Shown here: piece after piece, positions 1 through 64,000 of the stretch
How the letters are laid out: each line of letters begins with the position of its first letter
Numbering within the stretch: the first letter of the stretch is position 1
Assembly (NCBI RefSeq): GCF_009931435.1
Contig: NZ_CP043414.1
Source: Escherichia coli
Lineage (GTDB): Bacteria; Pseudomonadota; Gammaproteobacteria; Enterobacterales; Enterobacteriaceae
Direction: 5' to 3' (one strand)
Length of the DNA stretch: 64,000 nucleotides
Notes under the pieces: generated by a model
Told to the model about the DNA's origin: nothing
The model's database searches: none
What the model saw: the letters and a program-made list of their open reading frames with translations, nothing else
Program-made: the position numbers and the translations under genes

Positions 1-314
1 AACGGATGGTGACTCTGGAACATCTGCGTGAACGGGTTGAGCAAGCCGAGCAGCAGGATATTCCGGCAGCGGAGTTACTTGATCCATTACTGATGCCAAT
101 GGACAGTCCAGCTTCGGACTATCCGGTGGTGAATCTTCCGTTAACGTCTTCTGTTTACTTCAAAAATGGTAACCCGGTTCGTACATCCGGTGCGCCGCTG
201 GAAGGACTGGTTCGCGTTACAGAAGGTGAGAATGGCAAGTTTATCGGTATGGGCGAAATTGACGATGAAGGCCGCGTTGCGCCTCGTCGCCTGGTGGTTG
301 AATACCCGGCGTAA
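1..314 (+). CDS. truB: tRNA pseudouridine(55) synthase, C-terminal fragment (5' end lies outside window)
   Basis: ORF 6..314 is open to the window edge; position immediately upstream of rpsO-pnp matches the conserved truB-rpsO-pnp order; protein ends ...RRLVVEYPA. Confidence 0.75.
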
Positions 315-366
315 TGTTAACCGTCTTGCGATAACAAGTCGCTACGAGTAGAATACTGCCGCTTAA

Positions 367-732
<366 letters not shown>

Positions 733-748
733 TTCTTGCGAGTTTCAG

Positions 749-776
749 AAAAGGGGCCTGAGTGGCCCCTTTTTTC
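749..776 (+). terminator. rpsO rho-independent terminator (GGGGCC-loop-GGCCCC + T-run)
   Basis: inverted repeat aaaaggggcctgagtggccccttttttc read directly after rpsO stop. Confidence 0.8.
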
Positions 777-977
777 AAACTGACGGCAGCAATTCACTGG
801 AAACTAATGTATTGTTGCTATGAATGATCTTCCGTTGCAGAGGTTCGCGCGGCTAATGAGAGGCTTTACCCACATTGGGCTGGGTTAGGGTTGTCATTAG
901 TCGCGAGGATGCGCAGAAGATCGGGTATTAACACCAGTGCCGTAAGGTGCTGTCTAAGAAAGAGAAAGGATATTACA
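777..977 (+). promoter_or_regulatory. pnp 5' leader (autoregulatory region; RNase III-processed stem-loop reported for this leader)
   Basis: ~200 nt untranslated gap between rpsO terminator and pnp TTG start; the in-frame upstream extension of the ORF track (891..) is probably leader, not coding. Confidence 0.55.
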
Positions 978-3113
978 TTGCTTAATCCGATCGTTCGTAA
1001 ATTCCAGTACGGCCAACACACCGTGACTCTGGAAACCGGCATGATGGCTCGTCAGGCTACTGCCGCTGTTATGGTTAGCATGGATGACACCGCGGTATTC
1101 GTTACCGTTGTTGGTCAGAAAAAAGCCAAACCAGGTCAGGACTTCTTCCCGCTGACCGTTAACTATCAGGAGCGTACCTACGCTGCTGGTCGTATCCCAG
1201 GTAGCTTCTTCCGTCGTGAAGGCCGCCCAAGCGAAGGCGAAACCTTGATTGCGCGTCTGATTGACCGCCCGATTCGCCCGCTGTTCCCGGAAGGCTTCGT
1301 CAACGAAGTTCAGGTTATCGCCACCGTGGTTTCTGTTAACCCGCAGGTTAACCCGGATATCGTTGCGATGATTGGTGCTTCCGCAGCACTTTCTCTGTCT
1401 GGTATTCCGTTCAATGGTCCGATTGGTGCTGCCCGCGTAGGTTACATCAATGACCAGTACGTACTGAACCCGACTCAGGACGAACTGAAAGAGAGCAAAC
1501 TGGATCTGGTTGTTGCCGGTACAGAAGCTGCCGTGCTGATGGTTGAATCTGAAGCTGAACTGCTGAGCGAAGACCAAATGCTGGGCGCAGTGGTGTTCGG
1601 TCATGAACAACAGCAGGTTGTTATTCAGAACATCAATGAACTGGTGAAAGAAGCCGGTAAACCGCGTTGGGATTGGCAGCCGGAGCCGGTAAACGAAGCG
1701 CTGAACGCGCGCGTTGCTGCGCTGGCTGAAGCTCGTCTGAGCGATGCTTATCGCATCACCGACAAACAAGAGCGTTATGCGCAGGTTGATGTCATCAAAT
1801 CTGAAACCATCGCGACGCTGCTTGCTGAAGATGAAACCCTGGACGAAAACGAACTGGGTGAAATTCTGCACGCTATCGAGAAAAATGTTGTTCGTAGCCG
1901 CGTACTGGCAGGCGAACCGCGTATCGACGGTCGTGAAAAAGATATGATCCGTGGTCTGGATGTGCGTACTGGCGTGCTGCCGCGTACTCACGGTTCTGCG
2001 TTGTTCACCCGTGGTGAAACGCAGGCACTGGTTACCGCAACGCTGGGTACTGCACGTGACGCACAGGTTCTTGATGAACTGATGGGCGAACGTACTGACA
2101 CCTTCCTGTTCCACTACAACTTCCCTCCGTATTCCGTAGGTGAAACTGGCATGGTCGGTTCTCCGAAGCGTCGTGAAATTGGTCACGGTCGTCTGGCGAA
2201 GCGCGGCGTGCTGGCAGTAATGCCGGATATGGACAAATTCCCGTACACCGTACGTGTAGTGTCTGAAATTACCGAATCCAACGGTTCTTCTTCTATGGCT
2301 TCCGTGTGCGGTGCGTCTCTGGCGCTGATGGACGCAGGTGTGCCAATCAAAGCTGCTGTTGCGGGTATCGCAATGGGGCTGGTGAAAGAAGGCGACAACT
2401 ACGTTGTACTGTCTGACATTTTGGGCGACGAAGATCACCTGGGCGATATGGACTTCAAAGTTGCGGGTTCCCGCGACGGTATCTCTGCACTGCAGATGGA
2501 TATCAAAATTGAAGGTATCACCAAAGAGATCATGCAGGTTGCGCTGAATCAAGCTAAAGGTGCGCGTCTGCATATCCTGGGCGTCATGGAGCAGGCGATC
2601 AACGCGCCGCGTGGTGATATCTCTGAGTTTGCACCGCGTATCCATACCATCAAGATCAATCCGGACAAGATCAAAGACGTTATCGGTAAAGGCGGTTCTG
2701 TTATCCGTGCCCTGACCGAAGAAACTGGCACCACCATCGAAATCGAAGATGACGGTACTGTGAAGATCGCAGCGACCGACGGCGAGAAAGCGAAAAACGC
2801 TATTCGTCGTATCGAAGAAATCACCGCAGAAATCGAAGTGGGCCGCGTCTACAATGGTAAAGTGACCCGTATCGTTGACTTTGGCGCGTTTGTTGCCATC
2901 GGCGGCGGTAAAGAAGGTCTGGTCCACATCTCTCAAATCGCCGACAAGCGTGTTGAGAAAGTGACCGACTACCTGCAGATGGGTCAGGAAGTTCCGGTGA
3001 AAGTTCTGGAAGTTGATCGCCAGGGCCGTATCCGTCTGAGCATTAAAGAAGCGACTGAGCAGTCTCAACCTGCTGCAGCACCGGAAGCTCCGGCTGCAGA
3101 ACAGGGCGAGTAA
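978..3113 (+). CDS. pnp: polynucleotide phosphorylase (PNPase), 711 aa, TTG start
   Basis: ORF 891..3113; N-terminus [21 protein letters not shown] begins at the in-frame TTG at 978; RNase PH-like repeats, KH and S1 regions at C-terminus (…[28 protein letters not shown]…). Confidence 0.95.
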
Positions 3114-3123
3114 GGTTGCCATT

Positions 3124-3150
3124 TGCCCTCCGCTGCGGCGGGGGGCTTTT
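3124..3150 (+). terminator. pnp rho-independent terminator
   Basis: gccctccgctgcggcggggggc hairpin followed by tttt just after pnp stop. Confidence 0.75.
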
Positions 3151-3221
3151 AACCGGGCAGGACGCCTTGTTAGCAACCGGGAACAGGACGTTCATTCAAC
3201 CGTGGTCTTCGGGAGTGGGAA

Positions 3222-4106
3222 ATGAAGCCTTTTTTGCGCTGGTGTTTCGTTGCGACAGCACTTACGCTTGCAGGATGCAGTAATACTTCCTGGCGTAAAA
3301 GTGAAGTCCTCGCGGTACCATTGCAACCGACTTTACAGCAGGAAGTGATTCTGGCACGTATGGAACAAATCCTTGCCAGTCGGGCTTTAACCGATGACGA
3401 ACGCGCACAGCTTTTATATGAGCGCGGAGTGTTGTATGATAGTCTCGGTCTGAGGGCATTAGCGCGTAACGATTTTTCGCAAGCGCTGGCAATCCGACCG
3501 GATATGCCGGAAGTATTCAATTACTTAGGCATATATTTAACGCAGGCAGGCAATTTTGATGCTGCCTATGAAGCGTTTGATTCTGTACTTGAGCTTGATC
3601 CAACTTACAACTACGCGCACTTGAATCGCGGGATCGCATTATATTACGGCGGTCGTGACAAGTTAGCGCAAGATGATCTGCTGGCGTTTTATCAAGACGA
3701 TCCCAATGATCCTTTCCGTAGTCTGTGGCTTTATCTCGCCGAGCAGAAGCTCGATGAGAAGCAGGCTAAAGAAGTGTTAAAACAGCACTTCGAAAAATCG
3801 GATAAGGAACAGTGGGGATGGAACATTGTCGAGTTCTACCTGGGCAACATTAGCGAACAAACGTTAATGGAAAGGCTCAAGGCGGACGCAACGGATAACA
3901 CCTCGCTCGCTGAGCATCTCAGTGAAACCAACTTCTATTTAGGTAAGTACTACCTAAGTCTGGGGGATTTGGACAGCGCCACGGCACTGTTCAAACTGGC
4001 GGTTGCCAACAACGTTCATAACTTTGTTGAGCACCGATACGCATTGTTGGAATTATCGCTCCTGGGCCAGGACCAAGATGACCTGGCAGAATCGGACCAG
4101 CAATAG
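3222..4106 (+). CDS. nlpI: TPR-repeat outer-membrane lipoprotein NlpI
   Basis: 294 aa; signal peptide with lipobox LTLAGC; TPR-like repeats; conserved pnp-nlpI-deaD order. Confidence 0.93.
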
Positions 4107-4285
4107 CTGACGTACACATCAGCCCGTAATCTTTTTTGATTGCCATCACCTTAACGGGTGAGGGCGTTGTTGTTCGTTAATACACCTACTTTGAGCCGGT
4201 TCACACTTTTCAATGAAAATTGCTGATCAATTTCATGATGAGTTATGTAGACTGGCCGCCATTAATTTTGAGGCACACGTACTAC

Positions 4286-6175
4286 ATGGCTGAATTCGAA
4301 ACCACTTTTGCAGATCTGGGCCTGAAGGCTCCTATCCTTGAAGCCCTTAACGATCTGGGTTACGAAAAACCATCTCCAATTCAGGCAGAGTGTATTCCAC
4401 ATCTGCTGAATGGCCGCGACGTTCTGGGTATGGCCCAGACGGGGAGCGGAAAAACGGCAGCATTCTCTTTACCTCTGCTGCAAAATCTTGATCCTGAGCT
4501 GAAAGCACCACAGATTCTGGTGCTGGCACCGACCCGCGAACTGGCGGTACAGGTTGCTGAGGCAATGACGGATTTCTCTAAACACATGCGCGGCGTAAAC
4601 GTGGTTGCCCTGTACGGCGGCCAGCGTTATGACGTGCAATTACGCGCCCTGCGTCAGGGGCCGCAGATCGTTGTCGGTACTCCAGGCCGTCTGCTGGACC
4701 ACCTGAAACGTGGCACTCTGGACCTCTCTAAACTGAGCGGTCTGGTTCTGGATGAAGCTGACGAAATGCTGCGCATGGGCTTCATCGAAGACGTTGAAAC
4801 CATTATGGCGCAGATCCCGGAAGGTCATCAGACCGCTCTGTTCTCTGCAACTATGCCGGAAGCGATTCGTCGCATTACCCGCCGCTTTATGAAAGAGCCG
4901 CAGGAAGTACGCATTCAGTCCAGCGTGACTACCCGTCCTGACATCAGCCAGAGCTACTGGACTGTGTGGGGGATGCGTAAAAACGAAGCGCTGGTACGTT
5001 TCCTGGAAGCGGAAGATTTTGATGCGGCGATTATCTTCGTTCGTACTAAAAACGCGACTTTGGAAGTGGCAGAAGCTCTTGAGCGTAACGGCTACAACAG
5101 CGCTGCACTGAACGGTGACATGAACCAGGCGCTGCGTGAGCAGACTCTGGAACGCCTGAAAGATGGTCGTCTGGATATCCTGATTGCGACCGACGTTGCG
5201 GCCCGTGGCCTGGACGTTGAGCGTATCAGCCTGGTAGTTAACTACGATATCCCGATGGATTCCGAGTCTTACGTTCACCGTATTGGTCGTACCGGCCGTG
5301 CGGGGCGTGCTGGTCGTGCGCTGCTGTTCGTTGAGAACCGCGAGCGTCGTCTGCTGCGCAACATTGAACGCACTATGAAGCTGACCATTCCGGAAGTAGA
5401 ACTGCCGAACGCAGAACTGCTGGGCAAACGCCGTCTGGAAAAATTCGCCGCTAAAGTACAGCAGCAGCTGGAAAGCAGCGATCTGGATCAATACCGTGCA
5501 CTGCTGAGCAAAATTCAGCCGACGGCGGAAGGTGAAGAGCTGGATCTCGAAACTCTGGCAGCCGCACTGCTGAAAATGGCACAGGGTGAACGTACTCTGA
5601 TTGTTCCGCCAGATGCGCCGATGCGCCCGAAACGTGAATTCCGCGACCGTGACGACCGTGGTCCGCGCGATCGTAACGACCGTGGCCCACGTGGCGACCG
5701 TGAAGATCGTCCGCGTCGTGAACGTCGTGATGTTGGCGATATGCAGCTGTACCGTATTGAAGTGGGCCGCGATGATGGTGTTGAAGTTCGTCATATCGTT
5801 GGCGCGATTGCTAACGAAGGTGACATCAGCAGCCGTTACATCGGTAACATCAAGCTGTTTGCTTCTCACTCCACCATCGAACTGCCGAAAGGTATGCCGG
5901 GTGAAGTGCTGCAACACTTTACGCGTACTCGCATTCTCAACAAGCCGATGAACATGCAGTTGCTGGGCGATGCACAGCCGCATACTGGTGGTGAGCGTCG
6001 TGGTGGTGGTCGTGGTTTCGGTGGCGAACGTCGTGAAGGCGGTCGTAACTTCAGCGGTGAGCGCCGTGAAGGTGGTCGTGGTGATGGTCGTCGTTTTAGC
6101 GGCGAACGTCGTGAAGGCCGCGCACCGCGTCGTGATGACTCTACTGGTCGTCGTCGTTTCGGTGGTGATGCGTAA
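4286..6175 (+). CDS. deaD: cold-shock DEAD-box ATP-dependent RNA helicase DeaD/CsdA (629 aa)
   Basis: ORF 4220..6175; start set at [13 protein letters not shown]; motifs [12 protein letters not shown] (LVLDEADEM), [13 protein letters not shown]; Arg/Gly-rich C-terminal tail. Confidence 0.95.
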
Positions 6176-6200
6176 TCAACGCTGAACAGCGAACACAATC

Positions 6201-6280
6201 TGTAAAATAATATATACAGCCCCGATTTTAACCATCGGGGCTTTTTTTCTGTCTTTTGTACTCGTGTACTGGTACAGTGC
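6201..6280 (+). promoter_or_regulatory. mtr control region: TyrR-box-like TGTAAA-N6-TATACA and TrpR operator-like palindrome tgtactcgtgtactggtaca
   Basis: motifs read directly upstream of mtr; mtr is known to be TrpR-repressed and TyrR-activated. Confidence 0.55.
6218..6250 (+). terminator. deaD rho-independent terminator
   Basis: agccccgattttaaccatcggggct hairpin + T7 run after deaD stop. Confidence 0.8.
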
Positions 6281-6328
6281 AATGCATAACAACGCAGTCG
6301 CACTATTTTTCACTGGAGAGAAGCCCTC

Positions 6329-7573
6329 ATGGCAACACTAACCACCACCCAAACGTCACCGTCGCTGCTTGGCGGCGTGGTGATTATCGGCGGCACCATT
6401 ATTGGCGCAGGGATGTTTTCTCTGCCAGTGGTCATGTCCGGTGCGTGGTTCTTCTGGTCAATGGCGGCGCTGATCTTTACCTGGTTTTGTATGCTGCATT
6501 CCGGCTTGATGATTCTGGAAGCTAACCTGAATTATCGAATTGGCTCGAGCTTTGACACCATCACCAAAGACTTGCTGGGCAAAGGCTGGAACGTGGTCAA
6601 CGGCATTTCCATTGCCTTTGTGCTCTATATCCTGACCTATGCCTATATTTCTGCCAGCGGTTCGATTCTGCATCACACCTTCGCGGAGATGTCGCTGAAT
6701 GTTCCGGCACGAGCTGCAGGTTTTGGTTTTGCGCTACTGGTGGCGTTTGTGGTGTGGTTGAGCACCAAAGCCGTCAGCCGGATGACGGCGATTGTGCTTG
6801 GGGCGAAAGTTATTACCTTCTTCCTCACTTTCGGCAGTTTGCTGGGGCATGTGCAGCCTGCGACATTGTTTAACGTCGCGGAAAGCAATGCGTCTTATGC
6901 ACCGTATCTGTTGATGACCCTACCGTTCTGTCTGGCCTCATTTGGTTATCACGGTAACGTGCCGAGCCTGATGAAGTATTACGGCAAAGATCCGAAAACT
7001 ATCGTGAAATGCCTGGTCTACGGTACGCTGATGGCGCTGGCGCTGTATACCATCTGGTTGCTGGCGACGATGGGCAACATCCCTCGTCCGGAGTTTATCG
7101 GAATCGCCGAGAAGGGCGGTAATATTGATGTGCTGGTACAGGCATTAAGCGGTGTATTGAACAGCCGTAGCCTGGACCTTCTGCTGGTCGTGTTCTCAAA
7201 CTTTGCAGTGGCGAGTTCGTTCCTCGGCGTAACGCTGGGTTTGTTTGACTATCTGGCAGATCTGTTTGGTTTTGACGACTCTGCCCTGGGCCGCTTGAAA
7301 ACGGCACTGTTGACCTTTGCACCGCCTGTCGTGGGTGGCCTGCTGTTCCCGAACGGATTCCTGTACGCCATTGGTTATGCTGGCTTAGCGGCTACCATCT
7401 GGGCTGCAATTGTTCCGGCGCTGTTGGCCCGCGCATCGCGTAAACGCTTTGGCAGCCCGAAATTCCGTGTCTGGGGCGGCAAGCCGATGATTGCACTGAT
7501 TCTGGTGTTTGGTGTTGGCAACGCACTGGTGCATATTTTATCGAGCTTTAATTTGCTGCCGGTGTATCAGTAA
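6329..7573 (+). CDS. mtr: tryptophan-specific permease Mtr (aromatic amino acid/H+ symporter family)
   Basis: 414 aa polytopic membrane protein [33 protein letters not shown]... Confidence 0.93.
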
Positions 7574-7579
7574 TCAGCG

Positions 7580-7685
7580 GTGCCTTATCCGACATTTCTG
7601 CTGCCTACACAATGCCTGATGTGCTTCGCTTATCAGGCCTACGTAGGACAGCGTTGCCAGCTCGGATAAGGCTTCCCACGTTAAA
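7580..7685. repeat. REP/BIME palindromic elements (2-3 units)
   Basis: gccttatccgacat..., gcttatcaggcctacgtagg..., ctcggataaggc units in the mtr-yhbW convergent gap. Confidence 0.8.
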
Positions 7686-7690
7686 ACACA

Positions 7691-8698
7691 CTATCCCAGT
7701 AACTCTTCCTTAACATCCATCGCCAGCTCAAACGAATGCAGGCGCGCCTGGTGATCGAAAATCTGCCCGTTAACCATAATCTCATCCGCGTCGGTTTCGC
7801 GCAGGATCGACTGCAAACCATGACGCACTTTCGCTTTATCACCCACCAGCGACATACTCAGCGCCTGCTGCACGCCATACTGCTCAGACGGTGACCAGAA
7901 CTGATCCATATTTTGAATCGGTGGCGGCAGTTGCCCGGTTTCACCGCGGCGCAGCTTCACAAAGGCTTGCTGCATTGAGGTAAACAGAAATTCAGCGTCG
8001 CGGTTGCTGTCGGCGGCGATAATATTGATGCACACCATCGCATACGGTTTTTCCAGTCGTGCCGACGGTTTGAAGTTGCTGCGATAAAGATGCAGCGCCT
8101 GGAATAGCATATCCGGTGCGAAGTGTGAGGCAAACGCGAACGGCAGACCAAGCTGCGCCGCCAGTTGTGCACTGTAAAGGCTGGAGCCTAATAACCACAC
8201 GGGGATTTTCTCGCCATAGCCTGGTACCGGGCGCACATGCGGATTGGGATCGCGGGCGTCAAACCAGTCCACCAGCTCCGCGACATCGCGGGGGAAATTA
8301 TCAATATCGCCGCTCATATGACGACGTAGAGCCATCATGGTTCGCTGGTCACTACCCGGAGCACGGCCCAGCCCCAAATCGATTCGCCCCGGATAGAGCG
8401 TATTGAGCGTGCCGAACTGTTCGGCGATCACCAACGGTGAGTGGTTTGGTAACATCACGCCGCCAGACCCCAGATGCAGCGTAGTGGTATTCGCCGCCAG
8501 ATAGCCAATCAAAACTGATGTTGCAGCACTGGCAATACCGGTCATATTGTGGTGTTCTGCCAGCCAGTAGCGATGATAGCCGCGCTTTTCAGCCAGACGG
8601 GCGAGGTCGAGAGAGTGGGAGAACGCTTCTCGCGCTGAAGAACCTTCTGGGATGGGGGCCAGATCGAGTAGCGAAAACGCAGTGGTTTTATCAGTCAT
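7691..8698 (-). CDS. yhbW: luciferase-like (LLM-class) flavin-dependent monooxygenase
   Basis: 335 aa ORF; [19 protein letters not shown]...; position after mtr. Confidence 0.85.
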
Positions 8699-8778
8699 AA
8701 CAGCTCACTTTGTTACCGATTAATCTTTAATACTGCATTAAAGGGTAGTTAAAGTTGTTAACAAAGTGAGCTATTTGC

Positions 8779-9657
8779 TTAGGCTTGCAGTTCCAGCCCA
8801 GCCAGCCGTCTCCAGTAGCCGTTACAGTCGCTGTTTGCCGTCAACGGGAGTGGTGCAGCGCCATTTTCATTAGCGCGGAAGGCGTCGAGCATCGCGAAAG
8901 TGTCAGTACCCTGCGGTGACAGGCGGACCACATCAACCAGCCCCTGCATGGATGCCAGCTCGTTACCGAGGTTGTACACGTAGCCGCTCATGGTCTGAAT
9001 GCCATTGAGCACAAACACTTGTTGGTTTTCCTGCGACAGCACGTTGCGCCCGTTCGGATACTTAATGCAGCAGGTTTCACACTCATCTTTTGGGCGGTCT
9101 TCCGAACGCGCGGTAAAGCAGCGGGCGGAGTAGGCCAGCGGCAGATGACCGTAGCTCAAGACTTCCACTTCAAACTGGTTGCGAATGCCCAGCTCATCGC
9201 ACTGATTAAGCAGATTCACCAGCCAGTCGCGGGAAAGTTCCACCGGCATACACCAGCGCATCATTCCCTGTTTGAGCAATATTTTCAGCGTCACCGCGTT
9301 GTAGCAGTTCAGAGCGTGTCCGGCGACGAACGGCAGTTTGCGCTCAGCGCACATATTCACCACGCCGAGATCGCTGGCTTCAATCAGAAACTCACCGTTC
9401 TCAACATAGCGTTTCAGTTCGCCCAGTTCGGAGGATGCCTGCACCAGCGCCAGCGTGGAGAGCACAATCTGCTTGCCACTTCCGGCGAGCGATTTTGCCA
9501 TCTCCAGCCAGTCGCCAACTTTGGTTGCCCGGCGTTTGCTACAGACCGCTTCACCGAGATAAATCACGTCTGCGCTGCTGGCGGCGGCCTGCTGATAAAA
9601 ATCTTCCAGCGTCTCTTTTGGCCAGTACCACAGCACCGGCCCTAAGGAATATTTCAT
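8779..9657 (-). CDS. ubiV: peptidase-U32 family protein, O2-independent ubiquinone biosynthesis hydroxylase subunit UbiV (YhbV)
   Basis: ORF 8779..9675; start set at MKYSLGPVLWYW (292 aa); U32 family; adjacent to ubiU. Confidence 0.85.
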   Translation of the reverse strand: MKYSLGPVLWYWPKETLEDFYQQAAASSADVIYLGEAVCSKRRATKVGDWLEMAKSLAGSGKQIVLSTLALVQASSELGELKRYVENGEFLIEASDLGVVNMCAERKLPFVAGHALNCYNAVTLKILLKQGMMRWCMPVELSRDWLVNLLNQCDELGIRNQFEVEVLSYGHLPLAYSARCFTARSEDRPKDECETCCIKYPNGRNVLSQENQQVFVLNGIQTMSGYVYNLGNELASMQGLVDVVRLSPQGTDTFAMLDAFRANENGAAPLPLTANSDCNGYWRRLAGLELQA

Positions 9658-9665
9658 TACTTTTC

Positions 9666-10661
9666 TCACTGCCATTTACGGTGATACGCGCCAAGAGTGG
9701 TTTGTGTGCCTTCGGACATCGACCCGAGCGTCTCCATCCACGCGCTTTGCGGCACGAAGTTTTGCGGATCGGCCTTACAACGGTCGATAGCCTGACGCCA
9801 GACTTTCGCTACCTGGCTGACATACGCAGGGCTACGCTGGCGGCCTTCAATTTTCACCGAAGCGATATTCGCCGCCATTAACTCCGGCAGTAGCTCAAGG
9901 GTATTGAGACTGGTTGGTTCTTCCAGCGCATGATAGCGCTCGCCGTCCACCAGATAACGCCCTTTACACAGCGTCGGATAACCTGCGTTTTCGCCGTCCT
10001 GATAACGGTCGATCAGCACTTCGTTCAGGCGGGATTCCAGCCCCTGCGGCGTTTGCTGCCAGCGCACGAAACGGGCCGGAGAACATGCCCCCACGGTGTT
10101 GGGCGACTCACCCGTCAGATACGACGACAGATAGCAACGACCTTCCGACATAATGCACAGACTGCCGAAAGCGAACACTTCCAGCGGTACAGGCGTGACC
10201 CGCGCCAGTTGTTTCACCTGATGAATCGATAACACGCGCGGCAGCACCACGCGGGCAACGTCAAAATGGCGATGATAAAAGTGAATCGCCTCTTCATTGG
10301 TCGCCGAAGCCTGCACTGACACATGACGCTCAATATGCGGGTAACGCTCGGCGGCGTACTCCAGCATGGCGAGGTCGGCGAGAATCAGCGCGTCGGCACC
10401 CAGCTGCGCCGCCATATCCACGGCGCGCTGCCAGCGGGCGTAACCGTCCGGATGCGCAAAAGTGTTAATCGCGATGTGAAGTTTGCGGCGATGTTGATGG
10501 ACAAAACTCACCGCTTCCTGCAATTTTTTCTCGGTAAAGTTAAGGCCGGCGAAGTGACGGGCATTGGTATCATCTTTTAGCCCGATATAAACAGCATCTG
10601 CGCCGTTTTCGATGGCCGCCTTAAGCGCCGGGAGATTTCCGGCAGGGCAGAGCAGCTCCAT
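9666..10661 (-). CDS. ubiU: peptidase-U32 family protein UbiU (YhbU), 331 aa
   Basis: ORF 9666..10688; start set at MELLCPAGNLPALKAA; U32 family with Cys cluster. Confidence 0.85.
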   Translation of the reverse strand: MELLCPAGNLPALKAAIENGADAVYIGLKDDTNARHFAGLNFTEKKLQEAVSFVHQHRRKLHIAINTFAHPDGYARWQRAVDMAAQLGADALILADLAMLEYAAERYPHIERHVSVQASATNEEAIHFYHRHFDVARVVLPRVLSIHQVKQLARVTPVPLEVFAFGSLCIMSEGRCYLSSYLTGESPNTVGACSPARFVRWQQTPQGLESRLNEVLIDRYQDGENAGYPTLCKGRYLVDGERYHALEEPTSLNTLELLPELMAANIASVKIEGRQRSPAYVSQVAKVWRQAIDRCKADPQNFVPQSAWMETLGSMSEGTQTTLGAYHRKWQ

Positions 10662-10869
10662 AATTTTTCCTGAAGGGTGCGCTATCAAAGCGCAAAAATG
10701 TTAACGAACTGGGATTTTAGTTAACCTTGCTGCGACAATTTTTGATTTAAGGCAGTTAAAGTTGTATTGGTGGTAGCAGCAATTTCATATGGAATTGTTG
10801 ATTTATACCGCTATGTTATTTTTCTGATATGGCAAAATAGGATGATTGTTGAAACAGGGAGTAAAACTC

Positions 10870-11394
10870 GTGTTGGATAAACTGCGTTCCCGTATTGTGC
10901 ATTTGGGGCCATCTCTGTTGAGTGTACCGGTAAAACTGACGCCATTTGCGCTAAAACGCCAGGTTCTTGAGCAGGTCTTAAGCTGGCAATTCCGTCAGGC
11001 GCTGGATGATGGCGAGCTGGAGTTTCTTGAAGGCCGCTGGTTAAGTATTCATGTGCGTGATATTGACCTGCAATGGTTTACCTCGGTGGTGAATGGCAAA
11101 CTGGTCGTTAGCCAGAACGCGCAAGCTGATGTGAGTTTTAGTGCCGACGCCAGCGATCTGCTGATGATTGCGGCGCGTAAACAGGATCCGGACACGCTCT
11201 TCTTCCAGCGTCGGCTGGTGATTGAAGGCGATACGGAGCTGGGATTATATGTGAAAAACCTGATGGACGCCATTGAACTGGAGCAAATGCCGAAAGCCTT
11301 ACGCATGATGCTGCTGCAACTGGCGGATTTTGTTGAGGCGGGAATGAAAACCACGCCTGAAACCAAACAGACATCGGTAGGTGAACCATGCTAA
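10870..11394 (+). CDS. ubiT: SCP2-domain lipid-binding protein UbiT (YhbT), GTG start
   Basis: ORF 10846..11394; 174-aa version begins VLDKLRSRIVHLGP; divergent from ubiUV. Confidence 0.8.
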   Translation: MLDKLRSRIVHLGPSLLSVPVKLTPFALKRQVLEQVLSWQFRQALDDGELEFLEGRWLSIHVRDIDLQWFTSVVNGKLVVSQNAQADVSFSADASDLLMIAARKQDPDTLFFQRRLVIEGDTELGLYVKNLMDAIELEQMPKALRMMLLQLADFVEAGMKTTPETKQTSVGEPC

Positions 11395-11891
11395 TTCGAG
11401 TAGAAATTCCAATTGATGCGCCGGGTATTGATGCCCTGCTGCGTCGTTCATTCGAAAGCGATGCGGAAGCGAAGCTGGTTCACGATCTGCGTGAAGATGG
11501 CTTTCTGACGCTGGGGCTGGTGGCGACAGATGACGAAGGTCAGGTCATTGGCTATGTGGCATTCAGTCCGGTTGATGTGCAGGGCGAAGACCTGCAATGG
11601 GTCGGCATGGCACCGCTGGCGGTAGATGAAAAATACCGTGGACAGGGACTGGCACGCCAACTGGTCTATGAAGGACTCGATTCGCTTAATGAGTTCGGCT
11701 ATGCCGCAGTGGTGACGCTGGGCGATCCGGCGCTGTACAGCCGTTTCGGCTTTGAACTGGCGGCACATCACGATCTGCGTTGCCGCTGGCCGGGCACTGA
11801 AAGCGCCTTCCAGGTACATCGTTTAGCGGATGATGCGCTGAATGGCGTAACCGGTTTGGTTGAGTATCACGAACACTTCAATCGCTTTTAA
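11388..11891 (+). CDS. yhbS: GNAT-family N-acetyltransferase YhbS
   Basis: 167 aa; acetyl-CoA-binding-like QGLARQLV motif; 7-nt overlap with ubiT stop. Confidence 0.85.
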
Positions 11892-12180
11892 TCTTTGGGG
11901 TTTGCAGGCTGCTCAACAGTTCTGCAAACCCTGCGCCTTCTGCTACCAGACGCTCTTTTTGCCGTTTGGTCAGTTGCTTGATGCGATATTCCATCCGTAA
12001 CGCCAGCGAGCGGTCGCCCACTGGCGCGGAAAACGCCAGCGTCAGTTCTCCTTTCCCGCGCAGTGCTTTCGCCCCTTTTCCGCTTTGGTGCTGCTGATAG
12101 CGGCGTTCAACATCCGTGGTGATCCCGGTATAAAGCTTATTGTCGGCGGTACGGATCAAGTAAAGAAACCAGGGTGTCAT
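11878..12180 (-). CDS. yhbQ: GIY-YIG domain protein YhbQ (UPF0213)
   Basis: ORF 11878..12192; start set at [27 protein letters not shown] (GIY-YIG signature). Confidence 0.85.
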
Positions 12181-12230
12181 CGTCTGCGTCACATGTTAAG
12201 GTCAGGCCCACAGTATAAAAGAGAACAGCT

Positions 12231-12653
12231 ATGGAAACACTCACCGCCATCAGCCGTTGGCTGGCAAAACAACATGTTGTCACCTGGTGTGTGCAGCAGG
12301 AAGGGGAATTGTGGTGCGCCAATGCCTTTTATCTTTTTGATGCACAGAAAGTTGCCTTCTACATTTTGACGGAGGAAAAAACGCGTCACGCGCAGATGAG
12401 TGGGCCGCAGGCGGCAGTTGCTGGAACGGTAAACGGTCAGCCGAAAACGGTAGCGTTAATTCGCGGCGTGCAGTTTAAAGGTGAGATCCGCAGACTGGAA
12501 GGTGAGGAAAGCGACTTTGCGCGCAAGGCGTATAATCGTCGCTTTCCGGTTGCCAGAATGCTGTCGGCGCCGGTGTGGGAAATCCGGCTTGATGAAATCA
12601 AATTCACTGACAACACGCTGGGCTTTGGTAAAAAAATGATTTGGCTACGTAGC

Positions 12654-12674
<21 letters not shown>
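12231..12674 (+). CDS. yhbP: UPF0306 protein YhbP (pyridoxamine-5'-phosphate-oxidase-like fold family)
   Basis: 147 aa ORF divergent from yhbQ. Confidence 0.8.
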
Positions 12675-13210
<536 letters not shown>

Positions 13211-13211
13211 T

Positions 13212-13262
<51 letters not shown>

Positions 13263-13289
13263 GGGAGCGCAAGGCAGACAATTCTGTAA

Positions 13290-13935
<646 letters not shown>

Positions 13936-14007
13936 TTATTCCCAAGAATTGATAGTGAGCGTAATATTCACGCGCTCAATTATCATAACTTATTCCTGGG
14001 GAATGCT

Positions 14008-15048
14008 ATGACTGGTCAGTCTTCATCTCAGGCGGCAACGCCCATTCAGTGGTGGAAACCCGCGCTTTTCTTTCTCGTTGTCATTGCTGGTCTCTGGTAT
14101 GTGAAATGGCAACCTTACTACGGCAAAGCGTTTACCGCCGCCGAAACTCACAACATCGGTAAATCAATACTCTCACAGGCGGATGCTAATCCGTGGCAGG
14201 CGGCGTTGGATTACGCGATGGTCTATTTCCTCGCGGTATGGAAAGCGGCGGTGCTGGGAGTGATCCTCGGGTCGTTGATTCAGGTGCTGATCCCTCGTGA
14301 CTGGCTGCTACGCACGCTTGGGCAATCGCGCTTTCGCGGCACGCTGCTGGGAACGCTGTTTTCGCTGCCGGGCATGATGTGTACTTGCTGTGCGGCACCG
14401 GTCGCGGCGGGGATGCGTCGCCAACAGGTGTCGATGGGCGGGGCGCTGGCATTCTGGATGGGCAATCCGTTGTTAAACCCGGCGACGCTGGTGTTTATGG
14501 GTTTTGTCCTCGGCTGGGGCTTTGCGGCGATTCGTCTGGTGGCGGGACTGGTGATGGTGTTGCTGATTGCGACCCTGGTGCAAAAATGGGTGCGTGAAAC
14601 ACCGCAAACACAGGCACCGGTCGAAATTGACATGCCGGAAGTGCAGGGCGGATTCTTTAGCCGCTGGGGTAGGGCGCTATGGACGCTTTTCTGGAGTACG
14701 ATCCCGGTATATATCCTTGCCGTACTGGCGTTGGGTGCTGCTCGCGTCTGGTTATTCCCCCATGCCGATGGTGCTGTCGATGACAGCCTGATGTGGGTGA
14801 TTGCGATGGCGGTAGCGGGATGCTTGTTTGTCATTCCCACGGCAGCAGAAATTCCGATTGTACAAACGATGATGCTGGCAGGTATGGGAACCGCTCCGGC
14901 GCTGGCATTGTTGATGACGCTTCCTGCTGTAAGTTTGCCGTCGCTGATAATGTTGCGTAAAGCGTTCCCGGCGAAAGCCTTATGGCTGACGGGTGCGATG
15001 GTGGCGGTGTCTGGTGTGATTGTCGGCGGGCTGGCGCTGTTGTTCTGA
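14008..15048 (+). CDS. yraQ: inner-membrane permease YraQ (UPF0718)
   Basis: 346 aa multi-TM ORF. Confidence 0.85.
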   Translation: MTGQSSSQAATPIQWWKPALFFLVVIAGLWYVKWQPYYGKAFTAAETHNIGKSILSQADANPWQAALDYAMVYFLAVWKAAVLGVILGSLIQVLIPRDWLLRTLGQSRFRGTLLGTLFSLPGMMCTCCAAPVAAGMRRQQVSMGGALAFWMGNPLLNPATLVFMGFVLGWGFAAIRLVAGLVMVLLIATLVQKWVRETPQTQAPVEIDMPEVQGGFFSRWGRALWTLFWSTIPVYILAVLALGAARVWLFPHADGAVDDSLMWVIAMAVAGCLFVIPTAAEIPIVQTMMLAGMGTAPALALLMTLPAVSLPSLIMLRKAFPAKALWLTGAMVAVSGVIVGGLALLF

Positions 15049-15054
15049 TTTGAG

Positions 15055-15245
15055 GGAAAACATGTCGGATGCGGCGTAAACGCCTTATCCGACCTACGGT
15101 TTGCATCGTTGCAGGCCTGATAAGACGCGGCAAGCGTCGCATCAGGCAACGGCAGTCGGATGCGGCGCAGGCGCCTTATTCGACCTACGGTTTGTGTCGT
15201 GTAGGCCTGATAAGACGCGGCAAGCGTCGCATCAGGCATTACAAG
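15055..15245. repeat. BIME: tandem array of about four REP units
   Basis: repeated gatgcggcgtaaacgccttatccgacctacgg / gcaggcctgataagacgcggcaagcgtcgcatcaggca units. Confidence 0.9.
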
Positions 15246-15251
15246 GTGCTG

Positions 15252-15827
15252 CTATTTAATAAACGTAAACGCTGTGGTTACACGTTTTACGCCGCTCACC
15301 CGACTGGCAATATCTGCCGCCGCTTTCGCTTCACGTTCAGTCACCAGCCCCATCAGGAACACTTCACCATTTTCAGTGGTCACTTTCACGTTGGAGGATT
15401 TCACCAGATCGCTGGTTAACAGCTGCGAACGCACTTTGGTGGTGATCCACGTATCGTTAGACGCTTCGCCCAGACCAATCGGCTGGCCCTGACGAATCTC
15501 GTTATACACTTCGTTGGCACCGTCTACGCCCATAGCAATCTGTTTGGCGCGAGCCGAAAGTTCAGCGTTTGGTGACTGCCCAACCAGCAGCACTTTGCCC
15601 TGATAGGCCGTTACATTAATGCGAGCTTCTTTCTTGATTTGTTCGTCTTTCGACAATGCGCTGTTCACGCGCACTTCCAGGGTTCCATCGTCCACCTGGG
15701 TGCCGACACTGCGTGGGTCAGTTGCGGCTTTTGTACCCACAGCCGCGGTGCCCACTACGGCGGCAGCAACGCAACCTTGCAACAGCAGTGCGGAAATAAG
15801 GACTGCGATTGGCGATAATGCCTTCAT
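15252..15827 (-). CDS. dolP: dual-BON-domain outer-membrane lipoprotein DolP (YraP)
   Basis: 191 aa; lipobox LLLQGC; two BON-like halves. Confidence 0.9.
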   Translation of the reverse strand: MKALSPIAVLISALLLQGCVAAAVVGTAAVGTKAATDPRSVGTQVDDGTLEVRVNSALSKDEQIKKEARINVTAYQGKVLLVGQSPNAELSARAKQIAMGVDGANEVYNEIRQGQPIGLGEASNDTWITTKVRSQLLTSDLVKSSNVKVTTENGEVFLMGLVTEREAKAAADIASRVSGVKRVTTAFTFIK

Positions 15828-15836
15828 GTATTCTCC

Positions 15837-16427
15837 TTAAACATCCTGGTGAGGGAAAAGCGTGTTATCGATCAGATCGCACAAGCAATTTACCGTCAGC
15901 ATATGCATTTCCTGAATGCGAGCACTACGATGCGAAGGAATGCGGATCTCCACATCCTGTGGCCCTAACAACCCTGCAAGTTCACCGCCGTCATAGCCAG
16001 TCAATGCCACAATGGTCATATCACGCGTAACAGCAGCTTCTACTGCTTTTACGATATCGCGGCTGTTGCCACGGGTGGAAATGGCTAACAACACATCTCC
16101 CGCATGCCCCAGCGCCCGCACTTGTTTTGCATACACTTCATCATGTAAGCGATCGTTGGCAATCGCCGTTAAGACAACATTATCAGTATTTAGTGCAATG
16201 GCAGGTAAGCTGGGCCGCTCCGTTTCGAATCGGTTGATCATGCTGGCAGCAAAATGCTGTGCGTTGGCAGCGGAAGTTCCATTACCACAACAGAGGATTT
16301 TGTTGCCATTGAGCAGAGACTGAACCAGCGTCATGGCTGCACGGGAGATGGCATCCGGAAGCGCCTCTGCTGCCGCAATTTGAGTTTGAATGCTTTCAGT
16401 GAAGCAAGCTTTAATTCGTTCTTGCAC
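15837..16427 (-). CDS. diaA: DnaA initiator-associating protein DiaA (SIS domain)
   Basis: 196 aa; SIS-domain phosphoheptose-isomerase-like sequence; position between yraN and dolP. Confidence 0.9.
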
Positions 16428-16446
16428 GCTAATCCTTAAACCTTAA

Positions 16447-16842
16447 TTATGAGTGGTCATTAAAGGCATCCTTAATCCACTCAACTTCATTCCCGGTGAA
16501 GGCTACCACATCGAACCGGCAATCCACAGTATCAAAACTCCCATTATGACGCGCGAGCCACAAGCGGGCAGTCTGTAATAATTTGTGTTGTTTGCTGCGG
16601 GTCACACTGGCTGCCGCACCACCGTAAAGGGCTGAGCGGCGGTAACGCACCTCGACAAAAACGGTGGTCCTGCCTTCACGCATTATCAGATCGATCTCGC
16701 CGCCACGCTCGTTCACGTTAGCGGCGACAAACCGCAGTCCTTTGCTCTCCAGCCAGCGACGCGCTTGTGCTTCCCACGCATCGCCGGTCTGTTTAGTGGT
16801 TAACTGGCGGGGACTACCTGACCTTGTTGGTACTGTAGCCAT
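16447..16842 (-). CDS. yraN: UPF0102 protein YraN (predicted Holliday-junction-resolvase-like nuclease fold)
   Basis: 131 aa ORF; overlaps lpoA 3' end. Confidence 0.85.
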
Positions 16843-18836
16843 GATAACTTCCTGTTAATTACGCAATCCGGGTTAGCCGTCAGACTTCCGGTATTACCGT
16901 TGATTTCGAAACCCTGAACCTGGCGCATTTGTGAGAAATGATTTGCCAACGACCAGGCATCAACGCCCATCGCATACATGCGAGCCAGCGAATAATCGTT
17001 ATTCACCGCACTGAGCGCCTGCTGCATTAATGGCAGATTACCGCCCGCCAGCATCGGGATTTCGCTATATTGCAAACCTTCCATTTCCAGACGGAAATCC
17101 GGACCCGCGGTGCCTTGTGCGCTTCGGGAGCTTGCGTACAGCGTTGCACCGCTCTGGCTACCGTTACGCATGGCGATCATCGGTTTGATAAAAGCGATTT
17201 CACCCGGCGTTGCCACAATGTACACCGCATCGACACGACCGCCATTATTGGTGAACTGGTCATAGGTTGGCGTGGTTTGCAGCATTGGATTGTTGGTCGT
17301 TATGCCTGAATCGGTTGTCGCTCTGGGAGTAATCGGGCTACCGGTTAAAGCGATACCAGAACCACCGTTAACTCCCGCGCGTAATTCGCTGGTGGAACCA
17401 AATTTTTGTTGCAAAACGGTACCGCCGCCCAGCTTCTGCCACTCTTGCGCAAACGCATTGGCTACGCGATCGCCCAGCGAACTGCGAGGGATCAGCACCA
17501 GTGGCGCTTGTTTACCCTGGTCACGAATATGACGCGCTGCATCGCGCGCTTCGTCTTCCGGTGAAAGCGCGAAGTAACAAATATTGACGCGGTTTTCGAT
17601 ATTTTCCGGCTGGTTCAGTGCCAGCACGTTCAGCGGGGTGTTGCTTTTCAGTAACTCTTCAACGTTATTTTTCAGCAACGGACCGACCACAATACTCGCG
17701 CCATCCTGCTGAACCTGGTTGAGGATCTGGCTAAGCGGTTGTGATGAGGTATCATAAATTTTCAGCTCTGCGGATGGATTCGCGGGGGCGCTTACCGCCG
17801 CAGTGTTTGCCGCCGGGGCGCTTACAGGCACTGGTTGAGCCGCGGTTTCTTCGCCTGTCAGATCGCTAACCGAGGCTTGTGCCGGGCTGGCAACGCCGTC
17901 AACAGTTTGCTGCTGGGGTTGTTCTGCAACGTCTGCGATTGGTGCGGCAGTTGCCTGTGCCGCCACTGGCTGAGTGCCGATATTTTTCGCCGCTTCAAAG
18001 CCTTGCTGAATAGTGCGGCCAAATACTGCGGCCTGACCATTCAACGGCAATAACAGGGCTATTTTGTTGGTTGACGCTGGTTTAAATGCTTTTACGTTTA
18101 CCAACTGCGTAGGCAGCATTTTCGCGCCCGGGTTGTTCGGATAACGTTTCTGCCAGTCGGCGATCCCAGCTTTCATCATGTCGGGATCGTTACGGTTATC
18201 AAACCAGACGCGCTGCAGATCAAGCCAGCCTTGCAGAATATTTTCGTCGGCGTTGATCACCAGCGTATTCGCCTGGTCCTGAGTCATGGAGGAGAGTGCC
18301 TGCCATGTAGCATCAATATTCTGTTGCTTTTCTTTCGCGCCGAGCAGGGGTTCCTGAGCAATTAAGGCGCGCAGTAAATCAATGGAAGGACGCCCCTGAC
18401 TGGCATCGATTTTTGCCTGCCAGTAACGCGCCTGCTGGTTTTGATCTAAATCGGCAGGTGTGATTTTCGCCAGCAGGGTTTGTGCGCCAGCAAAATCTTT
18501 CTGCGCCAGCTTAATTTCTACTGCCAGAAGAGTTTTCTCGCGACGCTGGTAATCGTTCAGTTCCTGCGGCAGCTGGTTAAACAGCTCCACCGCCTGCCCG
18601 GTTTTACCTTCTTTCACCAGTGCACGAATGGCGAGTAATTGCCAGTTGATCCTGGTATCATCAGCGCTTTGCTGCATCTGCTGAAGATAAAAGGCAGAAT
18701 CAGCCTGCGCCGTGCCCTGCATATAGGCAGTGGACTGATCGGGAGTATGGGTGCCACAACCGGCGAAAATCAGGGCTGCCAGAACAACAGGCAGACAACG
18801 CGCGGCTTTCAAACGAGAAAATGTTGAGGGTACCAT
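16800..18836 (-). CDS. lpoA: penicillin-binding protein 1A activator lipoprotein LpoA (678 aa)
   Basis: ORF 16800..18866; start set at [27 protein letters not shown] (lipobox); N-terminal TPR-like and C-terminal periplasmic-binding-like domains. Confidence 0.9.
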
Positions 18837-18900
18837 AATGTATCCAGTGATATTTTTTTTACGCAATGCTCAATATTAAATCGGCAATACGGACGACACA

Positions 18901-19764
18901 ATGAAACAACACCAATCGGCGGATAATTCTCAGGGCCAGCTTTACATTGTACCGACGCCAATCGGCAATCTGGCAGATATCACCCAGCGTGCGTTGGAGG
19001 TTTTACAGGCCGTTGATCTGATTGCCGCCGAGGATACGCGTCATACCGGTTTACTGCTGCAACATTTTGGAATTAACGCCAGGTTGTTCGCCTTGCACGA
19101 CCATAACGAACAACAGAAAGCCGAAACGTTACTGGCGAAGCTGCAGGAAGGGCAAAACATTGCGCTGGTGTCCGATGCCGGAACGCCACTAATTAACGAT
19201 CCCGGCTATCATCTGGTGCGTACCTGCCGAGAAGCGGGGATTCGCGTGGTGCCACTACCGGGGCCGTGTGCTGCTATCACTGCATTAAGTGCTGCGGGTT
19301 TACCATCCGATCGTTTTTGTTATGAAGGCTTTTTACCTGCCAAATCAAAAGGCCGCCGTGATGCGCTAAAAGCCATTGAAGCGGAGCCGCGCACGCTGAT
19401 TTTTTATGAATCGACCCACCGTCTGTTAGATAGCCTGGAAGATATCGTTGCGGTATTAGGCGAATCCCGCTACGTCGTTCTGGCGCGTGAGCTGACCAAA
19501 ACCTGGGAAACCATTCACGGCGCGCCCGTTGGCGAGCTGCTGGCGTGGGTCAAAGAAGATGAAAACCGTCGCAAAGGTGAAATGGTGCTGATTGTTGAAG
19601 GCCATAAAGCACAGGAAGAAGACTTACCTGCCGATGCCCTGCGCACGCTGGCGTTGTTACAGGCTGAGCTTCCGCTGAAGAAAGCGGCGGCGCTGGCGGC
19701 AGAGATTCACGGCGTGAAAAAAAACGCGCTGTATAAGTATGCGCTGGAACAGCAGGGGGAGTGA
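18901..19764 (+). CDS. rsmI: 16S rRNA (cytidine1402-2'-O)-methyltransferase RsmI
   Basis: 287 aa; tetrapyrrole-methylase-like fold; divergent from lpoA. Confidence 0.9.
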
Positions 19765-19768
19765 TTAC

Positions 19769-19803
19769 AGGCGTCGCAGCAAGAATAGAGCTGCAACGCC
19801 TAC
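19769..19803. terminator. hairpin shared by convergent rsmI and agaI (likely bidirectional terminator)
   Basis: aggcgtcgcag...ctgcaacgcct inverted repeat in the ~50-bp gap. Confidence 0.5.
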
Positions 19804-19813
19804 ACCGGGCGAT

Positions 19814-20581
19814 TTAACGACGACACATCTCATCAATCATGCATGTGAAATAGTTATGCAGCCATAAAAACGAAGCCGGGATAGCGGTAGAGACTTTAGC
19901 CGTGAGAAAACGTTCTGTCGCATCCTGCTTTCCTTCGCCAGTCACCAGTAGCAAAACTTCGCGGGTATTGAGAATATCCTTCAGGCCTAAGGTGATCCCA
20001 CGAGTCACGGGGCGACCCGCGGTTTTTAACATCTCATGTTGCTGTGTTCTGGCATCAAGTTGACTGATATGGCAGGCCGGTTGCAGGCTTTCTCCCGGTT
20101 CGTTCAGCCCAAGATGACCGTTTTTCCCCAATCCGAGAACGCATAAATCCAGACCGCCTTTGCGCGCAATCAGGTTCGTTACCCGTTCGCACTCTGTCTC
20201 ATTTATCTCTTCGGAGCGAAAGCTGATGAGCTGGTCTTCACGTAGCCCCAGCGGCTGCACGATATGCTGTTGAAGGAAAGTTTCGCAGGTGCCAGGCATC
20301 GTTAATGGCAGATCCACCCATTCGTCGAGCTTCACGAAGGTGAGCTGGCTGACATCAACCTGCTGCTGGTGGATTTTTTCTACCAGATAATGATACGTCA
20401 GTAATGGCGTGGCTCCGGTCGCCAGGCAAATCACGGCATCCGGTTTGCTACGGATCACGGCCAATAAATATTCGCTGGCACGTTCACTTAACGCCGTATA
20501 GTTTTCAACTTGTTGAAGGGTTTGCACAGGATGAAATTCCTTTAGTAAAGAGGCACCACCAGACGCAGTGCCTCGTTCCAT
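19814..20581 (-). CDS. agaI: galactosamine-6-phosphate deaminase/isomerase (NagB family)
   Basis: 255-aa ORF, last gene of agaS-kbaY-agaBCDI; NagB-like; true start may be a few codons downstream. Confidence 0.85.
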   Translation of the reverse strand: MERGTASGGASLLKEFHPVQTLQQVENYTALSERASEYLLAVIRSKPDAVICLATGATPLLTYHYLVEKIHQQQVDVSQLTFVKLDEWVDLPLTMPGTCETFLQQHIVQPLGLREDQLISFRSEEINETECERVTNLIARKGGLDLCVLGLGKNGHLGLNEPGESLQPACHISQLDARTQQHEMLKTAGRPVTRGITLGLKDILNTREVLLLVTGEGKQDATERFLTAKVSTAIPASFLWLHNYFTCMIDEMCRR

Positions 20582-21373
20582 TTACAAAATGCCGAATGCG
20601 GAACAAACAATAGAGAGCACAAAAGTCACGCCGATTAACAGCACCGGATGCGCTTTTTTCACCCGCAGGAAGTAATACATCAGCAGGGTATAGGCCATCG
20701 GTAAAATGTTCGGGAAGACTTTATCGAAGAAATCCTGCTGCAGGGCGACGCTGTGGGTACTGTCGATCGCAAACGATGTCACCACGTTAATATGCACATA
20801 CGAAGCGATCAGCCCGCCGATTACCGTGATCCCGAGGATGGTTGCCGAACGAGCAATCATCTGCGAGTTCTCTCGCACTTTATCGATCGCCTTCACGCCG
20901 ACTGAATAACCGACGTGGGTCCAGCCGACGCGCAGGAAGAAGATAAGCAGGTAAACGGCGAAAAATAGAATCGGCCCCAGCAAGTTTCCCTGGCTGGCAA
21001 ATGATGAGCAAATTCCCGCCATAATCGGCAATAAGGTAAACCAGAAAATCGCATCGCCAATCCCGGCGATTGGGCCAAACAGTGCCACTTTGAGGCCTTT
21101 AATGGTGTCGCGGTTTTCTCCTTTTTCTTCCATCGAAATTAATAACCCCATCAGGAATCCGACCAGATTCGGGTGGGTATTAATAAATTCGAGGTTATCT
21201 TTCATCGCCGCGCTTAGGCCCGGTTTGTCGTCCTTATAAATCTTTTTCAGGATCGGCAACATCGCCCAGGTAAAACCGCCCGCCTGCATCCTTTCGTAGT
21301 TAAAGCTTGCTTGTAGCAGTGACGAACGAAAGCCCAGACGGGTGATATCTTTTTTACTGATTTCAGATCCCAT
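20582..21373 (-). CDS. agaD: PTS mannose-family EIID component (galactosamine-specific), 263 aa
   Basis: ORF 20582..21520; start set at MGSEISKKDITRLGFRS, giving 11-nt overlap with agaC. Confidence 0.88.
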   Translation of the reverse strand: MGSEISKKDITRLGFRSSLLQASFNYERMQAGGFTWAMLPILKKIYKDDKPGLSAAMKDNLEFINTHPNLVGFLMGLLISMEEKGENRDTIKGLKVALFGPIAGIGDAIFWFTLLPIMAGICSSFASQGNLLGPILFFAVYLLIFFLRVGWTHVGYSVGVKAIDKVRENSQMIARSATILGITVIGGLIASYVHINVVTSFAIDSTHSVALQQDFFDKVFPNILPMAYTLLMYYFLRVKKAHPVLLIGVTFVLSIVCSAFGIL

Positions 21374-22166
21374 TGCTGTAGTCCTCTTCTTCATTTTTAC
21401 TGGCAACGGGCTGCGGTTGCGCTTGCTGCCGGGATTTCGCATTGAAAAACTCATACACCGCAAAGCCTGCGCCCAGTACGGCAACCGGCAACAGGTTGCT
21501 GACCTGGATGTAGCAAACAAACAGGAAACCGGCGATCAGGTAAGGGATATATTGCGCTTTGAACATTACGCGCAGCAGCAAGCCAAAACCAACGGCAGGC
21601 AGAATACCGCCAGCCACTTCAAAGCCGTGGGTCAGCCAGGCGGGCATCGCTTTCACCAGCGCCTGCATCGCCCCTTGCGCCAGGTAAGTACAGAGGAAAG
21701 CAATCACCGCATACGCTGAAGCGACGATGAGCATCGTTGTCCAGTTAAGTCGGGAAAACGCTGCTGTATCCGCCTCTTTCGCACAATTATCAGCTTTGGT
21801 CATGAATAATGAGAAAGCGGAATAGAAGAACAGAATGACGTACTGCATTAACAAACTAAACGGCAGACCAAGACCAATTGCCGTTTTGGCATCGACGCCC
21901 GTAGACCATGCAATGACGGTGGTCATCAGACCCGCCATAATTGGGTTGGGCGGCTGAACACCACCTGCGGGGGTTAATCCGGCGAAAGCCAGTTCTGTCA
22001 GGCCACCGGTAATTAAGCCAATCTGAATATCACCGAGAATAGCACCTGTAAGGGTACAAACGATTATCGGGCGGAATAAAAATAAGGCTTCCAGCCAAAA
22101 ATCAATCCCCAGAACGAAAACTAACGCCGCCAGGGATAATCCCTGAATTAGGGTTATTTCATGCAT
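21363..22166 (-). CDS. agaC: PTS mannose-family EIIC component (galactosamine-specific)
   Basis: 267-aa membrane ORF MHEITLIQGLSLAALVF... Confidence 0.88.
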   Translation of the reverse strand: MHEITLIQGLSLAALVFVLGIDFWLEALFLFRPIIVCTLTGAILGDIQIGLITGGLTELAFAGLTPAGGVQPPNPIMAGLMTTVIAWSTGVDAKTAIGLGLPFSLLMQYVILFFYSAFSLFMTKADNCAKEADTAAFSRLNWTTMLIVASAYAVIAFLCTYLAQGAMQALVKAMPAWLTHGFEVAGGILPAVGFGLLLRVMFKAQYIPYLIAGFLFVCYIQVSNLLPVAVLGAGFAVYEFFNAKSRQQAQPQPVASKNEEEDYSNGI

Positions 22167-22204
22167 TTTTATTACCTCAAACCAGTATTAAGGCGATTTT
22201 AAAT

Positions 22205-22681
22205 TTAGTCAGGGATTTGTTCTTTTTGATCGCCGGGGACGTCCTGAATAAAAATATTCACACCGCGTTGTTTAATAAAGCGTAAGTCCGCGAGATCTTG
22301 ATCGTCGATATAAACTTTACTGCTGATTTGCTTTTTACCTTCCGAGAAATGCATATTGCCGACGTTGACATCTTTCAGGTCAATGCCACCTTCTATCAAT
22401 TTACGTACCGTTTGCGGCGTACGGCAAATCAAGAAGATTTTCTGATGCGGTGCAGCTTTGCCGATGACGTTAATGGTTTTTTCGATAGTAAAGAAACGAA
22501 TGCCAAAGCCGTAGGTTTCCGCGGTAATACCCATTAATTTTTGTTGAATATCATCGTTAGCGACAACATCATCCACGACTACCAGCAGATTTGCACCGAT
22601 GGTAGATGTCCAGGTCACACCAACCTGACCGTGAACCAGACGGTTATCAATACGGGTTAAGAGAATATTTGGACTGCTCAT
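22205..22681 (-). CDS. agaB: PTS mannose-family EIIB component (galactosamine-specific)
   Basis: 158 aa; RIDNRLVHGQV phospho-His region. Confidence 0.88.
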   Translation of the reverse strand: MSSPNILLTRIDNRLVHGQVGVTWTSTIGANLLVVVDDVVANDDIQQKLMGITAETYGFGIRFFTIEKTINVIGKAAPHQKIFLICRTPQTVRKLIEGGIDLKDVNVGNMHFSEGKKQISSKVYIDDQDLADLRFIKQRGVNIFIQDVPGDQKEQIPD

Positions 22682-22847
22682 TGTGTAATCCTCACCATAA
22701 AGTTGAATAATATAATTTTTTTAAATATATTATTGTTGCGATATTTTACTGATGTATTTATTAAGGTTTAGTTATCTCCTTTACCATTAAGGCACTCCCC
22801 GATATTAATCGGGAAGTACATTGGGATAAATCATAAAAAACTAATGA

Positions 22848-23720
<873 letters not shown>

Positions 23721-24875
23721 TTATGCCTGCCACGGATGAATGATTACGCCTTGCACCACGCGGTTAACGGTGCCGCTGGCTGATGGGGTATCCGGCGTAT
23801 TGCCCATATGCAGCGACTGCATCAGTGCAAACGTCTGGGCGTACATCAGGAAGCAAAATGCCTGCTCAACGTCGATAAAGTGACGTGACGGCGGCAGGAT
23901 GATATGTGGACCGGCGGTAATAACGTCGTTGCCTTCCGCGGCGATGGCGATTACGCGCATTGCCTGGTTGTCACGGCGGAGTTCTGCCAGCAGATCAAGA
24001 TCATACTGACGCGTATAGGGGTGGCTGGAGACAAACACCACCACCAGCGTTTCGTTATCGACCAGCGATTTCGGGCCATGACGGAATCCGGTCGGGGAAT
24101 CATAAAAGGCCGCCAGTTTACCCGCCGTCAGTTCCAGTACTTTCAGCGCCGACTCGCGTGCTGCGCCCTGTAAGCCACCGCTGCCGAGATAAACGATCCG
24201 TTTCCACGGTGCGTAACCAAACACACCTTCGCTGAAATCGCCCAGTGAGGTCAGGATCGCCTGGCAACGATCCGCTACGTCGCGGAAGGTCTGGCTATTG
24301 ATTGTCTCAGGTGCGAAAACCGCGAGGCAGCTGGCCATCATAGTGGTAATGCTGCTTGTCATTGCAAAGCCGCGATCGTGCGTTTCTGCGGGCATCAGCA
24401 GGGCAAACGCGTTGTCGCTGTTGATCGCGTTTTGGTAAAGAGCGCCCGCTTCGTTGCAGGTGATCGGCAGGTGATAGCATTCCGGTACAAACTGATTCGC
24501 CAGTTCCACGGCGGCGACGCTTTCCGGGCTGTTGCCAGATCGACCGAAGGAGATCAACAGCAGTGGATGAGCTGGATTCAGGTAGTCCATCGGATTAGTG
24601 ACCAGATCGGTGGTCGGTACGGCGCTGAAGTTTTTACCGGTATGGCTGGCGAGCCACGGCGCGATGATATCACCGATAAATGCCGAGGTTCCGGCTCCGG
24701 TCAGGATGATCCGCAGATTCTCTTTGCGCAGTAACGGTTCAAGGAAGTTATTGAGCGCGGAACGTAGCGCGTCGATGTTGGTGAGTGAACGGATCCATGC
24801 GCGAGGCTGATGGCGGATCTCTTCTTCAGTCCATGTGCCGGTGGTGGCGGCCGCTGGGGTGTAATTTTCTGGCAT
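23721..24875 (-). CDS. agaS: SIS-domain sugar-phosphate isomerase/deaminase AgaS
   Basis: 384 aa, two SIS domains; first gene of the agaS operon. Confidence 0.88.
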   Translation of the reverse strand: MPENYTPAAATTGTWTEEEIRHQPRAWIRSLTNIDALRSALNNFLEPLLRKENLRIILTGAGTSAFIGDIIAPWLASHTGKNFSAVPTTDLVTNPMDYLNPAHPLLLISFGRSGNSPESVAAVELANQFVPECYHLPITCNEAGALYQNAINSDNAFALLMPAETHDRGFAMTSSITTMMASCLAVFAPETINSQTFRDVADRCQAILTSLGDFSEGVFGYAPWKRIVYLGSGGLQGAARESALKVLELTAGKLAAFYDSPTGFRHGPKSLVDNETLVVVFVSSHPYTRQYDLDLLAELRRDNQAMRVIAIAAEGNDVITAGPHIILPPSRHFIDVEQAFCFLMYAQTFALMQSLHMGNTPDTPSASGTVNRVVQGVIIHPWQA

Positions 24876-24924
24876 AACTCAATCCTTAGTCTGATGAACT
24901 TGACTTCCGGCATTGCAGGCTTCG

Positions 24925-25050
24925 CTTGCCTTTCGTTTCATTTCACTTGGTGATTCGTTTCGTTGATTAAAATCTATAGAAAAGAAATCGAAAGTTCAAT
25001 GGAGAAAAAAGAAATAAAACGAAATTTGTGATCGTTGAAAGAAAAGACAA
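24925..25050. promoter_or_regulatory. agaS promoter region with clustered AgaR-operator-like TTTC/GAAA-rich motifs
   Basis: ctttcgtttcatttc, attcgtttcgttg, gaaatcgaaag, gaaataaaacgaaat seen upstream of agaS. Confidence 0.55.
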
Positions 25051-25084
25051 GGGAAGATTAAAGGATTGCGTGATAACGTCGCTA

Positions 25085-25150
25085 TGTGTACCGATTGCTG
25101 GAAGCGGCGTACCGTAGAGCGGATAAGACGCGCCAGCGTCGCATTCGACA
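25085..25150. repeat. REP-like palindromic element
   Basis: gcggataagacgcgccagcgtcgcat unit between agaS promoter and agaA 3' end. Confidence 0.5.
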
Positions 25151-25225
25151 CCACTGCACAGATTAAAACGAAAGAAAAAGAAAGGCCTTACGGGGGAAGT
25201 GAAGGCCCAATAAAGGAGCAAACCA

Positions 25226-26359
25226 TCAAAACGAAGCTAATTGACCCTGAATCCAGATTTGTTGCACATGCAGTCCGCTATTCAGCGCAACGACGCTGGC
25301 GCGTTTGCCCGGTTTAAGTGATCCCAGAACACCATCAACACCCAGCATACGCGCCGGATGCAGCGATGCCATATGGATGGCTTCCGCAGGCGTTACGCCC
25401 GTCAACTCGACCATGTTGCGCACTGCCGCATCGACAGACAGCGTACTGCCCGCCAGCCCACCGGACGCGGTACGGACAACGCCACCGTGCATCTGCACTT
25501 CTTCACCACATAACGTATAGCGACCATCCGGCATCCCGGCTGCCTGCATCGCGTCGGTGATGAGCACGATTCTCTCTTTCGCACAGCAACAACACAGCGA
25601 CATCGCCGCCGGATGAACATGATGCCCATCGGCTATCAGTTCCAGCCAGGCGCGCTTGTCCGTTAAACCCGCGCCAACCATTCCCGGTTCGCGGTGATGT
25701 AATCCTGTCATCCCGTTATAGCAATGCACCAGGCCGTCTGCGCCAGCATCAAATGCGGCGCGGGTTTGTTGCCAGGTTGCTGCGCTATGTCCCAGCATTA
25801 CCCGCACGTTCTGCTGTTTAAGATGACGAATGGCTTGTAACGCGCCCGTTTTTTCCGGTGCCAGCGCCACCACGCGCAAGGTATGCCGTGAAACAGCAAT
25901 CAATTGATCCAGCTCGGCAATTTCCAGCTCGCGAAACAGCTCCGGCGGATGTGCGCCTTTATTCTGCGGCGTGAAGTACGGCCCTTCGAGATAACTCCCC
26001 AGCACTTGCGCACCAGGTCCACCGCGCTGGCAGCGTAGCGCAATACGTTCCAGCGCCGCATGAATGGTATTAAGCGGCGCGGTTACGGTAGTCGGCAACC
26101 AACTGCCGACACCTTCCCGTGCCTTGTGCATTGCCAGCTTGTCGAGCGCATCCGGCGCGTCATCCATAACATCAACGCCCGCACCACCGTGTACATGGGT
26201 ATCGATATAAGCGGGGCAGAGCAGTTCCGCATCGCGTTCAGTCACGCCCACTGGAATCGGTTCGATTGCTGCGATTACACCGTCAGCAATACACAACTGA
26301 TGGTCATCGAGCCATCCCTCTTCAGTCAGCAGCCTTCTGGCGCGCAGAACGTGTGTCAT
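25226..26359 (-). CDS. agaA: N-acetylgalactosamine-6-phosphate deacetylase (NagA family), apparently full length
   Basis: ORF 25226..26380; start set at MTHVLRARRLL so that ATG overlaps agaF stop (ATGA); metal-binding H-x-H near N-terminus. Confidence 0.85.
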   Translation of the reverse strand: MTHVLRARRLLTEEGWLDDHQLCIADGVIAAIEPIPVGVTERDAELLCPAYIDTHVHGGAGVDVMDDAPDALDKLAMHKAREGVGSWLPTTVTAPLNTIHAALERIALRCQRGGPGAQVLGSYLEGPYFTPQNKGAHPPELFRELEIAELDQLIAVSRHTLRVVALAPEKTGALQAIRHLKQQNVRVMLGHSAATWQQTRAAFDAGADGLVHCYNGMTGLHHREPGMVGAGLTDKRAWLELIADGHHVHPAAMSLCCCCAKERIVLITDAMQAAGMPDGRYTLCGEEVQMHGGVVRTASGGLAGSTLSVDAAVRNMVELTGVTPAEAIHMASLHPARMLGVDGVLGSLKPGKRASVVALNSGLHVQQIWIQGQLASF

Positions 26360-26790
26360 ATTCCTTCCTCGACCGGACATTCTTCATGGCAGCGGCCTAA
26401 CTCGTCTACCAGACTGGTCAGCCCACGGTGTCCACACTCCAGCGCCTGCACACGGAATTCTTCACCGCTTAACCCTTCGCGCTCCAGCACCATTTCCAGT
26501 AACAGTTGCAAATTGGTGCCGGTGATCACTTCATAGCCCGGTTTTTGCATCGCCAGCGTTGAAGCCACGCGAAACGGTGTGCCGCCCAGCAAATCTGTCA
26601 GAAAAACAATGCCGTCTTCACAATCCAGTTTGGCAATGGCTTCTTCAAGCTGCGATGTAAGCAGCGCAGTGCTTGAGGTTTCCGGAAAATCAATGGCGAT
26701 AAACTGCGACTGCTCGCCGAGGATTTGCTTCATTGCTTTTTCCATGCCGCTGGCAAATCCGCCATGCCCTGTCAAAATAATACTTAACAT
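26356..26790 (-). CDS. agaF: PTS mannose-family EIIA component
   Basis: 144 aa; MLSIILTGHGGFASG... Confidence 0.85.
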   Translation of the reverse strand: MLSIILTGHGGFASGMEKAMKQILGEQSQFIAIDFPETSSTALLTSQLEEAIAKLDCEDGIVFLTDLLGGTPFRVASTLAMQKPGYEVITGTNLQLLLEMVLEREGLSGEEFRVQALECGHRGLTSLVDELGRCHEECPVEEGI

Positions 26791-26807
26791 CTAATACCTC
26801 ATTGTAT

Positions 26808-27692
26808 TTAAAGGAAATGACAGAATTTACCGACGATGCCAAGAACCACGGTAACCGCAATCAGGCGCAGCGGACTCCAGCCGCGGCGTACCAGCCAGAA
26901 CATGGTCAGGGTGTAGACCAGCGGTAAGAAGGCAGGCATCAGTTTGTCGATAACGTCAGCCTGCAGCTTAACCACTGCATCGCCCGCCGTGATTTCCAGC
27001 GTGGTGCTTAAACGAACATAGGTTGCCACCAGCGCGCCGATCACCGTCATCCCAACGATAGACGCTGCATGGCCGACTTTTTTGGTATTCGCTTTAATGA
27101 GTGGGATCGCCGCCACGCCCATGCGGTAAGCATAATGCGCCAGACCAAAACGCAGCCCCAGGTGTACCACGTTAAACAGCACAATAAACACGACTGCGCC
27201 AAGAATAGAGCCTTGCAATGCCAGACTGGCACCAATCCCGCCACAAATCGGCAGTAACGTTAGCCAGAACATGGCATCGCCAATCCCACCGAGCGGCGCA
27301 CCGACGGCAATTTTGGTGCTCTGAATACTGTTAACGTCCTGCTTAGAACGCTCCATCGCGAGGATAATGCCAATAACAAACGTCACCAGAAACGGATGGG
27401 TATTGAAGAAACCCATATGCCCCTTCATGGCGCGCGCCAGGTCGCGTTTATTAGTGTGGATCTTTTTCAGAGCAGGCAGCAGACCGTACAACCAGCCGGA
27501 AGCCTGCATACGTTCGTAGTTAAAAGACGCTTGTAACAGCATGGAACGCCAGGCGACGCGGTTGATATCTTTTTTTGTTAGCTCCGCGCCAATGCTCTGA
27601 TCTTCATACACGTTTTCATTGACGCCTGTCAGTAGTGTTTCTTCGTTTTCACTGACGTTCGGCAGGGTAGTTTGATTAGATGCCATCTTCAA
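26808..27692 (-). CDS. agaE: PTS mannose-family EIID component (N-acetylgalactosamine-specific)
   Basis: 294-aa membrane ORF, paralogous to agaD. Confidence 0.85.
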   Translation of the reverse strand: MKMASNQTTLPNVSENEETLLTGVNENVYEDQSIGAELTKKDINRVAWRSMLLQASFNYERMQASGWLYGLLPALKKIHTNKRDLARAMKGHMGFFNTHPFLVTFVIGIILAMERSKQDVNSIQSTKIAVGAPLGGIGDAMFWLTLLPICGGIGASLALQGSILGAVVFIVLFNVVHLGLRFGLAHYAYRMGVAAIPLIKANTKKVGHAASIVGMTVIGALVATYVRLSTTLEITAGDAVVKLQADVIDKLMPAFLPLVYTLTMFWLVRRGWSPLRLIAVTVVLGIVGKFCHFL

Positions 27693-28455
27693 ATTCCTCT
27701 TTCTGTGCCGCAGGTTGAGTCGGTTCAGGAGATTTACGCAGCAGGTCGATCAGCGCCATCGCCAGCGCGGCGGCAGCAATAGCCAGCACCGGTAACTTGA
27801 GCCAGGCGGCGGCAACGAAGCCCAGGATGAAGTAGGGGATATAGACGTTTTTCATCATGATTTTCAGCAGCACGGCAAAACCGATTGCTGGCATGATGCC
27901 GCCCGCGACGCCAAGGCCGTCGATTAACCGTTGCGGCAGGACATCAATGATGGTTTTTGCATGCTCCGCGCCGAAGTAGATAGGCAGGAAAGCGCAGAGA
28001 AAATAGAACGTGCCGAGTGCCAGCAATGCCAGATAGTTCACGCGTTCAATGCCGCGAGTATCGGCGTTCTCCGCCATCCGGTCGCAGCGGGACATCACGC
28101 CAGACATCACCGAGAACAGGAAGGTAATCCCCATCTGTACTGCGACAGCGAAAGGTACGGCGACACCGACCGCGACATCCGGTTTCACGCCAGTAGTAAT
28201 GGCAAACGCCGTGCCGACGATAGTTCCGATAATCACGTTAGGCGGCTGTGCGCCCGCCAGCGGTGCCAGCCCCATCCACACCAGTTCCAGCGTACCGCCG
28301 GTTAAAATACCGGTATGCAGATCGCCAAGCACCAACCCAACTAACGGGCCGAGGACCACCGGGCGGTGCATATGGGTTAGGCCGTTAAACATATCCAGGC
28401 CAGCGATAAAGGCGATAATGCCCAACGCAAATGCCTGCAACAGACTGATTTCCAT
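27676..28455 (-). CDS. agaW: PTS mannose-family EIIC component (N-acetylgalactosamine-specific), full length
   Basis: 259-aa membrane ORF, paralogous to agaC. Confidence 0.85.
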   Translation of the reverse strand: MEISLLQAFALGIIAFIAGLDMFNGLTHMHRPVVLGPLVGLVLGDLHTGILTGGTLELVWMGLAPLAGAQPPNVIIGTIVGTAFAITTGVKPDVAVGVAVPFAVAVQMGITFLFSVMSGVMSRCDRMAENADTRGIERVNYLALLALGTFYFLCAFLPIYFGAEHAKTIIDVLPQRLIDGLGVAGGIMPAIGFAVLLKIMMKNVYIPYFILGFVAAAWLKLPVLAIAAAALAMALIDLLRKSPEPTQPAAQKEEFEDGI

Positions 28456-28465
28456 GATGAATCCC

Positions 28466-28939
28466 TCAAAGTAATTTAAAGAGGTCCACAGCAGGCTCTG
28501 TCGGGACGCCCTGAACGAAGCATTCCACCCCAGCGGCTTTCAGGTCGTTAAATGCTGCGATATCGCCCGCATCCACAGAAACCGTTTTGGCGATTTGTTG
28601 CTTGCCATTGGCGTAGTGCATATTGCCAACGTTAATGCGATTCACCGGAACGCCACCTTTCACCAGCGTCAGGAAATCGGCAGGTGTTTTACAAACCAGC
28701 AGGATTTTCTGTCGATCGGCGGCGCGATGAATGTTGTCGATCACTTTTTGCAGCGTCCAGAAACGTACGGCGATCCCTTCTGCCAGCACCATTTCCATCA
28801 GGTTTTGTTGTACCGGATCTTCGGCAACCTCATCATTGGCTACCAGCACCAGATTTGCCCCCGCAAATCCGACCCACTGAACGCCGACCTGACCGTGAAT
28901 CAAGCGTTCATCAATCCGGCTTAAAACAATATTTGGCAT
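28466..28939 (-). CDS. agaV: PTS mannose-family EIIB component (N-acetylgalactosamine-specific), 157 aa
   Basis: ORF 28466..28975; start set at MPNIVLSRIDERLIHGQ. Confidence 0.85.
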   Translation of the reverse strand: MPNIVLSRIDERLIHGQVGVQWVGFAGANLVLVANDEVAEDPVQQNLMEMVLAEGIAVRFWTLQKVIDNIHRAADRQKILLVCKTPADFLTLVKGGVPVNRINVGNMHYANGKQQIAKTVSVDAGDIAAFNDLKAAGVECFVQGVPTEPAVDLFKLL

Positions 28940-28961
28940 AGCGTGTTCCTCTTTGTTTTGC

Positions 28962-30242
28962 TTATTGGCCTTCACAGGCTGTGTGGTACTGCGCCAGGAT
29001 GTCCTGAATATGGTTGATAATGAGTTCCCGTGGCGTTGGCTGCAGCTCGCCGGAGCGAACTTTCACGTATTGCAGCGGCAGGTACTGACTGATGAGCGGC
29101 AGCGGAATTGGCGCATCCGCCAGGTTACGAACCAGATGAGCGAAAGCGTCATCAATCTGGCTGTCCGGCCAGTAATAGCGCACGCGATCCGAGTAGCTAT
29201 AACCACGCGCCAGACGACGCGCGTTGCCGTCACCGTGGTAGTGGCTTTGCCAGTATTCCGGGCGGTCGAGCATCACGTTTTCCAGCACCTGACGCAGACC
29301 GGAACAGGCTTTTGCTGGCACCAGTTCTTCTTCAATCGCCGCCAGAGAGAACAGAGCTTCACGCAGGGCGAAGGTCAGCGCTGGGCCAACTTTCAGAATG
29401 GCAAAGTGGTCAATCACCAGCTGGCGCAGCGATTGCGGCGTTTGGTAATCGGTAGAGTGCGCTTCGAAAATCAGCGTTTCGTAGTTTTCGACCATCTGGC
29501 TTAAGGCGGTCGCTTTAGCTGGCTGATAATCAATAACGTTGGTGTGATCGAATTCGACGCCGGGTTGTACCACCAGAGCAATGATGCGTGGCCAGATGGC
29601 ATTCAGACCTTGCTTTTCAAAGGCGTGACGATGGGCTTCCAGCGTGGCGCGGGCGGCATCCGGCGTAGTGACCGCCAGCTCGCTTAAGGTTTCATGCGCG
29701 CCGCCAGGTACCGGCACTTCGGTACCAATGACATACACCAGATCGGCTTCGCCAAAGTGTTCACGGCAGGTTTCTTCCGCGACTTTAGCCAGTCGGGCGG
29801 CGCGTTCAGCCACGATGTCATCGGTTAAGGGAACCGGATCGTCCTGACAGGACATGCTGCAATCAAGGTGAATTTTTTTGAATCCTGCCGCCACGTAGCT
29901 TTTAATCAAATCATCGGCATTGGCCATCGCCTGAGCTGCAGGCAGGTTTTGCCAGCGGTTTGGCCCCAGATGATCGCCACCCAGAATCAACGCGTCTTGT
30001 GGGAAATTCAATGAGTCGGCGAGCTGACAAACAAAGCCGCGAAAATCGGCGGGTGTCATTCCGGTATAACCACCGAACTGGTCCACCTGATTGGATGTCG
30101 CTTCAATCAGTAACGGTGTTTGGTTTACACTGGCGTAGCGGATTGCAGCTTCCAGCACCAGCGGGTGTGCGGAACAAACGGCATAAATCCCATTTGTTTT
30201 GCCCTCTTTGTGCTGCCTCACCATTTCTGTCAGATGTTTCAC
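28962..30242 (-). CDS. kbaZ: tagatose-bisphosphate aldolase non-catalytic subunit KbaZ (426 aa, GTG start)
   Basis: ORF 28962..30308; start set at in-frame GTG ([10 protein letters not shown]...); the longer ATG-initiated form would run into the operator region. Confidence 0.8.
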
Positions 30243-30314
30243 TTTCCTCTCCAGTTCAGATTGCTGCGATATTAATCTTTCGTTTTGTTTCAGTTGATAC
30301 TGCGTCATGGTGAG

Positions 30315-30478
30315 ATAAAAATAAAACGAAAGATAATAGTTTTCTGATCTGATTCACAAAAGAAACATAATGAAAGTCACTGAAACGAGAGTAGCTTGCG
30401 TCAATGGGCAAGGTGGGCTTGCATTTGCTCAATAGAAAGGCGTAAATAGGCAAAACGAAATGAAACGAAAGTTTTACG
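30315..30478. promoter_or_regulatory. divergent kbaZ / agaR promoter region with AgaR operator-like motifs
   Basis: aaataaaacgaaag and aacgaaatgaaacgaaag motifs in the intergenic gap. Confidence 0.6.
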
Positions 30479-30490
30479 AAAGGACTTACT

Positions 30491-31300
30491 ATGAGTAATA
30501 CCGACGCTTCAGGCGAGAAGCGAGTGACAGGCACCAGCGAGCGACGAGAACAAATCATTCAGCGCCTGCGACAGCAAGGGAGTGTGCAGGTTAACGATCT
30601 GTCGGCATTGTATGGCGTATCTACTGTGACGATCCGCAACGATCTGGCTTTTCTGGAAAAGCAGGGGATCGCTGTGCGGGCCTATGGCGGCGCGTTGATC
30701 TGCGATAGCACGACGCCGTCAGTCGAGCCATCAGTGGAAGATAAAAGCGCGCTGAACACTGCGATGAAACGCAGCGTTGCGAAAGCTGCCGTTGAGTTGA
30801 TTCAGCCAGGTCATCGGGTGATCCTCGATTCCGGGACCACCACGTTTGAGATTGCTCGTCTGATGCGCAAGCACACCGACGTAATTGCGATGACCAATGG
30901 TATGAACGTAGCCAATGCACTGCTGGAAGCAGAAGGCGTTGAACTTCTTATGACCGGCGGGCATCTGCGGCGTCAGTCGCAATCTTTTTACGGCGATCAG
31001 GCTGAACAATCGCTACAAAATTACCACTTTGATATGCTTTTTCTCGGCGTAGATGCGATCGATCTGGAGCGCGGCGTCAGCACGCATAATGAAGATGAAG
31101 CCCGTTTAAACCGTCGGATGTGCGAAGTTGCGGAACGGATCATTGTGGTCACCGATTCCAGTAAGTTCAACCGTTCCAGTTTACATAAGATCATTGATAC
31201 TCAACGTATCGACATGATCATTGTTGATGAAGGCATTCCTGCGGATAGTCTGGAAGGCCTGCGAAAGGCTGGGGTTGAAGTGATTCTGGTCGGGGAGTGA
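30491..31300 (+). CDS. agaR: DeoR-family transcriptional repressor of the aga operons
   Basis: 269 aa; N-terminal HTH (…[17 protein letters not shown]…) and DeoR sugar-phosphate-binding C-domain. Confidence 0.9.
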
Positions 31301-31589
31301 GAAATGGCGCCCGTAGCTCAACACGGATGTGTTCGGCGGGCATTGTTCACTGACCTTTTACAGCCTGTTTTCTGCTCAAATTAGAAACTTCAGCAAAGGT
31401 AATGCAAATGCATTATTAACAGCAGAAAGCGCCAGAACCAACGAAAAAAGAGAGCATGTTTCCCATTTTGCGAGGCGCTTTCCAAATCACCCGCTCAGTC
31501 CCCTCGCGTTGCAGTGCTAAAAGCACTATTTTGCAAATTTGTGACCTTCTTCACTCTCCCAAAAGGCGGTGATCTCACGGTGGGGATCC

Positions 31590-31815
31590 ACTTTCTGCTT
31601 TCGCTTTTCTGCCGTTAGCACTCGCTATTTCGGCATCTCTTCTTTTCACTTTTTCAGTTTGTCATTTTCATTTGCGGTCAACCGAAAGTTCTGGAGTCGA
31701 TTTTTCCAGGTTTCAACGCCGTTGTCGCGTTCACAAATTCACTTCTTTTCTTCTGATGTAATGCATTCAAAAGAAAATGAAAGCTGCAAAATGCAAGAAT
31801 GCAACGAAATACTTT
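31590..31815. promoter_or_regulatory. long leader of the second DeoR gene, rich in TTTC/GAAA repeats (candidate operator array)
   Basis: ctttctgctttcgcttttctgcc, tcttttcactttttcagtttgtcattttcatttgcgg, gaaaatgaaagctg; motif class resembles the aga operators. Confidence 0.4.
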
Positions 31816-31832
31816 TTCAGGGAGCGATAAAC

Positions 31833-32603
31833 ATGCTAGATAGCCTAAGACGCCGCGAACAAATCATTGATTTGTTATGTGCCCAGGGAAGCGTACGCGT
31901 TGAGCCGCTCAGCATCCATTTTGGTGTCTCATCGGTCACGATCCGCAATGACTTACGGTATCTGGAGCAAAAAGGTTGCGTCATGCGTTCCTATGGCGGT
32001 GCCGTGTTGAATCAACACTTTGCGCTCGACAGACCCTTGCAGGATAAAGATCGCCTTAATCGTGATGTTAAAGTGCGAATTGCCGAAAAAGCGGCCAGTT
32101 TTGTCAAAGATGGCGATACATTAATTATCGATTCTGGTTCAACGACCACGCTAATTCCCGCTTCGCTCAAAGGGCGTCGGGATTTAGTCGTCATGACGAA
32201 TGCCTTGAATATCGCCTGGGAAATGGCCAGTTTTGAACGGGTGGATGTTATGATCCTTGGTGGAAATGTTCGCCAGAGCGTCTACTCCCTGTATGGGCCT
32301 TCGGCAGAACAACAACTCCGGCAGTATCGCTTTGATAAGCTGTTTTTGGGCGTGGACGGCTTTTGCCTTGAAGCAGGGATTACCACACCACATCCGGGTG
32401 AGGCACATCTGAACCAGGTGATGTGCCAGGTTGCGCAGGAAATTACTGTTGTCGCGGACTCCAGTAAATTTGGCCGCAAAAGCTTCTGTATGATCGGTGA
32501 AGTGAGCGAGATAGATCGACTGATTACCGATAGCGGTATTCCGGAGAATTACAAAGCAGCATTAACGCAAATGGGTGTGGAAGTTGTGATTGCTGATGAG
32601 TGA
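31833..32603 (+). CDS. DeoR-family transcriptional regulator, AgaR paralogue (256 aa)
   Basis: ORF 31569..32603; start set at MLDSLRRREQIIDLL preceded by GGAG; alignable by eye with AgaR along its length (…VTIRNDL..LE.KG…YGGA…DSG.TT…FLGVD…). Confidence 0.8.
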   Translation: MLDSLRRREQIIDLLCAQGSVRVEPLSIHFGVSSVTIRNDLRYLEQKGCVMRSYGGAVLNQHFALDRPLQDKDRLNRDVKVRIAEKAASFVKDGDTLIIDSGSTTTLIPASLKGRRDLVVMTNALNIAWEMASFERVDVMILGGNVRQSVYSLYGPSAEQQLRQYRFDKLFLGVDGFCLEAGITTPHPGEAHLNQVMCQVAQEITVVADSSKFGRKSFCMIGEVSEIDRLITDSGIPENYKAALTQMGVEVVIADE

Positions 32604-32604
32604 G

Positions 32605-32642
32605 AAAATGTGGCTGGAGATAAACGTCGCCAGCCACATTAC
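32605..32642. terminator. bidirectional hairpin terminator between convergent DeoR gene and ROK kinase gene
   Basis: aatgtggctgg...ccagccacatt inverted repeat. Confidence 0.6.
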
Positions 32643-32647
32643 GTTAT

Positions 32648-33559
32648 TCAGGTTGCAAGTTCGATTTGCAGCAACGCCGCGCCTCGTACACCGCTCGTTG
32701 CTCCGTGAATCGCAGAAAATACGCGCGCAGGTTCCAGTCCAGGAAGAAGATAACGCGTCATAGCTTTCGGCAATAACGTGTAAATTTCTTTGAAGTTAGA
32801 CACACCGCCGCCAAGAACAAATGCATCTACGTCGAGAATATGCTGCAACTGTGCCAGCGTACAACCAACCATATCTATCCAGGCGCTAATGGTGGTGATG
32901 GCACTGGGAACGCCACGTTGATGATTTTCTAACAATGTCTCCATAGTGATTTGCTCACCGCTGAAATGCTTATGTAACCAGAGCAAGCCAGGACCGGACT
33001 GGTAGCGTTCCAGGCACCCTTGCAAACCGCAGCCGCATTGTAATTCAGGCAGGTTATAGCGCCGCGTAAATGTCGCCGGGAGCGGTAAATGGCCAAACTC
33101 GCAGGCCATACGGTTACGGCCACGGTACAACTGGCCATCAATAACTAATCCCCCGCCCATACCCGTGCCGATAATCGCGCCAAAGATCCGACTATATTGA
33201 CGAGCTTGATCGGTATGCGCTTCTGATAGGGCGAAGCAGCAGCAGTCATTATCCATTATTACCGGGCGGTTAAGGCGATTTGCCAGATCGGTTAACACCT
33301 GGCGTCCGGTCAGGCAGGGAACGTTAGAAGACAACAGTTTACCGGTGTGCCGATCCATAACGCCGGGCATCCCGATACCTATTTTGCCTTGCGTACCCGT
33401 GGCCCAGTCAGCGGTATCAATCAGAGACACAAATGTGGATAGAAAAAGCGCGTAATCCTGAACAGGCGTAGCTACCCGCTTGCGCCAGCAAATTTGTAAA
33501 TCCTGATCAAAGGCGACTATCTCTGTTTTGGTTCCACCAATATCAACACCGTAAAACAT
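32648..33559 (-). CDS. ROK-family sugar kinase (NagK-like N-acetylhexosamine kinase candidate), 303 aa
   Basis: N-terminal GVDIGGTK ATP motif; ROK zinc motif CGCGLQGCLERY; same length as the NagK family. Confidence 0.8.
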   Translation of the reverse strand: MFYGVDIGGTKTEIVAFDQDLQICWRKRVATPVQDYALFLSTFVSLIDTADWATGTQGKIGIGMPGVMDRHTGKLLSSNVPCLTGRQVLTDLANRLNRPVIMDNDCCCFALSEAHTDQARQYSRIFGAIIGTGMGGGLVIDGQLYRGRNRMACEFGHLPLPATFTRRYNLPELQCGCGLQGCLERYQSGPGLLWLHKHFSGEQITMETLLENHQRGVPSAITTISAWIDMVGCTLAQLQHILDVDAFVLGGGVSNFKEIYTLLPKAMTRYLLPGLEPARVFSAIHGATSGVRGAALLQIELAT

Positions 33560-33577
33560 CGCTCATCTCCTTTGGTT

Positions 33578-34834
33578 TCACAGCACAACCAGGGTATTTT
33601 CCTTGCGAGCGCGTTCGGCGGCAAAGACCATTAAATGACTTTCGAGCGATTCATCTGGTCCTGAAAGGATCATCGCTCGATCGTCAGCCATCACGGCATG
33701 GATAAAGCTGTCCATCAGATAGTAATCACCACCACCGTGCCCTCCCATTTGGGTGTGAGTGCCTGCGTTTTTCTCTTCAACGGTGTAAATAGTTTCCTGG
33801 TCGGTGAGAAAATCAAAACACCGAATGGTGTTGCCATCGCCTTCCAGATAACCTTTCGAACCGAAAACTCGGGTTTTGCGATCCTCCATTTTCGTAAAGG
33901 CTGTCATTGTAAAAGTGACGCTCTGCTGATGCGCAAACTGCATGTTTACCACTTGATGATCAACAACATCGTTATCGCAGCAATAAACACAGCGACCATA
34001 GGGGCCGTCACGCAGGGCCTGACGAATATTCTCTTCAGTAGGATTTGGTGTTAACACGTGGCGAAAGTGAAACGTACATTTATGGGCTTCGCCAGCATAA
34101 ATTTTGCATGCGGACCACGGGCAGGTCGCTTCTGCCTGGCAATCGAGACAGCGTTCGGCTGCGCCTTCAGGTTGGTTTTGTTTTACAAAATGGTTGAGCC
34201 CGCCAAATGAGCTAACGGTTTTACAGTTGTCTCCCATGATGTAGCGGATCCAGTCCAGATCGTGGCAGGACTTTTGTAACAACATAAATGATGATTCAGC
34301 CTCGTTGCGCCAGTTACCACGCACAAAAGAGTGTGCCTGGTGCCAGTAACCGACGGGTTCGAGATGCTGCATACTGATAATGTCGCCAATGATGCCGCTG
34401 TCGAGTAAGGATTTGAGTTTTTGTGTATATCGGGTGTAACGAAGAACGTGTGCGACGGCTAATAAGACATTATTGCGTTTGACGGCATCAATGATAATGC
34501 GGCAATCGTGCTCTGTTGGCGCGAGCGGTTTTTCCAACAGAATGTGATAACCGAGATCGGCAAAAGCGACGGCCGGATCTCTATGCATATTGTCTTGCGT
34601 ACAAATAAGTACAGCATCAGCCATTTTTGGCCGAGCAGCAGCCTCTTTCCAGTTGCTAAAAATATTATCTGTCGGGATCGTATGCCGGGACACAACTTGC
34701 TCGCGGTAAGCCTCTCTAGGTTCAGCAACACCTACCACTTGCATTCTGTCCGGATGCTCAAGGGCATAGCGGGAATATATTTCTCCACGTGCGCCTGCAC
34801 CTATTACTAAAACAGTGACTTTATTTTTACTCAT
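33578..34834 (-). CDS. Gfo/Idh/MocA-family NAD(P)-dependent oxidoreductase with Cys-rich insert
   Basis: N-terminal Rossmann VLVIGAGARG and EKP motif (LLEKPLA); internal Cys cluster CLDCQAEATCPWSACK ... CVYCCD. Confidence 0.75.
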   Translation of the reverse strand: MSKNKVTVLVIGAGARGEIYSRYALEHPDRMQVVGVAEPREAYREQVVSRHTIPTDNIFSNWKEAAARPKMADAVLICTQDNMHRDPAVAFADLGYHILLEKPLAPTEHDCRIIIDAVKRNNVLLAVAHVLRYTRYTQKLKSLLDSGIIGDIISMQHLEPVGYWHQAHSFVRGNWRNEAESSFMLLQKSCHDLDWIRYIMGDNCKTVSSFGGLNHFVKQNQPEGAAERCLDCQAEATCPWSACKIYAGEAHKCTFHFRHVLTPNPTEENIRQALRDGPYGRCVYCCDNDVVDHQVVNMQFAHQQSVTFTMTAFTKMEDRKTRVFGSKGYLEGDGNTIRCFDFLTDQETIYTVEEKNAGTHTQMGGHGGGDYYLMDSFIHAVMADDRAMILSGPDESLESHLMVFAAERARKENTLVVL

Positions 34835-34876
34835 ATAAAGAAATACCTTTCTGATAAATTCATCTTAATTGCTACG

Positions 34877-35635
34877 TTATAAATTACGAAAACTAACAAG
34901 ATGAAATCCGTGTTTTTCAATCGCATATTTGAGTGACGGTGTAGTCAGAACCGTAAGTTCTTCCAGCCGTTGATAGCAGTAACTGCTCGACATTAAGTGG
35001 TTATCTACAAATCCAGGGTGACACATAATTTCCAGCGATTTTTCATCACGTTTTATGGCGCTATCGAGGAGTGATAAAAAAAAGTCTTCTGAAATATTAT
35101 TATCGTAGAAATTACTGCTGAATCCCTCACTACTTTTGGCATCCAGCGAATCGATTTTTTTCTCTCGCAGGACAGAATGGTCTATACGTAATGGTAAATT
35201 TTTCTCACGCGCGAACCGCGCGACAACGGGATAAACCTGCGGGAGCATATGAACGCTGTGATGGCTGTCTAAATGGGTGGGCTCCCGTTTAAATACATCA
35301 ATAAAACGTTGATATTGAGAATTCAGTTCCTGTTCAATTTCACCCGTGTTTAATTGCCCTTGCTCCGCGACATCCCAGATCCATTTACCTAATTGGCCTG
35401 CGCGTACCAGCGAAGGCATATCCGTTAAGGCAGCGCCATAGCTCAAAACAAAATGTAACCCGACGCCGAGCTGTGGGGTTTCGGCACTTAAAGAGGCAGC
35501 ATGATCAATTGCCGGAGCATTCATCATCGCAGTTGTTGAGCGAACGACACCATTTCGTACTGCCTCGATAATTCCATAATTAATACCTTTACTTAGTCCA
35601 AAGTCATCCGCATTCACAATTAATAAGCGTTGCAT
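34877..35635 (-). CDS. YdjC/ChbG-family carbohydrate deacetylase
   Basis: MQRLLIVNADDFGLSKGINYGIIEA... and HLDSHH metal-site motif typical of the ChbG/YdjC family. Confidence 0.85.
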   Translation of the reverse strand: MQRLLIVNADDFGLSKGINYGIIEAVRNGVVRSTTAMMNAPAIDHAASLSAETPQLGVGLHFVLSYGAALTDMPSLVRAGQLGKWIWDVAEQGQLNTGEIEQELNSQYQRFIDVFKREPTHLDSHHSVHMLPQVYPVVARFAREKNLPLRIDHSVLREKKIDSLDAKSSEGFSSNFYDNNISEDFFLSLLDSAIKRDEKSLEIMCHPGFVDNHLMSSSYCYQRLEELTVLTTPSLKYAIEKHGFHLVSFRNL

Positions 35636-35647
35636 AAGGCGTCCTTG

Positions 35648-37000
35648 TTATTGATGAGATTGGGTAAGTTCAGCAATGGTGCTGGAAAATTGAGGCAGAT
35701 GTTTTTTATGGGCAATGATCAGTTCACGTACTAATTTTTCAGCGTCGTTATCCGAGGTCATTAGCGGGTTAAGGCACAGAGCCAGCAGCGTATCGTTATA
35801 GTTACCACTTATTGCCGCCCGGGCTGCCGCGATCTCAAAACATTTGATTGAATGAATGAGCCCCAGTACATTTTCGTCAAAATGAGTGAGACGCGGGTGG
35901 GGGGTAACACCGTTATTCCCCAGAATGCAGGTCATTTCAACGGTCCAGTCTTCAGGGATATTTTTTACACTGCCCTTGTGTGGAATATTAACGTAGTGTT
36001 CTGTTTGCGTGTCATTATAAATTGCATTAATAACGGCACAGGCTGCATCTGAATAATACGCACCACCACGCAGCTCCAGTTCTTCAGGTTTTGTATTTAG
36101 TTCTGGGTCCTTATACAGCTCAAATAATTTTTTCTCTAATGCCTGCACGACTTGTGCACGAACGCCATTTTTATAAAATTCCCCCATCTCAATAGCGAGC
36201 ATTTCTTTATGTTTAAAATAGTAACGTAAGTAAGCACAGGGCAGGAGATTAAGTGCCCGAATTAAATTAGGATTGAAGGTTAAACTGTCAATATTTTTGA
36301 CGGTACTTCCTTCAAGCAAACCTTCAACGACGCCATCGAGCAATTCAGCAAAACGTGATTGTCCATTGACCCATACGTCTTTAAGAAAGACCATATGATT
36401 TAAGCCAAATATGTCTATTGAAAGATCATCGTCCGCGCCAAGTTTTAGGGCATTGCAAACGAAGCTCTTCATCCCAATAGGGACATTACAGACACCGATA
36501 AAACGTTTAAATTGGGTATGGCGGTACACGGCTTCAGTAACCATCCCGGCAGGATTGGTAAAATTAATAATCCAGGCATCAGGGCAAAGTTCCTCAACAT
36601 CTTTGATAATATCAAAAACTACTGGAATGGTTCGTAACCCGTTGAATAAACCGCCCGCGCCATTGGTTTCTTGCCCGAGATATCCCTGACTTAGTGGAAT
36701 CAACTCATCCATTTCCCGAGCTTTTAATTGCCCGACCCGAAATTGTGTGGTGACAAAGTGCGCGCCCTGTAATGCAGCGCGACGGTCAAGTGTTTTCACT
36801 ATTTTTAACGGAATGCCAGCTTTTATCACCATCCGCTGACAAAGGTCGAAAATAATGTCCAGCTTTTCTTTGCCTTCTTCAATATCAACTAACCATAATT
36901 CACTGACCGGTAATTCATCGTAGCGTTTTATGAATCCTTCAAGGAGTTCTGGTGTATAGCTACTGCCACCGCCAATAGTAACGATTTTTAAGTTTTTCAT
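35648..37000 (-). CDS. glycoside hydrolase family 4 NAD+/Mn2+-dependent 6-phospho-glycosidase (ChbF-like), 450 aa
   Basis: N-terminal KIVTIGGGSSYTPEL dinucleotide-binding signature and GH4-type core (…FINFTNPAG…CNVPIGM…). Confidence 0.85.
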   Translation of the reverse strand: MKNLKIVTIGGGSSYTPELLEGFIKRYDELPVSELWLVDIEEGKEKLDIIFDLCQRMVIKAGIPLKIVKTLDRRAALQGAHFVTTQFRVGQLKAREMDELIPLSQGYLGQETNGAGGLFNGLRTIPVVFDIIKDVEELCPDAWIINFTNPAGMVTEAVYRHTQFKRFIGVCNVPIGMKSFVCNALKLGADDDLSIDIFGLNHMVFLKDVWVNGQSRFAELLDGVVEGLLEGSTVKNIDSLTFNPNLIRALNLLPCAYLRYYFKHKEMLAIEMGEFYKNGVRAQVVQALEKKLFELYKDPELNTKPEELELRGGAYYSDAACAVINAIYNDTQTEHYVNIPHKGSVKNIPEDWTVEMTCILGNNGVTPHPRLTHFDENVLGLIHSIKCFEIAAARAAISGNYNDTLLALCLNPLMTSDNDAEKLVRELIIAHKKHLPQFSSTIAELTQSHQ

Positions 37001-37077
37001 GTTACTTCCATACTCAATATTAAATTGACTTGTGATGCCATGGTTTTATCTAAACGCTGGCATGATGAAGTGTGCTA

Positions 37078-38439
37078 TTAAAACTTTAATGCATTGGCAA
37101 TGTCTTCTTCGCTTTCTTGTTTAATTATTTCAACTTGTGCTTTGTTTGAGATAATGACAAAGGGAAGATAAACCATTGTGGCAACACCTAAGTTAAAGAG
37201 CGCCAGGAGTAATCCAGCAATGCTACCATTCGAGCTAAAGAACGCATTGAGTCCAGGAGGCATGGTCCAGGGGGCAATATTTGTTGATGGCGGAATAATA
37301 CCCATGTTATAGGCGATTAAGGTAATCCCGGCGAGAATAGGTTGAATCATCACAAACGGGATTAACATAATGGGGTTCATAATGATCGGCAAACCAAATA
37401 AAATAGGTTCGTTGATATTAAAGATACCAGAAGGTAACGCTAATTTAGCAACCTGACGATAATCTTCCCGGCGTGACGCAATGAAAATGGCGAAAATGAG
37501 TCCCAGCGTTGCCCCTGTTCCACCGAGGAACACGTAAGCGTCAAGCATTGGCCCGGTCCAGAAATGGAAGGTTTTTCCTGCTTCCAGTGCCGCTTGTACT
37601 GAACCATATTGTGTATAGGTGGCGATATTCTCCAGTCCCCACGGACCCAACGTGCTGCTTTGCAACGCGGTTAATACTAAGCCGCCGTGGATACCAAAGA
37701 ACCATAACAGGGAATTAAAGACAACGAATGTCCAGCCAACAATACCGCTCATTGACGTTAATGGCGTAGCCAGTGAGGTGATAATGACCTGATGGAAATT
37801 GGTGCCATATATCGACAATATCCCAGACAAACTACCCATAATTAACAGGATGATAAACCCGGGCACCATTGCTGAGAATGAGCGTGATACTGCGGTCGGA
37901 ACACTCGCGGGCAACCGAATCACCCAATTGCGGCGGATAATAAAAGCGAAAATTTCCGCTACAACTAATCCAATGATCATACCAGACAGAATATTGGCGC
38001 CGCCTAACCAGTTTGCACCAATGACATTAGCGGTTTCTCCTGCCTTGAAGGGGGTGACAGTCATAAACGCTGCGACAGAGAGTAAGCCAACGGATAACGA
38101 ATCAACTTTCCGTTCTTCGGCCAACCCCATCCCAATAAAAAAGGGGGTCATGAGTGACATAATGCCCAGCGTGCCATGATAAGCACTGTCACCGACGACG
38201 GTGAAGGCGCTTAAGGTTTTTATGGTCGATGGTTCCAGTCGGACGCCTAATGAATAAAAAAAGGAGCCTTCGCCAAAATCTAAAAAAACGCTATTAATGA
38301 GGACAAATAACGTACCGGCTAACGTTAATGGCATCATACGGATAAAACCGTTTTTTATTGCATTGACGTGAGGTTGTTTCCCTAATTTAACTGCAAAAGG
38401 AAGAATGAGTTTTTCAAGTAACGCCATCACTCCGGGCAT
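37078..38439 (-). CDS. PTS lactose/cellobiose-family EIIC component (ChbC-like)
   Basis: 453-aa polytopic membrane ORF with the lactose/cellobiose-family EIIC motif …[14 protein letters not shown]…. Confidence 0.85.
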
Positions 38440-38508
38440 AAAAATATCCTTATATACCGATTAATGTATCACTGCGACTTTGGTTTTATTAATATCCTGT
38501 TGCTATGG

Positions 38509-38826
38509 TTACTTTTGCTCTTTTTTTATTATGGCGATAGCTGATTTTAGAACACCTAAGCCATCAATTTTTCCATATAACATTGAATCAATAACTTCCA
38601 CTGGCTTTCCTGGTAATAAGCTTTGGATCTCTGATTGCATGTAAGCAATTTGAGGTCCCAATAATATAACATCGGCTTCCGGCCCTTTCTCTGCGGCAAC
38701 AGATTCGGAGAATGCTTCGATAATTACTGGCACATCATATTTTATCGCCTGCACTTTCATTTTTGACACCAGCAGTGATGTTGACATTCCCGCTGAACAA
38801 AATAAGTATATTTTTTTCTTTTCCAT
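38509..38826 (-). CDS. PTS lactose/cellobiose-family EIIB component (ChbB-like), 105 aa
   Basis: ORF 38509..39042; start set at [23 protein letters not shown] (phospho-Cys motif), preceded by GGAG. Confidence 0.8.
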
Positions 38827-39059
38827 AGGGACTCCAGATATATTACGTAATAATATATTTGTCATGCCATGAATGGCATATGAGGCGACTTTAATTAAAA
38901 AGGCACGGATGTTTATATTGATTTCCTGAATGTCGTCTTTTGGTATTAATCTCAAAAATTTCAGGAGCCATTGAATAATCTGGTTTATAGGATTGAATGT
39001 CAAGAGAGTGAAATTGTGGGCGTGTTGTAATAAAAATAGCACGGCTTTCGGTAGGTTTC

Positions 39060-39165
39060 TTTTTTAGCGGAATGAAAAGTACAGGCAAAATGGTAATTGA
39101 ATAAATTAACGTTTTTTCAATAGATTACGTTTTTTTCTGCCTACAGGAATGAAAAAAACAACAAT
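39060..39165 (-). promoter_or_regulatory. putative promoter/operator region of the EIIB-led operon with two GGAATGAAAA repeats
   Basis: gcggaatgaaaagtacagg and acaggaatgaaaaaaacaac about 75 bp apart in AT-rich DNA upstream of the EIIB start. Confidence 0.35.
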
Positions 39166-39211
39166 CTAAAAATACTTTAGATATGTGAGAGTTATCACTT
39201 ACTTTTCGTGG

Positions 39212-39245
39212 GGAAAACGGGGAAACACAGTCTCCCCGTTTTCCG
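39212..39245 (-). terminator. garD rho-independent terminator
   Basis: aaacgggga...tccccgttt hairpin immediately downstream of garD stop. Confidence 0.65.
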
Positions 39246-39259
39246 TTCATGCAAGGCCG

Positions 39260-40831
39260 TCAAGTCACCGGTGCCGGGTTAAACACCGCCAGCTGGTTAT
39301 GCAGTCCCCATTGATCTGAGAAGGTTTTCTTCTTCCCGCTGGCGACGTCGAGAATAAAATGGAACAATTTCCAGCCCACCTCTTCAATAGTTTCTTCGCC
39401 GGTAGCGATGGTGCCCGCATTAATATCCATTAAATCAAACCAGCGGTTCGCCAGCTCGGTGCGGGTCGCCATTTTAATGACGGGTACCGCCATCAGGCCG
39501 TACGGCGTGCCGCGACCGGTCGTAAACACTTGCACGGTAATCCCTGATGCCACCTGTTGCGTGCCACAGACAAAATCGCTGGCTGGCGTCGCGGCGTAAA
39601 TTAATCCGCGTTTAGTCGGGCGTTGACCGGGCGATAGCACTTCAACAATTGCGCTTTTACCCGATTTAGCAATGGAGCCGAGAGCCTTCTCCACTACGTT
39701 TGCCAGACCGCCTTTCTTGTTGCCCGGAGAAGGGTTGGCGCTGCGGTCGGTTTTTCCCATATTGAGATAGTTATCGTACCACTCCATCTCCTCCAGCAGC
39801 CGTTTGCCGACCTCTTCGTTCACTGCGCGTGGTGTCAGCAGATGGATCGCGTCACGCACTTCTGTGACTTCTGAAAACATCACCGTTGCGCCGCAGCGCA
39901 CCAGTAGATCAGACGCATACCCAACCGCCGGGTTTGCCGTTACGCCAGAAAACGCATCGCTGCCACCGCACTGCATGCCGACAACCAGTTCTGAAGCCGG
40001 ACAGGTTTCTCGCTGACGTTGATTCAGTTTTTGTAGATGGCGTTCGGCGACCTGCAAAATATCCTCGACCATGGACTGAAAACCGACATGCTTTTCATCC
40101 TGCAAACTGACAATGCTGGCGCTTTCTACTGGAATAGCTTGCACATCATCCGTTCCAGTCAGCAGGCGCTCAGGCTGCAACTTTTCACAACCCAGACCAA
40201 TCACCATTACTTCGCCGCCAAAGTTAGGGTTCAGCGAAATATTGTGAATGGTACGAATAGGCACAACTGCCGCCGGTGCGTTAATCGCCACGCCACAACC
40301 GTACAAATGATTCAGCCCCACCACGCCATCGACGTTCGGGTATTTCGGTAGCAGATCGCGTTCAATGATTTTTACTACATAGTCCACCACGCCTGCCACA
40401 CAGTGGACGCTGGTGGTGATGCCGAGCAGGTTTTTGGTGCCCACGCTGCCATCGGCATTGCGATAGCCCTCAAAGGTGTATCCTTCCAGTGGCGGTAAGG
40501 GGGCCGGGACTTTAGTTGCCAGTGGCAGCGTGTGTAACGGTGGCGCTTCCGGTAGTACAACCATTGATTCGTCGATCCAGCTTCCGCGTGGGATTGCGCG
40601 CACGGCGTAACCAATCACTTCACCATAACGAATAATTTCACCATTAGCCGGAATGTCCAGCAATGCGACTTTATGCCCCTGGGGAATATGTTCAATTAAT
40701 TCCAGCCCATCCGGAAAACGCGTTCCTGCTTTCAGGCCATTATCATTAACAATAATTGCCACATTATCTGTGTCGTGAACTTTTATATAAAACGCAGTTG
40801 GCGTTTCTTGTCTGATTTCGATGTTGGCCAT
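39260..40831 (-). CDS. garD: galactarate dehydratase (L-threo-3-deoxy-hexulosonate-forming)
   Basis: 523 aa; [28 protein letters not shown]...; divergent from garPLRK. Confidence 0.9.
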
Positions 40832-41205
40832 TGTGCAATATTCTCCAGCCAGGGGTTATTAAAATGAGGACCTGGTCTCATTTAAAAATAAATGACTTCA
40901 TTGGGTGAAATAAGAATGTCAGGAGTTTAAACGCAGAAATGTGATCAATGTCAATCATTTCAGGGATTGCAGTGCCGCCCGGCAGGGTAAAGCGCAAATC
41001 TGTGCTTTAGCGCGCAACCTTATGTGCATATGCTCAAAATAATATTTAAATAGTAATAATTAAATTAGCATTTGCACAATGATTATTATTCTCTCGCTGC
41101 TTATACTAATTCCTGAGTTCATTGTCGTAACGGCATAAATTAAACTCATAAATAACACCTTCCCCATAATAATAAAAATCAGCATAAGTACCCGAGGTAA
41201 ATAAA

Positions 41206-42540
41206 ATGATTCTGGACACCGTTGACGTAAAAAAGAAAGGCGTGCATACCCGCTATTTAATATTACTGATTATTTTTATTGTTACCGCCGTTAACTACGC
41301 CGATCGTGCAACGCTGTCTATTGCTGGTACCGAAGTGGCAAAAGAGTTGCAGTTAAGTGCGGTTTCGATGGGTTACATCTTTTCTGCTTTTGGCTGGGCC
41401 TACTTGCTGATGCAAATCCCCGGCGGCTGGCTGCTTGATAAGTTTGGCTCGAAAAAAGTTTACACCTACAGCCTCTTTTTCTGGTCGCTATTCACCTTCC
41501 TGCAAGGCTTTGTTGATATGTTCCCGCTGGCCTGGGCAGGGATCTCCATGTTCTTTATGCGCTTTATGCTCGGCTTCTCGGAAGCGCCATCATTCCCGGC
41601 GAACGCCCGTATTGTCGCCGCCTGGTTCCCGACGAAAGAACGTGGTACTGCCTCCGCCATCTTTAACTCGGCGCAATATTTCTCGCTGGCGCTCTTTTCG
41701 CCTCTGCTTGGCTGGCTGACTTTCGCCTGGGGATGGGAGCACGTCTTTACCGTTATGGGGGTGATTGGTTTTGTGCTGACGGCGCTGTGGATCAAGTTGA
41801 TTCATAACCCGACAGATCACCCACGTATGTCTGCGGAAGAGCTGAAGTTTATATCTGAAAATGGCGCGGTGGTCGATATGGACCACAAAAAGCCGGGCAG
41901 CGCGGCAGCAAGCGGTCCCAAACTGCATTACATCAAGCAATTGCTCTCTAACCGCATGATGTTGGGCGTATTTTTCGGACAATATTTTATCAACACCATC
42001 ACCTGGTTCTTCCTCACCTGGTTCCCGATTTATCTGGTGCAGGAAAAAGGCATGTCGATTCTGAAAGTGGGTCTGGTCGCCTCGATTCCGGCACTGTGTG
42101 GTTTTGCGGGCGGCGTGCTGGGAGGTGTCTTCTCGGATTATCTGATCAAACGCGGTTTGTCCCTGACCCTGGCACGTAAGCTACCGATTGTGCTGGGAAT
42201 GTTGCTGGCTTCCACCATCATATTATGTAACTACACCAACAACACCACGCTGGTGGTCATGCTGATGGCGCTGGCTTTTTTTGGCAAAGGATTTGGTGCT
42301 CTGGGCTGGCCGGTGATTTCTGACACCGCGCCGAAAGAGATTGTTGGCCTCTGCGGCGGCGTCTTTAACGTCTTTGGAAATGTTGCCTCCATTGTCACTC
42401 CACTGGTGATTGGCTACCTGGTAAGTGAACTGCACTCCTTCAATGCAGCACTGGTTTTCGTGGGATGTTCAGCGCTGATGGCGATGGTCTGCTACCTCTT
42501 CGTAGTTGGCGACATTAAACGTATGGAATTGCAGAAATAA
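41206..42540 (+). CDS. garP: MFS galactarate/glucarate/glycerate transporter
   Basis: 444 aa MFS permease, first gene of garPLRK. Confidence 0.9.
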   Translation: MILDTVDVKKKGVHTRYLILLIIFIVTAVNYADRATLSIAGTEVAKELQLSAVSMGYIFSAFGWAYLLMQIPGGWLLDKFGSKKVYTYSLFFWSLFTFLQGFVDMFPLAWAGISMFFMRFMLGFSEAPSFPANARIVAAWFPTKERGTASAIFNSAQYFSLALFSPLLGWLTFAWGWEHVFTVMGVIGFVLTALWIKLIHNPTDHPRMSAEELKFISENGAVVDMDHKKPGSAAASGPKLHYIKQLLSNRMMLGVFFGQYFINTITWFFLTWFPIYLVQEKGMSILKVGLVASIPALCGFAGGVLGGVFSDYLIKRGLSLTLARKLPIVLGMLLASTIILCNYTNNTTLVVMLMALAFFGKGFGALGWPVISDTAPKEIVGLCGGVFNVFGNVASIVTPLVIGYLVSELHSFNAALVFVGCSALMAMVCYLFVVGDIKRMELQK

Positions 42541-42555
42541 GCAAAGGTATAAGCG

Positions 42556-43326
42556 ATGAATAACGATGTTTTCCCGAATAAATTCAAAGCCGCACTGGCT
42601 GCGAAACAGGTACAAATTGGTTGCTGGTCAGCACTTTCTAATCCGATCAGTACAGAAGTTCTTGGTTTAGCTGGCTTTGACTGGCTGGTGCTGGATGGCG
42701 AACATGCGCCGAACGATATCTCCACGTTCATTCCGCAGTTAATGGCCCTGAAAGGCAGCGCCAGCGCGCCAGTAGTGCGAGTGCCGACCAACGAGCCGGT
42801 AATTATAAAGCGTCTTCTGGATATCGGTTTCTATAACTTCCTGATTCCTTTTGTAGAAACAAAAGAGGAAGCAGAGCAGGCGGTGGCATCAACCCGTTAC
42901 CCACCGGAAGGCATTCGCGGCGTCTCCGTTTCTCACCGCGCCAATATGTTTGGCACCGTGGCGGATTATTTCGCTCAGTCGAACAAGAACATCACCATTC
43001 TGGTCCAGATAGAAAGTCAGCAGGGCGTAGATAACGTCGATGCCATTGCCGCTACCGAAGGTGTAGACGGTATCTTCGTCGGCCCCAGCGATCTGGCTGC
43101 GGCATTAGGCCATCTCGGCAATGCCTCGCACCCGGATGTACAAAAAGCAATCCAGCATATTTTTAACCGTGCCAGTGCGCACGGCAAACCCAGCGGTATC
43201 CTCGCGCCGGTCGAAGCCGATGCGCGTCGTTATCTGGAATGGGGCGCGACGTTTGTGGCTGTCGGCAGCGATCTCGGCGTCTTCCGCTCTGCCACTCAGA
43301 AACTGGCTGATACCTTTAAAAAATAA
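42556..43326 (+). CDS. garL: 5-keto-4-deoxy-D-glucarate (2-dehydro-3-deoxyglucarate) aldolase
   Basis: 256 aa HpcH/HpaI aldolase family. Confidence 0.9.
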
Positions 43327-43361
43327 CCACCACCGCAACAAGAGAGATGATTGATATGACT

Positions 43362-44246
43362 ATGAAAGTTGGTTTTATTGGCCTGGGGATTATGGGTAAA
43401 CCAATGAGTAAAAACCTTCTGAAAGCAGGTTACTCGCTGGTGGTTGCTGACCGTAACCCAGAAGCTATTGCTGACGTGATTGCTGCAGGTGCAGAAACAG
43501 CTTCTACGGCTAAAGCGATCGCTGAACAGTGCGACGTCATCATAACCATGCTGCCAAACTCCCCTCATGTGAAAGAGGTGGCGCTGGGTGAGAATGGCAT
43601 TATTGAAGGCGCGAAGCCAGGTACGGTATTGATCGATATGAGTTCTATTGCACCGCTGGCAAGCCGTGAAATAAGCGAAGCGCTGAAAGCGAAAGGCATT
43701 GATATGCTGGACGCCCCGGTGAGCGGCGGTGAACCGAAAGCCATCGACGGTACGCTGTCAGTGATGGTGGGCGGCGACAAGGCTATTTTCGACAAATACT
43801 ATGATTTGATGAAAGCGATGGCGGGTTCCGTGGTGCATACCGGGGAAATCGGTGCAGGTAACGTCACCAAACTGGCAAATCAGGTCATTGTGGCGCTGAA
43901 TATTGCCGCGATGTCAGAAGCGTTAACGCTGGCAACCAAAGCGGGCGTTAACCCGGATCTGGTGTATCAGGCAATTCGCGGTGGACTGGCGGGCAGTACC
44001 GTGCTGGATGCCAAAGCGCCGATGGTGATGGACCGCAACTTCAAGCCGGGCTTCCGTATTGATCTGCATATTAAGGATCTGGCAAATGCGCTGGATACTT
44101 CCCACGGCGTCGGCGCGCAACTGCCGCTCACAGCTGCGGTTATGGAGATGATGCAGGCACTGCGTGCCGATGGTTTAGGAACGGCGGATCATAGCGCCCT
44201 GGCGTGCTACTACGAAAAACTGGCGAAAGTCGAAGTTACTCGCTAA
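43362..44246 (+). CDS. garR: 2-hydroxy-3-oxopropionate (tartronate semialdehyde) reductase
   Basis: ORF 43347..44246; start set at MKVGFIGLGIMGKPM (Rossmann GxGxxG). Confidence 0.9.
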   Translation: MKVGFIGLGIMGKPMSKNLLKAGYSLVVADRNPEAIADVIAAGAETASTAKAIAEQCDVIITMLPNSPHVKEVALGENGIIEGAKPGTVLIDMSSIAPLASREISEALKAKGIDMLDAPVSGGEPKAIDGTLSVMVGGDKAIFDKYYDLMKAMAGSVVHTGEIGAGNVTKLANQVIVALNIAAMSEALTLATKAGVNPDLVYQAIRGGLAGSTVLDAKAPMVMDRNFKPGFRIDLHIKDLANALDTSHGVGAQLPLTAAVMEMMQALRADGLGTADHSALACYYEKLAKVEVTR

Positions 44247-44342
44247 TGACGTCGTGCCCGGATGGCGTATTGCAATCCGGGCCTGGAATCCAGGCCGAAT
44301 AAGAGAAACGCCCTCCGGCGTCATGTGGTAACAGGCATAGGT

Positions 44343-45488
44343 ATGAAAATCGTAATCGCCCCAGACTCTTATAAAGAAAGTTTATCTGCCAGCGAGGTTG
44401 CGCAGGCGATAGAAAAAGGATTTCGGGAAATTTTTCCTGATGCACAGTATGTTTCCGTTCCGGTTGCCGACGGTGGTGAAGGAACGGTGGAAGCCATGAT
44501 TGCAGCCACCCAGGGGGCTGAACGTCACGCCTGGGTTACAGGGCCGCTGGGCGAGAAAGTGAATGCCAGTTGGGGGATCTCCGGCGATGGCAAAACCGCG
44601 TTTATCGAAATGGCGGCGGCCAGTGGGCTGGAACTGGTACCTGCGGAAAAACGCGATCCACTTGTGACCACTTCACGCGGTACTGGCGAATTAATCCTGC
44701 AGGCGCTGGAGAGCGGCGCGACAAACATTATTATCGGCATTGGCGGCAGCGCCACCAACGACGGCGGCGCAGGCATGGTGCAGGCGCTGGGGGCGAAATT
44801 ATGCGATGCCAACGGCAATGAAATTGGTTTTGGCGGCGGTAGCCTTAATACTCTGAATGATATTGATATTTCCGGCCTCGATCCGCGCTTAAAAGATTGT
44901 GCTATTCGCGTCGCTTGTGATGTCACCAATCCGCTGGTGGGCGATAACGGCGCATCGCGCATCTTTGGCCCACAAAAGGGAGCCAGTGAAGCGATGATTG
45001 TCGAGCTGGACAATAACCTCTCTCACTATGCCGATGTCATTAAAAAAGCGCTGCATGTTGATGTGAAAGATGTCCCCGGCGCAGGAGCTGCGGGCGGTAT
45101 GGGCGCGGCGCTGATGGCGTTTCTTGGTGCGGAACTGAAAAGTGGTATTGAAATCGTCACGACGGCGCTGAATCTGGAGGAACATATTCACGATTGTACG
45201 CTGGTGATCACCGGTGAAGGGCGTATTGACAGCCAGAGTATACACGGCAAGGTTCCGATTGGCGTCGCAAACGTGGCGAAAAAGTACCATAAACCGGTGA
45301 TTGGCATTGCGGGTAGCCTGACCAATGATGTTGGCGTTGTACATCAGCATGGCATTGATGCGGTCTTCAGCGTATTGACCAGTATTGGTACGTTGGATGA
45401 AGCATTCCGCGGGGCTTATGACAATATTTACCGTGCTTCACGTAATATCGCCGCGACACTGGCGATTGGAATGCGCAACGCGGGGTGA
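44343..45488 (+). CDS. garK: glycerate 2-kinase (381 aa)
   Basis: ORF 44262..45488; start set at MKIVIAPDSYKESL (glycerate kinase family N-terminus). Confidence 0.9.
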   Translation: MKIVIAPDSYKESLSASEVAQAIEKGFREIFPDAQYVSVPVADGGEGTVEAMIAATQGAERHAWVTGPLGEKVNASWGISGDGKTAFIEMAAASGLELVPAEKRDPLVTTSRGTGELILQALESGATNIIIGIGGSATNDGGAGMVQALGAKLCDANGNEIGFGGGSLNTLNDIDISGLDPRLKDCAIRVACDVTNPLVGDNGASRIFGPQKGASEAMIVELDNNLSHYADVIKKALHVDVKDVPGAGAAGGMGAALMAFLGAELKSGIEIVTTALNLEEHIHDCTLVITGEGRIDSQSIHGKVPIGVANVAKKYHKPVIGIAGSLTNDVGVVHQHGIDAVFSVLTSIGTLDEAFRGAYDNIYRASRNIAATLAIGMRNAG

Positions 45489-45513
45489 CAAGGGCGCGCA
45501 AACCCTCTATACT
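45484..45513 (+). promoter_or_regulatory. rnpB promoter: -35-like GTGACA overlapping garK stop, -10 TATACT
   Basis: hexamers about 17 bp apart, -10 lies a few nt upstream of the M1 RNA 5' end GAAGCUGACC. Confidence 0.6.
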
Positions 45514-45520
45514 GCGCGCC

Positions 45521-45897
<377 letters not shown>

Positions 45898-45904
45898 ATT
45901 TTAA

Positions 45905-45940
45905 CGAAAACCCGCCAGCGTAAACTGGCGGGTTTTTGCT
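45905..45940 (+). terminator. rnpB rho-independent terminator
   Basis: aacccgccagcgtaaactggcgggtttttgctttt. Confidence 0.8.
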
Positions 45941-45959
45941 TTTGAGGAGGGTGGTCGGA

Positions 45960-46060
45960 AAGATGAACGTCTTATCTGGCCTACAAAACAACGAAAATTC
46001 AATATATTGCACAGAGGCAATGTAGGCCTGATAAGCGTAGCGCCTCAGGCAATTTTGTGT
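45960..46060. repeat. REP palindromic elements
   Basis: ggcctacaaaac... and gtaggcctgataagcgtagcgcctcaggc units. Confidence 0.75.
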
Positions 46061-46169
46061 TTATCATCAGTCTCGAACCTGCTTCGGCAAGCTTTTACTT
46101 TTGGTGCAGACGGAAAGATGAACGAATATCTAAGCTATTAATAATAGACTTTGCAAGAAATCATTACAT

Positions 46170-47339
46170 TTATATTTCATTTAAAAGATCGTAATCATAC
46201 GTATATTCTTTGCTAATAAAACGACACTCGTTGAAGCTAAATTTATCGTCTGAAAAGGAATTGTCAACAGAATCTCTCTCTTCCTCCAGGCTATTATCTG
46301 AAAGCAAGTCGTTTGAGTTAGTATAATCTAGGTTGTAATCGACAGTATAATTAATTTCTGGATCGGTTTGGTAATCATTTTTTTTGACGCAATCATATTC
46401 TTCAATAATTTTGTCGATATAATCATATGCTTTTTCTAATGAGAAGTTTTTCATCTCTGGTAATTTAACTTTGCTCAAATAATTATTAATTTTTGAGGAG
46501 TTTTTATATATGCTTTTTGTTAATTCTTTTTCTAATTTGTCTGTTATATTTGCTGTTGGTATGGATTTTATAATCGCATATCTCATGATTTTTAATTGAT
46601 CTTCGGTTAAATCTCCAAGCTCATTTAAACAACTTTCGACAAAGTTGATTTTTTCTCTGGAATAATCATCGCTGATACTTGTTAACGCTGGGGTGATTTT
46701 TAATAAAGAATTCCATGAGATAGTACCATTGTGTGTCGAACGCATAAAATTTATATTGTACATATTGGTTTTAGTAAACTTTGTTGCAAACAATGTAAAG
46801 GGATCTAAAGTCGCGTAAGCCATATGTTTATTTGAAAAATCATAACCAGTTAAATCGACGTTATGCAAGTCCAGATAGGATAAATCTATTACGTCGCCTG
46901 CTCCAGAGCTAAAGATTACATTTAATCTTCTGATTTCATTGTAAATTTTATTTAATGAACAATTTGTGTTCATGATGTCTGCTGAAATTTTTATGTTATT
47001 TAACGGTTCACAAATTATAAGCTCGCAGGTATTGTCTGATCGTTGCGTTATTTGGGCATTATAACCTAAAAAGTCTATGCGAAGAGACGAGTCATTATAA
47101 ATTATTACATTTTTTAAGTATGCTAATTCTTGTTGAAAATCACCATCGATAATACATGTCCCACCAGGTTGCAACGCGCTGATTAACGTGAGCATTTGAT
47201 TAGAAGTCTGTTTTAGTTTTACTACACCTGGTGCTAGTGCTTTGAGGTCATTTATTATGGGGGTTTCAGGAATGTCATTCATTTTTATACATACTAAATT
47301 ATTACCTAAGTCATTACCTATTGATGAAACCGGGAACAT
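46170..47339 (-). CDS. yhaC: AT-rich uncharacterised protein with pentapeptide-repeat segment (YhaC-like)
   Basis: 389 aa; DLSYL/DLHNV/DLTGY/DFSNK five-residue periodicity; acidic Asp/Asn/Tyr-rich C-terminus; low GC by eye. Confidence 0.7.
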   Translation of the reverse strand: MFPVSSIGNDLGNNLVCIKMNDIPETPIINDLKALAPGVVKLKQTSNQMLTLISALQPGGTCIIDGDFQQELAYLKNVIIYNDSSLRIDFLGYNAQITQRSDNTCELIICEPLNNIKISADIMNTNCSLNKIYNEIRRLNVIFSSGAGDVIDLSYLDLHNVDLTGYDFSNKHMAYATLDPFTLFATKFTKTNMYNINFMRSTHNGTISWNSLLKITPALTSISDDYSREKINFVESCLNELGDLTEDQLKIMRYAIIKSIPTANITDKLEKELTKSIYKNSSKINNYLSKVKLPEMKNFSLEKAYDYIDKIIEEYDCVKKNDYQTDPEINYTVDYNLDYTNSNDLLSDNSLEEERDSVDNSFSDDKFSFNECRFISKEYTYDYDLLNEI

Positions 47340-47360
47340 TATTTTATCCTTTTTAAATAA

Positions 47361-47900
47361 TCAATGAGAATCATGATTAAAATGATCTGGTGAAAAAAAG
47401 AGAATTTGCCAACAATCTGAAACATTGTCAGTTTTATTAAAATGATTAAATTCCGTTAAGATAACTTCTTTTTGCGTGAACTTTGCGCAAAACTTAAAAA
47501 TTGTCTCCTTGATACACTCCAGATCTTTTCTATTGATGGCTGAACAAGTACATTTTTCGCCAAAAGGTGAAAATGTGCCTACATCTAAAGTTTGTATTAT
47601 ATAATCATCATTTACTCCTGTAGAAATATCAATGATGAATGGACTTCTATTTTCCGGTTGGATTCGGATCATTACAGAAGAAACATCACCTTTATAGACA
47701 TTCAATGCAGTAATCGCAGATAATATTCTCCGCAATTCATTGCTTATGCTGTAAATTTCATTAACGTCATTTGTCGATATAATCTCGGCAAATTTTATTT
47801 TTACCTTCCAATAATCAATGTTTCTATTATAAGTGTTAACAGTCTCGTACATTGGTGGTATCGAAGGGGGTAAAAAATGTGAAACCGAATAACCTTTCAT
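47361..47900 (-). CDS. yhaB: AT-rich uncharacterised protein (YhaB-like), 179 aa
   Basis: ORF 47361..47930; start tentatively set at MKGYSVSHFLPP; 21 nt upstream of yhaC on the same strand. Confidence 0.65.
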   Translation of the reverse strand: MKGYSVSHFLPPSIPPMYETVNTYNRNIDYWKVKIKFAEIISTNDVNEIYSISNELRRILSAITALNVYKGDVSSVMIRIQPENRSPFIIDISTGVNDDYIIQTLDVGTFSPFGEKCTCSAINRKDLECIKETIFKFCAKFTQKEVILTEFNHFNKTDNVSDCWQILFFSPDHFNHDSH

Positions 47901-48138
47901 TGATGCCTGCCTTGTCATCATGACAAACAATAATCAATGCTTATTCTCCTTGCACGGTTCGCTCACAACTATCAAAAAACGCTCAATTACCCGGCATTAC
48001 AGTCAACGAAGCAAAATTCTGTGGTCTACAACGATGTAAAGCACAACGAAAATCCTCCTTGTTCTCTTCTTCTGATCGTATAGCGATGAACATCAATTAT
48101 TCGTTTTGTGATCCTCAACACAAAATGCTATTTAGTAA

Positions 48139-48513
48139 CTATGGTGACAGTAGAAACGAGGGGAAACGATTGCATTCACAAAATGACGTCCTGTAAGAAG
48201 GGTGAAAGTTGATGTTAATCAATTGTTCGAGATGATCAATATCTGTATTCAAAATTTTAAAACATTGATAAAATAAATGTTTGTCCTCCAACAAATAGCG
48301 AGAAAAAATGTGACGTGCCGCATTATTTATCGCTGAAAATGATTTATTTATAATAAAATTTGATAACTTGCTCATAAAATTTAACTCAAAATTTGCCTGG
48401 TAATTATCCGCTAATTGCTTGAAATATGGTCGCAGCTGCTTTTTTTTATTAACCACATAACGAATGATGTTATCGCCATAAAATATGGTTATCCCTGTCA
48501 TTTTTTTTGACAA
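48139..48513 (-). CDS. tdcR: AT-rich small ORF at the tdcR position, divergent from tdcA; true start uncertain (internal Met at MSKLSNFII)
   Basis: 124-codon ORF, location upstream of and divergent from tdcABC. Confidence 0.55.
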   Translation of the reverse strand: MSKKMTGITIFYGDNIIRYVVNKKKQLRPYFKQLADNYQANFELNFMSKLSNFIINKSFSAINNAARHIFSRYLLEDKHLFYQCFKILNTDIDHLEQLININFHPSYRTSFCECNRFPSFLLSP

Positions 48514-48689
48514 AAATCAGGGTTTATGCTGATTTATATACTTTAACTTATTGATATATAAAAATATTTAATTGATACAGTGATGTCCAAAAAAGTATTG
48601 AAAGTTAATTTGTGAGTGGTCGCACATATCCTGTTCATTTCATTTTGATACACTTCATGCCGTCAATGAGGTTATTAACGTAGGTAGTT

Positions 48690-49628
48690 ATGAGCACTAT
48701 TCTTCTTCCGAAAACGCAGCATCTGGTAGTCTTTCAGGAAGTCATTAGAAGTGGCTCTATCGGCTCGGCTGCAAAAGAATTAGGGTTAACTCAACCCGCC
48801 GTCAGTAAAATCATTAACGATATTGAAGACTATTTTGGCGTGGAATTAGTGGTGCGGAAAAATACCGGTGTAACATTAACACCTGCCGGTCAATTGTTAC
48901 TCTCCCGTTCCGAATCCATTACCCGTGAAATGAAAAATATGGTTAATGAGATAAGCGGTATGTCTTCTGAGGCGGTGGTGGAAGTCTCATTTGGTTTTCC
49001 TTCATTGATTGGTTTTACTTTTATGTCCGGGATGATCAACAAGTTCAAAGAGGTGTTTCCGAAAGCGCAGGTTTCTATGTATGAAGCGCAACTGTCTTCG
49101 TTCCTACCGGCAATCCGCGACGGTCGCCTGGATTTTGCGATTGGTACGTTAAGCGCAGAAATGAAGCTTCAGGATTTACATGTTGAGCCGCTGTTCGAGT
49201 CCGAGTTTGTGCTGGTAGCCAGTAAGTCCCGAACATGCACCGGCACCACCACGCTGGAGTCGTTGAAGAACGAACAGTGGGTGTTGCCACAAACCAATAT
49301 GGGGTACTACAGCGAGCTGCTTACCACGTTACAAAGAAATGGCATCAGTATTGAAAACATCGTTAAAACTGACTCAGTCGTGACAATTTATAATCTTGTC
49401 CTCAATGCTGATTTCTTAACTGTAATTCCTTGTGATATGACGTCACCTTTTGGTTCTAATCAATTTATTACTATCCCGGTTGAAGAAACATTACCTGTGG
49501 CACAATATGCCGCGGTATGGTCGAAAAATTATCGTATTAAAAAAGCAGCATCGGTTTTGGTGGAATTAGCCAAAGAGTATTCATCTTATAATGGGTGTAG
49601 ACGAAGGCAATTAATAGAAGTTGGTTAG
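48690..49628 (+). CDS. tdcA: LysR-family transcriptional activator of the tdc operon
   Basis: 312 aa, N-terminal LysR HTH (…GSIGSAAKELGLTQPAVSKII…). Confidence 0.9.
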   Translation: MSTILLPKTQHLVVFQEVIRSGSIGSAAKELGLTQPAVSKIINDIEDYFGVELVVRKNTGVTLTPAGQLLLSRSESITREMKNMVNEISGMSSEAVVEVSFGFPSLIGFTFMSGMINKFKEVFPKAQVSMYEAQLSSFLPAIRDGRLDFAIGTLSAEMKLQDLHVEPLFESEFVLVASKSRTCTGTTTLESLKNEQWVLPQTNMGYYSELLTTLQRNGISIENIVKTDSVVTIYNLVLNADFLTVIPCDMTSPFGSNQFITIPVEETLPVAQYAAVWSKNYRIKKAASVLVELAKEYSSYNGCRRRQLIEVG

Positions 49629-49726
49629 TTATTTGTTTTTATTTAAACATAAATAATCCACCTGTCTGTTTTGCAGGTGTCGGTTACGGTTACCTACATA
49701 TTTAATTCAGGCTAAGAGGTTTTATA

Positions 49727-50716
49727 ATGCATATTACATACGATCTCCCGGTTGCTATTGATGACATCATTGAAGCAAAACAACGACTGGCTGGGCGAAT
49801 TTATAAAACAGGCATGCCTCGCTCCAACTATTTTAGTGAACGTTGCAAAGGTGAAATATTCCTCAAATTCGAAAACATGCAGCGTACCGGTTCATTTAAA
49901 ATTCGTGGCGCATTTAATAAATTAAGTTCACTGACCGATGCGGAAAAACGTAAAGGTGTAGTGGCCTGCTCTGCGGGCAACCATGCGCAAGGGGTTTCGC
50001 TCTCCTGCGCGATGCTGGGTATCGACGGTAAAGTGGTGATGCCAAAAGGCGCGCCGAAATCCAAAGTAGCGGCAACGTGCGACTACTCCGCTGAAGTTGT
50101 TTTGCATGGTGATAACTTCAACGACACTATCGCTAAAGTGAGCGAAATTGTCGAAATGGAAGGCCGTATTTTTATCCCACCTTATGATGATCCGAAAGTG
50201 ATTGCCGGTCAGGGAACGATTGGTCTGGAAATTATGGAAGATCTCTATGATGTCGATAACGTGATTGTGCCAATTGGCGGTGGCGGTTTAATTGCTGGTA
50301 TTGCGGTAGCGATTAAATCAATTAACCCGACTATTCGTGTTATTGGTGTACAGTCAGAAAACGTTCACGGCATGGCGGCTTCTTTCCACTCCGGAGAAAT
50401 AACCACGCACCGAACTACCGGCACCCTGGCGGATGGTTGTGATGTCGCCCGCCCGGGTAATTTAACTTACGAAATCGTTCGTGAATTAGTCGATGACATC
50501 GTGCTGGTCAGCGAAGACGAAATCAGAAACAGTATGATTGCCTTAATTCAGCGCAATAAAGTCGTCACCGAAGGTGCAGGCGCTCTGGCATGTGCTGCAT
50601 TATTAAGCGGTAAATTAGACCAATATATTCAAAACAGAAAAACCGTCAGTATTATTTCCGGCGGCAATATCGATCTTTCTCGCGTCTCTCAAATCACCGG
50701 TTTCGTTGACGCTTAA
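49727..50716 (+). CDS. tdcB: catabolic (biodegradative) L-threonine dehydratase, PLP-dependent
   Basis: 329 aa; PLP-Lys motif region …[15 protein letters not shown]…. Confidence 0.92.
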
Positions 50717-50734
50717 TTAATTCGTTGAGGATAG

Positions 50735-52069
<1,335 letters not shown>

Positions 52070-52094
52070 TCCGTAACTCAGGATGAGAAAAGAG

Positions 52095-53303
52095 ATGAAT
52101 GAATTTCCGGTTGTTTTGGTTATTAACTGTGGTTCGTCTTCGATTAAGTTTTCCGTGCTCGATGCCAGCGACTGTGAAGTATTAATGTCAGGTATTGCCG
52201 ACGGTATTAACTCGGAAAATGCATTCTTATCCGTAAATGGGGGAGAGCCAGCACCGCTGGCTCACCACAGCTACGAAGGTGCATTGAAGGCAATTGCATT
52301 TGAACTGGAAAAACGGAATTTAAATGACAGCGTGGCCTTAATTGGCCACCGCATCGCTCACGGCGGCAGTATTTTTACCGAGTCCGCCATTATTACCGAT
52401 GAAGTCATTGATAATATCCGTCGCGTTTCTCCACTGGCACCCCTGCATAATTACGCCAATTTAAGTGGTATTGAATCGGCGCAGCAATTATTCCCGGGCG
52501 TAACTCAGGTGGCGGTATTTGATACCAGTTTCCACCAGACGATGGCGCCGGAAGCTTATTTATACGGCCTGCCGTGGAAATATTATGAAGAGTTAGGTGT
52601 ACGCCGTTATGGTTTCCACGGCACGTCGCACCGCTACGTTTCCCAGCGCGCGCATTCTTTGCTGAATCTGGCGGAAGATGACTCCGGCCTGGTCGTGGCG
52701 CATCTTGGCAATGGCGCGTCAATCTGCGCAGTTCGCAACGGTCAGAGTGTTGACACCTCAATGGGAATGACGCCGCTGGAAGGTTTGATGATGGGTACCC
52801 GCAGTGGCGATGTCGACTTCGGGGCGATGTCCTGGGTCGCCAGTCAAACCAACCAGAGCCTGAGTGACCTGGAACGCGTAGTGAATAAAGAGTCGGGATT
52901 ATTAGGCATTTCCGGTCTTTCTTCGGATTTACGTGTTCTGGAAAAAGCGTGGCATGAAGGACACGAACGCGCGCAACTGGCAATTAAAACCTTTGTTCAC
53001 CGAATTGCCCGTCATATTGCCGGACACGCAGCTTCATTACGTCGCCTGGATGGAATTATATTCACCGGCGGAATAGGAGAGAACTCAAGTTTAATTCGTC
53101 GTTTGGTCATGGAGCATTTGGCTGTATTAGGCGTAGAGATTGATACAGAAATGAATAATCGCTCTAACTCCTGTGGAGAGCGAATTGTTTCCAGTGAAAA
53201 TGCGCGTGTCATTTGCGCCGTTATCCCAACCAACGAAGAAAAAATGATTGCTTTGGATGCCATTCATTTAGGCAAAGTGAACGCGCCCGCAGAATTTGCA
53301 TAA
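52095..53303 (+). CDS. tdcD: propionate kinase / acetate kinase family (402 aa)
   Basis: ORF 52083..53303; start set at [23 protein letters not shown] (acetokinase signature). Confidence 0.9.
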
Positions 53304-53336
53304 TTTAGTTGAAGTATTGTAGAGAGATTATTTTTC

Positions 53337-55631
53337 ATGAAGGTAGATATTGATACCAGCGATAAGCTGTACGCCGACGCATGGCTTGGCTTTAAAGGTA
53401 CGGACTGGAAAAACGAAATTAATGTCCGCGATTTTATTCAACATAACTATACACCGTATGAAGGTGATGAATCTTTTCTCGCCGAAGCAACGCCAGCCAC
53501 CACGGAATTGTGGGAAAAAGTAATGGAAGGCATCCGTATCGAAAACGCGACTCACGCGCCATTGGATTTCGATACTAATATTGCCACCACCATTACCGCT
53601 CATGATGCGGGATATATTAACCAGCCGCTGGAAAAAATTGTTGGCCTGCAAACAGATGCACCATTAAAGCGCGCGCTGCATCCGTTCGGCGGTATTAATA
53701 TGATTAAAAGTTCATTCCACGCATATGGCCGTGAAATGGACAGTGAATTTGAGTACATCTTTACCGATCTGCGTAAAACCCATAATCAGGGCGTATTTGA
53801 TGCGTACTCACCGGATATGCTGCGCTGCCGTAAATCGGGTGTACTGACTGGTTTGCCAGACGGTTATGGTCGTGGGCGTATTATCGGTGACTACCGCCGC
53901 GTAGCGCTTTACGGCATCAGTTATCTGGTACGTGAACGCGAACTGCAATTTGCCGATCTCCAGTCTCGTCTGGAAAAAGGCGAAGATCTCGAAGCCACTA
54001 TCCGTCTGCGTGAGGAGCTGGCGGAACATCGTCGTGCGCTGTTGCAGATTCAGGAAATGGCGGCGAAATACGGTTTTGATATCTCCCGTCCGGCGCGGAA
54101 TGCGCAGGAAGCGGTGCAGTGGCTCTACTTCGCTTACCTGGCGGCAGTGAAATCACAGAACGGCGGCGCAATGTCTCTTGGCCGTACGGCATCGTTCCTC
54201 GATATCTACATTGAGCGCGACTTTAAAGCTGGCGTGCTCAATGAGCAGCAGGCACAAGAACTGATCGACCACTTCATTATGAAGATCCGTATGGTGCGCT
54301 TCCTGCGTACGCCGGAATTTGATTCGCTGTTCTCTGGCGACCCGATCTGGGCGACGGAAGTGATCGGTGGGATGGGGCTGGACGGTCGTACGCTGGTGAC
54401 CAAAAACTCTTTCCGTTATCTGCACACCCTGCACACTATGGGGCCAGCACCGGAACCAAACCTGACCATTCTGTGGTCGGAAGAATTACCGATCGCCTTC
54501 AAAAAATATGCCGCGCAGGTGTCTATCGTCACCTCTTCCTTGCAGTATGAAAACGACGATCTGATGCGTACTGACTTCAACAGCGACGATTACGCGATTG
54601 CCTGCTGCGTTAGCCCGATGGTGATTGGTAAGCAAATGCAGTTCTTTGGTGCACGCGCTAACCTGGCGAAAACGCTGCTCTACGCAATTAACGGCGGGGT
54701 GGACGAGAAGCTGAAGATTCAGGTCGGCCCAAAAACAGCACCGCTGATGGACGACGTGTTGGACTACGACAAAGTGATGGACAGCCTCGACCACTTTATG
54801 GACTGGCTGGCGGTGCAGTACATCAGCGCGCTGAACATCATCCACTACATGCACGACAAGTACAGCTACGAAGCCTCGCTGATGGCGCTGCATGATCGTG
54901 ATGTCTATCGCACTATGGCGTGTGGCATCGCGGGCCTGTCAGTGGCGACGGACTCCCTGTCTGCCATCAAATATGCCCGCGTGAAACCAATCCGTGACGA
55001 AAACGGCCTGGCGGTGGACTTTGAAATCGATGGCGAATATCCGCAGTACGGCAACAATGATGAGCGTGTAGACAGTATTGCCTGCGACCTCGTTGAACGT
55101 TTTATGAAGAAAATTAAAGCGCTGCCGACCTATCGCAACGCCGTCCCTACCCAGTCGATTCTGACTATCACTTCTAACGTGGTGTACGGGCAGAAAACCG
55201 GTAACACGCCGGACGGTCGTCGCGCCGGAACACCGTTCGCACCGGGCGCTAACCCGATGCACGGTCGTGACCGTAAAGGTGCCGTGGCCTCGCTGACGTC
55301 GGTGGCGAAACTGCCGTTCACTTACGCCAAAGACGGTATCTCGTACACCTTCTCAATTGTCCCGGCGGCGTTGGGCAAAGAAGATCCAGTACGTAAAACC
55401 AACCTTGTCGGCCTGCTGGATGGGTATTTCCACCACGAAGCGGATGTCGAAGGCGGTCAACACCTCAACGTCAACGTAATGAATCGGGAAATGCTGCTGG
55501 ATGCCATCGAGCACCCGGAAAAATATCCTAACCTGACAATCCGTGTCTCTGGCTACGCCGTGCGTTTCAACGCACTGACCCGTGAACAGCAACAAGATGT
55601 TATTTCACGTACTTTTACCCAGGCGCTCTGA
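53337..55631 (+). CDS. tdcE: 2-ketobutyrate formate-lyase / pyruvate formate-lyase (glycyl radical enzyme)
   Basis: 764 aa; C-terminal glycyl-radical motif …RVSGYAVRF…. Confidence 0.92.
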
Positions 55632-55644
55632 CGCCGGAGGATGT

Positions 55645-56034
55645 ATGAAAAAGATTATCGAAACGCAACGTGCCCCAGGCGCAATCGGCCCTTATGTTCA
55701 GGGTGTTGATTTAGGCAGCATGGTCTTCACCTCCGGGCAAATTCCGGTTTGCCCGCAGACAGGTGAGATCCCGGCTGATGTGCAAGATCAGGCGCGTTTA
55801 AGCCTCGAAAACGTCAAAGCGATCGTGGTTGCTGCCGGGCTGAGCGTGGGTGATATCATCAAGATGACCGTGTTCATCACCGATCTGAATGATTTTGCCA
55901 CCATCAATGAAGTCTATAAGCAGTTCTTCGATGAGCATCAGGCGACCTACCCGACCCGGAGCTGTGTGCAGGTCGCGCGTTTGCCGAAAGATGTGAAGCT
56001 GGAAATTGAAGCCATCGCAGTACGTAGTGCGTAA
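55645..56034 (+). CDS. tdcF: RidA/YjgF-family enamine/imine deaminase (129 aa)
   Basis: ORF 55582..56034; start set at MKKIIETQRAPGAIGPYVQ preceded by GGAGG. Confidence 0.9.
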   Translation: MKKIIETQRAPGAIGPYVQGVDLGSMVFTSGQIPVCPQTGEIPADVQDQARLSLENVKAIVVAAGLSVGDIIKMTVFITDLNDFATINEVYKQFFDEHQATYPTRSCVQVARLPKDVKLEIEAIAVRSA

Positions 56035-56105
56035 AGCCTCGTGAGCGGGACGGTCGCAAGGTCGTTCCGCTCCACTTCACTGAACGGCAATCCGAGGGTG
56101 TGGAT

Positions 56106-57470
56106 ATGATTAGTGCATTCGATATTTTCAAAATTGGGATTGGACCCTCCAGTTCGCATACCGTGGGGCCGATGAATGCCGGAAAAAGTTTTATTGATCG
56201 GCTGGAAAATAGCGGCTTATTAACCGCGACGAGCCATATTATGGTCGATCTGTACGGGTCGTTGTCACTGACGGGCAAAGGCCATGCCACGGATGTCGCC
56301 ATCATCATGGGACTAGCAGGAAACAGTCCGCAGGATGTTGTTATTGATGAGATCCCTGCATTTATTGAGTTAGTGACGCGCAGCGGGCGGTTGCCGGTGG
56401 CTTCTGGGGCGCATGTTGTTGATTTTCCTGTAGCAAAGAACATTGTTTTCCATCCTGAAATGTTGCCTCGTCATGAGAACGGGATGCGGATTACTGCCTG
56501 GAATGGGCAGAAAGAGCTATTAAGCAAAACTTACTACTCAGTCGGTGGCGGATTTATCGTTGAAGAAGAACACTTCGGTCTGTCGCACGATGTCGAAACC
56601 CTCGTACCTTATGATTTTCACTCAGCAGGTGAACTGCTGAAAATGTGTGATTACAACGGCCTGTCTATTTCTGGCCTAATGATGCACAACGAGCTGGCGC
56701 TGCGCAGCAAAGCGGAAATTGATGCCGGGTTTGCCCGTATCTGGCAAGTGATGCACGACGGCATTGAACGCGGGATGAATACCGAAGGCGTGCTGCCAGG
56801 ACCGCTTAATGTGCCTCGTCGTGCCGTTGCGTTGCGTCGCCAGCTGGTTTCCAGCGATAACATCTCTAACGATCCGATGAACGTCATCGACTGGATCAAC
56901 ATGTACGCGCTGGCAGTGAGTGAAGAAAACGCAGCCGGTGGGCGCGTAGTAACAGCGCCGACCAATGGGGCGTGCGGCATTATTCCGGCTGTGCTGGCTT
57001 ATTATGATAAGTTCCGTCGCCCAGTAAATGAGCGGTCGATTGCCCGCTATCTACTGGCAGCGGGGGCTATTGGCGCGCTGTATAAAATGAACGCTTCCAT
57101 CTCTGGCGCGGAAGTCGGCTGTCAGGGGGAAATTGGCGTGGCCTGTTCAATGGCGGCGGCAGGGTTAACTGAACTACTGGGCGGCAGTCCTGCGCAGGTA
57201 TGCAATGCGGCGGAAATTGCTATGGAGCATAACCTTGGGCTGACCTGCGATCCGGTTGCCGGACAGGTACAAATCCCGTGCATTGAACGTAATGCCATTA
57301 ATGCCGTGAAAGCAGTAAACGCTGCGCGGATGGCGATGCGCCGCACTTCGGCACCGCGTGTTTCACTCGATAAAGTGATCGAGACGATGTATGAAACCGG
57401 CAAAGATATGAACGATAAATACCGCGAAACATCACGCGGAGGATTGGCCATTAAAGTGGTCTGCGGTTGA
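56106..57470 (+). CDS. tdcG: L-serine dehydratase (Fe-S dependent), 454 aa
   Basis: ORF 56100..57470; start set at MISAFDIFKIGIGPSSSHTVGPM. Confidence 0.9.
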   Translation: MISAFDIFKIGIGPSSSHTVGPMNAGKSFIDRLENSGLLTATSHIMVDLYGSLSLTGKGHATDVAIIMGLAGNSPQDVVIDEIPAFIELVTRSGRLPVASGAHVVDFPVAKNIVFHPEMLPRHENGMRITAWNGQKELLSKTYYSVGGGFIVEEEHFGLSHDVETLVPYDFHSAGELLKMCDYNGLSISGLMMHNELALRSKAEIDAGFARIWQVMHDGIERGMNTEGVLPGPLNVPRRAVALRRQLVSSDNISNDPMNVIDWINMYALAVSEENAAGGRVVTAPTNGACGIIPAVLAYYDKFRRPVNERSIARYLLAAGAIGALYKMNASISGAEVGCQGEIGVACSMAAAGLTELLGGSPAQVCNAAEIAMEHNLGLTCDPVAGQVQIPCIERNAINAVKAVNAARMAMRRTSAPRVSLDKVIETMYETGKDMNDKYRETSRGGLAIKVVCG

Positions 57471-57744
57471 CATTGCTGTCAGCTTTCATCCTTGGGTGCA
57501 CAAATGTGCACCTTTTTTTTGTGATCTGACGCAAATAGAGAATGAATATTCTCTTGCGGTTAATTTAGTAGAAAATTCTTATCCATCTCCGTTATTTCAA
57601 AGTCTTGATTGTGAAGATTTTCTCTGACCTCGCGCGTATCATTTCCTTATTCTAATAACTCGCCTGCAAAAATGTAGACCGCATATCGCCTTGATGCGGC
57701 TCGGAAAAAAATAATAAGCCCTACAAAATATTGAGCGAGAAATT

Positions 57745-59076
57745 ATGGAAATTGCATCGAATAAAGGCGTCATTGCAGACGCATCGACCCCGGCAGGTCG
57801 TGCTGGAATGAGTGAGAGCGAGTGGCGAGAAGCGATCAAATTCGACAGTACTGACACCGGCTGGGTGATTATGAGTATCGGGATGGCGATTGGCGCAGGG
57901 ATTGTTTTTCTCCCGGTGCAGGTCGGTTTGATGGGATTGTGGGTATTTTTGCTCTCATCGGTGATTGGTTACCCGGCAATGTATCTGTTTCAGCGGTTGT
58001 TTATTAATACGCTGGCAGAATCACCAGAATGTAAAGATTACCCGAGCGTCATTAGCGGTTATTTAGGTAAAAACTGGGGCATCCTGTTAGGTGCACTCTA
58101 TTTCGTAATGCTGGTGATCTGGATGTTCGTCTATTCCACCGCCATCACCAACGATAGTGCTTCCTACCTGCATACCTTCGGCGTGACGGAAGGGTTGCTG
58201 TCAGACAGTCCCTTTTATGGTCTGGTACTGATTTGCATTCTGGTGGCGATCTCCTCACGCGGCGAGAAATTGTTATTCAAAATTTCGACGGGGATGGTGC
58301 TGACCAAGCTGCTGGTGGTCGCGGCGCTGGGCGTGTCGATGGTGGGAATGTGGCATCTGTATAACGTCGGTTCGCTACCGCCTCTGGGGCTACTGGTGAA
58401 AAACGCCATTATTACTCTGCCGTTTACCCTGACGTCGATTCTGTTTATCCAGACGTTAAGCCCGATGGTGATCTCTTATCGCTCGCGGGAAAAATCCATT
58501 GAAGTGGCGCGGCATAAAGCATTGCGGGCAATGAATATCGCGTTTGGCATTTTGTTTGTCACCGTCTTTTTCTACGCCGTGTCGTTCACGCTGGCGATGG
58601 GACATGACGAAGCGGTAAAAGCCTACGAGCAGAATATTTCCGCGCTGGCAATTGCGGCGCAGTTTATTAGCGGTGACGGCGCAGCGTGGGTGAAAGTGGT
58701 CAGCGTCATTCTTAATATTTTTGCCGTAATGACTGCATTCTTTGGTGTCTATTTAGGTTTTCGCGAAGCAACGCAAGGGATCGTAATGAACATCCTGCGT
58801 CGTAAGATGCCCGCCGAGAAGATTAACGAAAATCTCGTTCAGCGCGGCATCATGATTTTCGCCATTTTACTGGCCTGGAGCGCCATCGTACTGAACGCAC
58901 CGGTGTTGAGCTTCACCTCTATCTGTAGCCCGATTTTCGGCATGGTAGGGTGCTTGATCCCGGCGTGGCTGGTTTACAAAGTACCGGCATTGCACAAATA
59001 CAAAGGGATGTCTCTGTACCTGATTATCGTCACTGGTTTGTTGCTTTGTGTATCTCCGTTCCTGGCATTTTCTTGA
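57745..59076 (+). CDS. cyuP: HAAAP-family amino-acid transporter (cysteine/D-serine importer YhaO/CyuP)
   Basis: 443-aa membrane ORF immediately upstream of cyuA. Confidence 0.85.
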   Translation: MEIASNKGVIADASTPAGRAGMSESEWREAIKFDSTDTGWVIMSIGMAIGAGIVFLPVQVGLMGLWVFLLSSVIGYPAMYLFQRLFINTLAESPECKDYPSVISGYLGKNWGILLGALYFVMLVIWMFVYSTAITNDSASYLHTFGVTEGLLSDSPFYGLVLICILVAISSRGEKLLFKISTGMVLTKLLVVAALGVSMVGMWHLYNVGSLPPLGLLVKNAIITLPFTLTSILFIQTLSPMVISYRSREKSIEVARHKALRAMNIAFGILFVTVFFYAVSFTLAMGHDEAVKAYEQNISALAIAAQFISGDGAAWVKVVSVILNIFAVMTAFFGVYLGFREATQGIVMNILRRKMPAEKINENLVQRGIMIFAILLAWSAIVLNAPVLSFTSICSPIFGMVGCLIPAWLVYKVPALHKYKGMSLYLIIVTGLLLCVSPFLAFS

Positions 59077-59103
59077 TTTACCTGAAATTTTAAGGTTTTT
59101 ATT

Positions 59104-60414
59104 ATGTTTGATTCGACTTTAAATCCGTTATGGCAGCGTTACATCCTCGCCGTTCAGGAGGAAGTAAAACCGGCGCTGGGATGTACTGAACCAATTTCAC
59201 TGGCGCTGGCGGCGGCGGTAGCTGCGGCAGAACTGGAAGGTCCGGTTGAACGAGTAGAAGCCTGGGTTTCGCCAAATCTGATGAAGAACGGTCTGGGCGT
59301 CACCGTTCCTGGCACGGGAATGGTGGGGCTGCCGATTGCGGCGGCGCTGGGAGCGTTAGGTGGAAATGCCAACGCCGGGCTGGAAGTGCTGAAAGACGCA
59401 ACTGCGCAGGCAATTGCCGATGCCAAAGCACTGCTGGCGGCGGGGAAAGTCTCAGTTAAGATCCAGGAACCTTGCGATGAAATCCTCTTCTCACGCGCCA
59501 AAGTCTGGAACGGTGAGAAGTGGGCGTGTGTCACCATCGTCGGTGGGCATACCAACATTGTGCATATTGAGACGCACAATGGCGTGGTGTTTACCCAGCA
59601 GGCCAGTGTAGCAGAGGGCGAGCAAGAGTCGCCACTGACGGTGCTCTCCAGAACGACGCTGGCTGAGATCCTGAAGTTCGTCAATGAAGTGCCGTTTGCG
59701 GCGATCCGCTTTATTCTCGATTCTGCGAAGTTAAATTGTGCGTTATCGCAGGAAGGCTTGAGCGGTAACTGGGGGCTACATATTGGCGCGACGCTGGAAA
59801 AACAGTGTGAACGCGGTTTGCTGGCGAAAGATCTCTCTTCATCCATTGTGATTCGTACCAGCGCGGCATCCGATGCGCGTATGGGCGGCGCTACGCTTCC
59901 GGCAATGAGTAACTCCGGCTCGGGTAACCAGGGGATCACTGCAACAATGCCTGTGGTGGTGGTCGCAGAACACTTCGGGGCCGATGATGAACGGCTGGCG
60001 CGTGCGCTGATGCTTTCGCATTTGAGCGCGATTTACATCCATAACCAGTTACCGCGTTTGTCTGCGTTGTGTGCCGCAACGACAGCAGCAATGGGGGCTG
60101 CTGCTGGGATGGCATGGCTGGTGGATGGGCGTTATGAAACCATCTCGATGGCGATCAGCAGTATGATCGGCGATGTCAGCGGCATGATTTGCGATGGTGC
60201 GTCCAACAGCTGCGCGATGAAGGTTTCGACCAGTGCTTCGGCTGCGTGGAAAGCAGTGTTAATGGCGCTGGATGATACCGCTGTGACCGGTAATGAAGGT
60301 ATTGTGGCGCATGATGTTGAGCAGTCGATTGCCAACCTGTGTGCGCTGGCAAGCCATTCGATGCAGCAAACGGATCGGCAGATTATCGAGATTATGGCGA
60401 GCAAGGCCAGATAA
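59104..60414 (+). CDS. cyuA: L-cysteine desulfidase (UPF0597 / YhaM)
   Basis: 436 aa; Cys-containing motif …[13 protein letters not shown]…. Confidence 0.85.
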
Positions 60415-60429
60415 ACGCCTGGTTATGGG

Positions 60430-60545
<116 letters not shown>

Positions 60546-60546
60546 T

Positions 60547-60711
60547 TTACGCGGTAGCTTCATCCTCGGCTAAACGCGTTTCAGCATCCGCGACAATGGC
60601 TTCCAGTTCGCTCAACATCTCTTCATAGCCAAAATTATTGGCGGTGCGAGCCGGTTCCTTCGCCACCACGGGCTTCACTGGCTGACGCTTTTTGGCCGAT
60701 TTTTTACTCAT
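60547..60711 (-). CDS. yhaL: small basic protein YhaL (~54 aa), not in the supplied ORF track
   Basis: minus-strand ORF reading M(M)SKKSAKKRQPVKPVVAKEPARTANNFGYEEMLSELEAIVADAETRLAEDEATA*; fits the yhaM-yhaL-yhaK order. Confidence 0.6.
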   Translation of the reverse strand: MSKKSAKKRQPVKPVVAKEPARTANNFGYEEMLSELEAIVADAETRLAEDEATA

Positions 60712-60733
60712 CATCATCTCCCTGTAAAAACAA

Positions 60734-61435
60734 CTAGACAGGCAAATCTATCAGCAAAGCGCGCAGTGGGGAATCGGCAACCAGCGTAATGTTAGCCTCG
60801 TCACGAATAAACGCCCCATCACCGCAGGTCAGCACCGCTTTCTCTTCATGATGCGTAAGCGCATGAAATTGCCCGTGAATCGATTGCAAATACGCGCGTG
60901 GCCCATGCAACTGGAAATTCGCACTTTCGCCTTTGTCTAGCACGATATGATGCAGCCACACTTGCTGGCGCAACTGCAGGCTTCCCATCGCCCCCTCTGG
61001 CGAGGCGATTAATTGCTGCTTGCCCATATCAAGCGCCAGTTTTTGAATCAGCGGATTCTCTCGCTGCGGGCAGGCATCCAGCCAAAGCTGCATCCGTGTT
61101 AACGGTTTGTCTTTGCTGAGATTGTGTTCGCTATAGCTGATACCCGGCTGGGTAGAGAGCAGCAACGCTTCACCTGCGTAGGCCTGAATATGATTGCCTT
61201 CGCTGTCACGATACTCAGCTTCTCCATCCAGAATCACATTTAAAATATCGACTTTGGGATAGGTTCGTGGCTGGAAGGCGGCACCTGGGGCCAGAACTTC
61301 CTGGTTAAGCACACGCAGGGAGGCATAACCTAACAATTTCGGGTCGAAGTAGTGTCCAAAGGAAAAAGTATACCGGGCCTGCAACCATCCGTAGTCTGCT
61401 TGTCCACACTGCCTGGCAGTTCGGGTAGTAATCAT
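60734..61435 (-). CDS. yhaK: pirin-like cupin protein YhaK
   Basis: 233 aa bicupin-type ORF. Confidence 0.85.
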   Translation of the reverse strand: MITTRTARQCGQADYGWLQARYTFSFGHYFDPKLLGYASLRVLNQEVLAPGAAFQPRTYPKVDILNVILDGEAEYRDSEGNHIQAYAGEALLLSTQPGISYSEHNLSKDKPLTRMQLWLDACPQRENPLIQKLALDMGKQQLIASPEGAMGSLQLRQQVWLHHIVLDKGESANFQLHGPRAYLQSIHGQFHALTHHEEKAVLTCGDGAFIRDEANITLVADSPLRALLIDLPV

Positions 61436-61539
61436 AATTCTTGACCTCTCTTTACTTCCTTTTATGGTAAGGGGCTGGACGCTACATTGTTAGCCAGATA
61501 TTCTGCCCGGTATGTTCAAATTTCCTGAATGAGAACGAA

Positions 61540-62436
61540 ATGGCCAAAGAAAGGGCATTAACGCTGGAAGCACTACGGGTTATGGATGCGATCGATCGCC
61601 GGGGCAGTTTTGCGGCGGCGGCGGATGAGCTGGGACGCGTGCCTTCCGCACTTAGCTACACCATGCAAAAACTAGAAGAAGAGCTGGATGTGGTGTTGTT
61701 TGACCGCTCGGGCCATCGCACCAAATTCACCAATGTCGGGCGAATGTTGCTGGAGCGAGGGCGCGTTTTGCTGGAAGCCGCAGATAAACTGACTACCGAT
61801 GCGGAAGCCCTCGCGCGCGGTTGGGAAACGCATCTCACCATTGTGACTGAGGCGCTGGTACCGACACCCGCCTTTTTCCCGTTAATCGACAAACTGGCGG
61901 CAAAAGCCAATACCCAACTGGCAATCATCACCGAAGTGCTGGCGGGGGCGTGGGAACGGCTGGAGCAGGGGCGCGCGGATATTGTTATCGCGCCGGATAT
62001 GCATTTTCGCTCCTCGTCGGAGATCAACTCGCGCAAACTCTATACCTTAATGAACGTCTATGTTGCCGCGCCTGATCACCCGATTCATCAGGAGCCGGAA
62101 CCGTTATCTGAAGTGACGCGCGTGAAATATCGTGGAATTGCGGTGGCGGATACCGCTCGTGAGCGCCCGGTGTTGACCGTACAGCTGCTGGACAAACAGC
62201 CGCGCTTAACGGTGAGCACGATTGAAGATAAACGTCAGGCATTACTGGCGGGGCTTGGCGTGGCGACGATGCCGTATCCGATGGTTGAAAAAGATATTGC
62301 GGAAGGACGGTTGCGTGTCGTCAGCCCGGAATCGACCAGCGAGATCGATATTATTATGGCCTGGCGTCGTGACAGTATGGGGGAAGCGAAATCCTGGTGT
62401 CTGCGGGAAATTCCCAAACTTTTTAGCGGAAAATAA
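61540..62436 (+). CDS. yhaJ: LysR-family transcriptional regulator YhaJ
   Basis: 298 aa; N-terminal HTH …FAAAADELGRVPSALSYTMQKLE…. Confidence 0.88.
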   Translation: MAKERALTLEALRVMDAIDRRGSFAAAADELGRVPSALSYTMQKLEEELDVVLFDRSGHRTKFTNVGRMLLERGRVLLEAADKLTTDAEALARGWETHLTIVTEALVPTPAFFPLIDKLAAKANTQLAIITEVLAGAWERLEQGRADIVIAPDMHFRSSSEINSRKLYTLMNVYVAAPDHPIHQEPEPLSEVTRVKYRGIAVADTARERPVLTVQLLDKQPRLTVSTIEDKRQALLAGLGVATMPYPMVEKDIAEGRLRVVSPESTSEIDIIMAWRRDSMGEAKSWCLREIPKLFSGK

Positions 62437-62449
62437 TATTTGTTATTTT

Positions 62450-62480
62450 TAATAAAAAGGGGCGAAATATCGCCCCAATT
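62450..62480. terminator. bidirectional rho-independent terminator between convergent yhaJ and yhaI
   Basis: aaaaaggggcgaaatatcgccccaattc with flanking A/T runs. Confidence 0.75.
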
Positions 62481-62486
62481 CTAAGA

Positions 62487-62843
62487 TTAATTTGAACCAA
62501 ACTTCGGATCGTTTCCGTAACGATTGCTGCCAGAATTGCCTTCTAAACAGGCAAATACAAACAGAACTAACCAGCCAATGACCGGTACCAGATAGAGAAG
62601 CGCCCACGCACCTGAACGGTCAGTATCGTGCAGACGACGAACGCACAGAGCAATGACCGGAATGATTGTTGCTGCCAGGTAAATGAGAGAAAGGAATGGA
62701 AACTCTAAACCTAAAATCAATTGAATGACATTGATAATAGTGCCGACGATGGCGTTAATCAGAGTAAACATCCAGTACTCTTTACGACGTGCACGACCAG
62801 AGAAACCAACATAATTTTTTAATACGGCTAAATACCACTGCAT
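62487..62843 (-). CDS. yhaI: DUF805 inner-membrane protein YhaI
   Basis: 118 aa; MQWYLAVLKNYVGFSGRARRKEYWMF... Confidence 0.85.
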   Translation of the reverse strand: MQWYLAVLKNYVGFSGRARRKEYWMFTLINAIVGTIINVIQLILGLEFPFLSLIYLAATIIPVIALCVRRLHDTDRSGAWALLYLVPVIGWLVLFVFACLEGNSGSNRYGNDPKFGSN

Positions 62844-63045
62844 AAAAACATCCCTTTAATTAAAAGTTGCGAAAGTCTATTCCGGGGATGGAGTAAATGC
62901 TATTCGTATCTTTCTTTTTCGGATGTTATAAAGGTTTTGATATTTAAGATAAATACATGGTCGTGTTTTATATGTAATTTATATAACGACATTGAAATAA
63001 TTTCAATAAACATTAGGAGATTATTTATTCATCAACATGATGATA

Positions 63046-63075
63046 AAAGCCGGATGAGTCAGACATCCGGCGAGG
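63046..63075 (-). terminator. hairpin terminator downstream of yhaH
   Basis: ccggatgagtcagacatccgg inverted repeat; T-rich tract on the minus strand. Confidence 0.55.
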
Positions 63076-63084
63076 AGATTTGTT

Positions 63085-63450
63085 TTAAGGTTCCAGTTTC
63101 GGATCTGGTCCAAAGCGGTTTTCGCCTGGCGTACCTGCCTGGCAGTTAAAGACGATGATAATCAGCCAGCCGATAAACGGAATTAAGAACAGCAGTGCCC
63201 ACCACGCCGAGCGGTCGGTGTCGTGCAGGCGGCGGAACTGAACTGCCCACCATGGTAAAAACACCAGAATACCGTAGATTGTCGTCAGGATGCCTTCGCC
63301 ACCGGCGCGTTGCCAGCCTAACATTTTATCCAGCAGCCCCAGCACGAACGTAAAGATGATGTTGACCAGAATAAACATCCAGTACTCTTTGCGCCGCGCA
63401 CGGCCCCGGAAACCGACATAATTTTTTAGTACTTTCAGATACCAGTCCAT
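63085..63450 (-). CDS. yhaH: DUF805 inner-membrane protein YhaH (121 aa), paralogue of YhaI
   Basis: ORF 63085..63471; start set at MDWYLKVLKNYVGFRGRARRKEYWMF. Confidence 0.85.
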   Translation of the reverse strand: MDWYLKVLKNYVGFRGRARRKEYWMFILVNIIFTFVLGLLDKMLGWQRAGGEGILTTIYGILVFLPWWAVQFRRLHDTDRSAWWALLFLIPFIGWLIIIVFNCQAGTPGENRFGPDPKLEP

Positions 63451-63544
63451 TTTTGCCTCAATTTTGCTCAATCACTTGTTTTTAAAGCAGCAAATTAAGA
63501 ATAGACGTGAATGAAATGGCAGTAAATATTATCTCGATGAATTA

Positions 63545-63700
63545 ATAAGGCGCTGTGAAGGATAAGGGCAAGCGCAAAATTGCCAGATGCGCTACGCTTA
63601 TCTGGCCTGCGCGGTCATTGCAACATATTGAATATAAATGTTTTGTAGGTTTGATAAGGCGTTTACGCCACATCCGACATGAACAACACGCACTTAGCTA
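63545..63700. repeat. REP palindromic elements
   Basis: gcgctacgcttatctggcctgcgcgg... and gtaggtttgataaggcgtttacgccacatccgacat. Confidence 0.8.
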
Positions 63701-63732
63701 ATTATCAGAGGCACCTCGTAAGGCGCCTTTTT

Positions 63733-64000
63733 TTAACCGAAGCGAACATCTCGTCCGTGCGGTTCATCGAGATCCTGCCACGGACCAATTGAAATAATCC
63801 CCGTAGGGTTGATGGTCTTATGGCTGCGGAAGTAGTGATTACGGATGTGAGCGAAATTGACGGTTTCGGCAATTCCCGGCATCTGGTAGATATCGCGCAG
63901 GAAGCCATACAGATTCAGGTAATCGCTGATGCGGTGCTTATCGCACTTGAAGTGGGTGACATACACCGGATCAAAACGGACCAGTGTGGTCCACAGGCGA
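63733..64000 (-). CDS. yqjG: glutathionyl-hydroquinone reductase (Xi-class GST), C-terminal fragment; 5' end outside window
   Basis: minus-strand frame open to the window edge; translation …ISDYLNLYGFLRDIYQMPGIAETVNF…; position after yhaH. Confidence 0.65.
   Translation of the reverse strand, partial: RLWTTLVRFDPVYVTHFKCDKHRISDYLNLYGFLRDIYQMPGIAETVNFAHIRNHYFRSHKTINPTGIISIGPWQDLDEPHGRDVRFG

Follow-up and report, generated by a model that had tools for sequence, protein, structure and literature searches.

The window analysed here, a 64,000-nucleotide stretch of Escherichia coli DNA, carries a complete aga cluster on its minus strand, arranged as agaR, kbaZ-agaV-W-E-F-A and agaS-kbaY-agaB-C-D-I. 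Genes were named from the list of open reading frames and from the RefSeq annotation of strain 2013C-4282, which is 100% identical to a 331-nt query covering the kbaY-agaB junction. At this junction, the two cistrons are separated by 166 nt of AT-rich DNA with a GC content of 0.271, compared with 0.52 in kbaY and 0.43 in agaB. The sequence-only reading had singled out this gap as long and AT-rich, unlike the tight junctions elsewhere in the aga operons, and we confirm this: the remaining junctions within both operons range from -11 to +38 nt, and the sole other long gap, the 350 nt between agaA and agaS, is the site of promoter Ps. The features of the junction are the following:

22848..23708, minus strand: kbaY, tagatose-bisphosphate aldolase subunit, the upstream cistron, with its stop codon TAA at 22848-22850 (open reading frame list and RefSeq annotation)
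22682..22847, minus strand: the kbaY-agaB intercistronic spacer (sequence)
22826..22840, minus strand: U-rich tract UUUUUUAUGAUUUAU, 5' of the hairpin, its U-richness retained in Citrobacter (sequence and alignment)
22792..22819, minus strand: RNA hairpin of the sense strand, with 5' arm 22808-22819, loop 22804-22807 and 3' arm 22792-22803 (folding and covariation)
22776..22781, minus strand: Shine-Dalgarno-like AAGGAG, without a conserved start codon or open reading frame behind it (alignment columns about 90-95)
22749..22765, minus strand: conserved block CTTAATAAATACATCAG (CTTAATAAAT...), in Citrobacter CTGAATAAATTCATG..., 56-72% identical between the genera
22703..22731, plus strand: sigma-70-like promoter sequence, antisense to the aga operon, with -35 TTGAAT at 22703-22708, a 17-bp spacer and -10 TATATT at 22726-22731
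22671..22696, minus strand: agaB translation initiation region, with the Shine-Dalgarno sequence (SD) GGUGAGGA at 22689-22696 and AUG at 22679-22681
22205..22681, minus strand: agaB, galactosamine PTS IIB, the downstream cistron, followed by agaC, agaD and agaI (open reading frame list and RefSeq annotation)

Of 5426 complete E. coli genomes, 5311 contain the 331-nt junction query, as a single copy, and 5246 contain the spacer, in each case at 90-100% identity (megablast). The spacer of K-12 MG1655 (3,284,004-3,284,169) differs from that of the window at three positions. The aga/gam cluster serves the growth of both commensal and pathogenic E. coli on mucin-derived amino sugars, and agaB has been linked to the colonisation of calves by EHEC, according to work cited in PMC6199705.

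Operators of AgaR, a DeoR-type regulator, were searched for as WRMMTTTCRTTTYRTTTYNYTTKK, reportedly the consensus of Ray & Larson 2004. The spacer contains no match, and the five matches present in the window, against 0.27 expected by chance, all lie in the Ps and PR/PZ regions:

24927-24950, plus strand, and 25005-25028, minus strand: AgaR consensus matches in the agaA-agaS (Ps) intergenic region
30274-30297, plus strand, 30356-30379, minus strand, and 30451-30474, minus strand: AgaR consensus matches in the agaR-kbaZ (PR/PZ) intergenic region

A CRP site in the spacer was also considered and rejected, the only candidate being a match with three mismatches over the agaB SD, at chance level (196 found versus 221 expected). 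In the SlyA paper, the operon is listed as 2.5-fold SlyA-induced and does not bear the G/K/O marks of the table, which we take to denote H-NS ChIP studies. At the agaB end of the spacer, RNAalifold predicts a 5-bp pairing GGAUU/AGUCC on the minus strand, between 22687-22691, the 3' part of the SD, and 22671-22675, codons 3-4. Such a pairing would partly occlude the agaB SD and could dampen translation initiation; because its pairs are invariant, covariation lends it no support.

A selected RNA hairpin downstream of kbaY

A hairpin had been noticed in the spacer by the sequence-only reading, which gave it on the plus strand. It is indeed present there (22795-22816) and extends to 12 bp at 22792-22819, but the operon and the structure under selection are those of the minus strand. 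Read along the mRNA from 22819 down to 22792, its sequence is GUACUUCCCGAU-UAAU-AUCGGGGAGUGC, a 12-bp stem closed by a 4-nt loop; its counterpart in K-12 MG1655 occupies 3,284,032-3,284,059 of the plus strand. It begins 29 nt past the kbaY stop codon, beyond the footprint of a terminating ribosome, and is thus able to fold. The 28-nt segment around the 9-bp core of the stem folds with -13.2 kcal/mol (z = -4.6, equalled by 0 of 200 shuffles), the complete 12-bp hairpin with -18.4 kcal/mol, and the fold of the entire spacer has a z-score of -4.0. When the spacer of an ortholog with an identical hairpin was shuffled, the best hairpin reached -6.8 +/- 2.3 kcal/mol, versus the -18.4 kcal/mol observed. 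These comparisons with shuffled sequences place the hairpin well beyond chance.

Orthologous kbaY-agaB junctions were collected from one genome per species, and their spacers were extracted and placed in 11-sequence alignments of Escherichia and Citrobacter. A hairpin of differing sequence stands at an equal distance from the stop codon in E. coli E69, Escherichia sp. E1V33, E. whittamii, E. albertii and six Citrobacter genomes; that of C. amalonaticus reads AGCGCUAUCUGAU-GAAU-AUCAGGUAGCGCU. Across the 11 sequences, standard pairs fill 92-93% of the cells of the helix, 6-7 of the 12 pairs show compensatory changes on both sides, and sliding the 3' partner by 1-3 columns leaves pairing in only 27-49%. 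Run unguided, RNAalifold returned this same helix as the sole conserved structure of the spacer, and it found neither a larger conserved fold nor an alternative antiterminator pairing; C. amalonaticus shows an alternative pairing that the other orthologs do not share. Within E. coli itself, a divergent allele (the 90-95% identity band, 593 genomes) retains the stem through a flip of U.G to G.U.

The two strands differ markedly in how well the helix is kept. Pairing amounts to 93.2% on the sense strand and to 79.5% in the reverse-complement alignment, and G.U pairs occupy 22 cells in the sense orientation versus 4 in the antisense one, each sense G.U becoming a C.A mismatch on the opposite strand. 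At the site, a covariance model scores 43.6 bits in the sense and 14.3 bits in the antisense orientation, and the sense strand is favoured by 13-29 bits, a bias that holds in every ortholog. The difference in pairing between the strands indicates that an RNA structure is under selection in the aga transcript. The hairpin is therefore a selected, locus-specific RNA structure of the sense strand. The strand asymmetry of the G.U pairs rules out a DNA palindrome or protein operator, and the sense-strand bias rules out a constraint acting on an antisense RNA.

A REP/BIME or other dispersed repeat was likewise rejected, the element being single-copy (megablast; a median of one place per genome). In the 64-kb window, the covariance model has no match besides the hairpin itself, and an Rfam search over 19000-32000 (E <= 10) gave no match in the spacer, 22682-22847. 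The agaA-agaS spacer, for its part, holds a weak naRNA4/REP-like Rfam match at 25122-25187 on the minus strand (20.8 bits, for a gathering score of 59.5).

Genera in which the spacer is long possess unrelated stable hairpins (-9 to -23 kcal/mol) located 2-50 nt past the kbaY stop. Their stabilities are, by genus:

Trabulsiella, hairpin after kbaY: -17 to -20 kcal/mol
Pluralibacter, hairpin after kbaY: -17.9 kcal/mol
Pseudocitrobacter, hairpin after kbaY: -21.3 kcal/mol
Phytobacter, hairpin after kbaY: about -9 kcal/mol

No hairpin follows kbaY where the spacer measures 38-49 nt, as in Lelliottia, Enterobacter sp. kpr-6 and a MAG. Since hairpins accompany long spacers and are missing from short ones, a stem-loop after kbaY is a recurrent, though not universal, trait of the junction. 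No description of a kbaY-agaB hairpin element was found in the literature searched: the element is of an ordinary kind, most likely an intercistronic protective stem-loop, at a locus where none had been described before.

Probable uncoupling of agaBCDI from the upstream genes

The sequence-only reading proposed that the spacer uncouples expression of the transporter from that of the upstream catabolic genes, by means of an internal attenuator or a secondary promoter. The selection of the hairpin on the sense strand and the recurrence of hairpins after kbaY support the idea of uncoupling, whereas neither of the two devices stood up to analysis. Uncoupling of agaBCDI from agaS and kbaY is likely, by some means other than a classical attenuator or a secondary sense promoter.

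A promoter located in the spacer would transcribe agaBCDI independently of Ps. The consensus promoter scan reported no sense-strand site in the spacer. In a scan with a position weight matrix (PWM), whose frequencies are approximate, the best sense-strand sites scored 3-8, lacked a -35 and varied in position between orthologs, so that no pair of hexamers spaced by 16-18 bp was conserved in place; the antisense site described below scored 9.3-9.4. Nor does the spacer hold an AgaR operator or CRP site. Genetic data point the same way. Deletion of agaS in E. coli C abolishes agaBCD function, and growth on GalN was regained only with a plasmid carrying agaSYBCD, with no sign of expression independent of the upstream promoter (PMC3668189). 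The deletion was polar on agaBCD and not on kbaY, which puzzled its authors (PMC3668189, Hu et al. 2013), and this polarity implies that expression of agaBCD relies on transcription started at Ps. In favour of a sense promoter, AT-rich DNA is replete with -10-like hexamers, and the core AATATATT conserved in the spacer is palindromic, so that the sense strand carries TATATT too. Inspection of the Pseudocitrobacter spacer shows an exact TATAAT in sense orientation some 35 nt upstream of agaB, and an induction smaller for agaB than for kbaY could mean a higher basal level. On balance, we consider a secondary agaB promoter very unlikely.

The induction data come from RNA-seq of strain EDL933 in bovine rectal content, with log2 fold changes of 4.57 for agaY, 3.01 for agaB and 2.11 for agaC (PMC6199705). 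This step-down among co-induced genes agrees with attenuated co-transcription, but as evidence it is weak, because these are fold changes and not levels, and because agaZVWEF, which has no such spacer, displays a similar gradient (PMC6199705). For the locus, the literature searched yielded no mapped 3' or 5' ends, RNase E sites or half-lives, and the operon is repressed under standard conditions; likewise, no transcript ends at the locus were found via Ettwiller 2016, EDL933 Cappable-seq, the Rend-seq annotation, SMRT-Cappable-seq, Adams 2021 and Conway 2014.

With intrinsic terminators and attenuators, the hairpin shares a stable GC-containing stem-loop placed right after a stop codon. The scan of the window for intrinsic terminators did not list it, no U-tract lies 3' of the stem in any Escherichia or Citrobacter ortholog (the tail in the window is CUUAAUGGUA), and no conserved antiterminator structure accompanies it. 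In a score of the d'Aubenton-Carafa type, the hairpin obtains a T-tail of 1.23 and a d-score of -31; its Escherichia and Citrobacter orthologs range from 0.4 to 1.4 and from -31 to -69, compared with +13 for a canonical terminator taken as control (locus L012, see below). Only the Pseudocitrobacter counterpart, with a U5 tail and an A-tract, resembles a true terminator. For Escherichia and Citrobacter, an internal attenuator that works by intrinsic termination can accordingly be dismissed. Control by antitermination of the RAT/BglG-SacY PRD type was also rejected: there is no canonical terminator, and none of the 13 annotated aga genes encodes a PRD antiterminator.

The hairpin could instead act as a leaky, non-canonical attenuator, at which termination would proceed without a U-tract or by means of Rho, so that control would be exerted on transcription and not on decay. 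Several observations would suit this possibility: a stable hairpin directly after the stop is followed by 110 nt of untranslated RNA, the Pseudocitrobacter counterpart looks like a genuine terminator, and the agaS deletion is polar on agaBCD and spares kbaY (PMC3668189). The uniformly negative d-scores argue against it, as does the composition of the spacer, which is AU-rich, whereas rut sites are C-rich and G-poor. We deem it rather unlikely.

Intercistronic stem-loops are known to stop PNPase and RNase II once an endonuclease has cut the message, and thereby to stabilise the upstream cistron, as between malE and malF. A conserved, stable structure of the mRNA strand, located just downstream of kbaY and inside the operon, is what such a role calls for, and the hairpin has these properties. 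Our preferred explanation, to which we assign about an even chance, is that the hairpin is a 3' protective stem-loop of the malE-malF type, which would keep the agaS-kbaY segment stable while the agaBCDI segment is lowered. According to this scheme, transcription of agaS-kbaY-agaBCDI driven by Ps would run through the spacer, and the hairpin would fold in the mRNA 29 nt past the kbaY stop. RNase E would then cut within the 110-nt AU-rich untranslated stretch downstream, or transcription would end there through inefficient or Rho-type termination, the 3' end being trimmed afterwards. Halted by the hairpin, 3'-to-5' exonucleases would leave a stable agaS-kbaY message, and the agaBCDI part would become scarcer. 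The expected outcome is a larger supply of the soluble enzymes used for both GalNAc and GalN and a smaller supply of the GalN-specific membrane transporter. Of this scheme, the cutting or termination of the transcript, the halting of exonucleases and the shift in stoichiometry are inferred.

About 12% of E. coli operons are reshaped by conserved 3' structures with a protective role (Dar & Sorek 2018, PMC5927463). As with those structures and the malE-malF REP stem-loops, the aga hairpin is a conserved stem-loop without a U-tract, standing within one transcription unit in the gap after cistrons expected to be more abundant. Unlike the malE-malF stem-loops, it is single-copy and locus-specific instead of belonging to the REP/BIME family, and its protective effect is a presumed one. 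Three points weigh against exonuclease protection of agaS-kbaY: Lelliottia and Enterobacter manage without any hairpin, the structure could just as well shield a processed agaBCDI mRNA at its 5' end, and neither the AT-rich half of the spacer, which is conserved, nor the AAGGAG motif is accounted for.

The second of these points corresponds to an arrangement of the papBA type, in which RNase E would cut in the U-rich tract and the hairpin, now a 5'-terminal stem-loop, would stabilise the processed agaBCDI mRNA. As in papBA, a U-rich single-stranded tract lies directly 5' of a stable hairpin ahead of the downstream cistron. The tract at 22826-22840 contains candidate RNase E sites of the RN↓WUU kind (GA↓UUU) 6-20 nt upstream of the hairpin, its U-richness is conserved, and Dar & Sorek describe the same arrangement for 7 of the 10 operons whose downstream gene is stabilised (PMC5927463). 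However, similar cleavage motifs are equally frequent downstream of the hairpin. Stabilisation of this kind predicts that agaBCDI be at least as abundant as kbaY, contrary to the fold-change trend and to the customary surplus of enzymes relative to membrane transporters. The effect on stoichiometry expected at aga runs opposite to that of papBA. Such a role of the hairpin strikes us as quite unlikely.

If protection of the agaS-kbaY message holds, a conserved partition point in the operon would explain how the enzymes shared by GalNAc and GalN catabolism are set at a level unlike that of the GalN-specific transporter. It may also explain why deletion of agaS was polar on agaBCD and not on kbaY (PMC3668189). 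Beyond this locus, the hairpin would add just one further case, well supported by covariation and strand asymmetry, of an intercistronic RNA structure shaping operon stoichiometry.

The agaB-proximal half of the spacer

The half of the spacer nearest to agaB is far better conserved than neutral sites. Identities between E. coli and Citrobacter are distributed as follows:

agaB 4-fold degenerate sites: 38-46%
Segment following the hairpin: 24-37%
AATAATATATTT block (the -10): 85-100%
Block from ATTCAA to the SD: 73-76%
17-bp stretch between the hexamers: 50-71%

This half contains TTGAAT-17-TATATT, the only promoter-like site reported by the consensus scan in the spacer on either strand, which faces away from agaB. 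It adjoins the agaB ribosome-binding site, and transcription from it would begin near 22738 (about 3,284,113 on the minus strand of K-12) and read via the hairpin region into the antisense strand of kbaY. Its hexamers are consensus-like, spaced by 17 bp and conserved across two genera. In 10 of 11 orthologs, the PWM ranks this site first and finds it in an unchanged place, and no more than 16 sites reach such a score in the 128 kb scanned. The spacing remains 17 bp, or 16 bp in E. albertii, despite indels immediately beside the element, which is limited to Escherichia and Citrobacter. In C. amalonaticus S646, about 150 bp bounded by imperfect inverted repeats have been inserted between the ATTCAA block and the agaB SD (L013, about 2838-2985); the antisense element is intact despite being separated from agaB by this insert. 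As the -10 core is palindromic, it could on sequence alone be read in the sense direction as well, but without a -35.

That this element is a functional antisense promoter is a tentative proposal, less likely than not and compatible with exonuclease protection by the hairpin. It might act through collision with, or blocking of, the polymerase transcribing the operon, or its transcript might direct cleavage of the polycistronic mRNA in the manner of GadY. The proposal draws on the contrast between hexamers that are conserved and an intervening stretch that varies, on the rank and constant position of the best sigma-70 match in the spacer, and on the survival of this match beside the S646 insertion. 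On the other side, AT-rich DNA abounds in promoter-like hexamers, the conservation could stem from needs of the agaB 5' UTR or from binding of a protein to the DNA, no plus-strand terminator stands nearby to delimit a small RNA, and the PWM was built from approximate frequencies. The literature searched provided no evidence of a transcription start site or antisense RNA, and nothing relevant on kbaY or agaB in connection with antisense transcription, small RNAs or Hfq.

GadY is reportedly a cis-antisense RNA encoded in the gadX-gadW intercistronic region (Opdyke et al. 2004, 2011). It directs cleavage of the gadX-gadW mRNA. The likeness with the aga spacer resides in an opposite-strand promoter inside an intercistronic spacer, giving a transcript complementary to the junction of a polycistronic message. 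The two differ in that the aga promoter is a predicted one and that no terminator defines a small RNA. Combining both strands, one may envision a two-part, strand-specific module in place since the common ancestor of Escherichia and Citrobacter, with a sense hairpin acting as a decay barrier and an antisense promoter setting the flow of the Ps message into agaBCDI. We regard this combination as improbable. Were it true, the GalN transporter would answer to a signal other than AgaR and be regulated apart from AgaS and KbaY, either through directed processing as with GadY or through transcriptional interference. The conserved, predicted antisense promoter is the one part of the junction that could lead to something new.

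The AAGGAG and CTTAATAAAT blocks are both conserved between Escherichia and Citrobacter. Two small open reading frames, MIYPNVLPD* (start at 22834) and MVKEITKP* (with its AUG before AAGGAG), were rejected, their start codons not being conserved in E. coli E69 or Citrobacter, and so was a 12-codon open reading frame on the plus strand (22752-22790), which is not conserved either.

Finally, the spacer may coincide with a boundary in the history of the operon. The GC content of agaB is 0.43, versus 0.52-0.57 in kbaY and agaS. Outside the Enterobacteriaceae, the nearest relatives of AgaB are found in Firmicutes, at 62-72% protein identity, within agaBCD-agaF clusters. These comparisons, which concern 22205-22681 and 21363-22166 of the window and loci L029-L081, suggest that the GalN transporter module may have been acquired horizontally and joined to agaS-kbaY at the spacer. 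In its extreme form, this history would reduce the spacer to a non-functional scar of the joining and the hairpin to a decaying ancestral terminator. Besides the drop in GC and the affinities of AgaB, such a view could invoke the agaBCD modules lying behind other genes and the length of the spacer, which varies from 38 to 335 nt among genera. However, no relic in decay would gather compensatory changes with a strand-specific G.U bias, or retain blocks 85-100% identical where 4-fold degenerate sites are at 38-46%. The covariation largely excludes a pure relic, and we consider the absence of any function in the spacer highly improbable.

The agaBCD modules located elsewhere occur in Escherichia sp. 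MOD1-EC7003 and Enterobacteriaceae bacterium 89 (L012 and L016), where agaB-agaC-agaD encode proteins 82-98% identical to those of the window behind different genes. Judged from sequence, the upstream genes at these two loci encode a 523-aa membrane protein (PTS EIIBC-like) and a 392-aa protein resembling MalY/PatB-type aminotransferases. At L012, the canonical terminator GGCAGATAATTAATTATCTGC, followed by T7, lies about 50 nt before agaB. In E. coli DXMF6-3R (L084), the upstream aga region is missing and IS1 sits directly upstream of agaB, leaving garP-IS1-agaB, and in Enterobacter sp. ENT03 (L026), only short remnants of kbaY survive between agaS and agaB.

Follow-up and report, generated by a model that had tools for sequence, protein, structure and literature searches.

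The closest described counterparts of the locus studied here are the aga/gam regulons of the E. coli strains C, O157:H7 and K-12. E. coli C serves in this report as the experimentally characterised Aga+ Gam+ reference. O157:H7 is Aga+ but Gam-, owing to an amber codon in agaC, and in O157:H7 spinach-outbreak isolates a single missense change, AgaF G91S, suffices as an Aga- lesion (PMC3668189). The Aga- Gam- phenotype of K-12 has been ascribed to a 2.3 kb deletion (PMC3668189, PMC9628945, PMC2808357), which makes K-12 the exception among E. coli. The two substrates, N-acetylgalactosamine (GalNAc) and galactosamine, are mucin-derived sugars, and their use has been linked to gut colonisation.

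The window, i.e. the whole stretch of 64,000 nucleotides that was analysed, almost certainly carries at positions 25226-28455 the central part of the kbaZ-agaVWEFA operon of this Escherichia regulon, undeleted and functional-looking. All 13 aga/gam genes are present without stops or frameshifts, in the order agaR, then kbaZ-agaV-agaW-agaE-agaF-agaA, then agaS-kbaY-agaB-agaC-agaD-agaI, and the regulon is colinear with those of R32_14_1F, ATCC 8739 and REL606. An earlier sequence-only reading had called the segment part of a complete Aga/Gam pathway; this is right at the genotype level, since the remaining nine genes of the regulon are intact as well.

Gene boundaries and identity of agaW, agaE, agaF and agaA

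The segment is filled exactly by four consecutive genes (Table 1). All four have lengths divisible by three, and re-translation gave no internal stop in any of them, in agreement with the initial claim that they are intact and in frame. The 294 residues first given for AgaE require a TTG start at 27692, as in the mechanical open reading frame, whereas the ATG at 27686 yields 292 residues. The Shine-Dalgarno sequence AGAGGA lies 8 nt upstream of this ATG and only 2 nt from the TTG, and the ATG is also the PGAP choice in four genomes. ATGA-type overlaps had been proposed for two gene pairs: the one between the agaF stop and the agaA start holds, but agaW and agaE share an overlap of 11 nt (ATGGCATCTAA). 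The longest open reading frame for agaA starts at an ATG at 26380 and has 384 codons; the ATGA overlap with agaF implies the other start, giving 377 residues. The coordinates of kbaZ and agaV agree with those that PGAP assigned in the colinear genome R32_14_1F.

Table 1. Position and description of the aga/gam features in the window
Feature	Position	Strand	Description
agaI, agaD, agaC, agaB, kbaY, agaS	19814-24875	minus	second operon, six of six genes intact
agaA-agaS intergenic region (agaS promoter region)	24876-25225		CTTTCGTTT repeats, read directly
agaA	25226-26359	minus	ATG to TGA, 377 aa; NagA-family GalNAc-6-phosphate deacetylase
Interval absent in E. coli K-12	25775-28079		2305 bp; blastn of window against MG1655 and junction reading
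agaF	26356-26790	minus	ATG to TGA, 144 aa; PTS EIIA common to Aga and Gam transporters
agaE	26808-27686	minus	ATG to TAA, 292 aa; PTS EIID
agaW	27676-28455	minus	ATG to TAA, 259 aa; PTS EIIC, N-acetylgalactosamine-specific
agaV	28466-28939	minus	intact; second gene of kbaZ-agaVWEFA operon
kbaZ	28962-30242	minus	intact; first gene of kbaZ-agaVWEFA operon
kbaZ-agaR divergent control region	30243-30490		AgaR-operator-like CTTTCGTTT repeats
agaR	30491-31300	plus	DeoR-family repressor of regulon

The three PTS proteins score above the curated cut-offs of their NCBIfam equivalog models: AgaW matches NF040757 with 410.8 bits (cut-off 300) over profile positions 1-249 of 249, AgaE matches NF040760 with 617.6 bits (cut-off 500) over positions 1-292 of 292, and AgaF matches NF040761 with 218.1 bits (cut-off 130). 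Mannose/fructose/sorbose IIA, IIC and IID subfamily models of the mannose-family PTS also match AgaF, AgaW and AgaE, respectively, and the E. coli NagA model of the GlcNAc pathway also matches AgaA. Against the equivalog models of ManXYZ and E. coli NagA, however, the scores stay below the cut-offs, while the specific Aga models pass. AgaF contains both His9 and Gly91, the former of which we take to be the phosphorylation site, by analogy with the EIIA-Man family.

That agaA is full-length, as first read, is borne out by its match to TIGR00221 (nagA) with 286.7 bits (cut-off 225.65). Over its whole length the protein can be aligned with NagA enzymes of known structure, and its best relatives of solved structure are all GlcNAc-6-P deacetylases. 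It contains the stretches DTHVHGG, LEGPY, LGHS, HCYNGM and TDAM, presumably the metal and catalytic motifs of the amidohydrolases. A preference of AgaA for GalNAc-6-P over GlcNAc-6-P is putative; by genetics, AgaA and NagA are interchangeable (PMC3668189).

Antisense open reading frames of 80-158 aa within the segment were set aside as frames of the kind that GC-rich coding sequence commonly produces, given the strong, synonymous-only divergence of the sense genes. An Rfam scan of 25226-28455 revealed no RNA families.

Control regions and second operon

Two control regions flank the kbaZ-agaVWEFA operon. The region between kbaZ and agaR contains five matches to CTTTCGTTTY, three of them exact, together with the inverted repeats I4 and I5, and the region upstream of agaS also contains five, two of them exact. 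The 64 kb window has five exact matches in all, every one of them within these two regions. CTTTCGTTTY served as the AgaR operator consensus, and the repeats are putative AgaR operators. A crude scan for a simple sigma-70 consensus found no gene-strand promoter upstream of kbaZ or agaS, and its terminator-like matches lay inside coding sequence. The second operon codes for the deaminase, the aldolase, the Gam-specific PTS and AgaI, which has 255 residues instead of 251 and an altered C-terminus.

The K-12 deletion

Alignment of the window with MG1655 leaves a gap of 2305 bp. This is the 2.3 kb deletion known from the literature, and it substantiates the first description of a K-12 lesion that truncates agaW and agaA and removes agaE and agaF. 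The missing interval comprises agaW codons 126-259, the whole of agaE and agaF, and agaA codons 1-195. At the K-12 junction agaW codon 125 is joined to agaA codon 196, so that agaW' consists of 125 native codons followed by 8 out-of-frame codons and a stop; the window lacks this junction and retains all 2305 bp between the two breakpoints. In E. coli C the breakpoints lie within copies of GC(T/G)GCGACC, of which GCGACC is exact, and their placement is ambiguous by the few bases of these copies. The flanking aga genes of MG1655 are colinear with those of the window and 96.5% identical, but MG1655 has the pseudogenes agaW' and 'agaA where the window has both genes whole. Brinkkotter et al. 2000 is reportedly the primary paper on this deletion.

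Comparison with E. coli C, B and O157:H7, and predicted phenotype

In the most probable scheme of the pathway, AgaF (EIIA) would pass phosphate to AgaV (EIIB), and AgaW and AgaE (EIIC and EIID) would take up GalNAc as GalNAc-6-P; AgaF would also serve the AgaBCD galactosamine transporter. AgaA would deacetylate GalNAc-6-P to GalN-6-P, AgaS would convert this to tagatose-6-P by deamination and isomerisation, and KbaY/KbaZ would cleave the product once tagatose-6-P has been phosphorylated. AgaR would repress the promoters upstream of kbaZ, agaS and agaR. These biochemical roles are predictions drawn from published work on E. coli C and O157:H7, the sources for pathway roles and for the K-12 and O157 phenotypes being PMC3668189, PMC9628945 and PMC2808357. 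PtsI, HPr and tagatose-6-P kinase, which the pathway also requires, are encoded outside the window.

E. coli C (ATCC 8739) matches the window in its 13 genes, in their order and orientation and in the geometry of starts and stops, at about 4% nucleotide divergence, and E. coli B likewise carries all 13. The AgaW, AgaR, AgaV and AgaD proteins are identical between E. coli C and the window, agaW differing by 22 synonymous changes only and agaR by 33. The agaE gene has 32 synonymous changes and one non-synonymous change (I224V), agaA has 47 and nine, AgaF has two substitutions (Q54K and C86Y) and KbaZ has ten. The C-terminus of the window AgaI is unlike that of its E. coli C counterpart. Over the four genes of the segment, 119 synonymous codon differences stand against 12 non-synonymous ones, an excess which indicates continued purifying selection.

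In O157:H7 strains EDL933 and Sakai agaWEFA is intact, as in the window, and the strains are Aga+ (PMC3668189), whereas amber mutations in codon 8 of agaC and codon 72 of agaI render them Gam-. Both sites are sense codons (Gln8 and Gln72) in the window, and AgaF has Gly91, so that none of the known O157:H7 lesions (AgaF G91S, agaC Q8 amber, agaI Q72 amber) occurs there. O157-type strains had been named as comparators for an Aga+/Gam+ background, a poor choice given the agaC amber codon and Gam- phenotype of O157:H7 (PMC3668189). Since all 13 genes are intact and these lesions absent, the host is predicted to be Aga+ Gam+.

The genes could be intact and the pathway nonetheless silent or impaired, through missense changes (AgaF Q54K and C86Y, or those in AgaA) or through regulation, leaving the host Aga- and/or Gam-. 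AgaF G91S sets a precedent, as this one missense change abolishes Aga use in O157:H7 isolates (PMC3668189), and the 12 non-synonymous differences from E. coli C offer candidates. Against this, the preponderance of synonymous changes speaks for continued purifying selection, the clade I strain R32_14_1F has identical AgaW, AgaE and AgaF proteins, none of the known lesion sites is mutated, the AgaR protein does not differ from that of E. coli C, and operator-like repeats have been kept. We regard a silent pathway as distinctly unlikely, and a working Aga+ Gam+ pathway remains the prediction.

Descent of the segment and lineage of the host

The gene neighbourhood is a mosaic: a 7.8 kb island that abuts agaR is shared by just 3 of 5426 E. 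coli genomes, no yraHIJK operon lies beside agaI, and strain N96 has part of its aga cluster replaced. Such features could suggest that the segment is itself a mosaic patch, regained or exchanged through horizontal transfer or through recombination with DNA of another enterobacterium. However, the segment differs from E. coli C at 134 of 3230 nt (95.9% identity), like the aga flanks (96.5%) and the surrounding 43 kb (95.6%), neither composition nor synteny breaks at 25226 or 28455, and the nearest AgaA proteins from outside Escherichia are at most 86% identical. Horizontal replacement was rejected as very improbable because the divergence of the segment matches that of its flanks.

The first reading had further assigned the window to a C-, B- or O157-type background. 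Such an origin in E. coli sensu stricto would fit the 13 intact genes in the same order that E. coli C and B share with the window, but identity to E. coli C is only about 95.6% over 43 kb, and to most of the 5426 genomes it is about 96% or below. About 17 genomes, including that of the published clade I strain 2013C-4282, are 98-98.7% identical to the window, and R32_14_1F is among these relatives. Within cryptic clade I, average nucleotide identity (ANI) exceeds 98.3%, as against about 96% to E. coli sensu stricto (PMC10100065), thresholds that refer to whole genomes, whereas ours is a local identity from one window. Moreover, the yraHIJK and prlF-yhaV genes of strains C, B and K-12 are missing from the window, which has the chb-like island instead of these flanks of E. 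coli C, and the two O157:H7 amber codons are missing as well. A sensu stricto source of C, B or O157 type is exceedingly improbable on these grounds; the sequence matches a divergent, cryptic clade I-like Escherichia lineage, which would make the probable host distinct from K-12, C, B and O157.

An exact 36-mer with six lineage-marker SNPs (CACCACGCGCAAGGTATGCCGTGAAACAGCAATCAA) had no match among the GTDB species representatives, so that this collection contains neither the source genome nor a representative nearly identical to it. In a protein-seeded scan the nearest non-coli representatives were E1V33 (94.6%), E. whittamii (92.4%), MOD1-EC7003 (91.0%) and E. albertii (about 90%). All four are farther from the window than E. 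coli itself and were ruled out as its source.

Distribution of the intact segment

At least 80% of the segment is found in 4929 of 5426 complete E. coli genomes (about 91%), and the K-12 junction in 371 of them. Across the Enterobacterales the gene order agaWEFA is conserved: at 52 of 62 species-representative loci, agaW-agaE-agaF immediately precedes agaA. The intact segment is the common ancestral state, real but ordinary and already known; since about 91% of complete E. coli genomes have it and it extends across the Enterobacterales, it is the default and no discovery. It therefore carries little strain information beyond 'not K-12': it rules out a K-12 derivative as the source, and matters little beyond annotation. 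The practical yield lies in revised boundaries for the genes, precise breakpoints for the K-12 deletion, and a host that appears clade I-like and has an unusual island adjoining the regulon.

The adjoining chb-like island

This island of 7.8 kb (31420-39259) directly adjoins agaR and, with just 3 carriers among 5426 E. coli genomes, is rarer than the intact aga segment. It codes for a second AgaR-type repressor, a ChbB/ChbC-like PTS and a GH4 6-phospho-glycosidase, and further for a ChbG-like deacetylase, a Gfo/Idh/MocA oxidoreductase and a NagK-like kinase. It is a rather doubtful speculation that the aga/gam regulon forms half of a larger amino-sugar locus, in which the island would take up and split an N-acetylated disaccharide, possibly a GalNAc-containing one, and so feed the Aga pathway. 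The adjacency of agaR, agaR2, ROK and oxidoreductase genes is also found in several Citrobacter species, which is compatible with a functional linkage rather than a chance insertion.

The agaW-agaE-agaF-agaA segment

The agaW, agaE, agaF and agaA genes follow each other on the minus strand and fill the segment exactly, as seen both in the ORF listing and on re-translation. All gene lengths are divisible by three, and re-translation of 25226-28455 revealed no internal stops in any of the four genes. This bears out the sequence-only reading that they are all present and in frame, with neither a frameshift nor a premature stop found. The lengths it had given for AgaW and AgaF (259 and 144 residues) were reproduced, but the 294 residues given for AgaE are obtained only when the ORF is extended mechanically to a TTG at 27692. 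Initiation at the ATG two codons further on gives a 292-residue form whose match to the NCBIfam AgaE model spans positions 1-292 of 292; annotations of four other genomes use this ATG. ATGA-type overlaps had been proposed at two junctions; the agaF stop/agaA start is indeed of this type, whereas the agaW/agaE junction is an 11-nt overlap (ATGGCATCTAA). A Shine-Dalgarno-like purine-rich stretch could be read directly 5' of all four starts. The longest agaA ORF (384 residues, upstream ATG) does not have the start that produces the ATGA overlap. The agaA 3' end and the agaA-agaS spacer each contain one arm of a perfect 14-nt inverted repeat (ACGCGCCAGCGTCG / CGACGCTGGCGCGT), the spacer arm lying within REP-like sequence (GCGACGCTGGCGCGTCTTATCCGCTCTACG).

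Features of the aga/gam region and its surroundings (bits with curated cut-off in brackets; codon changes relative to E. coli C as synonymous/non-synonymous)
Feature	Position	Strand	Start/stop	Length (aa)	Family model	Codon changes
agaW	27676-28455	-	ATG/TAA	259	NCBIfam NF040757 equivalog, 410.8 (300)	22/0
agaE	26808-27686	-	ATG/TAA	292	NCBIfam NF040760 equivalog, 617.6 (500)	32/1
agaF	26356-26790	-	ATG/TGA	144	NCBIfam NF040761 equivalog, 218.1 (130)	18/2
agaA	25226-26359	-	ATG/TGA	377	TIGR00221 nagA, 286.7 (225.65)	47/9
agaI	19814-20581	-
agaR	30491-31300	+
agaR2 (second AgaR-type DeoR repressor)	31833-32603	+			NF040755, above cut-off
14-nt inverted repeat	25128-25141, 25291-25304
CTTTCGTTTY sites in the agaA-agaS intergenic region	24930-25184
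CTTTCGTTTY sites in the kbaZ-agaR control region	30277-30471
Breakpoint direct repeat	28072-28080, 25775-25783
Site lacking yraHIJK	19765-19860
Island between agaR and garD	31420-39259
TTTC-type repeats	31590-31830
yhaC, yhaB, tdc operon	45964-55195
Rfam matches	405-519, 748-919, 15114-15185, 45521-45897

All four proteins score above the curated cut-offs of their families. Mannose-PTS and E. coli NagA models were also matched, with scores under their own cut-offs, and AgaA and solved GlcNAc-6-P deacetylases align over their full lengths. The segment can be aligned without gaps to that of the experimentally characterised E. coli C (ATCC 8739, NC_010468), with 119 synonymous and 12 non-synonymous codon changes in total, which strongly suggests that the four genes are maintained by purifying selection. 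All testable defining features of the AgaW, AgaE, AgaF and AgaA families, and of an E. coli C-type regulon, are present. The intact segment is real, and the essentials of its first interpretation are correct and already known.

The deletion in K-12

A blastn comparison with MG1655 (3274000-3294000) gave two colinear blocks that are adjacent in K-12 and separated in the window. At the K-12 junction, agaW sequence is kept through ...CGCTGCGACC (window 28080), after which agaA sequence resumes with TGGCAAC... (window 25774). This implies that the DNA missing from K-12 is equivalent to window 25775-28079, i.e. 2305 bp, comprising agaW codons 126-259, the whole of agaE and agaF, and agaA codons 1-195. 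The K-12 agaW' product consists of 125 identical residues followed by LATNPRRI and a stop. The earlier claim of a K-12 deletion truncating agaW and agaA and removing agaE and agaF was thus confirmed, and the same event, described as a 2.3 kb deletion, underlies the Aga- Gam- phenotype of K-12 (PMC3668189; PMC9628945). The window does not carry this allele, as 25775-28079 is retained.

In E. coli C a GC(T/G)GCGACC motif, with GCGACC exact, is found at both breakpoints (GCTGCGACC / GCGGCGACC). The agaA-side copy in the window is degenerate (GCAGCAACC), which reduces the microhomology available in this lineage for a recurrence of the deletion.

Regulon, control regions and predicted pathway

All 13 aga/gam regulon genes are intact and in canonical order, as also annotated in E. 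coli B REL606, in agreement with the complete pathway proposed initially: agaR on the plus strand, and on the minus strand kbaZ, agaV, agaW, agaE, agaF and agaA, followed by agaS, kbaY, agaB, agaC, agaD and agaI down to 19814. In addition, the sites of known natural lesions (AgaF Gly91, agaC Gln8 and agaI Gln72; PMC3668189) are wild type.

AgaF (EIIA), AgaV (EIIB) and AgaW/AgaE (EIIC/EIID) import GalNAc as GalNAc-6-P, AgaF being shared with the galactosamine transporter AgaBCD; GalNAc-6-P is deacetylated by AgaA or NagA, GalN-6-P is deaminated and isomerised to tagatose-6-P by AgaS, not AgaI, tagatose-1,6-bisphosphate is cleaved by KbaY with KbaZ, and AgaR represses the regulon (PMC3668189). 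An Aga+ Gam+ phenotype is predicted from the gene content.

Exact matches to CTTTCGTTTY number five in the 64 kb window and are confined to two places, three in the kbaZ-agaR control region and two in the agaA-agaS intergenic region; a repeat finder placed the sites of both regions into families. We take this motif to be the AgaR operator consensus, and the sites to be putative operators. With at most one mismatch, 27 matches were found in the window against 11.2 expected.

The window lacks the yraHIJK fimbrial operon that K-12, C and B have between rsmI and agaI, and its AgaI has a different C-terminus, longer by four residues (...WLHNYFTCMIDEMCRR vs ...WLHSNFICLINT). Rfam matches at gathering threshold were to the S15 leader, SraG sRNA, naRNA4 (CssrE) and RNase P RNA, with none in the aga region.

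Distribution of the intact segment

Among 5426 complete E. coli genomes, 4929 hold 80% or more of the segment at a single location, 371 have a K-12-type junction in one piece (among those listed, laboratory strains of K-12 size) and 110 show no match at all. In GTDB species representatives encoding an AgaA relative, agaW-agaE-agaF is located directly upstream of agaA in 52 of the 62 loci with enough upstream DNA to judge, ranging over Escherichia, Citrobacter, Kluyvera, Enterobacter, Klebsiella, Raoultella, Yersinia, Buttiauxella, Serratia and Morganella. By these counts the intact segment is not unusual but represents the ancestral and common state, with K-12 as the exception.

A natural loss different from the K-12 deletion is found in Salmonella enterica subsp. 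diarizonae and arizonae (loci L012 and L013), in which agaR, kbaZ, agaA, agaS and kbaY are present and the agaVWEF PTS genes are absent between kbaZ and agaA. In strain N96 (L002, 1467-6488), the closest match to the segment, malX-like and malY-like genes, together with genes for an MBL-fold hydrolase and a LysR regulator, stand in place of agaB, agaC, agaD and agaI. All that is left of the replaced part is a PTS IIB gene remnant, so the regulon varies in its Gam half within the lineage of the window.

Lineage of the window

Nucleotide identity of the window is 95.6% to E. coli C (43 kb of colinear DNA), 96.6% to K-12 and 98.0–98.7% to about 17 genomes labelled E. coli; it is 94.6% to Escherichia sp. 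E1V33, 92.4% to E. whittamii, 91.0% to Escherichia sp. MOD1-EC7003 and about 90% to E. albertii. The 98.0–98.7% group includes 2013C-4282, a published cryptic clade I strain; ANI reported for clade I is >98.3% among its members and >95.9% against E. coli sensu stricto (PMC10100065). Clade I strain R32_14_1F is colinear with the window, nearly coordinate for coordinate. These comparisons point to Escherichia cryptic clade I, and not E. coli sensu stricto, as the probable source. The proposed C, B or O157-type background holds for C and B as genotype analogies, fails for O157 on galactosamine, and in no case names the actual background. The yhaC-yhaB-tdc block has 92.4% identity to E. coli C with many gaps, clearly more divergent than the adjacent 96–98% blocks.

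An island between agaR and garD

A more unusual feature than the intact segment is a 7.84 kb insert between agaR and garD, where K-12, C and B have the prlF-yhaV toxin-antitoxin pair. Besides agaR2, this island encodes a NagK-like ROK kinase, a Gfo/Idh/MocA oxidoreductase, a ChbG-like deacetylase, a GH4 6-phospho-glycosidase, a ChbC-like EIIC and a ChbB-like EIIB; no EIIA gene was seen within it. Only three of the 5426 complete E. coli genomes carry it (R32_14_1F, 99.7%; RMDEC465, 99.6%; GF4-3, 92.4%).

The agaR2, ROK kinase and Gfo/Idh/MocA genes also adjoin agaR, at the position they have in the island, in several Citrobacter, with 77–91% protein identity, so their adjacency to the aga cluster is conserved outside Escherichia; the loci stop short of where PTS and GH4 genes would show. 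The loci concerned (L022, L041, L051, L011, L047, L064 and L070; positions about 1700-4730 in each) come from Citrobacter werkmanii, C. portucalensis, C. amalonaticus, other Citrobacter and an Enterobacteriaceae isolate, and in L064 the ROK kinase and oxidoreductase alone were matched at this level. Finally, many TTTC-type repeats (CTTTCTGCTTTCGCTTTTC, CTTTTCACTTTTTCAGTTTGTCATTTTCATTT) are found upstream of agaR2; they resemble the CTTTCGTTT repeats of canonical AgaR control regions.

Follow-up and report, generated by a model that had tools for sequence, protein, structure and literature searches.

Introduction

The chbBCARFG operon of Escherichia coli represents a well-described route in which a disaccharide is taken up by a phosphotransferase system (PTS), deacetylated once, and cleaved as a 6-phospho-disaccharide by an NAD/Mn-dependent GH4 enzyme (PMC9402603). 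The operon includes ChbA (EIIA) and the ChbR activator, and it lies at osmE/katE. A different arrangement occurs in the Shewanella aga operon, agaR-agaO-agaZ-agaS-agaK-agaAII-agaP (PMC2996990), in which the Gfo/Idh/MocA protein AgaO is paired with the ROK GalNAc kinase AgaK (PMC2996990 supplement). Among NAD-dependent glycosidases, GH109 (alpha-N-acetylgalactosaminidase) and GH188 (sulfoquinovosidase) share the Gfo/Idh/MocA fold. The same fold is found in the cytoplasmic YjhC (NanY) of E. coli and NanOx of Ruminococcus gnavus, oxidoreductases of anhydro-sugars that serve sugar scavenging and use bound NAD for a redox-assisted but net non-redox reaction. In addition, Citrobacter spp. and Escherichia sp. 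MOD1-EC7003 carry an operon at the garD/agaR site that is unnamed and uncharacterised so far and imports through a four-gene sugar ABC system (binding protein, two permeases and ATPase).

Here, we compare these systems with a seven-gene block between agaR and garD in the window, i.e., the whole 64,000-nucleotide stretch of E. coli DNA that was analysed. In our reading, which we hold at a probability of roughly 0.45, the block forms a single hybrid catabolic operon with a dedicated repressor, and it would import and split a beta-linked N-acetylhexosamine glycoside and feed the adjacent aga pathway. We infer both the substrate and the chemistry of its Gfo/Idh/MocA-fold protein (GFO).

Results

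All seven genes are intact open reading frames and lie where the first-pass annotation had put them (coordinates in Table 1), and Pfam and NCBIfam recovered every family predicted there. The Pfam E-values range from 5.8e-12 to 5e-70 for HTH_DeoR, DeoRC, ROK, the GFO_IDH_MocA N- and C-terminal domains, YdjC, Glyco_hydro_4, 4C, PTS_EIIC, and PTS_IIB, and the curated NCBIfam cut-offs are exceeded by EIIC, YdjC, EIIB, and the regulator. The regulator start codon follows the RefSeq annotation of a genome 99.6% identical. The described chb-like layout with a DeoR regulator in place of EIIA and an AraC-type ChbR was borne out, as neither of the latter genes is in the block. The gap between EIIC and GH4 is 77 bp. 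The island had also been called AT-richer than its surroundings, which holds against the aga flank (GC 0.448 vs 0.521) but not against the gar flank, where GC is only 0.464. The convergent regulator and kinase genes are separated by a hairpin that is probably a two-way terminator.

Table 1. Coordinates of features in and around the agaR-garD block
Feature	Position	Strand	Remarks
agaR	30491-31300	+	Left neighbour of the block
prlF promoter and 5' end remnant	31336..31419	.	90.5% identity to the K-12 prlF upstream region
DNA upstream of the regulator gene	31420..31832	+	Conserved in Citrobacter; homology to MOD1-EC7003 begins at 31420
DeoR-type regulator gene	31833-32603	+	256 aa; Pfam HTH_DeoR, DeoRC
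Hairpin	32607..32640	.	Inverted repeat I9: 14-nt arms, 93% complementary
ROK-family sugar kinase	32648-33559	-	303 aa; Pfam ROK 2.6e-58
GFO (Gfo/Idh/MocA-fold protein)	33578-34834	-	418 aa; predicted cytoplasmic, putative NAD enzyme
YdjC/ChbG-type disaccharide deacetylase	34877-35635	-	252 aa; NCBIfam 351 vs 227
GH4 6-phospho-beta-glycosidase, ChbF-like	35648-37000	-	450 aa; Pfam Glyco_hydro_4, 4C
PTS EIIC, lactose/cellobiose family, ChbC-like	37078-38439	-	453 aa; NCBIfam ChbC 800.6 vs 760
PTS EIIB, ChbB-like, Cys10	38509-38826	-	105 aa; NCBIfam 189.8 vs 157
Cassette-specific leader	38827..38955	-	No counterpart in ABC-type loci
Predicted promoter/operator region	38956..39211	-	Common to PTS-type and ABC-type operons
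Predicted -10 GATTAT	38975-38980	-	
Predicted -35 TTGACA	38998-39003	-	With the -10, best promoter match in the region, 10/12
Conserved GAAACCTACCGAAAG	39045-39059		Promoter/operator region
TTTTCATTCC repeats	39069-39083, 39146-39160		Promoter/operator region
CRP-like palindrome	39183-39200		Promoter/operator region
garD terminator hairpin	39212..39244	-	Inverted repeat I7: 15-nt arms, 93% complementary
garD	39260-40831	-	Right neighbour of the block

The block is strain-variable, as had been proposed: it occurs in only 3 of 5,426 complete E. coli genomes and is not common to K-12 or most E. coli. The K-12 agaR-garD interval contains yhaV-prlF, as the first-pass annotation had stated. The island sits between the prlF promoter and garD, with the garD terminator hairpin as its right edge. 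The K-12 prlF upstream region, matched by the remnant in the window, is present in >5,100 genomes. Alignment with K-12 places the prlF-yhaV deletion junction at 31335-31346, at GCGGGCAT(TGT), and the pair was lost in this lineage by a separate deletion at 8-10 bp of microhomology. We rejected a replacement of the toxin-antitoxin pair by the island, because prlF and the island coexist in strain GF4-3 and in cryptic-clade Escherichia.

The rarity of the locus in E. coli, together with the missing EIIA, the frameshift in the EIIC gene of RMDEC465, and the fragmented appearance of the genes in one assembly of E4385, could suggest a cryptic or decaying relic that is incapable of transport without its own EIIA and persists only through recent import. 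We consider this very improbable. The second E4385 assembly encodes full-length proteins, the window, R32_14_1F, GF4-3, and E3659 each have the seven ORFs intact, catalytic residues are preserved, and almost all E. coli can supply ChbA. Moreover, purifying selection acts on all seven genes, with dN/dS of 0.02-0.16 against a variant at dS up to 0.6.

The locus is a mosaic in which the regulator, ROK kinase, and GFO form an older module. This module, comprising a promoter with candidate operators, an ABC importer, GFO, the ROK kinase, and a convergent AgaR-like repressor gene, is also found at garD/agaR in Citrobacter and one Escherichia species, there behind the ABC importer. The ABC-type operon has an orthologous promoter/operator, and its proteins share 83-84% (GFO), 84-86% (ROK), and 91-93% (repressor) amino acid identity with those of the E. 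coli locus; in contrast to the latter, it has neither GH4 nor deacetylase. Homology to the MOD1-EC7003 locus spans 31420-34835 and picks up again at garD. By this comparison, the four ABC genes were exchanged for chbB-chbC-chbF-chbG in this Escherichia lineage, with boundaries from ~20 bp past the -10 box to the GFO start codon. Thus, the "added oxidoreductase and kinase" of the first-pass annotation are indeed present, but together with the regulator they are the older part, and the chb-like genes came later.

The promoter blocks are conserved in E. coli, Escherichia sp. E3659, Citrobacter werkmanii, and Escherichia sp. MOD1-EC7003, and an alignment of five promoter regions diverges only past GGCTCCTGAAATTT (38956-38969). 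The CRP-like site is unusually placed, at ~220 bp upstream of the predicted start, and this counts against our reading. The regulator scores 364 bits against the NCBIfam AgaR model (cut-off 260) and is 43.7% identical to the adjacent AgaR with a near-identical recognition helix, pointing to a DeoR-family repressor that is an AgaR paralogue. TTTC/GAAA-rich repeats upstream of its gene, read directly from the sequence (e.g., 31642-31677 and 31769-31787), are candidate operators. Also against our reading, no site in the island matches the published AgaR operator consensus at ≤3 mismatches.

The cassette chbB-chbC-chbF-chbG corresponds, as judged by its proteins, to a chitobiose operon minus chbA and chbR. 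Amino acid identities to the E. coli proteins are 81% (EIIB-ChbB), 73% (EIIC-ChbC), 74.6% (GH4-ChbF), and 59% (YdjC-ChbG), and the nearest outside relatives (~80%) are canonical chbBCARFG operons. The chbB-chbC and chbF-chbG order and the catalytic residues match chbBCARFG, and active-site residues are intact. The YdjC protein, whose NCBIfam model is chitin disaccharide deacetylase, keeps D10, D11, H61, H125, H206, and R223, with residues defined according to PMC9402603. The GH4 protein carries the CNVP and GLNH motifs. The cassette would be expected to perform chb chemistry.

These similarities raise the possibility of a second chitobiose/cellobiose system, in which uptake and cleavage of (GlcNAc)2 or cellobiose fall to the ChbBCFG paralogues, the ROK enzyme acts like NagK on the GlcNAc set free, GFO serves a side reaction or is a passenger left behind, and any galactosamine link reflects mere neighbourhood. 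The scores of EIIC above the ChbC equivalog cut-off and of YdjC above the ChbG cut-off are consistent with this, and the 73-81% identity to ChbB, ChbC, and ChbF may suffice for such a function. The closest NCBIfam model of the kinase is likewise NagK, but its 306 bits fall under the cut-off of 380; the 303-aa protein has the DIGGTK and CGCGLQGC motifs and no DNA-binding domain. E. coli already possesses a chb operon (5,425/5,426 genomes), and the carrier RMDEC465 holds both that operon and the block. Unlike chbBCARFG, the cassette is without ChbA and ChbR, lies under an AgaR-like repressor and a promoter inherited from the unrelated ABC-type operon, and is followed by two extra genes. One of them, GFO, remains under purifying selection where it accompanies the PTS genes (dN/dS 0.105, dS 0.60). 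A second chitobiose/cellobiose system is thus plausible but rather unlikely, and the inducer and substrate probably differ from those of chbBCARFG.

Evidence for a galactosamine link comes from other genera. The module is fused to kbaZ-agaS-kbaY, the route from galactosamine to tagatose, in Cedecea, Vibrio, and one further enterobacterium. In Cedecea, a GH123 beta-N-acetylgalactosaminidase gene adjoins the module (GH123 + ABC-GFO-ROK-AgaR-KbaZ-AgaS-KbaY). No aga PTS or AgaA occurs within ~20 kb of these fused loci, so the ABC importer and the ROK kinase are the sole visible entry to AgaS. In the window, the complete aga cluster is present. By description, the Shewanella operon is similar in combining a DeoR-type AgaR, a Gfo/Idh/MocA protein, and a ROK kinase in one aga regulon. 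It differs in using a permease for uptake. AgaO is also described as a lipoprotein that is secreted; GFO, by contrast, is predicted to be cytoplasmic and has a Cys-rich insert.

GFO is a member of a large uncharacterised clade and is proposed, on sequence grounds, to be an NAD-dependent glycosidase. Its GGHGGGD loop corresponds to the GGHGG catalytic loop of GH109 enzymes, with GHGGGD in register with GH109 GGHGGMD and the loop histidine invariant. K102, Y133, H191, and H366 are invariant across the clade and sit close to K107, Y136, H193, and H321 of the GH188 enzyme (PMC10755693). On its own, the loop match falls short of significance (E = 0.16), most of the 99.4% hhalign probability can be put down to the common fold, and Y163, aligned to the GH109 catalytic Tyr, is variable across the clade. 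Unlike GH109 and GH188, with which it shares ~17-20% identity, GFO has an insert of ~60 residues in which four or five cysteines are conserved, and it has neither a TAT nor any other secretion signal. It also retains the lysine of EKP, which reads EVP in GH109.

Alternatively, the pathway may be the same with GFO acting as a true oxidoreductase or redox isomerase that makes an imported or released sugar, e.g., an amino sugar in anhydro-, keto-, or epimeric form, acceptable to the kinase, in analogy to YjhC/NanOx on 2,7-anhydro-sialic acid or to levoglucosan dehydrogenase. YjhC, RgNanOx, levoglucosan dehydrogenase, and anhydrofructose reductase are the best PDB sequence matches (YjhC/NanOx E = 9e-17 with a single sequence and 8e-24 with a profile) and are also placed at the top by Foldseek. 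Furthermore, GFO does not match Pfam Glyco_hydro_109_C, and as an oxidoreductase it would not be redundant with GH4. However, the sequence matches do not extend beyond residues 1-215, the N-terminal NAD domain; a profile of the C-terminal part finds GH109 and GH188 instead, and the loop histidine is invariant as noted. The gene context of YjhC/NanOx, sialic acid, is also different. Behind the oligosaccharide-type ABC importer of the Citrobacter and Vibrio operons there is no other glycosidase; in Citrobacter, GFO is the only candidate. We therefore regard an oxidoreductase as unlikely.

Discussion

In the proposed hybrid operon, EIIC and EIIB would import a beta-linked N-acetylhexosamine disaccharide or glycoside, placing a phosphate supplied by ChbA of the core chb operon on O6 of its non-reducing sugar. 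The YdjC enzyme would strip one acetyl group, and cleavage by GH4 would then yield a hexosamine-6-phosphate and, from the reducing end, a free sugar or glycoside. Any aglycone still present would be removed by GFO, working as an NAD-dependent glycosidase like those of GH109/GH188. If GH4 already cleaves the substrate, this second glycosidase would, speculatively, need a trisaccharide or glycoside to act on, which weighs against this step. The ROK kinase may then phosphorylate the freed GalNAc, GalN, or GlcNAc, and a phosphorylated amino sugar would release the AgaR-like repressor from TTTC-type operators.

The AgaR-paralogue regulator and the galactosamine ties in other genera narrow, without settling, the first-pass proposal of an N-acetylated beta-linked disaccharide. 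The products would flow into the complete neighbouring aga pathway, or into nag.

Results

Gene content of the island

All seven protein families that the first-pass annotation had named for the island between agaR and garD were recovered by Pfam (see table), and the chb-like layout it described, with neither an EIIA nor an AraC-type gene and with a DeoR regulator instead, was confirmed by the ORF list, Pfam and NCBIfam. A ChbA-type EIIA is missing, as no ORF lies in the 77-bp gap between the EIIC and GH4 genes and no PTS_IIA match was found in the island (ORF list, Pfam); the AraC-type ChbR is likewise absent from the island, where the regulator is of the DeoR/AgaR type. EIIB retains Cys10, is 81% identical to E. 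coli ChbB and scores 189.8 bits against NCBIfam NF007796 (cut-off 157), and EIIC is 73% identical to ChbC with 800.6 bits against NF007634 (ChbC; cut-off 760). The YdjC protein reaches 351 bits against the NCBIfam chitin disaccharide deacetylase (ChbG) model (cut-off 227), is 59% identical to E. coli ChbG and keeps D10, D11, H61, H125, H206 and R223, all of them residues defined in Klebsiella ChbG (PMC9402603). GH4, matched by Pfam, is 75% identical to E. coli ChbF with intact CNVP and GLNH motifs, and the metal and catalytic residues of both GH4 and YdjC are conserved. The ROK kinase carries DIGGTK and CGCGLQGC with the zinc motif intact, and scores below the equivalog cut-off of NagK, its closest NCBIfam model (306.3 vs 380 bits). 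A hairpin with 14-bp arms at 32607-32640, between the convergent regulator and kinase genes, is probably a terminator shared by the two. The island had also been described as AT-richer than both flanks, which holds against the aga flank (GC 0.448 vs 0.521) and fails against the gar flank (0.464), so the AT-richness is one-sided only. In other respects, both the initial observation and the interpretation of the locus stand.

Features of the island, its neighbours and its promoter region (window coordinates)
Feature	Position	Strand	Basis or remark
agaR	30491-31300	+	ORF list; left neighbour of the island
DeoR-type regulator	31833-32603	+	start as annotated in RefSeq for a genome 99.6% identical
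ROK protein	32648-33559	-	ORF list
GFO (Gfo/Idh/MocA, 418 aa)	33578-34834	-	ORF list
YdjC	34877-35635	-	ORF list
GH4	35648-37000	-	ORF list
EIIC	37078-38439	-	ORF list
EIIB	38509-38826	-	ORF list
-10 GATTAT	38975-38980		with the -35, best promoter match of the region
-35 TTGACA	38998-39003		with the -10, best promoter match of the region
Conserved block GAAACCTACCGAAAG	39045-39059		shared by PTS-type and ABC-type loci
Two TTTTCATTCC repeats			in the promoter region shared by both locus types
garD	39260-40831	-	ORF list; right neighbour of the island

Distribution, insertion site and age

The island is a strain-variable block, as had been suspected, and is carried by only 3 of the 5,426 complete E. 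coli genomes. The blocks of R32_14_1F (goat) and RMDEC465 (human) are each 99.6% identical to that of the window, and that of GF4-3 (guinea fowl) is 92.5% identical. In RMDEC465, EIIC is frameshifted (locus L004, 10078-11438). Exact island proteins occur on only 19-43 contigs in a collection of 15 billion proteins, and in the 90%-identity clusters of the six operon genes every named member comes from E. coli or unclassified Escherichia. Our literature search found no paper describing this locus.

K-12 has yhaV-prlF between agaR and garD, as the first-pass annotation had stated. GF4-3 holds prlF-yhaV and the island together, and the cryptic-clade strains Escherichia sp. E3659 and E4385 keep prlF alongside the island; the island therefore sits between the prlF promoter and garD, and this coexistence rules out a one-step replacement of prlF-yhaV. 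The yhaV gene of GF4-3 contains an internal stop (locus L003, 3546-4010), and in E4385 an IS605-family OrfB/TnpB-like gene occupies the expected place of yhaV, adjoining prlF and the island (locus L046, 12026-13175). In the window, prlF-yhaV has been cleanly deleted at an 8-10 bp microhomology, GCGGGCAT(TGT) (31335-31419), leaving an 84-bp remnant of the prlF promoter (31336-31419) orphaned beside the agaR stop codon; the pair is also missing from the two 99.6%-identical carriers. Loss of prlF-yhaV is a deletion separate from the arrival of the island.

The island has no integrase, transposase or IS ORF (ORF list) and no tRNA, and no direct repeats were found flanking it; a mobile element was rejected on these grounds. 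Within 1-2 kb on each side (29500-31300, the kbaZ 5' end and agaR; 39260-40000, the garD 3' end), the DNA is only 94-97% identical to K-12, compared with 98.4-98.8% farther from the island. This raised divergence is consistent with homologous exchange and suggests that the flanks were imported with the island through homologous recombination.

Gene-by-gene dS values between the window and GF4-3 run from 0.10 to 0.62, a spread that indicates a recombination mosaic, and dN/dS is 0.02-0.16 across all seven genes (0.105 for GFO). Identity to the cryptic-clade islands (92-98%) is similar to that of flanking core genes. The dN/dS values and these identities mark the seven-gene arrangement as old and maintained rather than a recent accident, and a decaying relic is a highly improbable reading of the locus.

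A chb-like cassette within an older module

A scan with one genome per species returned 37 GFO loci. At the same garD/agaR-side site, three Citrobacter loci (including C. werkmanii) and Escherichia sp. MOD1-EC7003 carry GFO, ROK and the regulator, with proteins 83-93% identical to those of the window; where the window has the chb-like genes, these loci have a sugar ABC importer encoded by four genes. At the DNA level, the Escherichia ABC-type locus is homologous to window 31420-34835, a stretch that ends exactly at the GFO start codon, and again from the garD stop onwards. An alignment of five upstream regions showed that the promoter region is common to the PTS-type and ABC-type loci and that the sequences part ways some 20 bp after the -10 box; the exchanged segment is therefore window 34836-38955, comprising a leader and four genes. 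Both locus types also keep a near-perfect CRP-type palindrome, AGTGATAACTCTCACA (39183-39200), which lies at an unusual distance, about 220 bp upstream of the predicted start, and may serve another promoter.

The closest outside relatives of the inserted genes, about 80% identical, belong to canonical chbBCARFG operons found at their usual locus. Together with the identities to the E. coli Chb proteins, this defines the cassette as a chb operon minus chbA and chbR. A recent copy of the strain's own chb operon was rejected, since nucleotide identity is only 68% and protein identity 59-81%. The cassette leader has no meaningful similarity to chbB upstream regions, and no Rfam family reached threshold in 31000-39500 as a structured RNA leader. 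Superficieibacter sp. 1612_C1 carries two complete chbBCARFG operons in tandem at the canonical locus (L043, 342-11128), which could supply spare chb cassettes for such swaps.

The galactosamine connection

The island regulator exceeds the AgaR equivalog cut-off (NF040755, 364.3 vs 260 bits) and has a recognition helix nearly identical to that of the adjacent AgaR; because it is just 43.7% identical to this E. coli AgaR, encoded 0.5 kb away, it is an AgaR paralogue. The E. coli AgaR operator consensus located the agaS and kbaZ/agaR promoters in the window (5 hits vs 0.27 expected by chance) and gave no site in 31301-39259 at up to 3 mismatches. Canonical AgaR operators inside the island were thus rejected; TTTC-rich repeats are present there.

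In Cedecea colo, two Enterobacterales bacterium loci and Vibrio profundi, the ABC-GFO-ROK-regulator module is fused to kbaZ, an AgaS-family isomerase gene and kbaY. Neither the aga PTS nor AgaA lies within about 20 kb of these loci, so that the importer and kinase are the only visible entry to AgaS. A divergent gene adjoining the Cedecea operon encodes a GH123 protein (Pfam E = 1.6e-106), a beta-N-acetylgalactosaminidase family. A similar set, made up of AgaR, the Gfo/Idh/MocA protein AgaO and the ROK GalNAc kinase AgaK, is found in the Shewanella aga operon (PMC2996990). The aga/gam cluster of the window is complete (19814-30308: agaI, agaD, agaC, agaB, kbaY, agaS, agaA, agaF, agaE, agaW, agaV and kbaZ), in contrast to K-12 with its known agaW-agaA deletion, which predicts that the strain can use GalNAc-6-P as well as GalN-6-P. 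That the locus is no more than a second chitobiose system, to which the Chb-like transporter, GH4 and deacetylase would point, is rather unlikely.

GFO and NAD-dependent glycosidases

GFO belongs to a very large clade of at least 8,000 clusters (E <= 1e-30), found in Paenibacillus, Clostridia, Lentisphaerae and Enterobacterales and nearly always labelled merely oxidoreductase or dehydrogenase. Across 27 diverse members, K102 (EKP motif), Y133, H191 and H366 (GGHGGGD loop) are invariant, as are C229, C232, C238 and C282, with C286 nearly so. The cysteine cluster lies in an insert of about 60 residues (215-290), which looks like a zinc or iron-sulfur site and has no counterpart among the PDB structures compared. 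AlphaFold2 models GFO with confidence (pLDDT 87). The NAD-binding domain is recognised by PF01408 (2.8e-18), and PDB sequence matches (YjhC, NanOx, levoglucosan dehydrogenase and anhydrofructose reductase) cover the NAD-binding half only; the C-terminal half gave no PDB match in a single-sequence search and required profiles.

In GH188, Lys107, Tyr136, His193 and His321 are at the sugar, and the two histidines are equated with GH109 His259 and His404 (PMC10755693); a 2020 paper, as cited there, located the GH109 acid/base in the GGHGG loop. When the last 80 columns of the GFO alignment were used as a profile, the best PDB match was AmGH109A, exactly at the GGHGG loop, with a non-significant E of 0.16. 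In a profile-profile comparison with 21 full-length GH109-like proteins, the first of which was verified as GH109, GHGGGD paired with GGHGGMD and H-x-E..YWH with HAE..YIH. GFO thus shares with GH109 the NAD-binding domain and a GGHGG-type loop, here with H366, and differs in its Cys-rich insert of about 60 residues and in lacking Glyco_hydro_109_C (unlisted even at E <= 10, vs 2e-59 for a bona fide GH109 protein) and a signal peptide. The N-terminus leads directly into the Rossmann motif, MSKNKVTVLVIGAGARG, with no export (TAT) signal, compared with a weak TAT-signal match in the GH109 control (E 0.022). GFO therefore lies outside GH109, although its mode of action is probably related. A version of the proposed pathway in which GFO is a true oxidoreductase, in keeping with its PDB matches, is rather improbable.

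Neighbours of distant GFO relatives in Izemoplasmatales are only uninformative housekeeping genes. A GH29 alpha-L-fucosidase gene is the immediate neighbour of distant relatives in MAGs of Lachnospiraceae and Bacillota (loci L026, 8679-11239, and L027), and the L026 pair comes after sugar ABC importer genes, a hint that the clade may act on host glycans or fucosylated compounds.

Discussion

We propose a pathway in which each step draws on knowledge of the protein families. A beta-linked N-acetylhexosamine glycoside would be taken up and 6-phosphorylated by the PTS, which would draw its ChbA from the core chb operon, present in 5,425 of 5,426 genomes. The YdjC enzyme would remove one acetyl group, GH4 would then cleave, and GFO would take off any remaining aglycone; the ROK kinase would phosphorylate the released amino sugar, and the products would enter the aga or nag pathways, all under an AgaR-like repressor acting at the inherited operators. 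We put this scheme as a whole at slightly under even odds (about 0.45).

A broader proposal, tentative and quite possibly wrong, is that the members of the GFO clade are cytoplasmic NAD-dependent glycosidases and form a new family akin to GH109/GH188, marked by the GGHGG-x-D loop and a four-cysteine metal site and acting here on galactosamine-type glycosides, and that in the ABC-to-PTS swap the change of transporter class forces a change of glycosidase. If true, GH4 and a deacetylase working on the 6-phosphate would have taken over from an NAD enzyme that uses the free glycoside.

At present the locus stands as an automatically annotated, rare accessory sugar operon; to this the analysis adds that it is a mosaic, where exactly its junctions lie, how it ties in with galactosamine catabolism and which features of GFO are GH109-like. 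It shows cleanly how operons evolve by modules in nature: a complete PTS, GH4 and deacetylase cassette took the place of an ABC importer precisely between the retained promoter/operator and the first retained enzyme gene, and the chb genes shed their activator and EIIA. The locus connects a trait that is rare in E. coli with gut amino-sugar (aga) pathways and yields a short, testable list of candidate substrates. Beyond E. coli, attention is drawn to a very large part of the Gfo/Idh/MocA superfamily, so far unstudied, whose members may be glycosidases instead of dehydrogenases; if so, carbohydrate-enzyme annotation would change in many soil and gut bacteria.

Follow-up and report, generated by a model that had tools for sequence, protein, structure and literature searches.

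A second DeoR-family gene, a paralogue of agaR, follows agaR in the 64-kb stretch of E. coli DNA analysed here (the window). The two genes are separated by an unusually long interval: from the agaR stop to the ATG of the second gene, the gap spans 532 bp (31301-31832) and is marked by an array of TTTC and GAAA repeats. What fills this gap, and do the repeats control the neighbouring regulator? We favor, at a probability of about three in four, a composite of two unrelated and ordinary parts: the scar of a toxin-antitoxin (TA) deletion, followed by the control region of the paralogue. This would explain the oddly long gap without anything exotic. Also flagged is a sugar locus that is rare in E. 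coli, being carried by 3 of 5426 complete genomes; its regulator may interact with the GalNAc system. Coordinates of all features are collected in Table 1.

Table 1. Features of the gap, its flanking genes and the cassette of the convergent operon. Distances are given from the predicted transcription start.
Feature	Position	Strand	Remarks
agaR	30491-31300		gene ends at 31300
agaR 3' flank	31301-31335	+	common to the agaR-yhaV spacer of K-12 and GF4-3
Deletion junction GCGGGCATT	31336-31344		9-bp repeat flanking the TA pair on both sides in GF4-3
Orphaned prlF 5' UTR and promoter	31345-31419	-
Spacer	31420-31520		common to island-bearing Escherichia (GF4-3, MOD1-EC7003)
Distal CRP-like site TGTGACCTTCTTCACT	31540-31555		centre -221.5; 9/10 core positions
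Distal pentamers	31591-31609	+	CTTTC 31591-31595, CTTTCG 31598-31603, CTTTTC 31604-31609
Middle operator-like array	31641-31688		TTTC at 31644, 31652 and 31666; inverted CGAAAG 31683-31688
CRP-like remnant	31720-31735		centre -41.5; right half TCACA perfect, left half CGTTG degenerate
Predicted extended -10 TGATGTAAT	31754-31762	+	-15 to -7; without a usable -35
Proximal operator-like AAAAG-N5-GAAAG (CTTTCATTTTCTTTT on the minus strand)	31769-31783	-	about +1 to +15
AgaR-class DeoR repressor (paralogue)	31833-32603	+	256 aa
Control cassette of the convergent sugar operon, by garD	38975-39199	-

Coding potential and repeat content of the gap

The gap had been called non-coding on sequence alone, and the annotation agrees. 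PGAP placed no gene in it in three genomes (RMDEC465, R32_14_1F and GF4-3), and in RMDEC465 and R32_14_1F, which are near-identical strains, it started the paralogue at the same ATG (31833), which is preceded by a Shine-Dalgarno sequence, GGGAG, at 31820-31824. Of the three complete E. coli genomes with the island, two share this 532-bp gap. The long frame that runs into the paralogue from a GTG at 31569 was rightly suspected of being an artefactual extension. It is not conserved: in Citrobacter the orthologues (256 aa) begin at the annotated ATG, and the cross-species alignment showed indels that are not multiples of three. This run-on is therefore not coding. A 63-aa frame at 31329-31520 was also rejected; it overlaps the prlF promoter remnant described below and is intergenic in K-12.

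The TTTC strings quoted in the sequence-only reading were all found, at 31591-31613, 31640-31676 and 31773-31786. TTTC/GAAA density reached 10 per 150 bp at 31566-31715; the mean over the window was 1.84 (SD 1.43). This was the second-highest density of the 64 kb, between the region upstream of agaS (12) and the kbaZ-agaR intergenic region (9). A fourth density peak, at 44303-44452, lies downstream of the gar genes at the start of a 408-aa ORF (44262-45488), probably garK (glycerate kinase); as a regulatory signal this peak was set aside and taken as chance.

TTTTC/GAAAA occurred 8 times in the leader compared to 1.2 expected from the window background. Against dinucleotide-preserving shuffles of the leader, TTTC/GAAA was in excess (15 versus 9.7 ± 2.3; reached by 21 of 1000 shuffles, p about 0.02), and CTTTC alone showed no significant enrichment. 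The shuffle excess is only modest, so conservation across genera, rather than counting, is the decisive evidence.

A probable prlF-yhaV deletion scar next to agaR

When the gap was compared by megablast with 5426 complete E. coli genomes, 5158 matched only at leader positions 36-119 (31336-31419); just three carry the remainder. This 84-bp segment is 90.5% identical, in more than 5100 E. coli genomes, to the beginning of prlF and the DNA ahead of it, and comprises the first 8 nt of prlF and 76 bp upstream. In K-12, yhaV and prlF lie between agaR and garD, as reported for K-12-like genomes (PMC5120126, Table 1). In GF4-3, agaR is followed by yhaV (a pseudogene) and prlF, then by 488 bp of intergenic DNA, the paralogue, the island and garD. 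Alignment of the window with GF4-3 over 31336-31832 revealed 35 differences in 500 positions.

The layout of the window is that of GF4-3 minus the TA pair, joined at GCGGGCATT. The prlF and yhaV genes, present in K-12 and GF4-3, are absent from the window, where prlF is reduced to 8 nt; CAT at 31341-31343 is the leftover of its start codon, and the two K-12 alignments overlap at 31336-31346. As GF4-3 still holds prlF and the yhaV pseudogene at the same spot, the window appears to show a deletion scar here, and the simplest reading is that prlF-yhaV was lost between the 9-bp direct repeats. The order of events may also have been the reverse, with the pair inserted rather than deleted. The suggestion that the region may be the scar of an insertion or loss event held up, as a loss and for part of the region, on comparison with GF4-3, and alignment to other strains (K-12 and GF4-3) mapped the junction to the 9 bp at 31336-31344.

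The prlF promoter hexamers were assigned by reading the sequence. The -35, TTGCAT (31407-31402), falls within an inverted repeat at 31400-31415; the -10 (31385-31380) is TCTAAT in the window versus TATAAT in K-12 and GF4-3, and is thus without the key second-position A. In K-12, TTGCAT stands 16 nt from the perfect TATAAT. The remnant shows 90.5% identity compared to 96.4-97.9% in the flanks. The mutated -10 and the greater divergence of the remnant fit an orphaned, decaying promoter. The inverted repeat, TAATGCA-AA-TGCATTA, is identical in K-12, overlaps the prlF -35 and is a probable PrlF/YhaV operator. This palindrome, listed along with the repeats in the sequence-only reading, is unrelated to the DeoR regulators: it is part of the orphaned prlF promoter and occurs in K-12 too. 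Two tempting misreadings are corrected in this way: the palindrome belongs to the lost TA pair, and the long frame is non-coding. The genomes provide a natural series for the agaR-garD interval, with the TA pair only (K-12), the TA pair and island (GF4-3) and the island only (window).

The spacer that follows (31420-31520) is weakly similar to the K-12 garD 3' spacer and contains an inverted repeat (31425-31433/31474-31482). An unconserved match to CTTTC-N6-TTTC was also seen in the prlF remnant, at 31384-31398.

The paralogue and its relatives

The paralogue scored 365 bits against the NCBIfam AgaR model NF040755 (cutoff 260) and is 44% identical to E. coli AgaR; its recognition helix, VSSVTIRNDL, differs from that of AgaR at one of ten residues. 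With the regulators of Hafnia and Photorhabdus it shares 75-78% identity. A scan for paralogue-type loci, with one genome per species, yielded 26 loci. In Hafnia, Photorhabdus and Edaphovirga, the 75-78% identical regulator is the first gene of an aga operon (kbaZ, agaS, PTS IIB, kbaY). Citrobacter and one Enterobacteriaceae isolate show agaR, a gap of 310-324 bp, the paralogue, convergent ROK and Gfo/Idh/MocA genes and then an ABC transporter. The agaR and paralogue genes are neighbours in both Citrobacter and Escherichia. The description of this locus as inserted did not hold for Citrobacter, where it is native and occupies the same position between agaR and garD.

A conserved layout upstream of the paralogue

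From about 31521 to 31832, the leader has a layout common to 27 loci upstream of paralogue-type genes, from at least five named genera. Columns invariant in 11 representative sequences fall on the blocks of Table 1, a correspondence that is descriptive only, as the blocks were drawn from the same alignment. The window and GF4-3 differ at 17 positions in this part, none of them in a predicted element.

Each of the 27 loci has kept the distal CRP-like site, at a near-constant distance of about 50 bp ahead of the distal CTTTCG, and an exact TGTGA-N6-TCAC was found in the 64 kb only at 31540 and 39184. Its centre lies at -246.5 in Hafnia, Photorhabdus and Edaphovirga, at -220.5 to -231.5 in the Citrobacter group and at -221.5 in Escherichia. 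When the orthologues were read by eye, no conserved -10 turned up at a class I or class II spacing from this site. A role for the site at a divergent aga gene was rejected: the 385-aa gene upstream in Photorhabdus encodes a class C beta-lactamase, not AgaS, and the genes upstream of the paralogue-type locus differ among genera.

Downstream of this site, CTTTCG (31598-31603, about -171) was invariant in the 11 representative sequences and lies at about -171 to -197 across the 27 loci. In the middle array, TTTC-N14-GAAA occupies 31666-31687 (about -104 to -86); its TTTC and GAAA are conserved or invariant, with GAAA at -85 to -87 in all 27 loci. The spacer is N14 in the window and 13-15 in other lineages; given this variation, we do not claim a strict palindromic operator. 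The upstream TTTC units show an irregular spacing of 6-8 bp, in contrast to the 5/10-bp register of the aga operators.

A CRP-like site centred at -41.5, the position looked for in a class II CRP-dependent promoter, was present in 21 of the 27 loci, comprising all Hafnia, Photorhabdus and Edaphovirga loci and four of Citrobacter. It scored 8-9/10 in Hafnia, Photorhabdus, Edaphovirga and some Citrobacter, and below 8 in the window, where a half-site remains. The window keeps a TCACAA.TTC block (31731-31740), of which CACAA was invariant in the 11 representative sequences. A classic -35/-10 two-hexamer scan of the leader found no promoter, and conservation alone revealed the extended -10: TGnT[GT]TAAT occurs in 27/27 loci and its columns were invariant in the 11 sequences. 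Transcription is predicted to start near 31769.

The proximal AAAAG-N5-GAAAG begins 7 nt past the conserved extended -10 and would thus lie over the predicted start site. It is the only match, at up to one mismatch, to CTTTC-N6-TTTC or TTTCRTTTYRTTTY in the island-derived part of the leader; the core TTTCRTTTYRTTTY matches 31769-31782 at one mismatch. The proximal GAAAG was invariant in the 11 representative sequences. Together, these data offer base-level predictions of operators, CRP sites and a promoter for an unstudied AgaR-class regulator, based on their conservation in five or more named genera.

A sister cassette at the convergent operon

A second cassette with the same motifs was found by garD, upstream of the convergent sugar operon. 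It contains a CRP-like site at 39184-39199 (centre -223.5), TTTC-N14-GAAA at 39056-39077 (TTTC at -109, GAAA at -91), CTTTCGGTAGGTTTC at 39045-39059 with an exact CTTTC-N6-TTTC at 39045, and a predicted promoter, TTGACA-17-GATTAT, at 39003-38975. The elements of this region (38969-39259) lie nearly as far from the predicted start (near 38968, minus strand) as their counterparts in the leader, and the cassette is kept in Citrobacter and Escherichia. Exact CTTTC-N6-TTTC occurred 7 times in the 64 kb compared to 0.74 expected, five times at aga promoters and once at the operon-side cassette. All three TTTC-N14-GAAA matches in the window fall within the two island control regions.

The convergent operon encodes a ROK kinase, a Gfo/Idh/MocA oxidoreductase, ChbG, a GH4 glycosidase and PTS IIC and IIB. 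Citrobacter and Escherichia sp. MOD1-EC7003 have an ABC transporter, and the window has PTS IIB/IIC, the GH4 glycosidase and ChbG. The PTS variant (window, GF4-3) and the variant with the ABC transporter cease to be homologous about 25 nt past the predicted operon start, indicating that the genes for transport and hydrolysis were swapped as a module while the promoter was kept.

A wider proposal is that the regulator and the pair of CRP/CTTTC cassettes form a portable module, copied from an aga operon and now governing an amino-sugar or beta-glycoside locus, with uptake and hydrolysis genes swapped behind the retained promoter and with cross-talk to AgaR. We consider this proposal, taken as a whole, unlikely. 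If the proposal were true, the two neighbouring AgaR-class repressors, with a CTTTC half-site in common, would cross-talk, which would link the new locus to GalNAc/GalN catabolism in a regulatory hierarchy.

Alternative explanations for the repeats

The TTTC/GAAA sites of the leader could be targets of AgaR, alone or in addition to the paralogue, so that GalNAc/GalN status would control the paralogue and its locus. The near-identical recognition helices and the adjacency of the two genes in Citrobacter and Escherichia speak for such cross-regulation, as do the core pentamer and 10-bp spacing common to both systems. In genomes with both regulators, moreover, the proximal site reads CTTTC(A/G)TTTTCTTTT, nearer the aga pattern TTTC-R-TTTY-R-TTTY than is the CTTTC(C/T)CTCTCTTTC of Photorhabdus. 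However, the 24-nt operator consensus that Ray and Larson reportedly gave for E. coli AgaR in 2004, WRMMTTTCRTTTYRTTTYNYTTKK, matched no site in the leader at up to three mismatches; its five matches were all at aga promoters. On this result canonical AgaR operators were ruled out for the leader, and the sites appear to be the paralogue lineage's own. The inverted pair is also spaced differently, by N14 in the island cassettes and by N17 at the aga promoters. Across Hafnia, Photorhabdus and Edaphovirga the elements accompany the paralogue-type gene whatever its neighbours, indicating that they track this type of regulator. Cross-regulation by AgaR is, in our judgement, doubtful. The sequence-only reading had likened the repeats to AgaR operators: the CTTTC core is indeed shared, and is invariant in orthologous leaders, but the likeness does not extend to the 24-nt consensus.

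That the leader instead encodes an RNA element (a small RNA, a riboswitch, or a terminator or attenuator formed by a hairpin at 31579-31592 and a T-rich tract, with TTTC read as U-rich RNA) seems very improbable. A weak terminator-like match does lie at 31579-31592, ahead of the distal pentamers; Citrobacter has a clean GC hairpin followed by TTTCGTTTTTTT at the same place, just after agaR; and a hairpin at about 31513-31527, at the right end of the spacer and just past 31520, gave the 31500-31545 fold a z of -2.3. Yet the gap had no Rfam match at E = 1 or better, and the folds of 31555-31615 (z = +0.2) and of the predicted 5' UTR (z = +1.0) were no better than shuffles. A weak GC hairpin at 31303-31347, whose left side is the agaR 3' flank (-15.9 kcal/mol, z = -0.5), was not significant versus shuffles either. 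In the window the 31579-31592 hairpin is weak, and its conservation does not extend beyond Citrobacter to Hafnia or Photorhabdus, in contrast to the adjacent CTTTCG, which is invariant; the GAAAG motifs are conserved in both orientations, which suits DNA-binding sites. With no Rfam match and folds mostly no better than shuffles, the earlier suggestion of a small RNA found no support. Least credible of all is that the repeats are chance T/C-rich DNA in a decaying scar, or that they mask a hidden ORF (from GTG 31569, or the 63-aa frame). The unremarkable count of CTTTC and the truly decaying left 120 bp are in keeping with chance; set against it are blocks of invariant sequence that keep a constant distance to the start codon in five or more named genera. 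Against a hidden ORF stand the Citrobacter orthologues, which lack the GTG 31569 extension, the indels that break its frame, the overlap of the 63-aa frame with the prlF promoter remnant and the gene-free PGAP annotation in three genomes.

Proposed mechanism of control

The most likely function of the conserved part of the leader, judging from its motifs, is autorepression of the paralogue modulated by CRP. The deletion junction, the motif positions and their conservation and homology were read directly from the sequences. In the circuit that we infer beyond them, from protein binding and transcription start to CRP dependence and inducer, transcription would begin near 31769 from the extended -10 TGATGTAAT. 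The paralogue, probably as an oligomer, would bind the CTTTC/GAAAG pentamers at 31769-31783, 31666-31687 and 31591-31603. Bound at the start site, it would occlude RNA polymerase and repress its own gene; the upstream sites would make binding more cooperative, probably through DNA loops between sites. The inducer that releases the repressor may be a sugar, or a sugar phosphate, formed from the substrate of the adjacent operon. CRP would exert catabolite control from two places: the -41.5 site, which is weak in the window, and the distal site (31540-31555), which is strong and may have an architectural role. The sister cassette, with the same motifs and geometry, would control the convergent operon.

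PMC4694137, citing Ray and Larson 2004, describes AgaR as autoregulating and as a repressor of the promoters of agaZ and agaS, and AgaR placed at +1 represses transcription (PMC8667592). Because AgaR itself autoregulates, the logic proposed here would be a known one.

Comparison with known systems

Among the closest counterparts of the leader are those of the Hafnia, Photorhabdus and Edaphovirga aga operons, which are homologous to it element by element, including the Shine-Dalgarno sequence. The proximal pair is GAAAG-N5-GAAAG in those leaders and AAAAG-N5-GAAAG in the window. Unlike its counterparts, the regulator of the window is encoded monocistronically, convergent with another sugar operon, its -41.5 CRP-like site is degenerate and its distal CRP-like site lies 25 bp nearer the promoter.

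The AgaR operators of E. coli K-12 at agaZ (kbaZ), agaR and agaS resemble the leader in having an AgaR-class gene beside its own control region, CRP-like sites, and multiple CTTTC/GAAAG with a pair 10 bp apart over the predicted start. AgaR motifs across Proteobacteria are said, in the regulon study of Leyn and colleagues from 2012, to consist of CTTTC in multiple copies and various arrangements. The leader differs from the E. coli operators in having no match to the 24-nt consensus at up to three mismatches, a regulator only 44% identical to AgaR and N14 in place of N17. The genes under its predicted control in the window are also not aga genes (ROK kinase, Gfo/Idh/MocA and transporter locus).

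The agaR side of the gap matches the K-12 prlF-yhaV promoter/operator region over 31336-31419, including the identical inverted repeat; compared to the K-12 locus, the window is without the toxin and antitoxin genes and its -10 has changed from TATAAT to TCTAAT.

In the deo (DeoR) and glp (GlpR) systems, operators are dispersed over tens to hundreds of bp and accompanied by CRP sites. The leader shares this combination of dispersed operators and CRP, and differs in half-site sequence; by analogy, an oligomeric repressor may bind here cooperatively, with looping. Judged by its sequence, the gap is an ordinary but well-resolved composite of a TA deletion scar and a conserved AgaR-class promoter/operator region.

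Composition of the sugar locus

The sugar locus of the island, predicted to be controlled by the AgaR-class paralogue downstream of agaR, was built around one constant core, consisting of a ROK kinase and a 418-aa Gfo/Idh/MocA oxidoreductase. Two alternative uptake modules were observed around this core. The window, E. coli RMDEC465, R32_14_1F and E. coli GF4-3 carry PTS IIB/IIC together with a GH4 6-phospho-beta-glucosidase and ChbG, and Citrobacter and Escherichia sp. MOD1-EC7003 (loci L003, L004-L009) carry an ABC transporter. The switch point between the PTS and ABC modules lies approximately 25 nt past the predicted operon start.

The chb-like PTS comprises IIC and IIB genes, and no IIA (ChbA-like) gene was present in the island; the system would therefore need a IIA component from elsewhere. 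The IIC frame of the window is intact (453 aa). In RMDEC465, the chbC-like IIC gene is frameshifted and agaB contains an internal stop.

Solved structures are only distantly related to the oxidoreductase: the top match was YjhC (6o15; E = 9e-17), and lesser matches included levoglucosan and glycoside 3-dehydrogenase-type enzymes. Within the ROK kinase coding sequence, the fluoride-riboswitch model scores 21.5 bits (E = 0.011), where its gathering score is 34; this weak match is almost certainly due to chance.

Coordinates of features in the window and in related genomes
Sequence	Coordinates	Strand	Feature
Window	24958-24982		TTTC-N17-GAAA pair, aga promoter
Window	30341-30365		TTTC-N17-GAAA pair, aga promoter
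Window	32648-39042		Sugar locus, predicted paralogue control
Window	33233-33293	-	Weak fluoride-riboswitch match
Window	33578-34834	-	Gfo/Idh/MocA oxidoreductase
Window	37078-38826		chb-like PTS
Window	39204-39243		Hairpin past garD stop
RMDEC465 (L001)	2905-3381 and 17777-19137		Disrupted agaB and chbC-like IIC genes, respectively
MOD1-EC7003 (L003)	1-62		Unrelated left-hand sequence
GF4-3 (L029)	8125-8589		yhaV pseudogene

Control regions and left-hand context

Inverted TTTC/GAAA pairs at the aga promoters are separated by 17 nt, vs 14 nt (TTTC-N14-GAAA) in both island cassettes, the paralogue leader and the operon-side region. It is possible that this spacing discriminates between the two AgaR-class repressors, as judged from a small number of sites. 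In Photorhabdus (L012-L028), a divergent gene for a class C (AmpC-type) beta-lactamase adjoins the agaR-led aga operon, about 400 bp upstream.

In MOD1-EC7003, the sequence left of the point equivalent to window 31421 is unrelated to that of the window, and the same leader therefore stands in a different left-hand context. It comprises the end of a gene (...GCAGCCTAA) and, after it, a GC hairpin; the contig ends there.

GF4-3 was the sole genome with both the prlF-yhaV toxin-antitoxin pair and the island. An internal stop makes its yhaV a pseudogene, whereas prlF remains intact, as does the TATAAT -10 of prlF. This state looks like a stage of toxin-antitoxin decay preceding the full deletion found in the window.

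Right-hand edge at garD

K-12 homology to the window restarts exactly at the garD stop codon, directly past which the window carries a hairpin (AAACGGGGA...TCCCCGTTTT). Together, the exact restart and the character of the hairpin suggest that the K-12 arrangement arose through loss of the island up to the garD stop codon: the hairpin is common to the Citrobacter loci and unlike the K-12 garD terminator.

Follow-up and report, generated by a model that had tools for sequence, protein, structure and literature searches.

Described relatives of the target enzyme

The canonical catalytic triad of the Gfo/Idh/MocA family consists of the Lys of an EKP motif, which contacts the nicotinamide, together with the Asp and His of a DxxxH motif (PMC7535918). 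Among solved structures, the best sequence matches to the family of the protein studied here (hereafter the target) were NanOx and YjhC (NanY), which are 2,7-anhydro-Neu5Ac oxidoreductases (6Z3B/6Z3C, 6O15) and matched the family profile across residues 3-215 with E-values of 1.5e-21 and 5e-21. NanOx uses NAD as a cofactor in a reaction without net redox change, and NanOx/YjhC are encoded by accessory genes beside a cluster for sugar catabolism that has a transporter of its own (PMC7535918).

Glycosidases of the same fold include the NAD+-dependent α-N-acetylgalactosaminidases of GH109, represented by NagA of E. meningoseptica (2IXA/2IXB) and AmGH109A of Akkermansia (6T2B), and the NAD+-dependent sulfoquinovosidases of GH188 (SqgA, 8QC2-8QC8). 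GH109 enzymes are reported to be metal-independent (PMC10755693), and a catalytic role for their GGHGG loop is attributed in PMC10755693 to Teze et al. 2020. GH177 and GH179 are also listed as NAD-dependent CAZy families (PMC10755693). GH4 enzymes (ChbF, BglT) are likewise NAD+-dependent glycosidases acting through oxidation and elimination, with a Mn2+ bound by Cys and His (PMC10755693). Their fold is lactate/malate dehydrogenase-like and not homologous to the target, and their metal site is catalytic and lies in the active site, whereas the target has four cysteines (Cys4) in an insert. A full-text literature search found no paper on a Gfo/Idh/MocA family with this Cys4 insert.

Genomic setting in E. 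coli

The window was a 64,000-nt stretch of Escherichia coli contig NZ_CP043414.1 (assembly GCF_009931435.1), in which the target belonged to an island next to the resident aga cluster. The following features were located in this region:

25226..31300: resident aga cluster, with agaA, agaF, agaE, agaW, agaV and kbaZ on the minus strand and agaR on the plus strand (ORFs and RefSeq names)
31833..32603, plus strand: AgaR2, a second AgaR-type DeoR repressor, convergent with the operon (NCBIfam AgaR, RefSeq)
32648..33559, minus strand: ROK-family sugar kinase, directly downstream of the target (NCBIfam profile)
33578..34834, minus strand: target gene, encoding a 418-aa Gfo/Idh/MocA-family protein (ORF and translation, Pfam, RefSeq annotation)
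34877..35635, minus strand: ChbG-type chitooligosaccharide deacetylase (NCBIfam NF002559, 351 bits, cut-off 227)
35648..37000, minus strand: GH4 6-phospho-beta-glucosidase sharing about 75% identity with E. coli ChbF/CelF (PDB and tblastn)
37078..38439, minus strand: chitobiose-type PTS EIIC (ChbC; NCBIfam NF007634, 800 bits, cut-off 760)
38509..38826, minus strand: PTS EIIB of the ChbB type, first gene of the operon (NCBIfam NF007796, 187 bits; RefSeq; translation)

The target ORF ran from ATG to stop over exactly 33578-34834, confirming the 418-aa ORF of the original prediction, which had named no strand. Its product corresponded to the RefSeq label 'Gfo/Idh/MocA family protein' (WP_176263857-like, from a 99.6% identical island). 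The GH4 neighbour matched PDB entries 5c3m and 1s6y at E-values of about 1e-153 and celF at 74-75% identity by tblastn. The island lacked an EIIA gene. The ROK kinase was closest to NagK (306 bits, under the cut-off of 380) and is proposed to be the kinase of the released hexosamine. In the resident cluster, agaW, agaV, kbaZ and agaR were named by RefSeq, whereas agaA, agaF and agaE were named from the Pfam domains of their counterparts in locus L087 and from the layout of the E. coli aga cluster. The cluster is presumed to be the sink for GalNAc-6-P or GalN-6-P. AgaR2 scored 365 bits on the NCBIfam AgaR model (cut-off 260). CTTTC/GAAAG sites were enriched upstream of agaR2 (31591-31779; 4 in 250 nt, 99th percentile). 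The 436 nt preceding the PTS operon contained a single site and were not enriched, so control of the operon by AgaR2 was unsupported.

Fold, cofactor motifs and catalytic residues

The target matched the Pfam models PF01408, PF02894 and PF22725 (GFO_IDH_MocA N, C and C3), PF01408 covering an N-terminal Rossmann domain with GxGxxG and PF02894/PF22725 an alpha/beta domain at the C-terminus. The strings VLVIGAGARG and EKP, on which family membership had first been proposed, were recovered by translation at residues 8-17 and 101-103, respectively. Four features of the cofactor and catalytic regions were placed on the minus strand:

34784..34801: Rossmann dinucleotide motif GAGARG, residues 12-17 (translation and alignment A1)
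34721-34723: Glu38, within a VAEP segment that follows predicted strand 2 (alignment A1)
34526..34534: EKP motif, E101-K102-P103 (invariant in alignment A1)
34262..34273: K188-S-C-H191 motif (HMMER alignments to YjhC, alignment A1)

In alignment A1, G14, R16, G17 and E38 were invariant and G12 nearly so. From what is known of the family, Glu38 suggests a preference for NAD over NADP. The conservation set comprised 113 family representatives with pairwise identity of at most 50%, among which K102 was present in 110 and both H191 and D192 in all 113; K188 was invariant in alignment A1. The alignments to YjhC identify H191 as the predicted catalytic His of the Gfo/Idh/MocA family. Of the canonical triad, the EKP Lys and H191 were retained and the Asp was replaced, the motif reading K188-S-C-H191. 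The loss of this Asp is common to the target and NanOx, and both NanOx/YjhC and the target combine EKP with a catalytic His preceded by a basic residue at His-3, the Lys of the target aligning in register with the HxxH of NanOx/YjhC. The motif itself differs (HxxH in NanOx/YjhC, KxxH in the target), and so does the genomic context, which is sialic acid (nan) for NanOx/YjhC and aga, chb and ROK genes for the target; neither HxxH nor a nan context was found here. The match to NanOx/YjhC stopped at about residue 212-215, and these proteins possess neither the loop nor the insert described below. The target is predicted to be cytoplasmic; its sequence opens directly with the Rossmann strand.

An insert with four invariant cysteines

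The 124-position C3 Pfam model was spread over residues 138-331, which indicates a genuine insert some 70-80 residues long. The insert and its cysteines lay on the minus strand as follows:

33959..34198: family-specific insert of about 80 residues, residues 213-292, between strands 1 and 2 of the C-terminal sheet
34121..34150: C229-x2-C232-x5-C238(-P), carrying the first three invariant cysteines (alignments and translation)
33977..33991: C282, the fourth invariant cysteine, and C286 (alignments and translation)

The target contained 13 cysteines in 418 residues, and the two cysteine-rich strings singled out by the original prediction were present (CLDCQAEATCPWSACK at residues 229-244 and CVYCCD at 282-287). 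C229, C238 and C282 occurred in 113 of the 113 representatives and C232 in 112, with a family-wide spacing of C-x(2,3)-C-x(5,8)-C-P. Conservation was lower for C190 (87%), C111 (79%) and C286 (63%), while C243, C253, C285 and C339 were unconserved; on this alignment C243, C253 and C285 are read as strain noise. The reported cysteine cluster thus held in part: four cysteines were invariant, and half of those listed (the SACK and KCT cysteines and the middle one of CVYCC) were not conserved. The same alignment answers the objection, raised with the prediction itself, that the cysteines might not be conserved in homologues, which did not apply to these four. C282 and C286 sat in a conserved YGRCVYxCDNDVVD segment running into the next strand, and C229, C232, C238 and C282 would supply the four ligands of a putative Cys4 metal site.

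The four invariant cysteines may form a Zn or Fe-S site. Their C-x2-C-x5-C-P arrangement with a distant fourth Cys resembles the [4Fe-4S] C-x2-C-x5-C type, with a spacing that varies across the family; presumably it also resembles the [4Fe-4S] motifs of WhiB-like proteins and EndoIII/MutY and the Cys4 structural Zn motif of alcohol dehydrogenase. The insert (residues 213-292) gave no match to PDB structures or Pfam even at E<=10, and the family insert showed no significant homology to known metal-binding domains in either resource, so that a Gfo/Idh/MocA protein with an atypical Cys site, as originally described, was borne out. In the AF2 model, pLDDT was 70-88 across the insert. A few inserts of the family, each as a single sequence, gave weak Pfam matches to Fer4_20 and WhiB, a hint only.

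A GH109-type loop in the C-terminal half

One further motif was recognised from conservation and from a local alignment to 6t2b:

33725..33745, minus strand: GGHGGGD loop, residues 364-370

H366 was present in 106 of the 113 representatives (94%) and D370 in 96%, and the loop aligned locally with the GGHGGMD catalytic loop of the Akkermansia GH109 enzyme (6t2b); the GGHGG feature with its His was near-invariant in the target family. Its low pLDDT suggests that the modelled loop may be mobile. Searched against the PDB, the C-terminal family profile retrieved GH188 and GH109 only, both of them NAD-dependent glycosidases. Together with the loop, this lends support to the 'unusual glycoside cleavage' that had been put forward as one possible activity.

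Overall similarity to GH109 was nevertheless limited. The family profile matched 2ixa at 1e-7 and 6t2b at 6e-6 in the N-terminal region only, Glyco_hydro_109_C (PF21252) gave no match to the target at E<=10, and hhalign against GH109 fragments (gathered with a 154-aa piece of AmGH109A and at most 268 aa long) covered only residues 6-155, i.e. the N-terminal domain. GH109 has EVP where the target family has EKP, and lacks the 80-residue Cys4 insert; some of its relatives carry a TAT signal (PF10518), which the target, beginning at the Rossmann strand, does not. In the GH109 fragments, E223, Y226 and H228 were invariant within E-A-A-Y-I-H, Y226 being the general-base Tyr of AmGH109A. E159-PVG-Y163-W-H165 of the target is similarly placed after the IGD strand, outside the hhalign span, with Y163 replaced by F or W in some members. 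Similarity to GH188 was weak: SqgA has AGAHHG in place of GGHGGG and no Cys4 insert, and the GH188 substrate (a sulfosugar) and gene context differ from those of the target.

Gene neighbourhoods across the family

The PTS phospho-glycoside operon originally described was confirmed as to its GH4, ChbC/ChbB-like PTS, ChbG, ROK and AgaR-like genes, but the setting proved rare (three of 5426 complete E. coli genomes) and atypical of the family. At the same garD|agaR site, orthologues 81-84% identical to the target followed ABC transporter genes, which lay in the place taken by ChbB/ChbC, GH4 and ChbG in the E. coli island. The pairing of the target with GH4 and PTS genes, to which functional meaning had been given, is therefore better read as a recent swap.

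The recurring partners of the family were a hexosamine kinase and the GalNAc/tagatose (aga) pathway. The kinases were of four unrelated kinds (ROK, BadF-type, GHMP and NahK), a ROK kinase adjoining the Gfo gene in nine of 66 usable loci, and triads of Gfo, nucleotidyltransferase and NahK genes also occurred. The ROK partner is a 6-kinase and NahK a 1-kinase; the BadF-type enzyme is probably a 6-kinase and the GHMP enzyme probably a 1-kinase. This coupling to both 6-kinases and 1-kinases implies that the target should act on an unphosphorylated sugar or glycoside, before the kinase, and makes the suggested oxidation step on a phospho-sugar unlikely.

Operons linking a family gene to aga genes and an ABC transporter were found in Citrobacter, Serratia, Vibrio, Chloroflexi and Deinococcus. 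CUT1 ABC transporters carry mostly oligosaccharides, and no other glycosidase was seen in the CUT1 operons of the family. The idea of the Gfo enzyme as the sole glycosidase of its operon was weakened by GH4, GH116 and GH29 neighbours, and was retained with the enzyme as a second glycosidase acting in sequence. Gene contexts in Thorarchaeota and the PVC phyla gave nothing informative on function.

Proposed function and alternative explanations

From the observed fold, motifs, conservation and gene neighbourhoods, we infer the type of reaction, the substrate and the metal, and tentatively propose, with slightly less than even confidence, that the target is a cytoplasmic NAD+-assisted glycosidase that frees GalN(Ac) and carries a putative Cys4 Zn/Fe-S site. 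The amino sugar of the substrate is probably N-acetylgalactosamine. Modelled on GH109, GH188 and NanOx/YjhC, the reaction would start with transient oxidation of a ring hydroxyl by bound NAD+, after which a base would abstract the adjacent C-H, the glycosidic (or anhydro) bond would be broken by elimination, water would re-add and NADH would hand back the hydride, giving net hydrolysis with zero net redox change. Catalysis would fall to H191, K102 of EKP and H366 of the GGHGGGD loop. The four invariant cysteines would bind a structural Zn2+ or a [4Fe-4S] cluster that pins the insert against YGRCVYxCDNDVVD and so shapes the substrate pocket. The free hexosamine produced, with GalNAc or GalN the most likely, would be phosphorylated by the adjacent ROK kinase and enter the neighbouring aga/tagatose pathway with its AgaR-type repressor. 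In the E. coli island, a beta-linked HexNAc oligosaccharide would be imported and phosphorylated by ChbB/ChbC, its phosphorylated non-reducing residue removed by ChbG and GH4, and the remaining GalN(Ac) glycoside cleaved by the Gfo enzyme. In E. coli the island is a rare accessory trait, probably for using host or microbial HexNAc glycans.

It is rather unlikely that the target is instead a conventional NAD(P)-dependent oxidoreductase of sugars, or a keto-intermediate epimerase, acting on a free amino sugar, with a purely structural Cys4 site, converting an imported epimer or oxidised form (e.g. another HexNAc or hexosamine) into GalN(Ac) or GlcNAc accepted by the kinase. Such an enzyme would leave the GH109-type loop and the selective retrieval of GH188/GH109 unexplained and would lack the canonical Asp of the dehydrogenase triad, and the family operons without another glycosidase would be at odds with transporters that are mostly oligosaccharide carriers. 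To our knowledge, no natural amino sugar requires such a conversion for entry into the aga pathway.

Opening of an intramolecular anhydro bond, in the manner of NanOx or levoglucosan dehydrogenase, would turn an anhydro-hexosamine (e.g. 1,6-anhydro-HexNAc) into a free sugar for the kinase. YjhC and RgNanOx are the best sequence relatives with structures, the His-3 register is as in NanOx, a sub-threshold match to levoglucosan dehydrogenase was obtained, and the Gfo-nucleotidyltransferase-NahK triads look like amino-sugar recycling routes. This activity is all the same improbable, given that the similarity to NanOx, which has neither GGHGG loop nor insert, ends at about residue 212, that aga and CUT1 contexts favour glycosides over anhydro-monosaccharides, and that neither anhydro-GalNAc nor anhydro-GalN is known to us as an abundant natural compound. 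Oxidation of a phospho-sugar or phospho-glycoside made by the PTS and GH4 enzymes, with the Cys cluster as a redox-active Fe-S centre, fits the co-transcription with PTS, GH4 and ChbG genes here and the existence of sugar-phosphate dehydrogenases such as NtdC within the Gfo/Idh/MocA family, but is highly improbable, as the 81-84% orthologues sit behind ABC transporters delivering unphosphorylated sugars, partner kinases acting at C6 or C1 depending on the locus make a single phospho-substrate implausible, neither a flavin nor a second redox partner is present, and coordination by four Cys would leave no iron site open.

Were the target an NAD+-assisted glycosidase, a function would be assigned to a large family now labelled only 'Gfo/Idh/MocA family oxidoreductase', placing a redox-assisted cytoplasmic glycosidase where GalNAc/GalN catabolism and UDP-HexNAc salvage begin and supplying the 'missing glycosidase' step of aga-linked ABC-transporter operons. 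It would also bring a metal-bearing member to the few families of NAD-dependent glycosidases, although the target family may already belong to GH177 or GH179. The stronger claim, that the family is an unrecognised class of NAD+-dependent glycosidases spanning bacteria, Asgard archaea and eukaryotes, the first Cys4-metal-dependent one on the Gfo/Idh/MocA fold, providing cells generally with a cytoplasmic route to free GalNAc/GalN for salvage or catabolism and possibly with a [4Fe-4S] cluster as its Cys4 centre, is speculative and on balance unlikely. GH109 enzymes are those used for blood-group A conversion, and under the glycosidase reading members of the target family would be candidate glycan-editing enzymes.

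Distribution and conservation of the family

At E<1e-30, the family comprised about 890 clusters (50% identity). Identities to the target were 50-60% across many bacterial phyla and Thorarchaeota, and by these comparisons the family appears as an uncharacterised, very widespread and highly conserved Gfo/Idh/MocA subfamily. Eukaryotic members occurred in fish, reptiles, invertebrates, oomycetes and Naegleria, animal and protist proteins (predicted structures) matching the target at 40-54% identity, with about 50% between E. coli and fish. Compared with the second E. coli island type, the dN/dS of the target gene was 0.105.

The gene and its cysteine-rich insert

33578-34834, minus strand: open reading frame from ATG to stop, 418 aa, encoding a Gfo/Idh/MocA-family protein (the Gfo protein)

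Pfam assigned to this protein an N-terminal Gfo/Idh/MocA Rossmann domain (E 6e-19) and two C-terminal models. Residues 138-331 span a C3 model of just 124 positions, and the C-terminal domain therefore contains an insertion of about 70-80 residues. None of the curated NCBIfam models reached its cut-off, and a 99.6% identical protein is named merely 'Gfo/Idh/MocA family protein' in RefSeq.

Cysteine conservation was assessed in an alignment of 25 homologues from many phyla, and then among 113 full-length representatives of 50%-identity clusters. C229, C238 and C282 were present in all 113 representatives and C232 in 112, while C190 (87%), C111 (79%) and C286 (63%) were partially conserved and C243 (the 'SACK' cysteine), C253, C285 and C339 were not conserved. 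The family-wide pattern was R-C-x(2,3)-C-x(5,8)-C-P ... Y-G-R-C-V-Y-x-(C)-D-N-D-V-V-D. The original prediction had given the exact coordinates and motifs that were all found (VLVIGAGARG, EKP, CLDCQAEATCPWSACK and CVYCCD), on what proved to be the minus strand. The cysteine cluster that it proposed as a metal or Fe-S site is a real feature with four invariant or nearly invariant positions, but about half of the cysteines listed (e.g. C243 and C285) lie outside it. Four such thiols in a loop-rich insert of a cytoplasmic protein most simply indicate a metal site, and their near-invariance among the 113 representatives strengthens that idea, making a bound metal plausible. This Cys4 site would then serve a structural role, its metal fixing the insert beside the conserved YGRCVYxCDNDVVD segment.

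Catalytic motifs and relation to known families

Judged by its sequence, the protein belongs to the Gfo/Idh/MocA superfamily and has an atypical set of catalytic residues. The Rossmann motif, Glu38 and EKP were invariant in the 25-homologue alignment, Glu38 being consistent with NAD rather than NADP. H191 aligned with the family catalytic His, the canonical Asp was absent, and a Lys (K188) occupied the His-3 position, a spacing in register with the HxxH motif of RgNanOx and YjhC, whose residues are all essential (PMC7535918). These two were also the best solved relatives by family profile (YjhC, 1.5e-21; RgNanOx, 5e-21; next match, 2e-16), and both use NAD+ as a true cofactor in opening a glycosidic (anhydro) linkage (PMC7535918). 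Identity as a NanOx was rejected, as the motif is KxxH instead of HxxH and nan context is absent.

The most telling mechanistic clue is a near-invariant (G/S)-G-H-G-G-G-D loop at residues 364-370. In GH109 N-acetylgalactosaminidases the catalytic His sits in a 'conserved GGHGG loop' (Teze et al. 2020, as cited in PMC10755693), so that the GH109 hallmark loop is also present here. When the whole PDB was searched (E<=10) with a profile of residues 288-418, the only matches were GH188 sulfoquinovosidases (0.053 and 0.16), one obvious repeat-protein artefact and the Akkermansia GH109, in which TKMGGHGGMDFVMLSRI aligned with TQMGGHGGGDYYLMDSF of the window. The unusual glycoside cleavage suggested in the original prediction gains plausibility from the shared loop and these C-terminal matches.

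GH109 membership by sequence was rejected, as there is no PF21252 match and EKP stands where GH109 has EVP; hhalign against GH109 fragments gave homology for the N-terminal domain alone. Two further families, GH177 and GH179, are listed by CAZy as NAD-dependent (PMC10755693), and the present family may already be classified in one of them. Overall, the protein is best described as a new, putatively metal-bearing variant among NAD-dependent glycosidases and oxidoreductases, with both activity and metal content predicted.

Distribution of the family

A word-indexed search yielded at least 8000 matches, the best 120 of which were each 57-100% identical and came from Enterobacterales, Vibrionaceae, Lentisphaerae, Anaerolineae, Latescibacterota and Sumerlaeota. 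An exhaustive search gave 890 representative clusters (E<=1e-30). With one genome per species, loci of 50-63% identity were found in Planctomycetota, Verrucomicrobia, Kiritimatiellae, Chloroflexi, Gemmatimonadetes, Deinococcales, Actinomycetes and Cloacimonadota, and repeatedly in Thorarchaeota, many MAGs of which (L018-L030, L044) carried homologues of 51-57% identity. Foldseek against AFDB50 added eukaryotic matches (40-54% identity; TM up to 0.88 when full-length) from Saprolegnia (oomycetes), several fishes (zebrafish-type 'zgc:154075'), a turtle, an annelid, crabs, a coral and Naegleria. Such strong conservation across three domains points to precisely constrained chemistry. The eukaryotic and Thorarchaeota homologues may stem from contamination, transfer or vertical descent. 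A full-text literature search found no paper on the family, which is uncharacterised and unusually widespread.

Genomic neighbourhoods

In the window, the gene lies fifth in an operon of six co-oriented genes (minus strand), within an island (31300-39260) situated between garD and agaR and directly adjoining the aga operon:

ChbB-like EIIB
ChbC-like EIIC
GH4, about 75% identical to ChbF
ChbG
Gfo gene
ROK kinase
second AgaR-type repressor gene (agaR2), after the ROK kinase and convergent with the operon

Orthologues of 81-84% identity in Citrobacter werkmanii, one Enterobacteriaceae isolate and two metagenomic contigs shared the garD|agaR position, again with ROK and AgaR2 downstream. Upstream, a CUT1-type ABC transporter (SBP, two permeases, MalK-type ATPase) replaced PTS, GH4 and ChbG, which argues against the PTS-centred framing of the original prediction. 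More distant loci were organized as follows:

Serratia, Vibrio, Photobacterium: ABC-Gfo-ROK-DeoR with AgaS, KbaY or KbaZ; in Serratia, also a divergent GH123
Ktedonobacter: DeoR | Gfo-ROK-AgaS-PfkB-LacD
Deinococcales MAG (L045): DeoR-ABC-PfkB-BadF-type kinase-AgaS-Gfo
Deinococcus alpinitundrae (L059): ABC-AgaS-KbaY-PfkB-Gfo
Separate clade: Gfo, a nucleotidyltransferase (PDB 3pnn-like), then a kinase scoring 292 bits against N-acetylhexosamine 1-kinase NahK
Delongbacteria, Cloacimonadota: GlmU-N-type uridylyltransferase and GHMP galactokinase-like kinase adjoining Gfo

A sugar kinase, from one of four unrelated families, occurred within five genes in 14 of the 66 usable loci, and tagatose/aga pathway genes in 11. 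The partner that recurs is a kinase acting on free hexosamine or N-acetylhexosamine, whose product most often feeds GalNAc/GalN catabolism. NahK phosphorylates C1, as the GHMP kinase probably does, while the ROK and BadF-type kinases, resembling hexosamine 6-kinases and feeding AgaS, presumably phosphorylate C6.

Other neighbours included Pfam-confirmed GH29 fucosidases (five loci) and, in Anaerolineae, GH114. The separate clade's triad was conserved (L090 7282-9337; L004, L091-L093), its ~305-aa second member scoring 307 bits against 3pnn ('conserved domain protein', function unknown), a family that may thus comprise HexNAc-1-P nucleotidyltransferases. M20-family peptidase genes were found a few genes away in five Chloroflexi/PVC loci (L005/L006 6621-7931, L017, L052, L071), directly adjoining in L005, L006 and L052, and a Trueperaceae MAG (L035 8103-15669) had an Opp/Dpp-type peptide ABC system around the gene; these neighbours hint at glyco-amino acids or glycopeptides as possible substrates in some cases. 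Citrobacter youngae (L012 5572-11266) carried a 58%-identical paralogue in an integrase-flanked island, directly after a GPH symporter and GH116, which is a third kind of transporter/glycosidase front end.

Predicted function

We tentatively read the protein as a cytoplasmic glycosidase assisted by NAD+, sharing its mechanistic type with GH109, GH188 and NanOx. It would cleave an imported glycoside by transient oxidation, aglycone elimination, hydration and re-reduction, setting free GalN(Ac) or, in a wider reading, a hexosamine. The adjacent kinase would then either phosphorylate this sugar, which enters the aga pathway, or activate it at C1 for UDP-sugar salvage. The enzyme would be the sole glycosidase in ABC-type operons; in the E. 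coli island its turn would come once ChbG and GH4 had taken off a phosphorylated non-reducing residue, which would give all six genes a role. The fold, motifs, conservation and gene neighbourhoods behind this reading were observed, while the reaction, the substrate and the metal are predictions.

Since the partner kinases target C1 in some loci and presumably C6 in others, the step catalysed by the enzyme should come ahead of phosphorylation, with an unphosphorylated sugar or glycoside as substrate. A plain dehydrogenase or epimerase that uses a free amino sugar would likewise precede the kinase; this alternative is less likely, though serious, and leaves the GGHGGGD loop unexplained. An anhydro-sugar-opening enzyme, NanOx- or levoglucosan dehydrogenase-like, would match the closest solved relatives and appears improbable, as NanOx lacks the GGHGG loop and the insert. 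The oxidation of a phospho-sugar originally proposed for this PTS operon is very improbable, as both kinase types place the step before phosphorylation.

Evolution and regulation of the E. coli island

The island is rare: of 5426 complete E. coli genomes, only three carried it. Compared with strain GF4-3, whose island is 92% identical, the Gfo gene had a dN/dS of 0.105 and is therefore maintained by selection. Between the two E. coli versions of the island (window 32648-38439 and L089), dS varied very unevenly among genes (Gfo 0.60, ChbG 0.36, ROK 0.23, IIC 0.20, GH4 0.13), a pattern that suggests mosaicism or recombination around the Gfo gene. The garD|agaR interval of the window lacked prlF-yhaV, with an 84-nt prlF-like remnant (~31336-31420, ~91% identical), while in GF4-3 the island coexists with prlF and a yhaV pseudogene.

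The island encodes EIIB and EIIC without EIIA or a ChbR-type regulator, and its PTS would have to borrow an EIIA encoded elsewhere, e.g. ChbA. The true EIIB product has 105 aa (start 38826; 177 aa, 38509-39042, in the mechanical ORF list), and agaR2 starts at 31833 in RefSeq (over-extended in that list to GTG 31569, 31569-32603). Upstream of agaR2 (31591-31779), four AgaR-type CTTTC/GAAAG pentamers were found in 250 nt, the third-densest region in the window, ranking after the aga promoter; a single pentamer lay upstream of the PTS operon (38824-39259).
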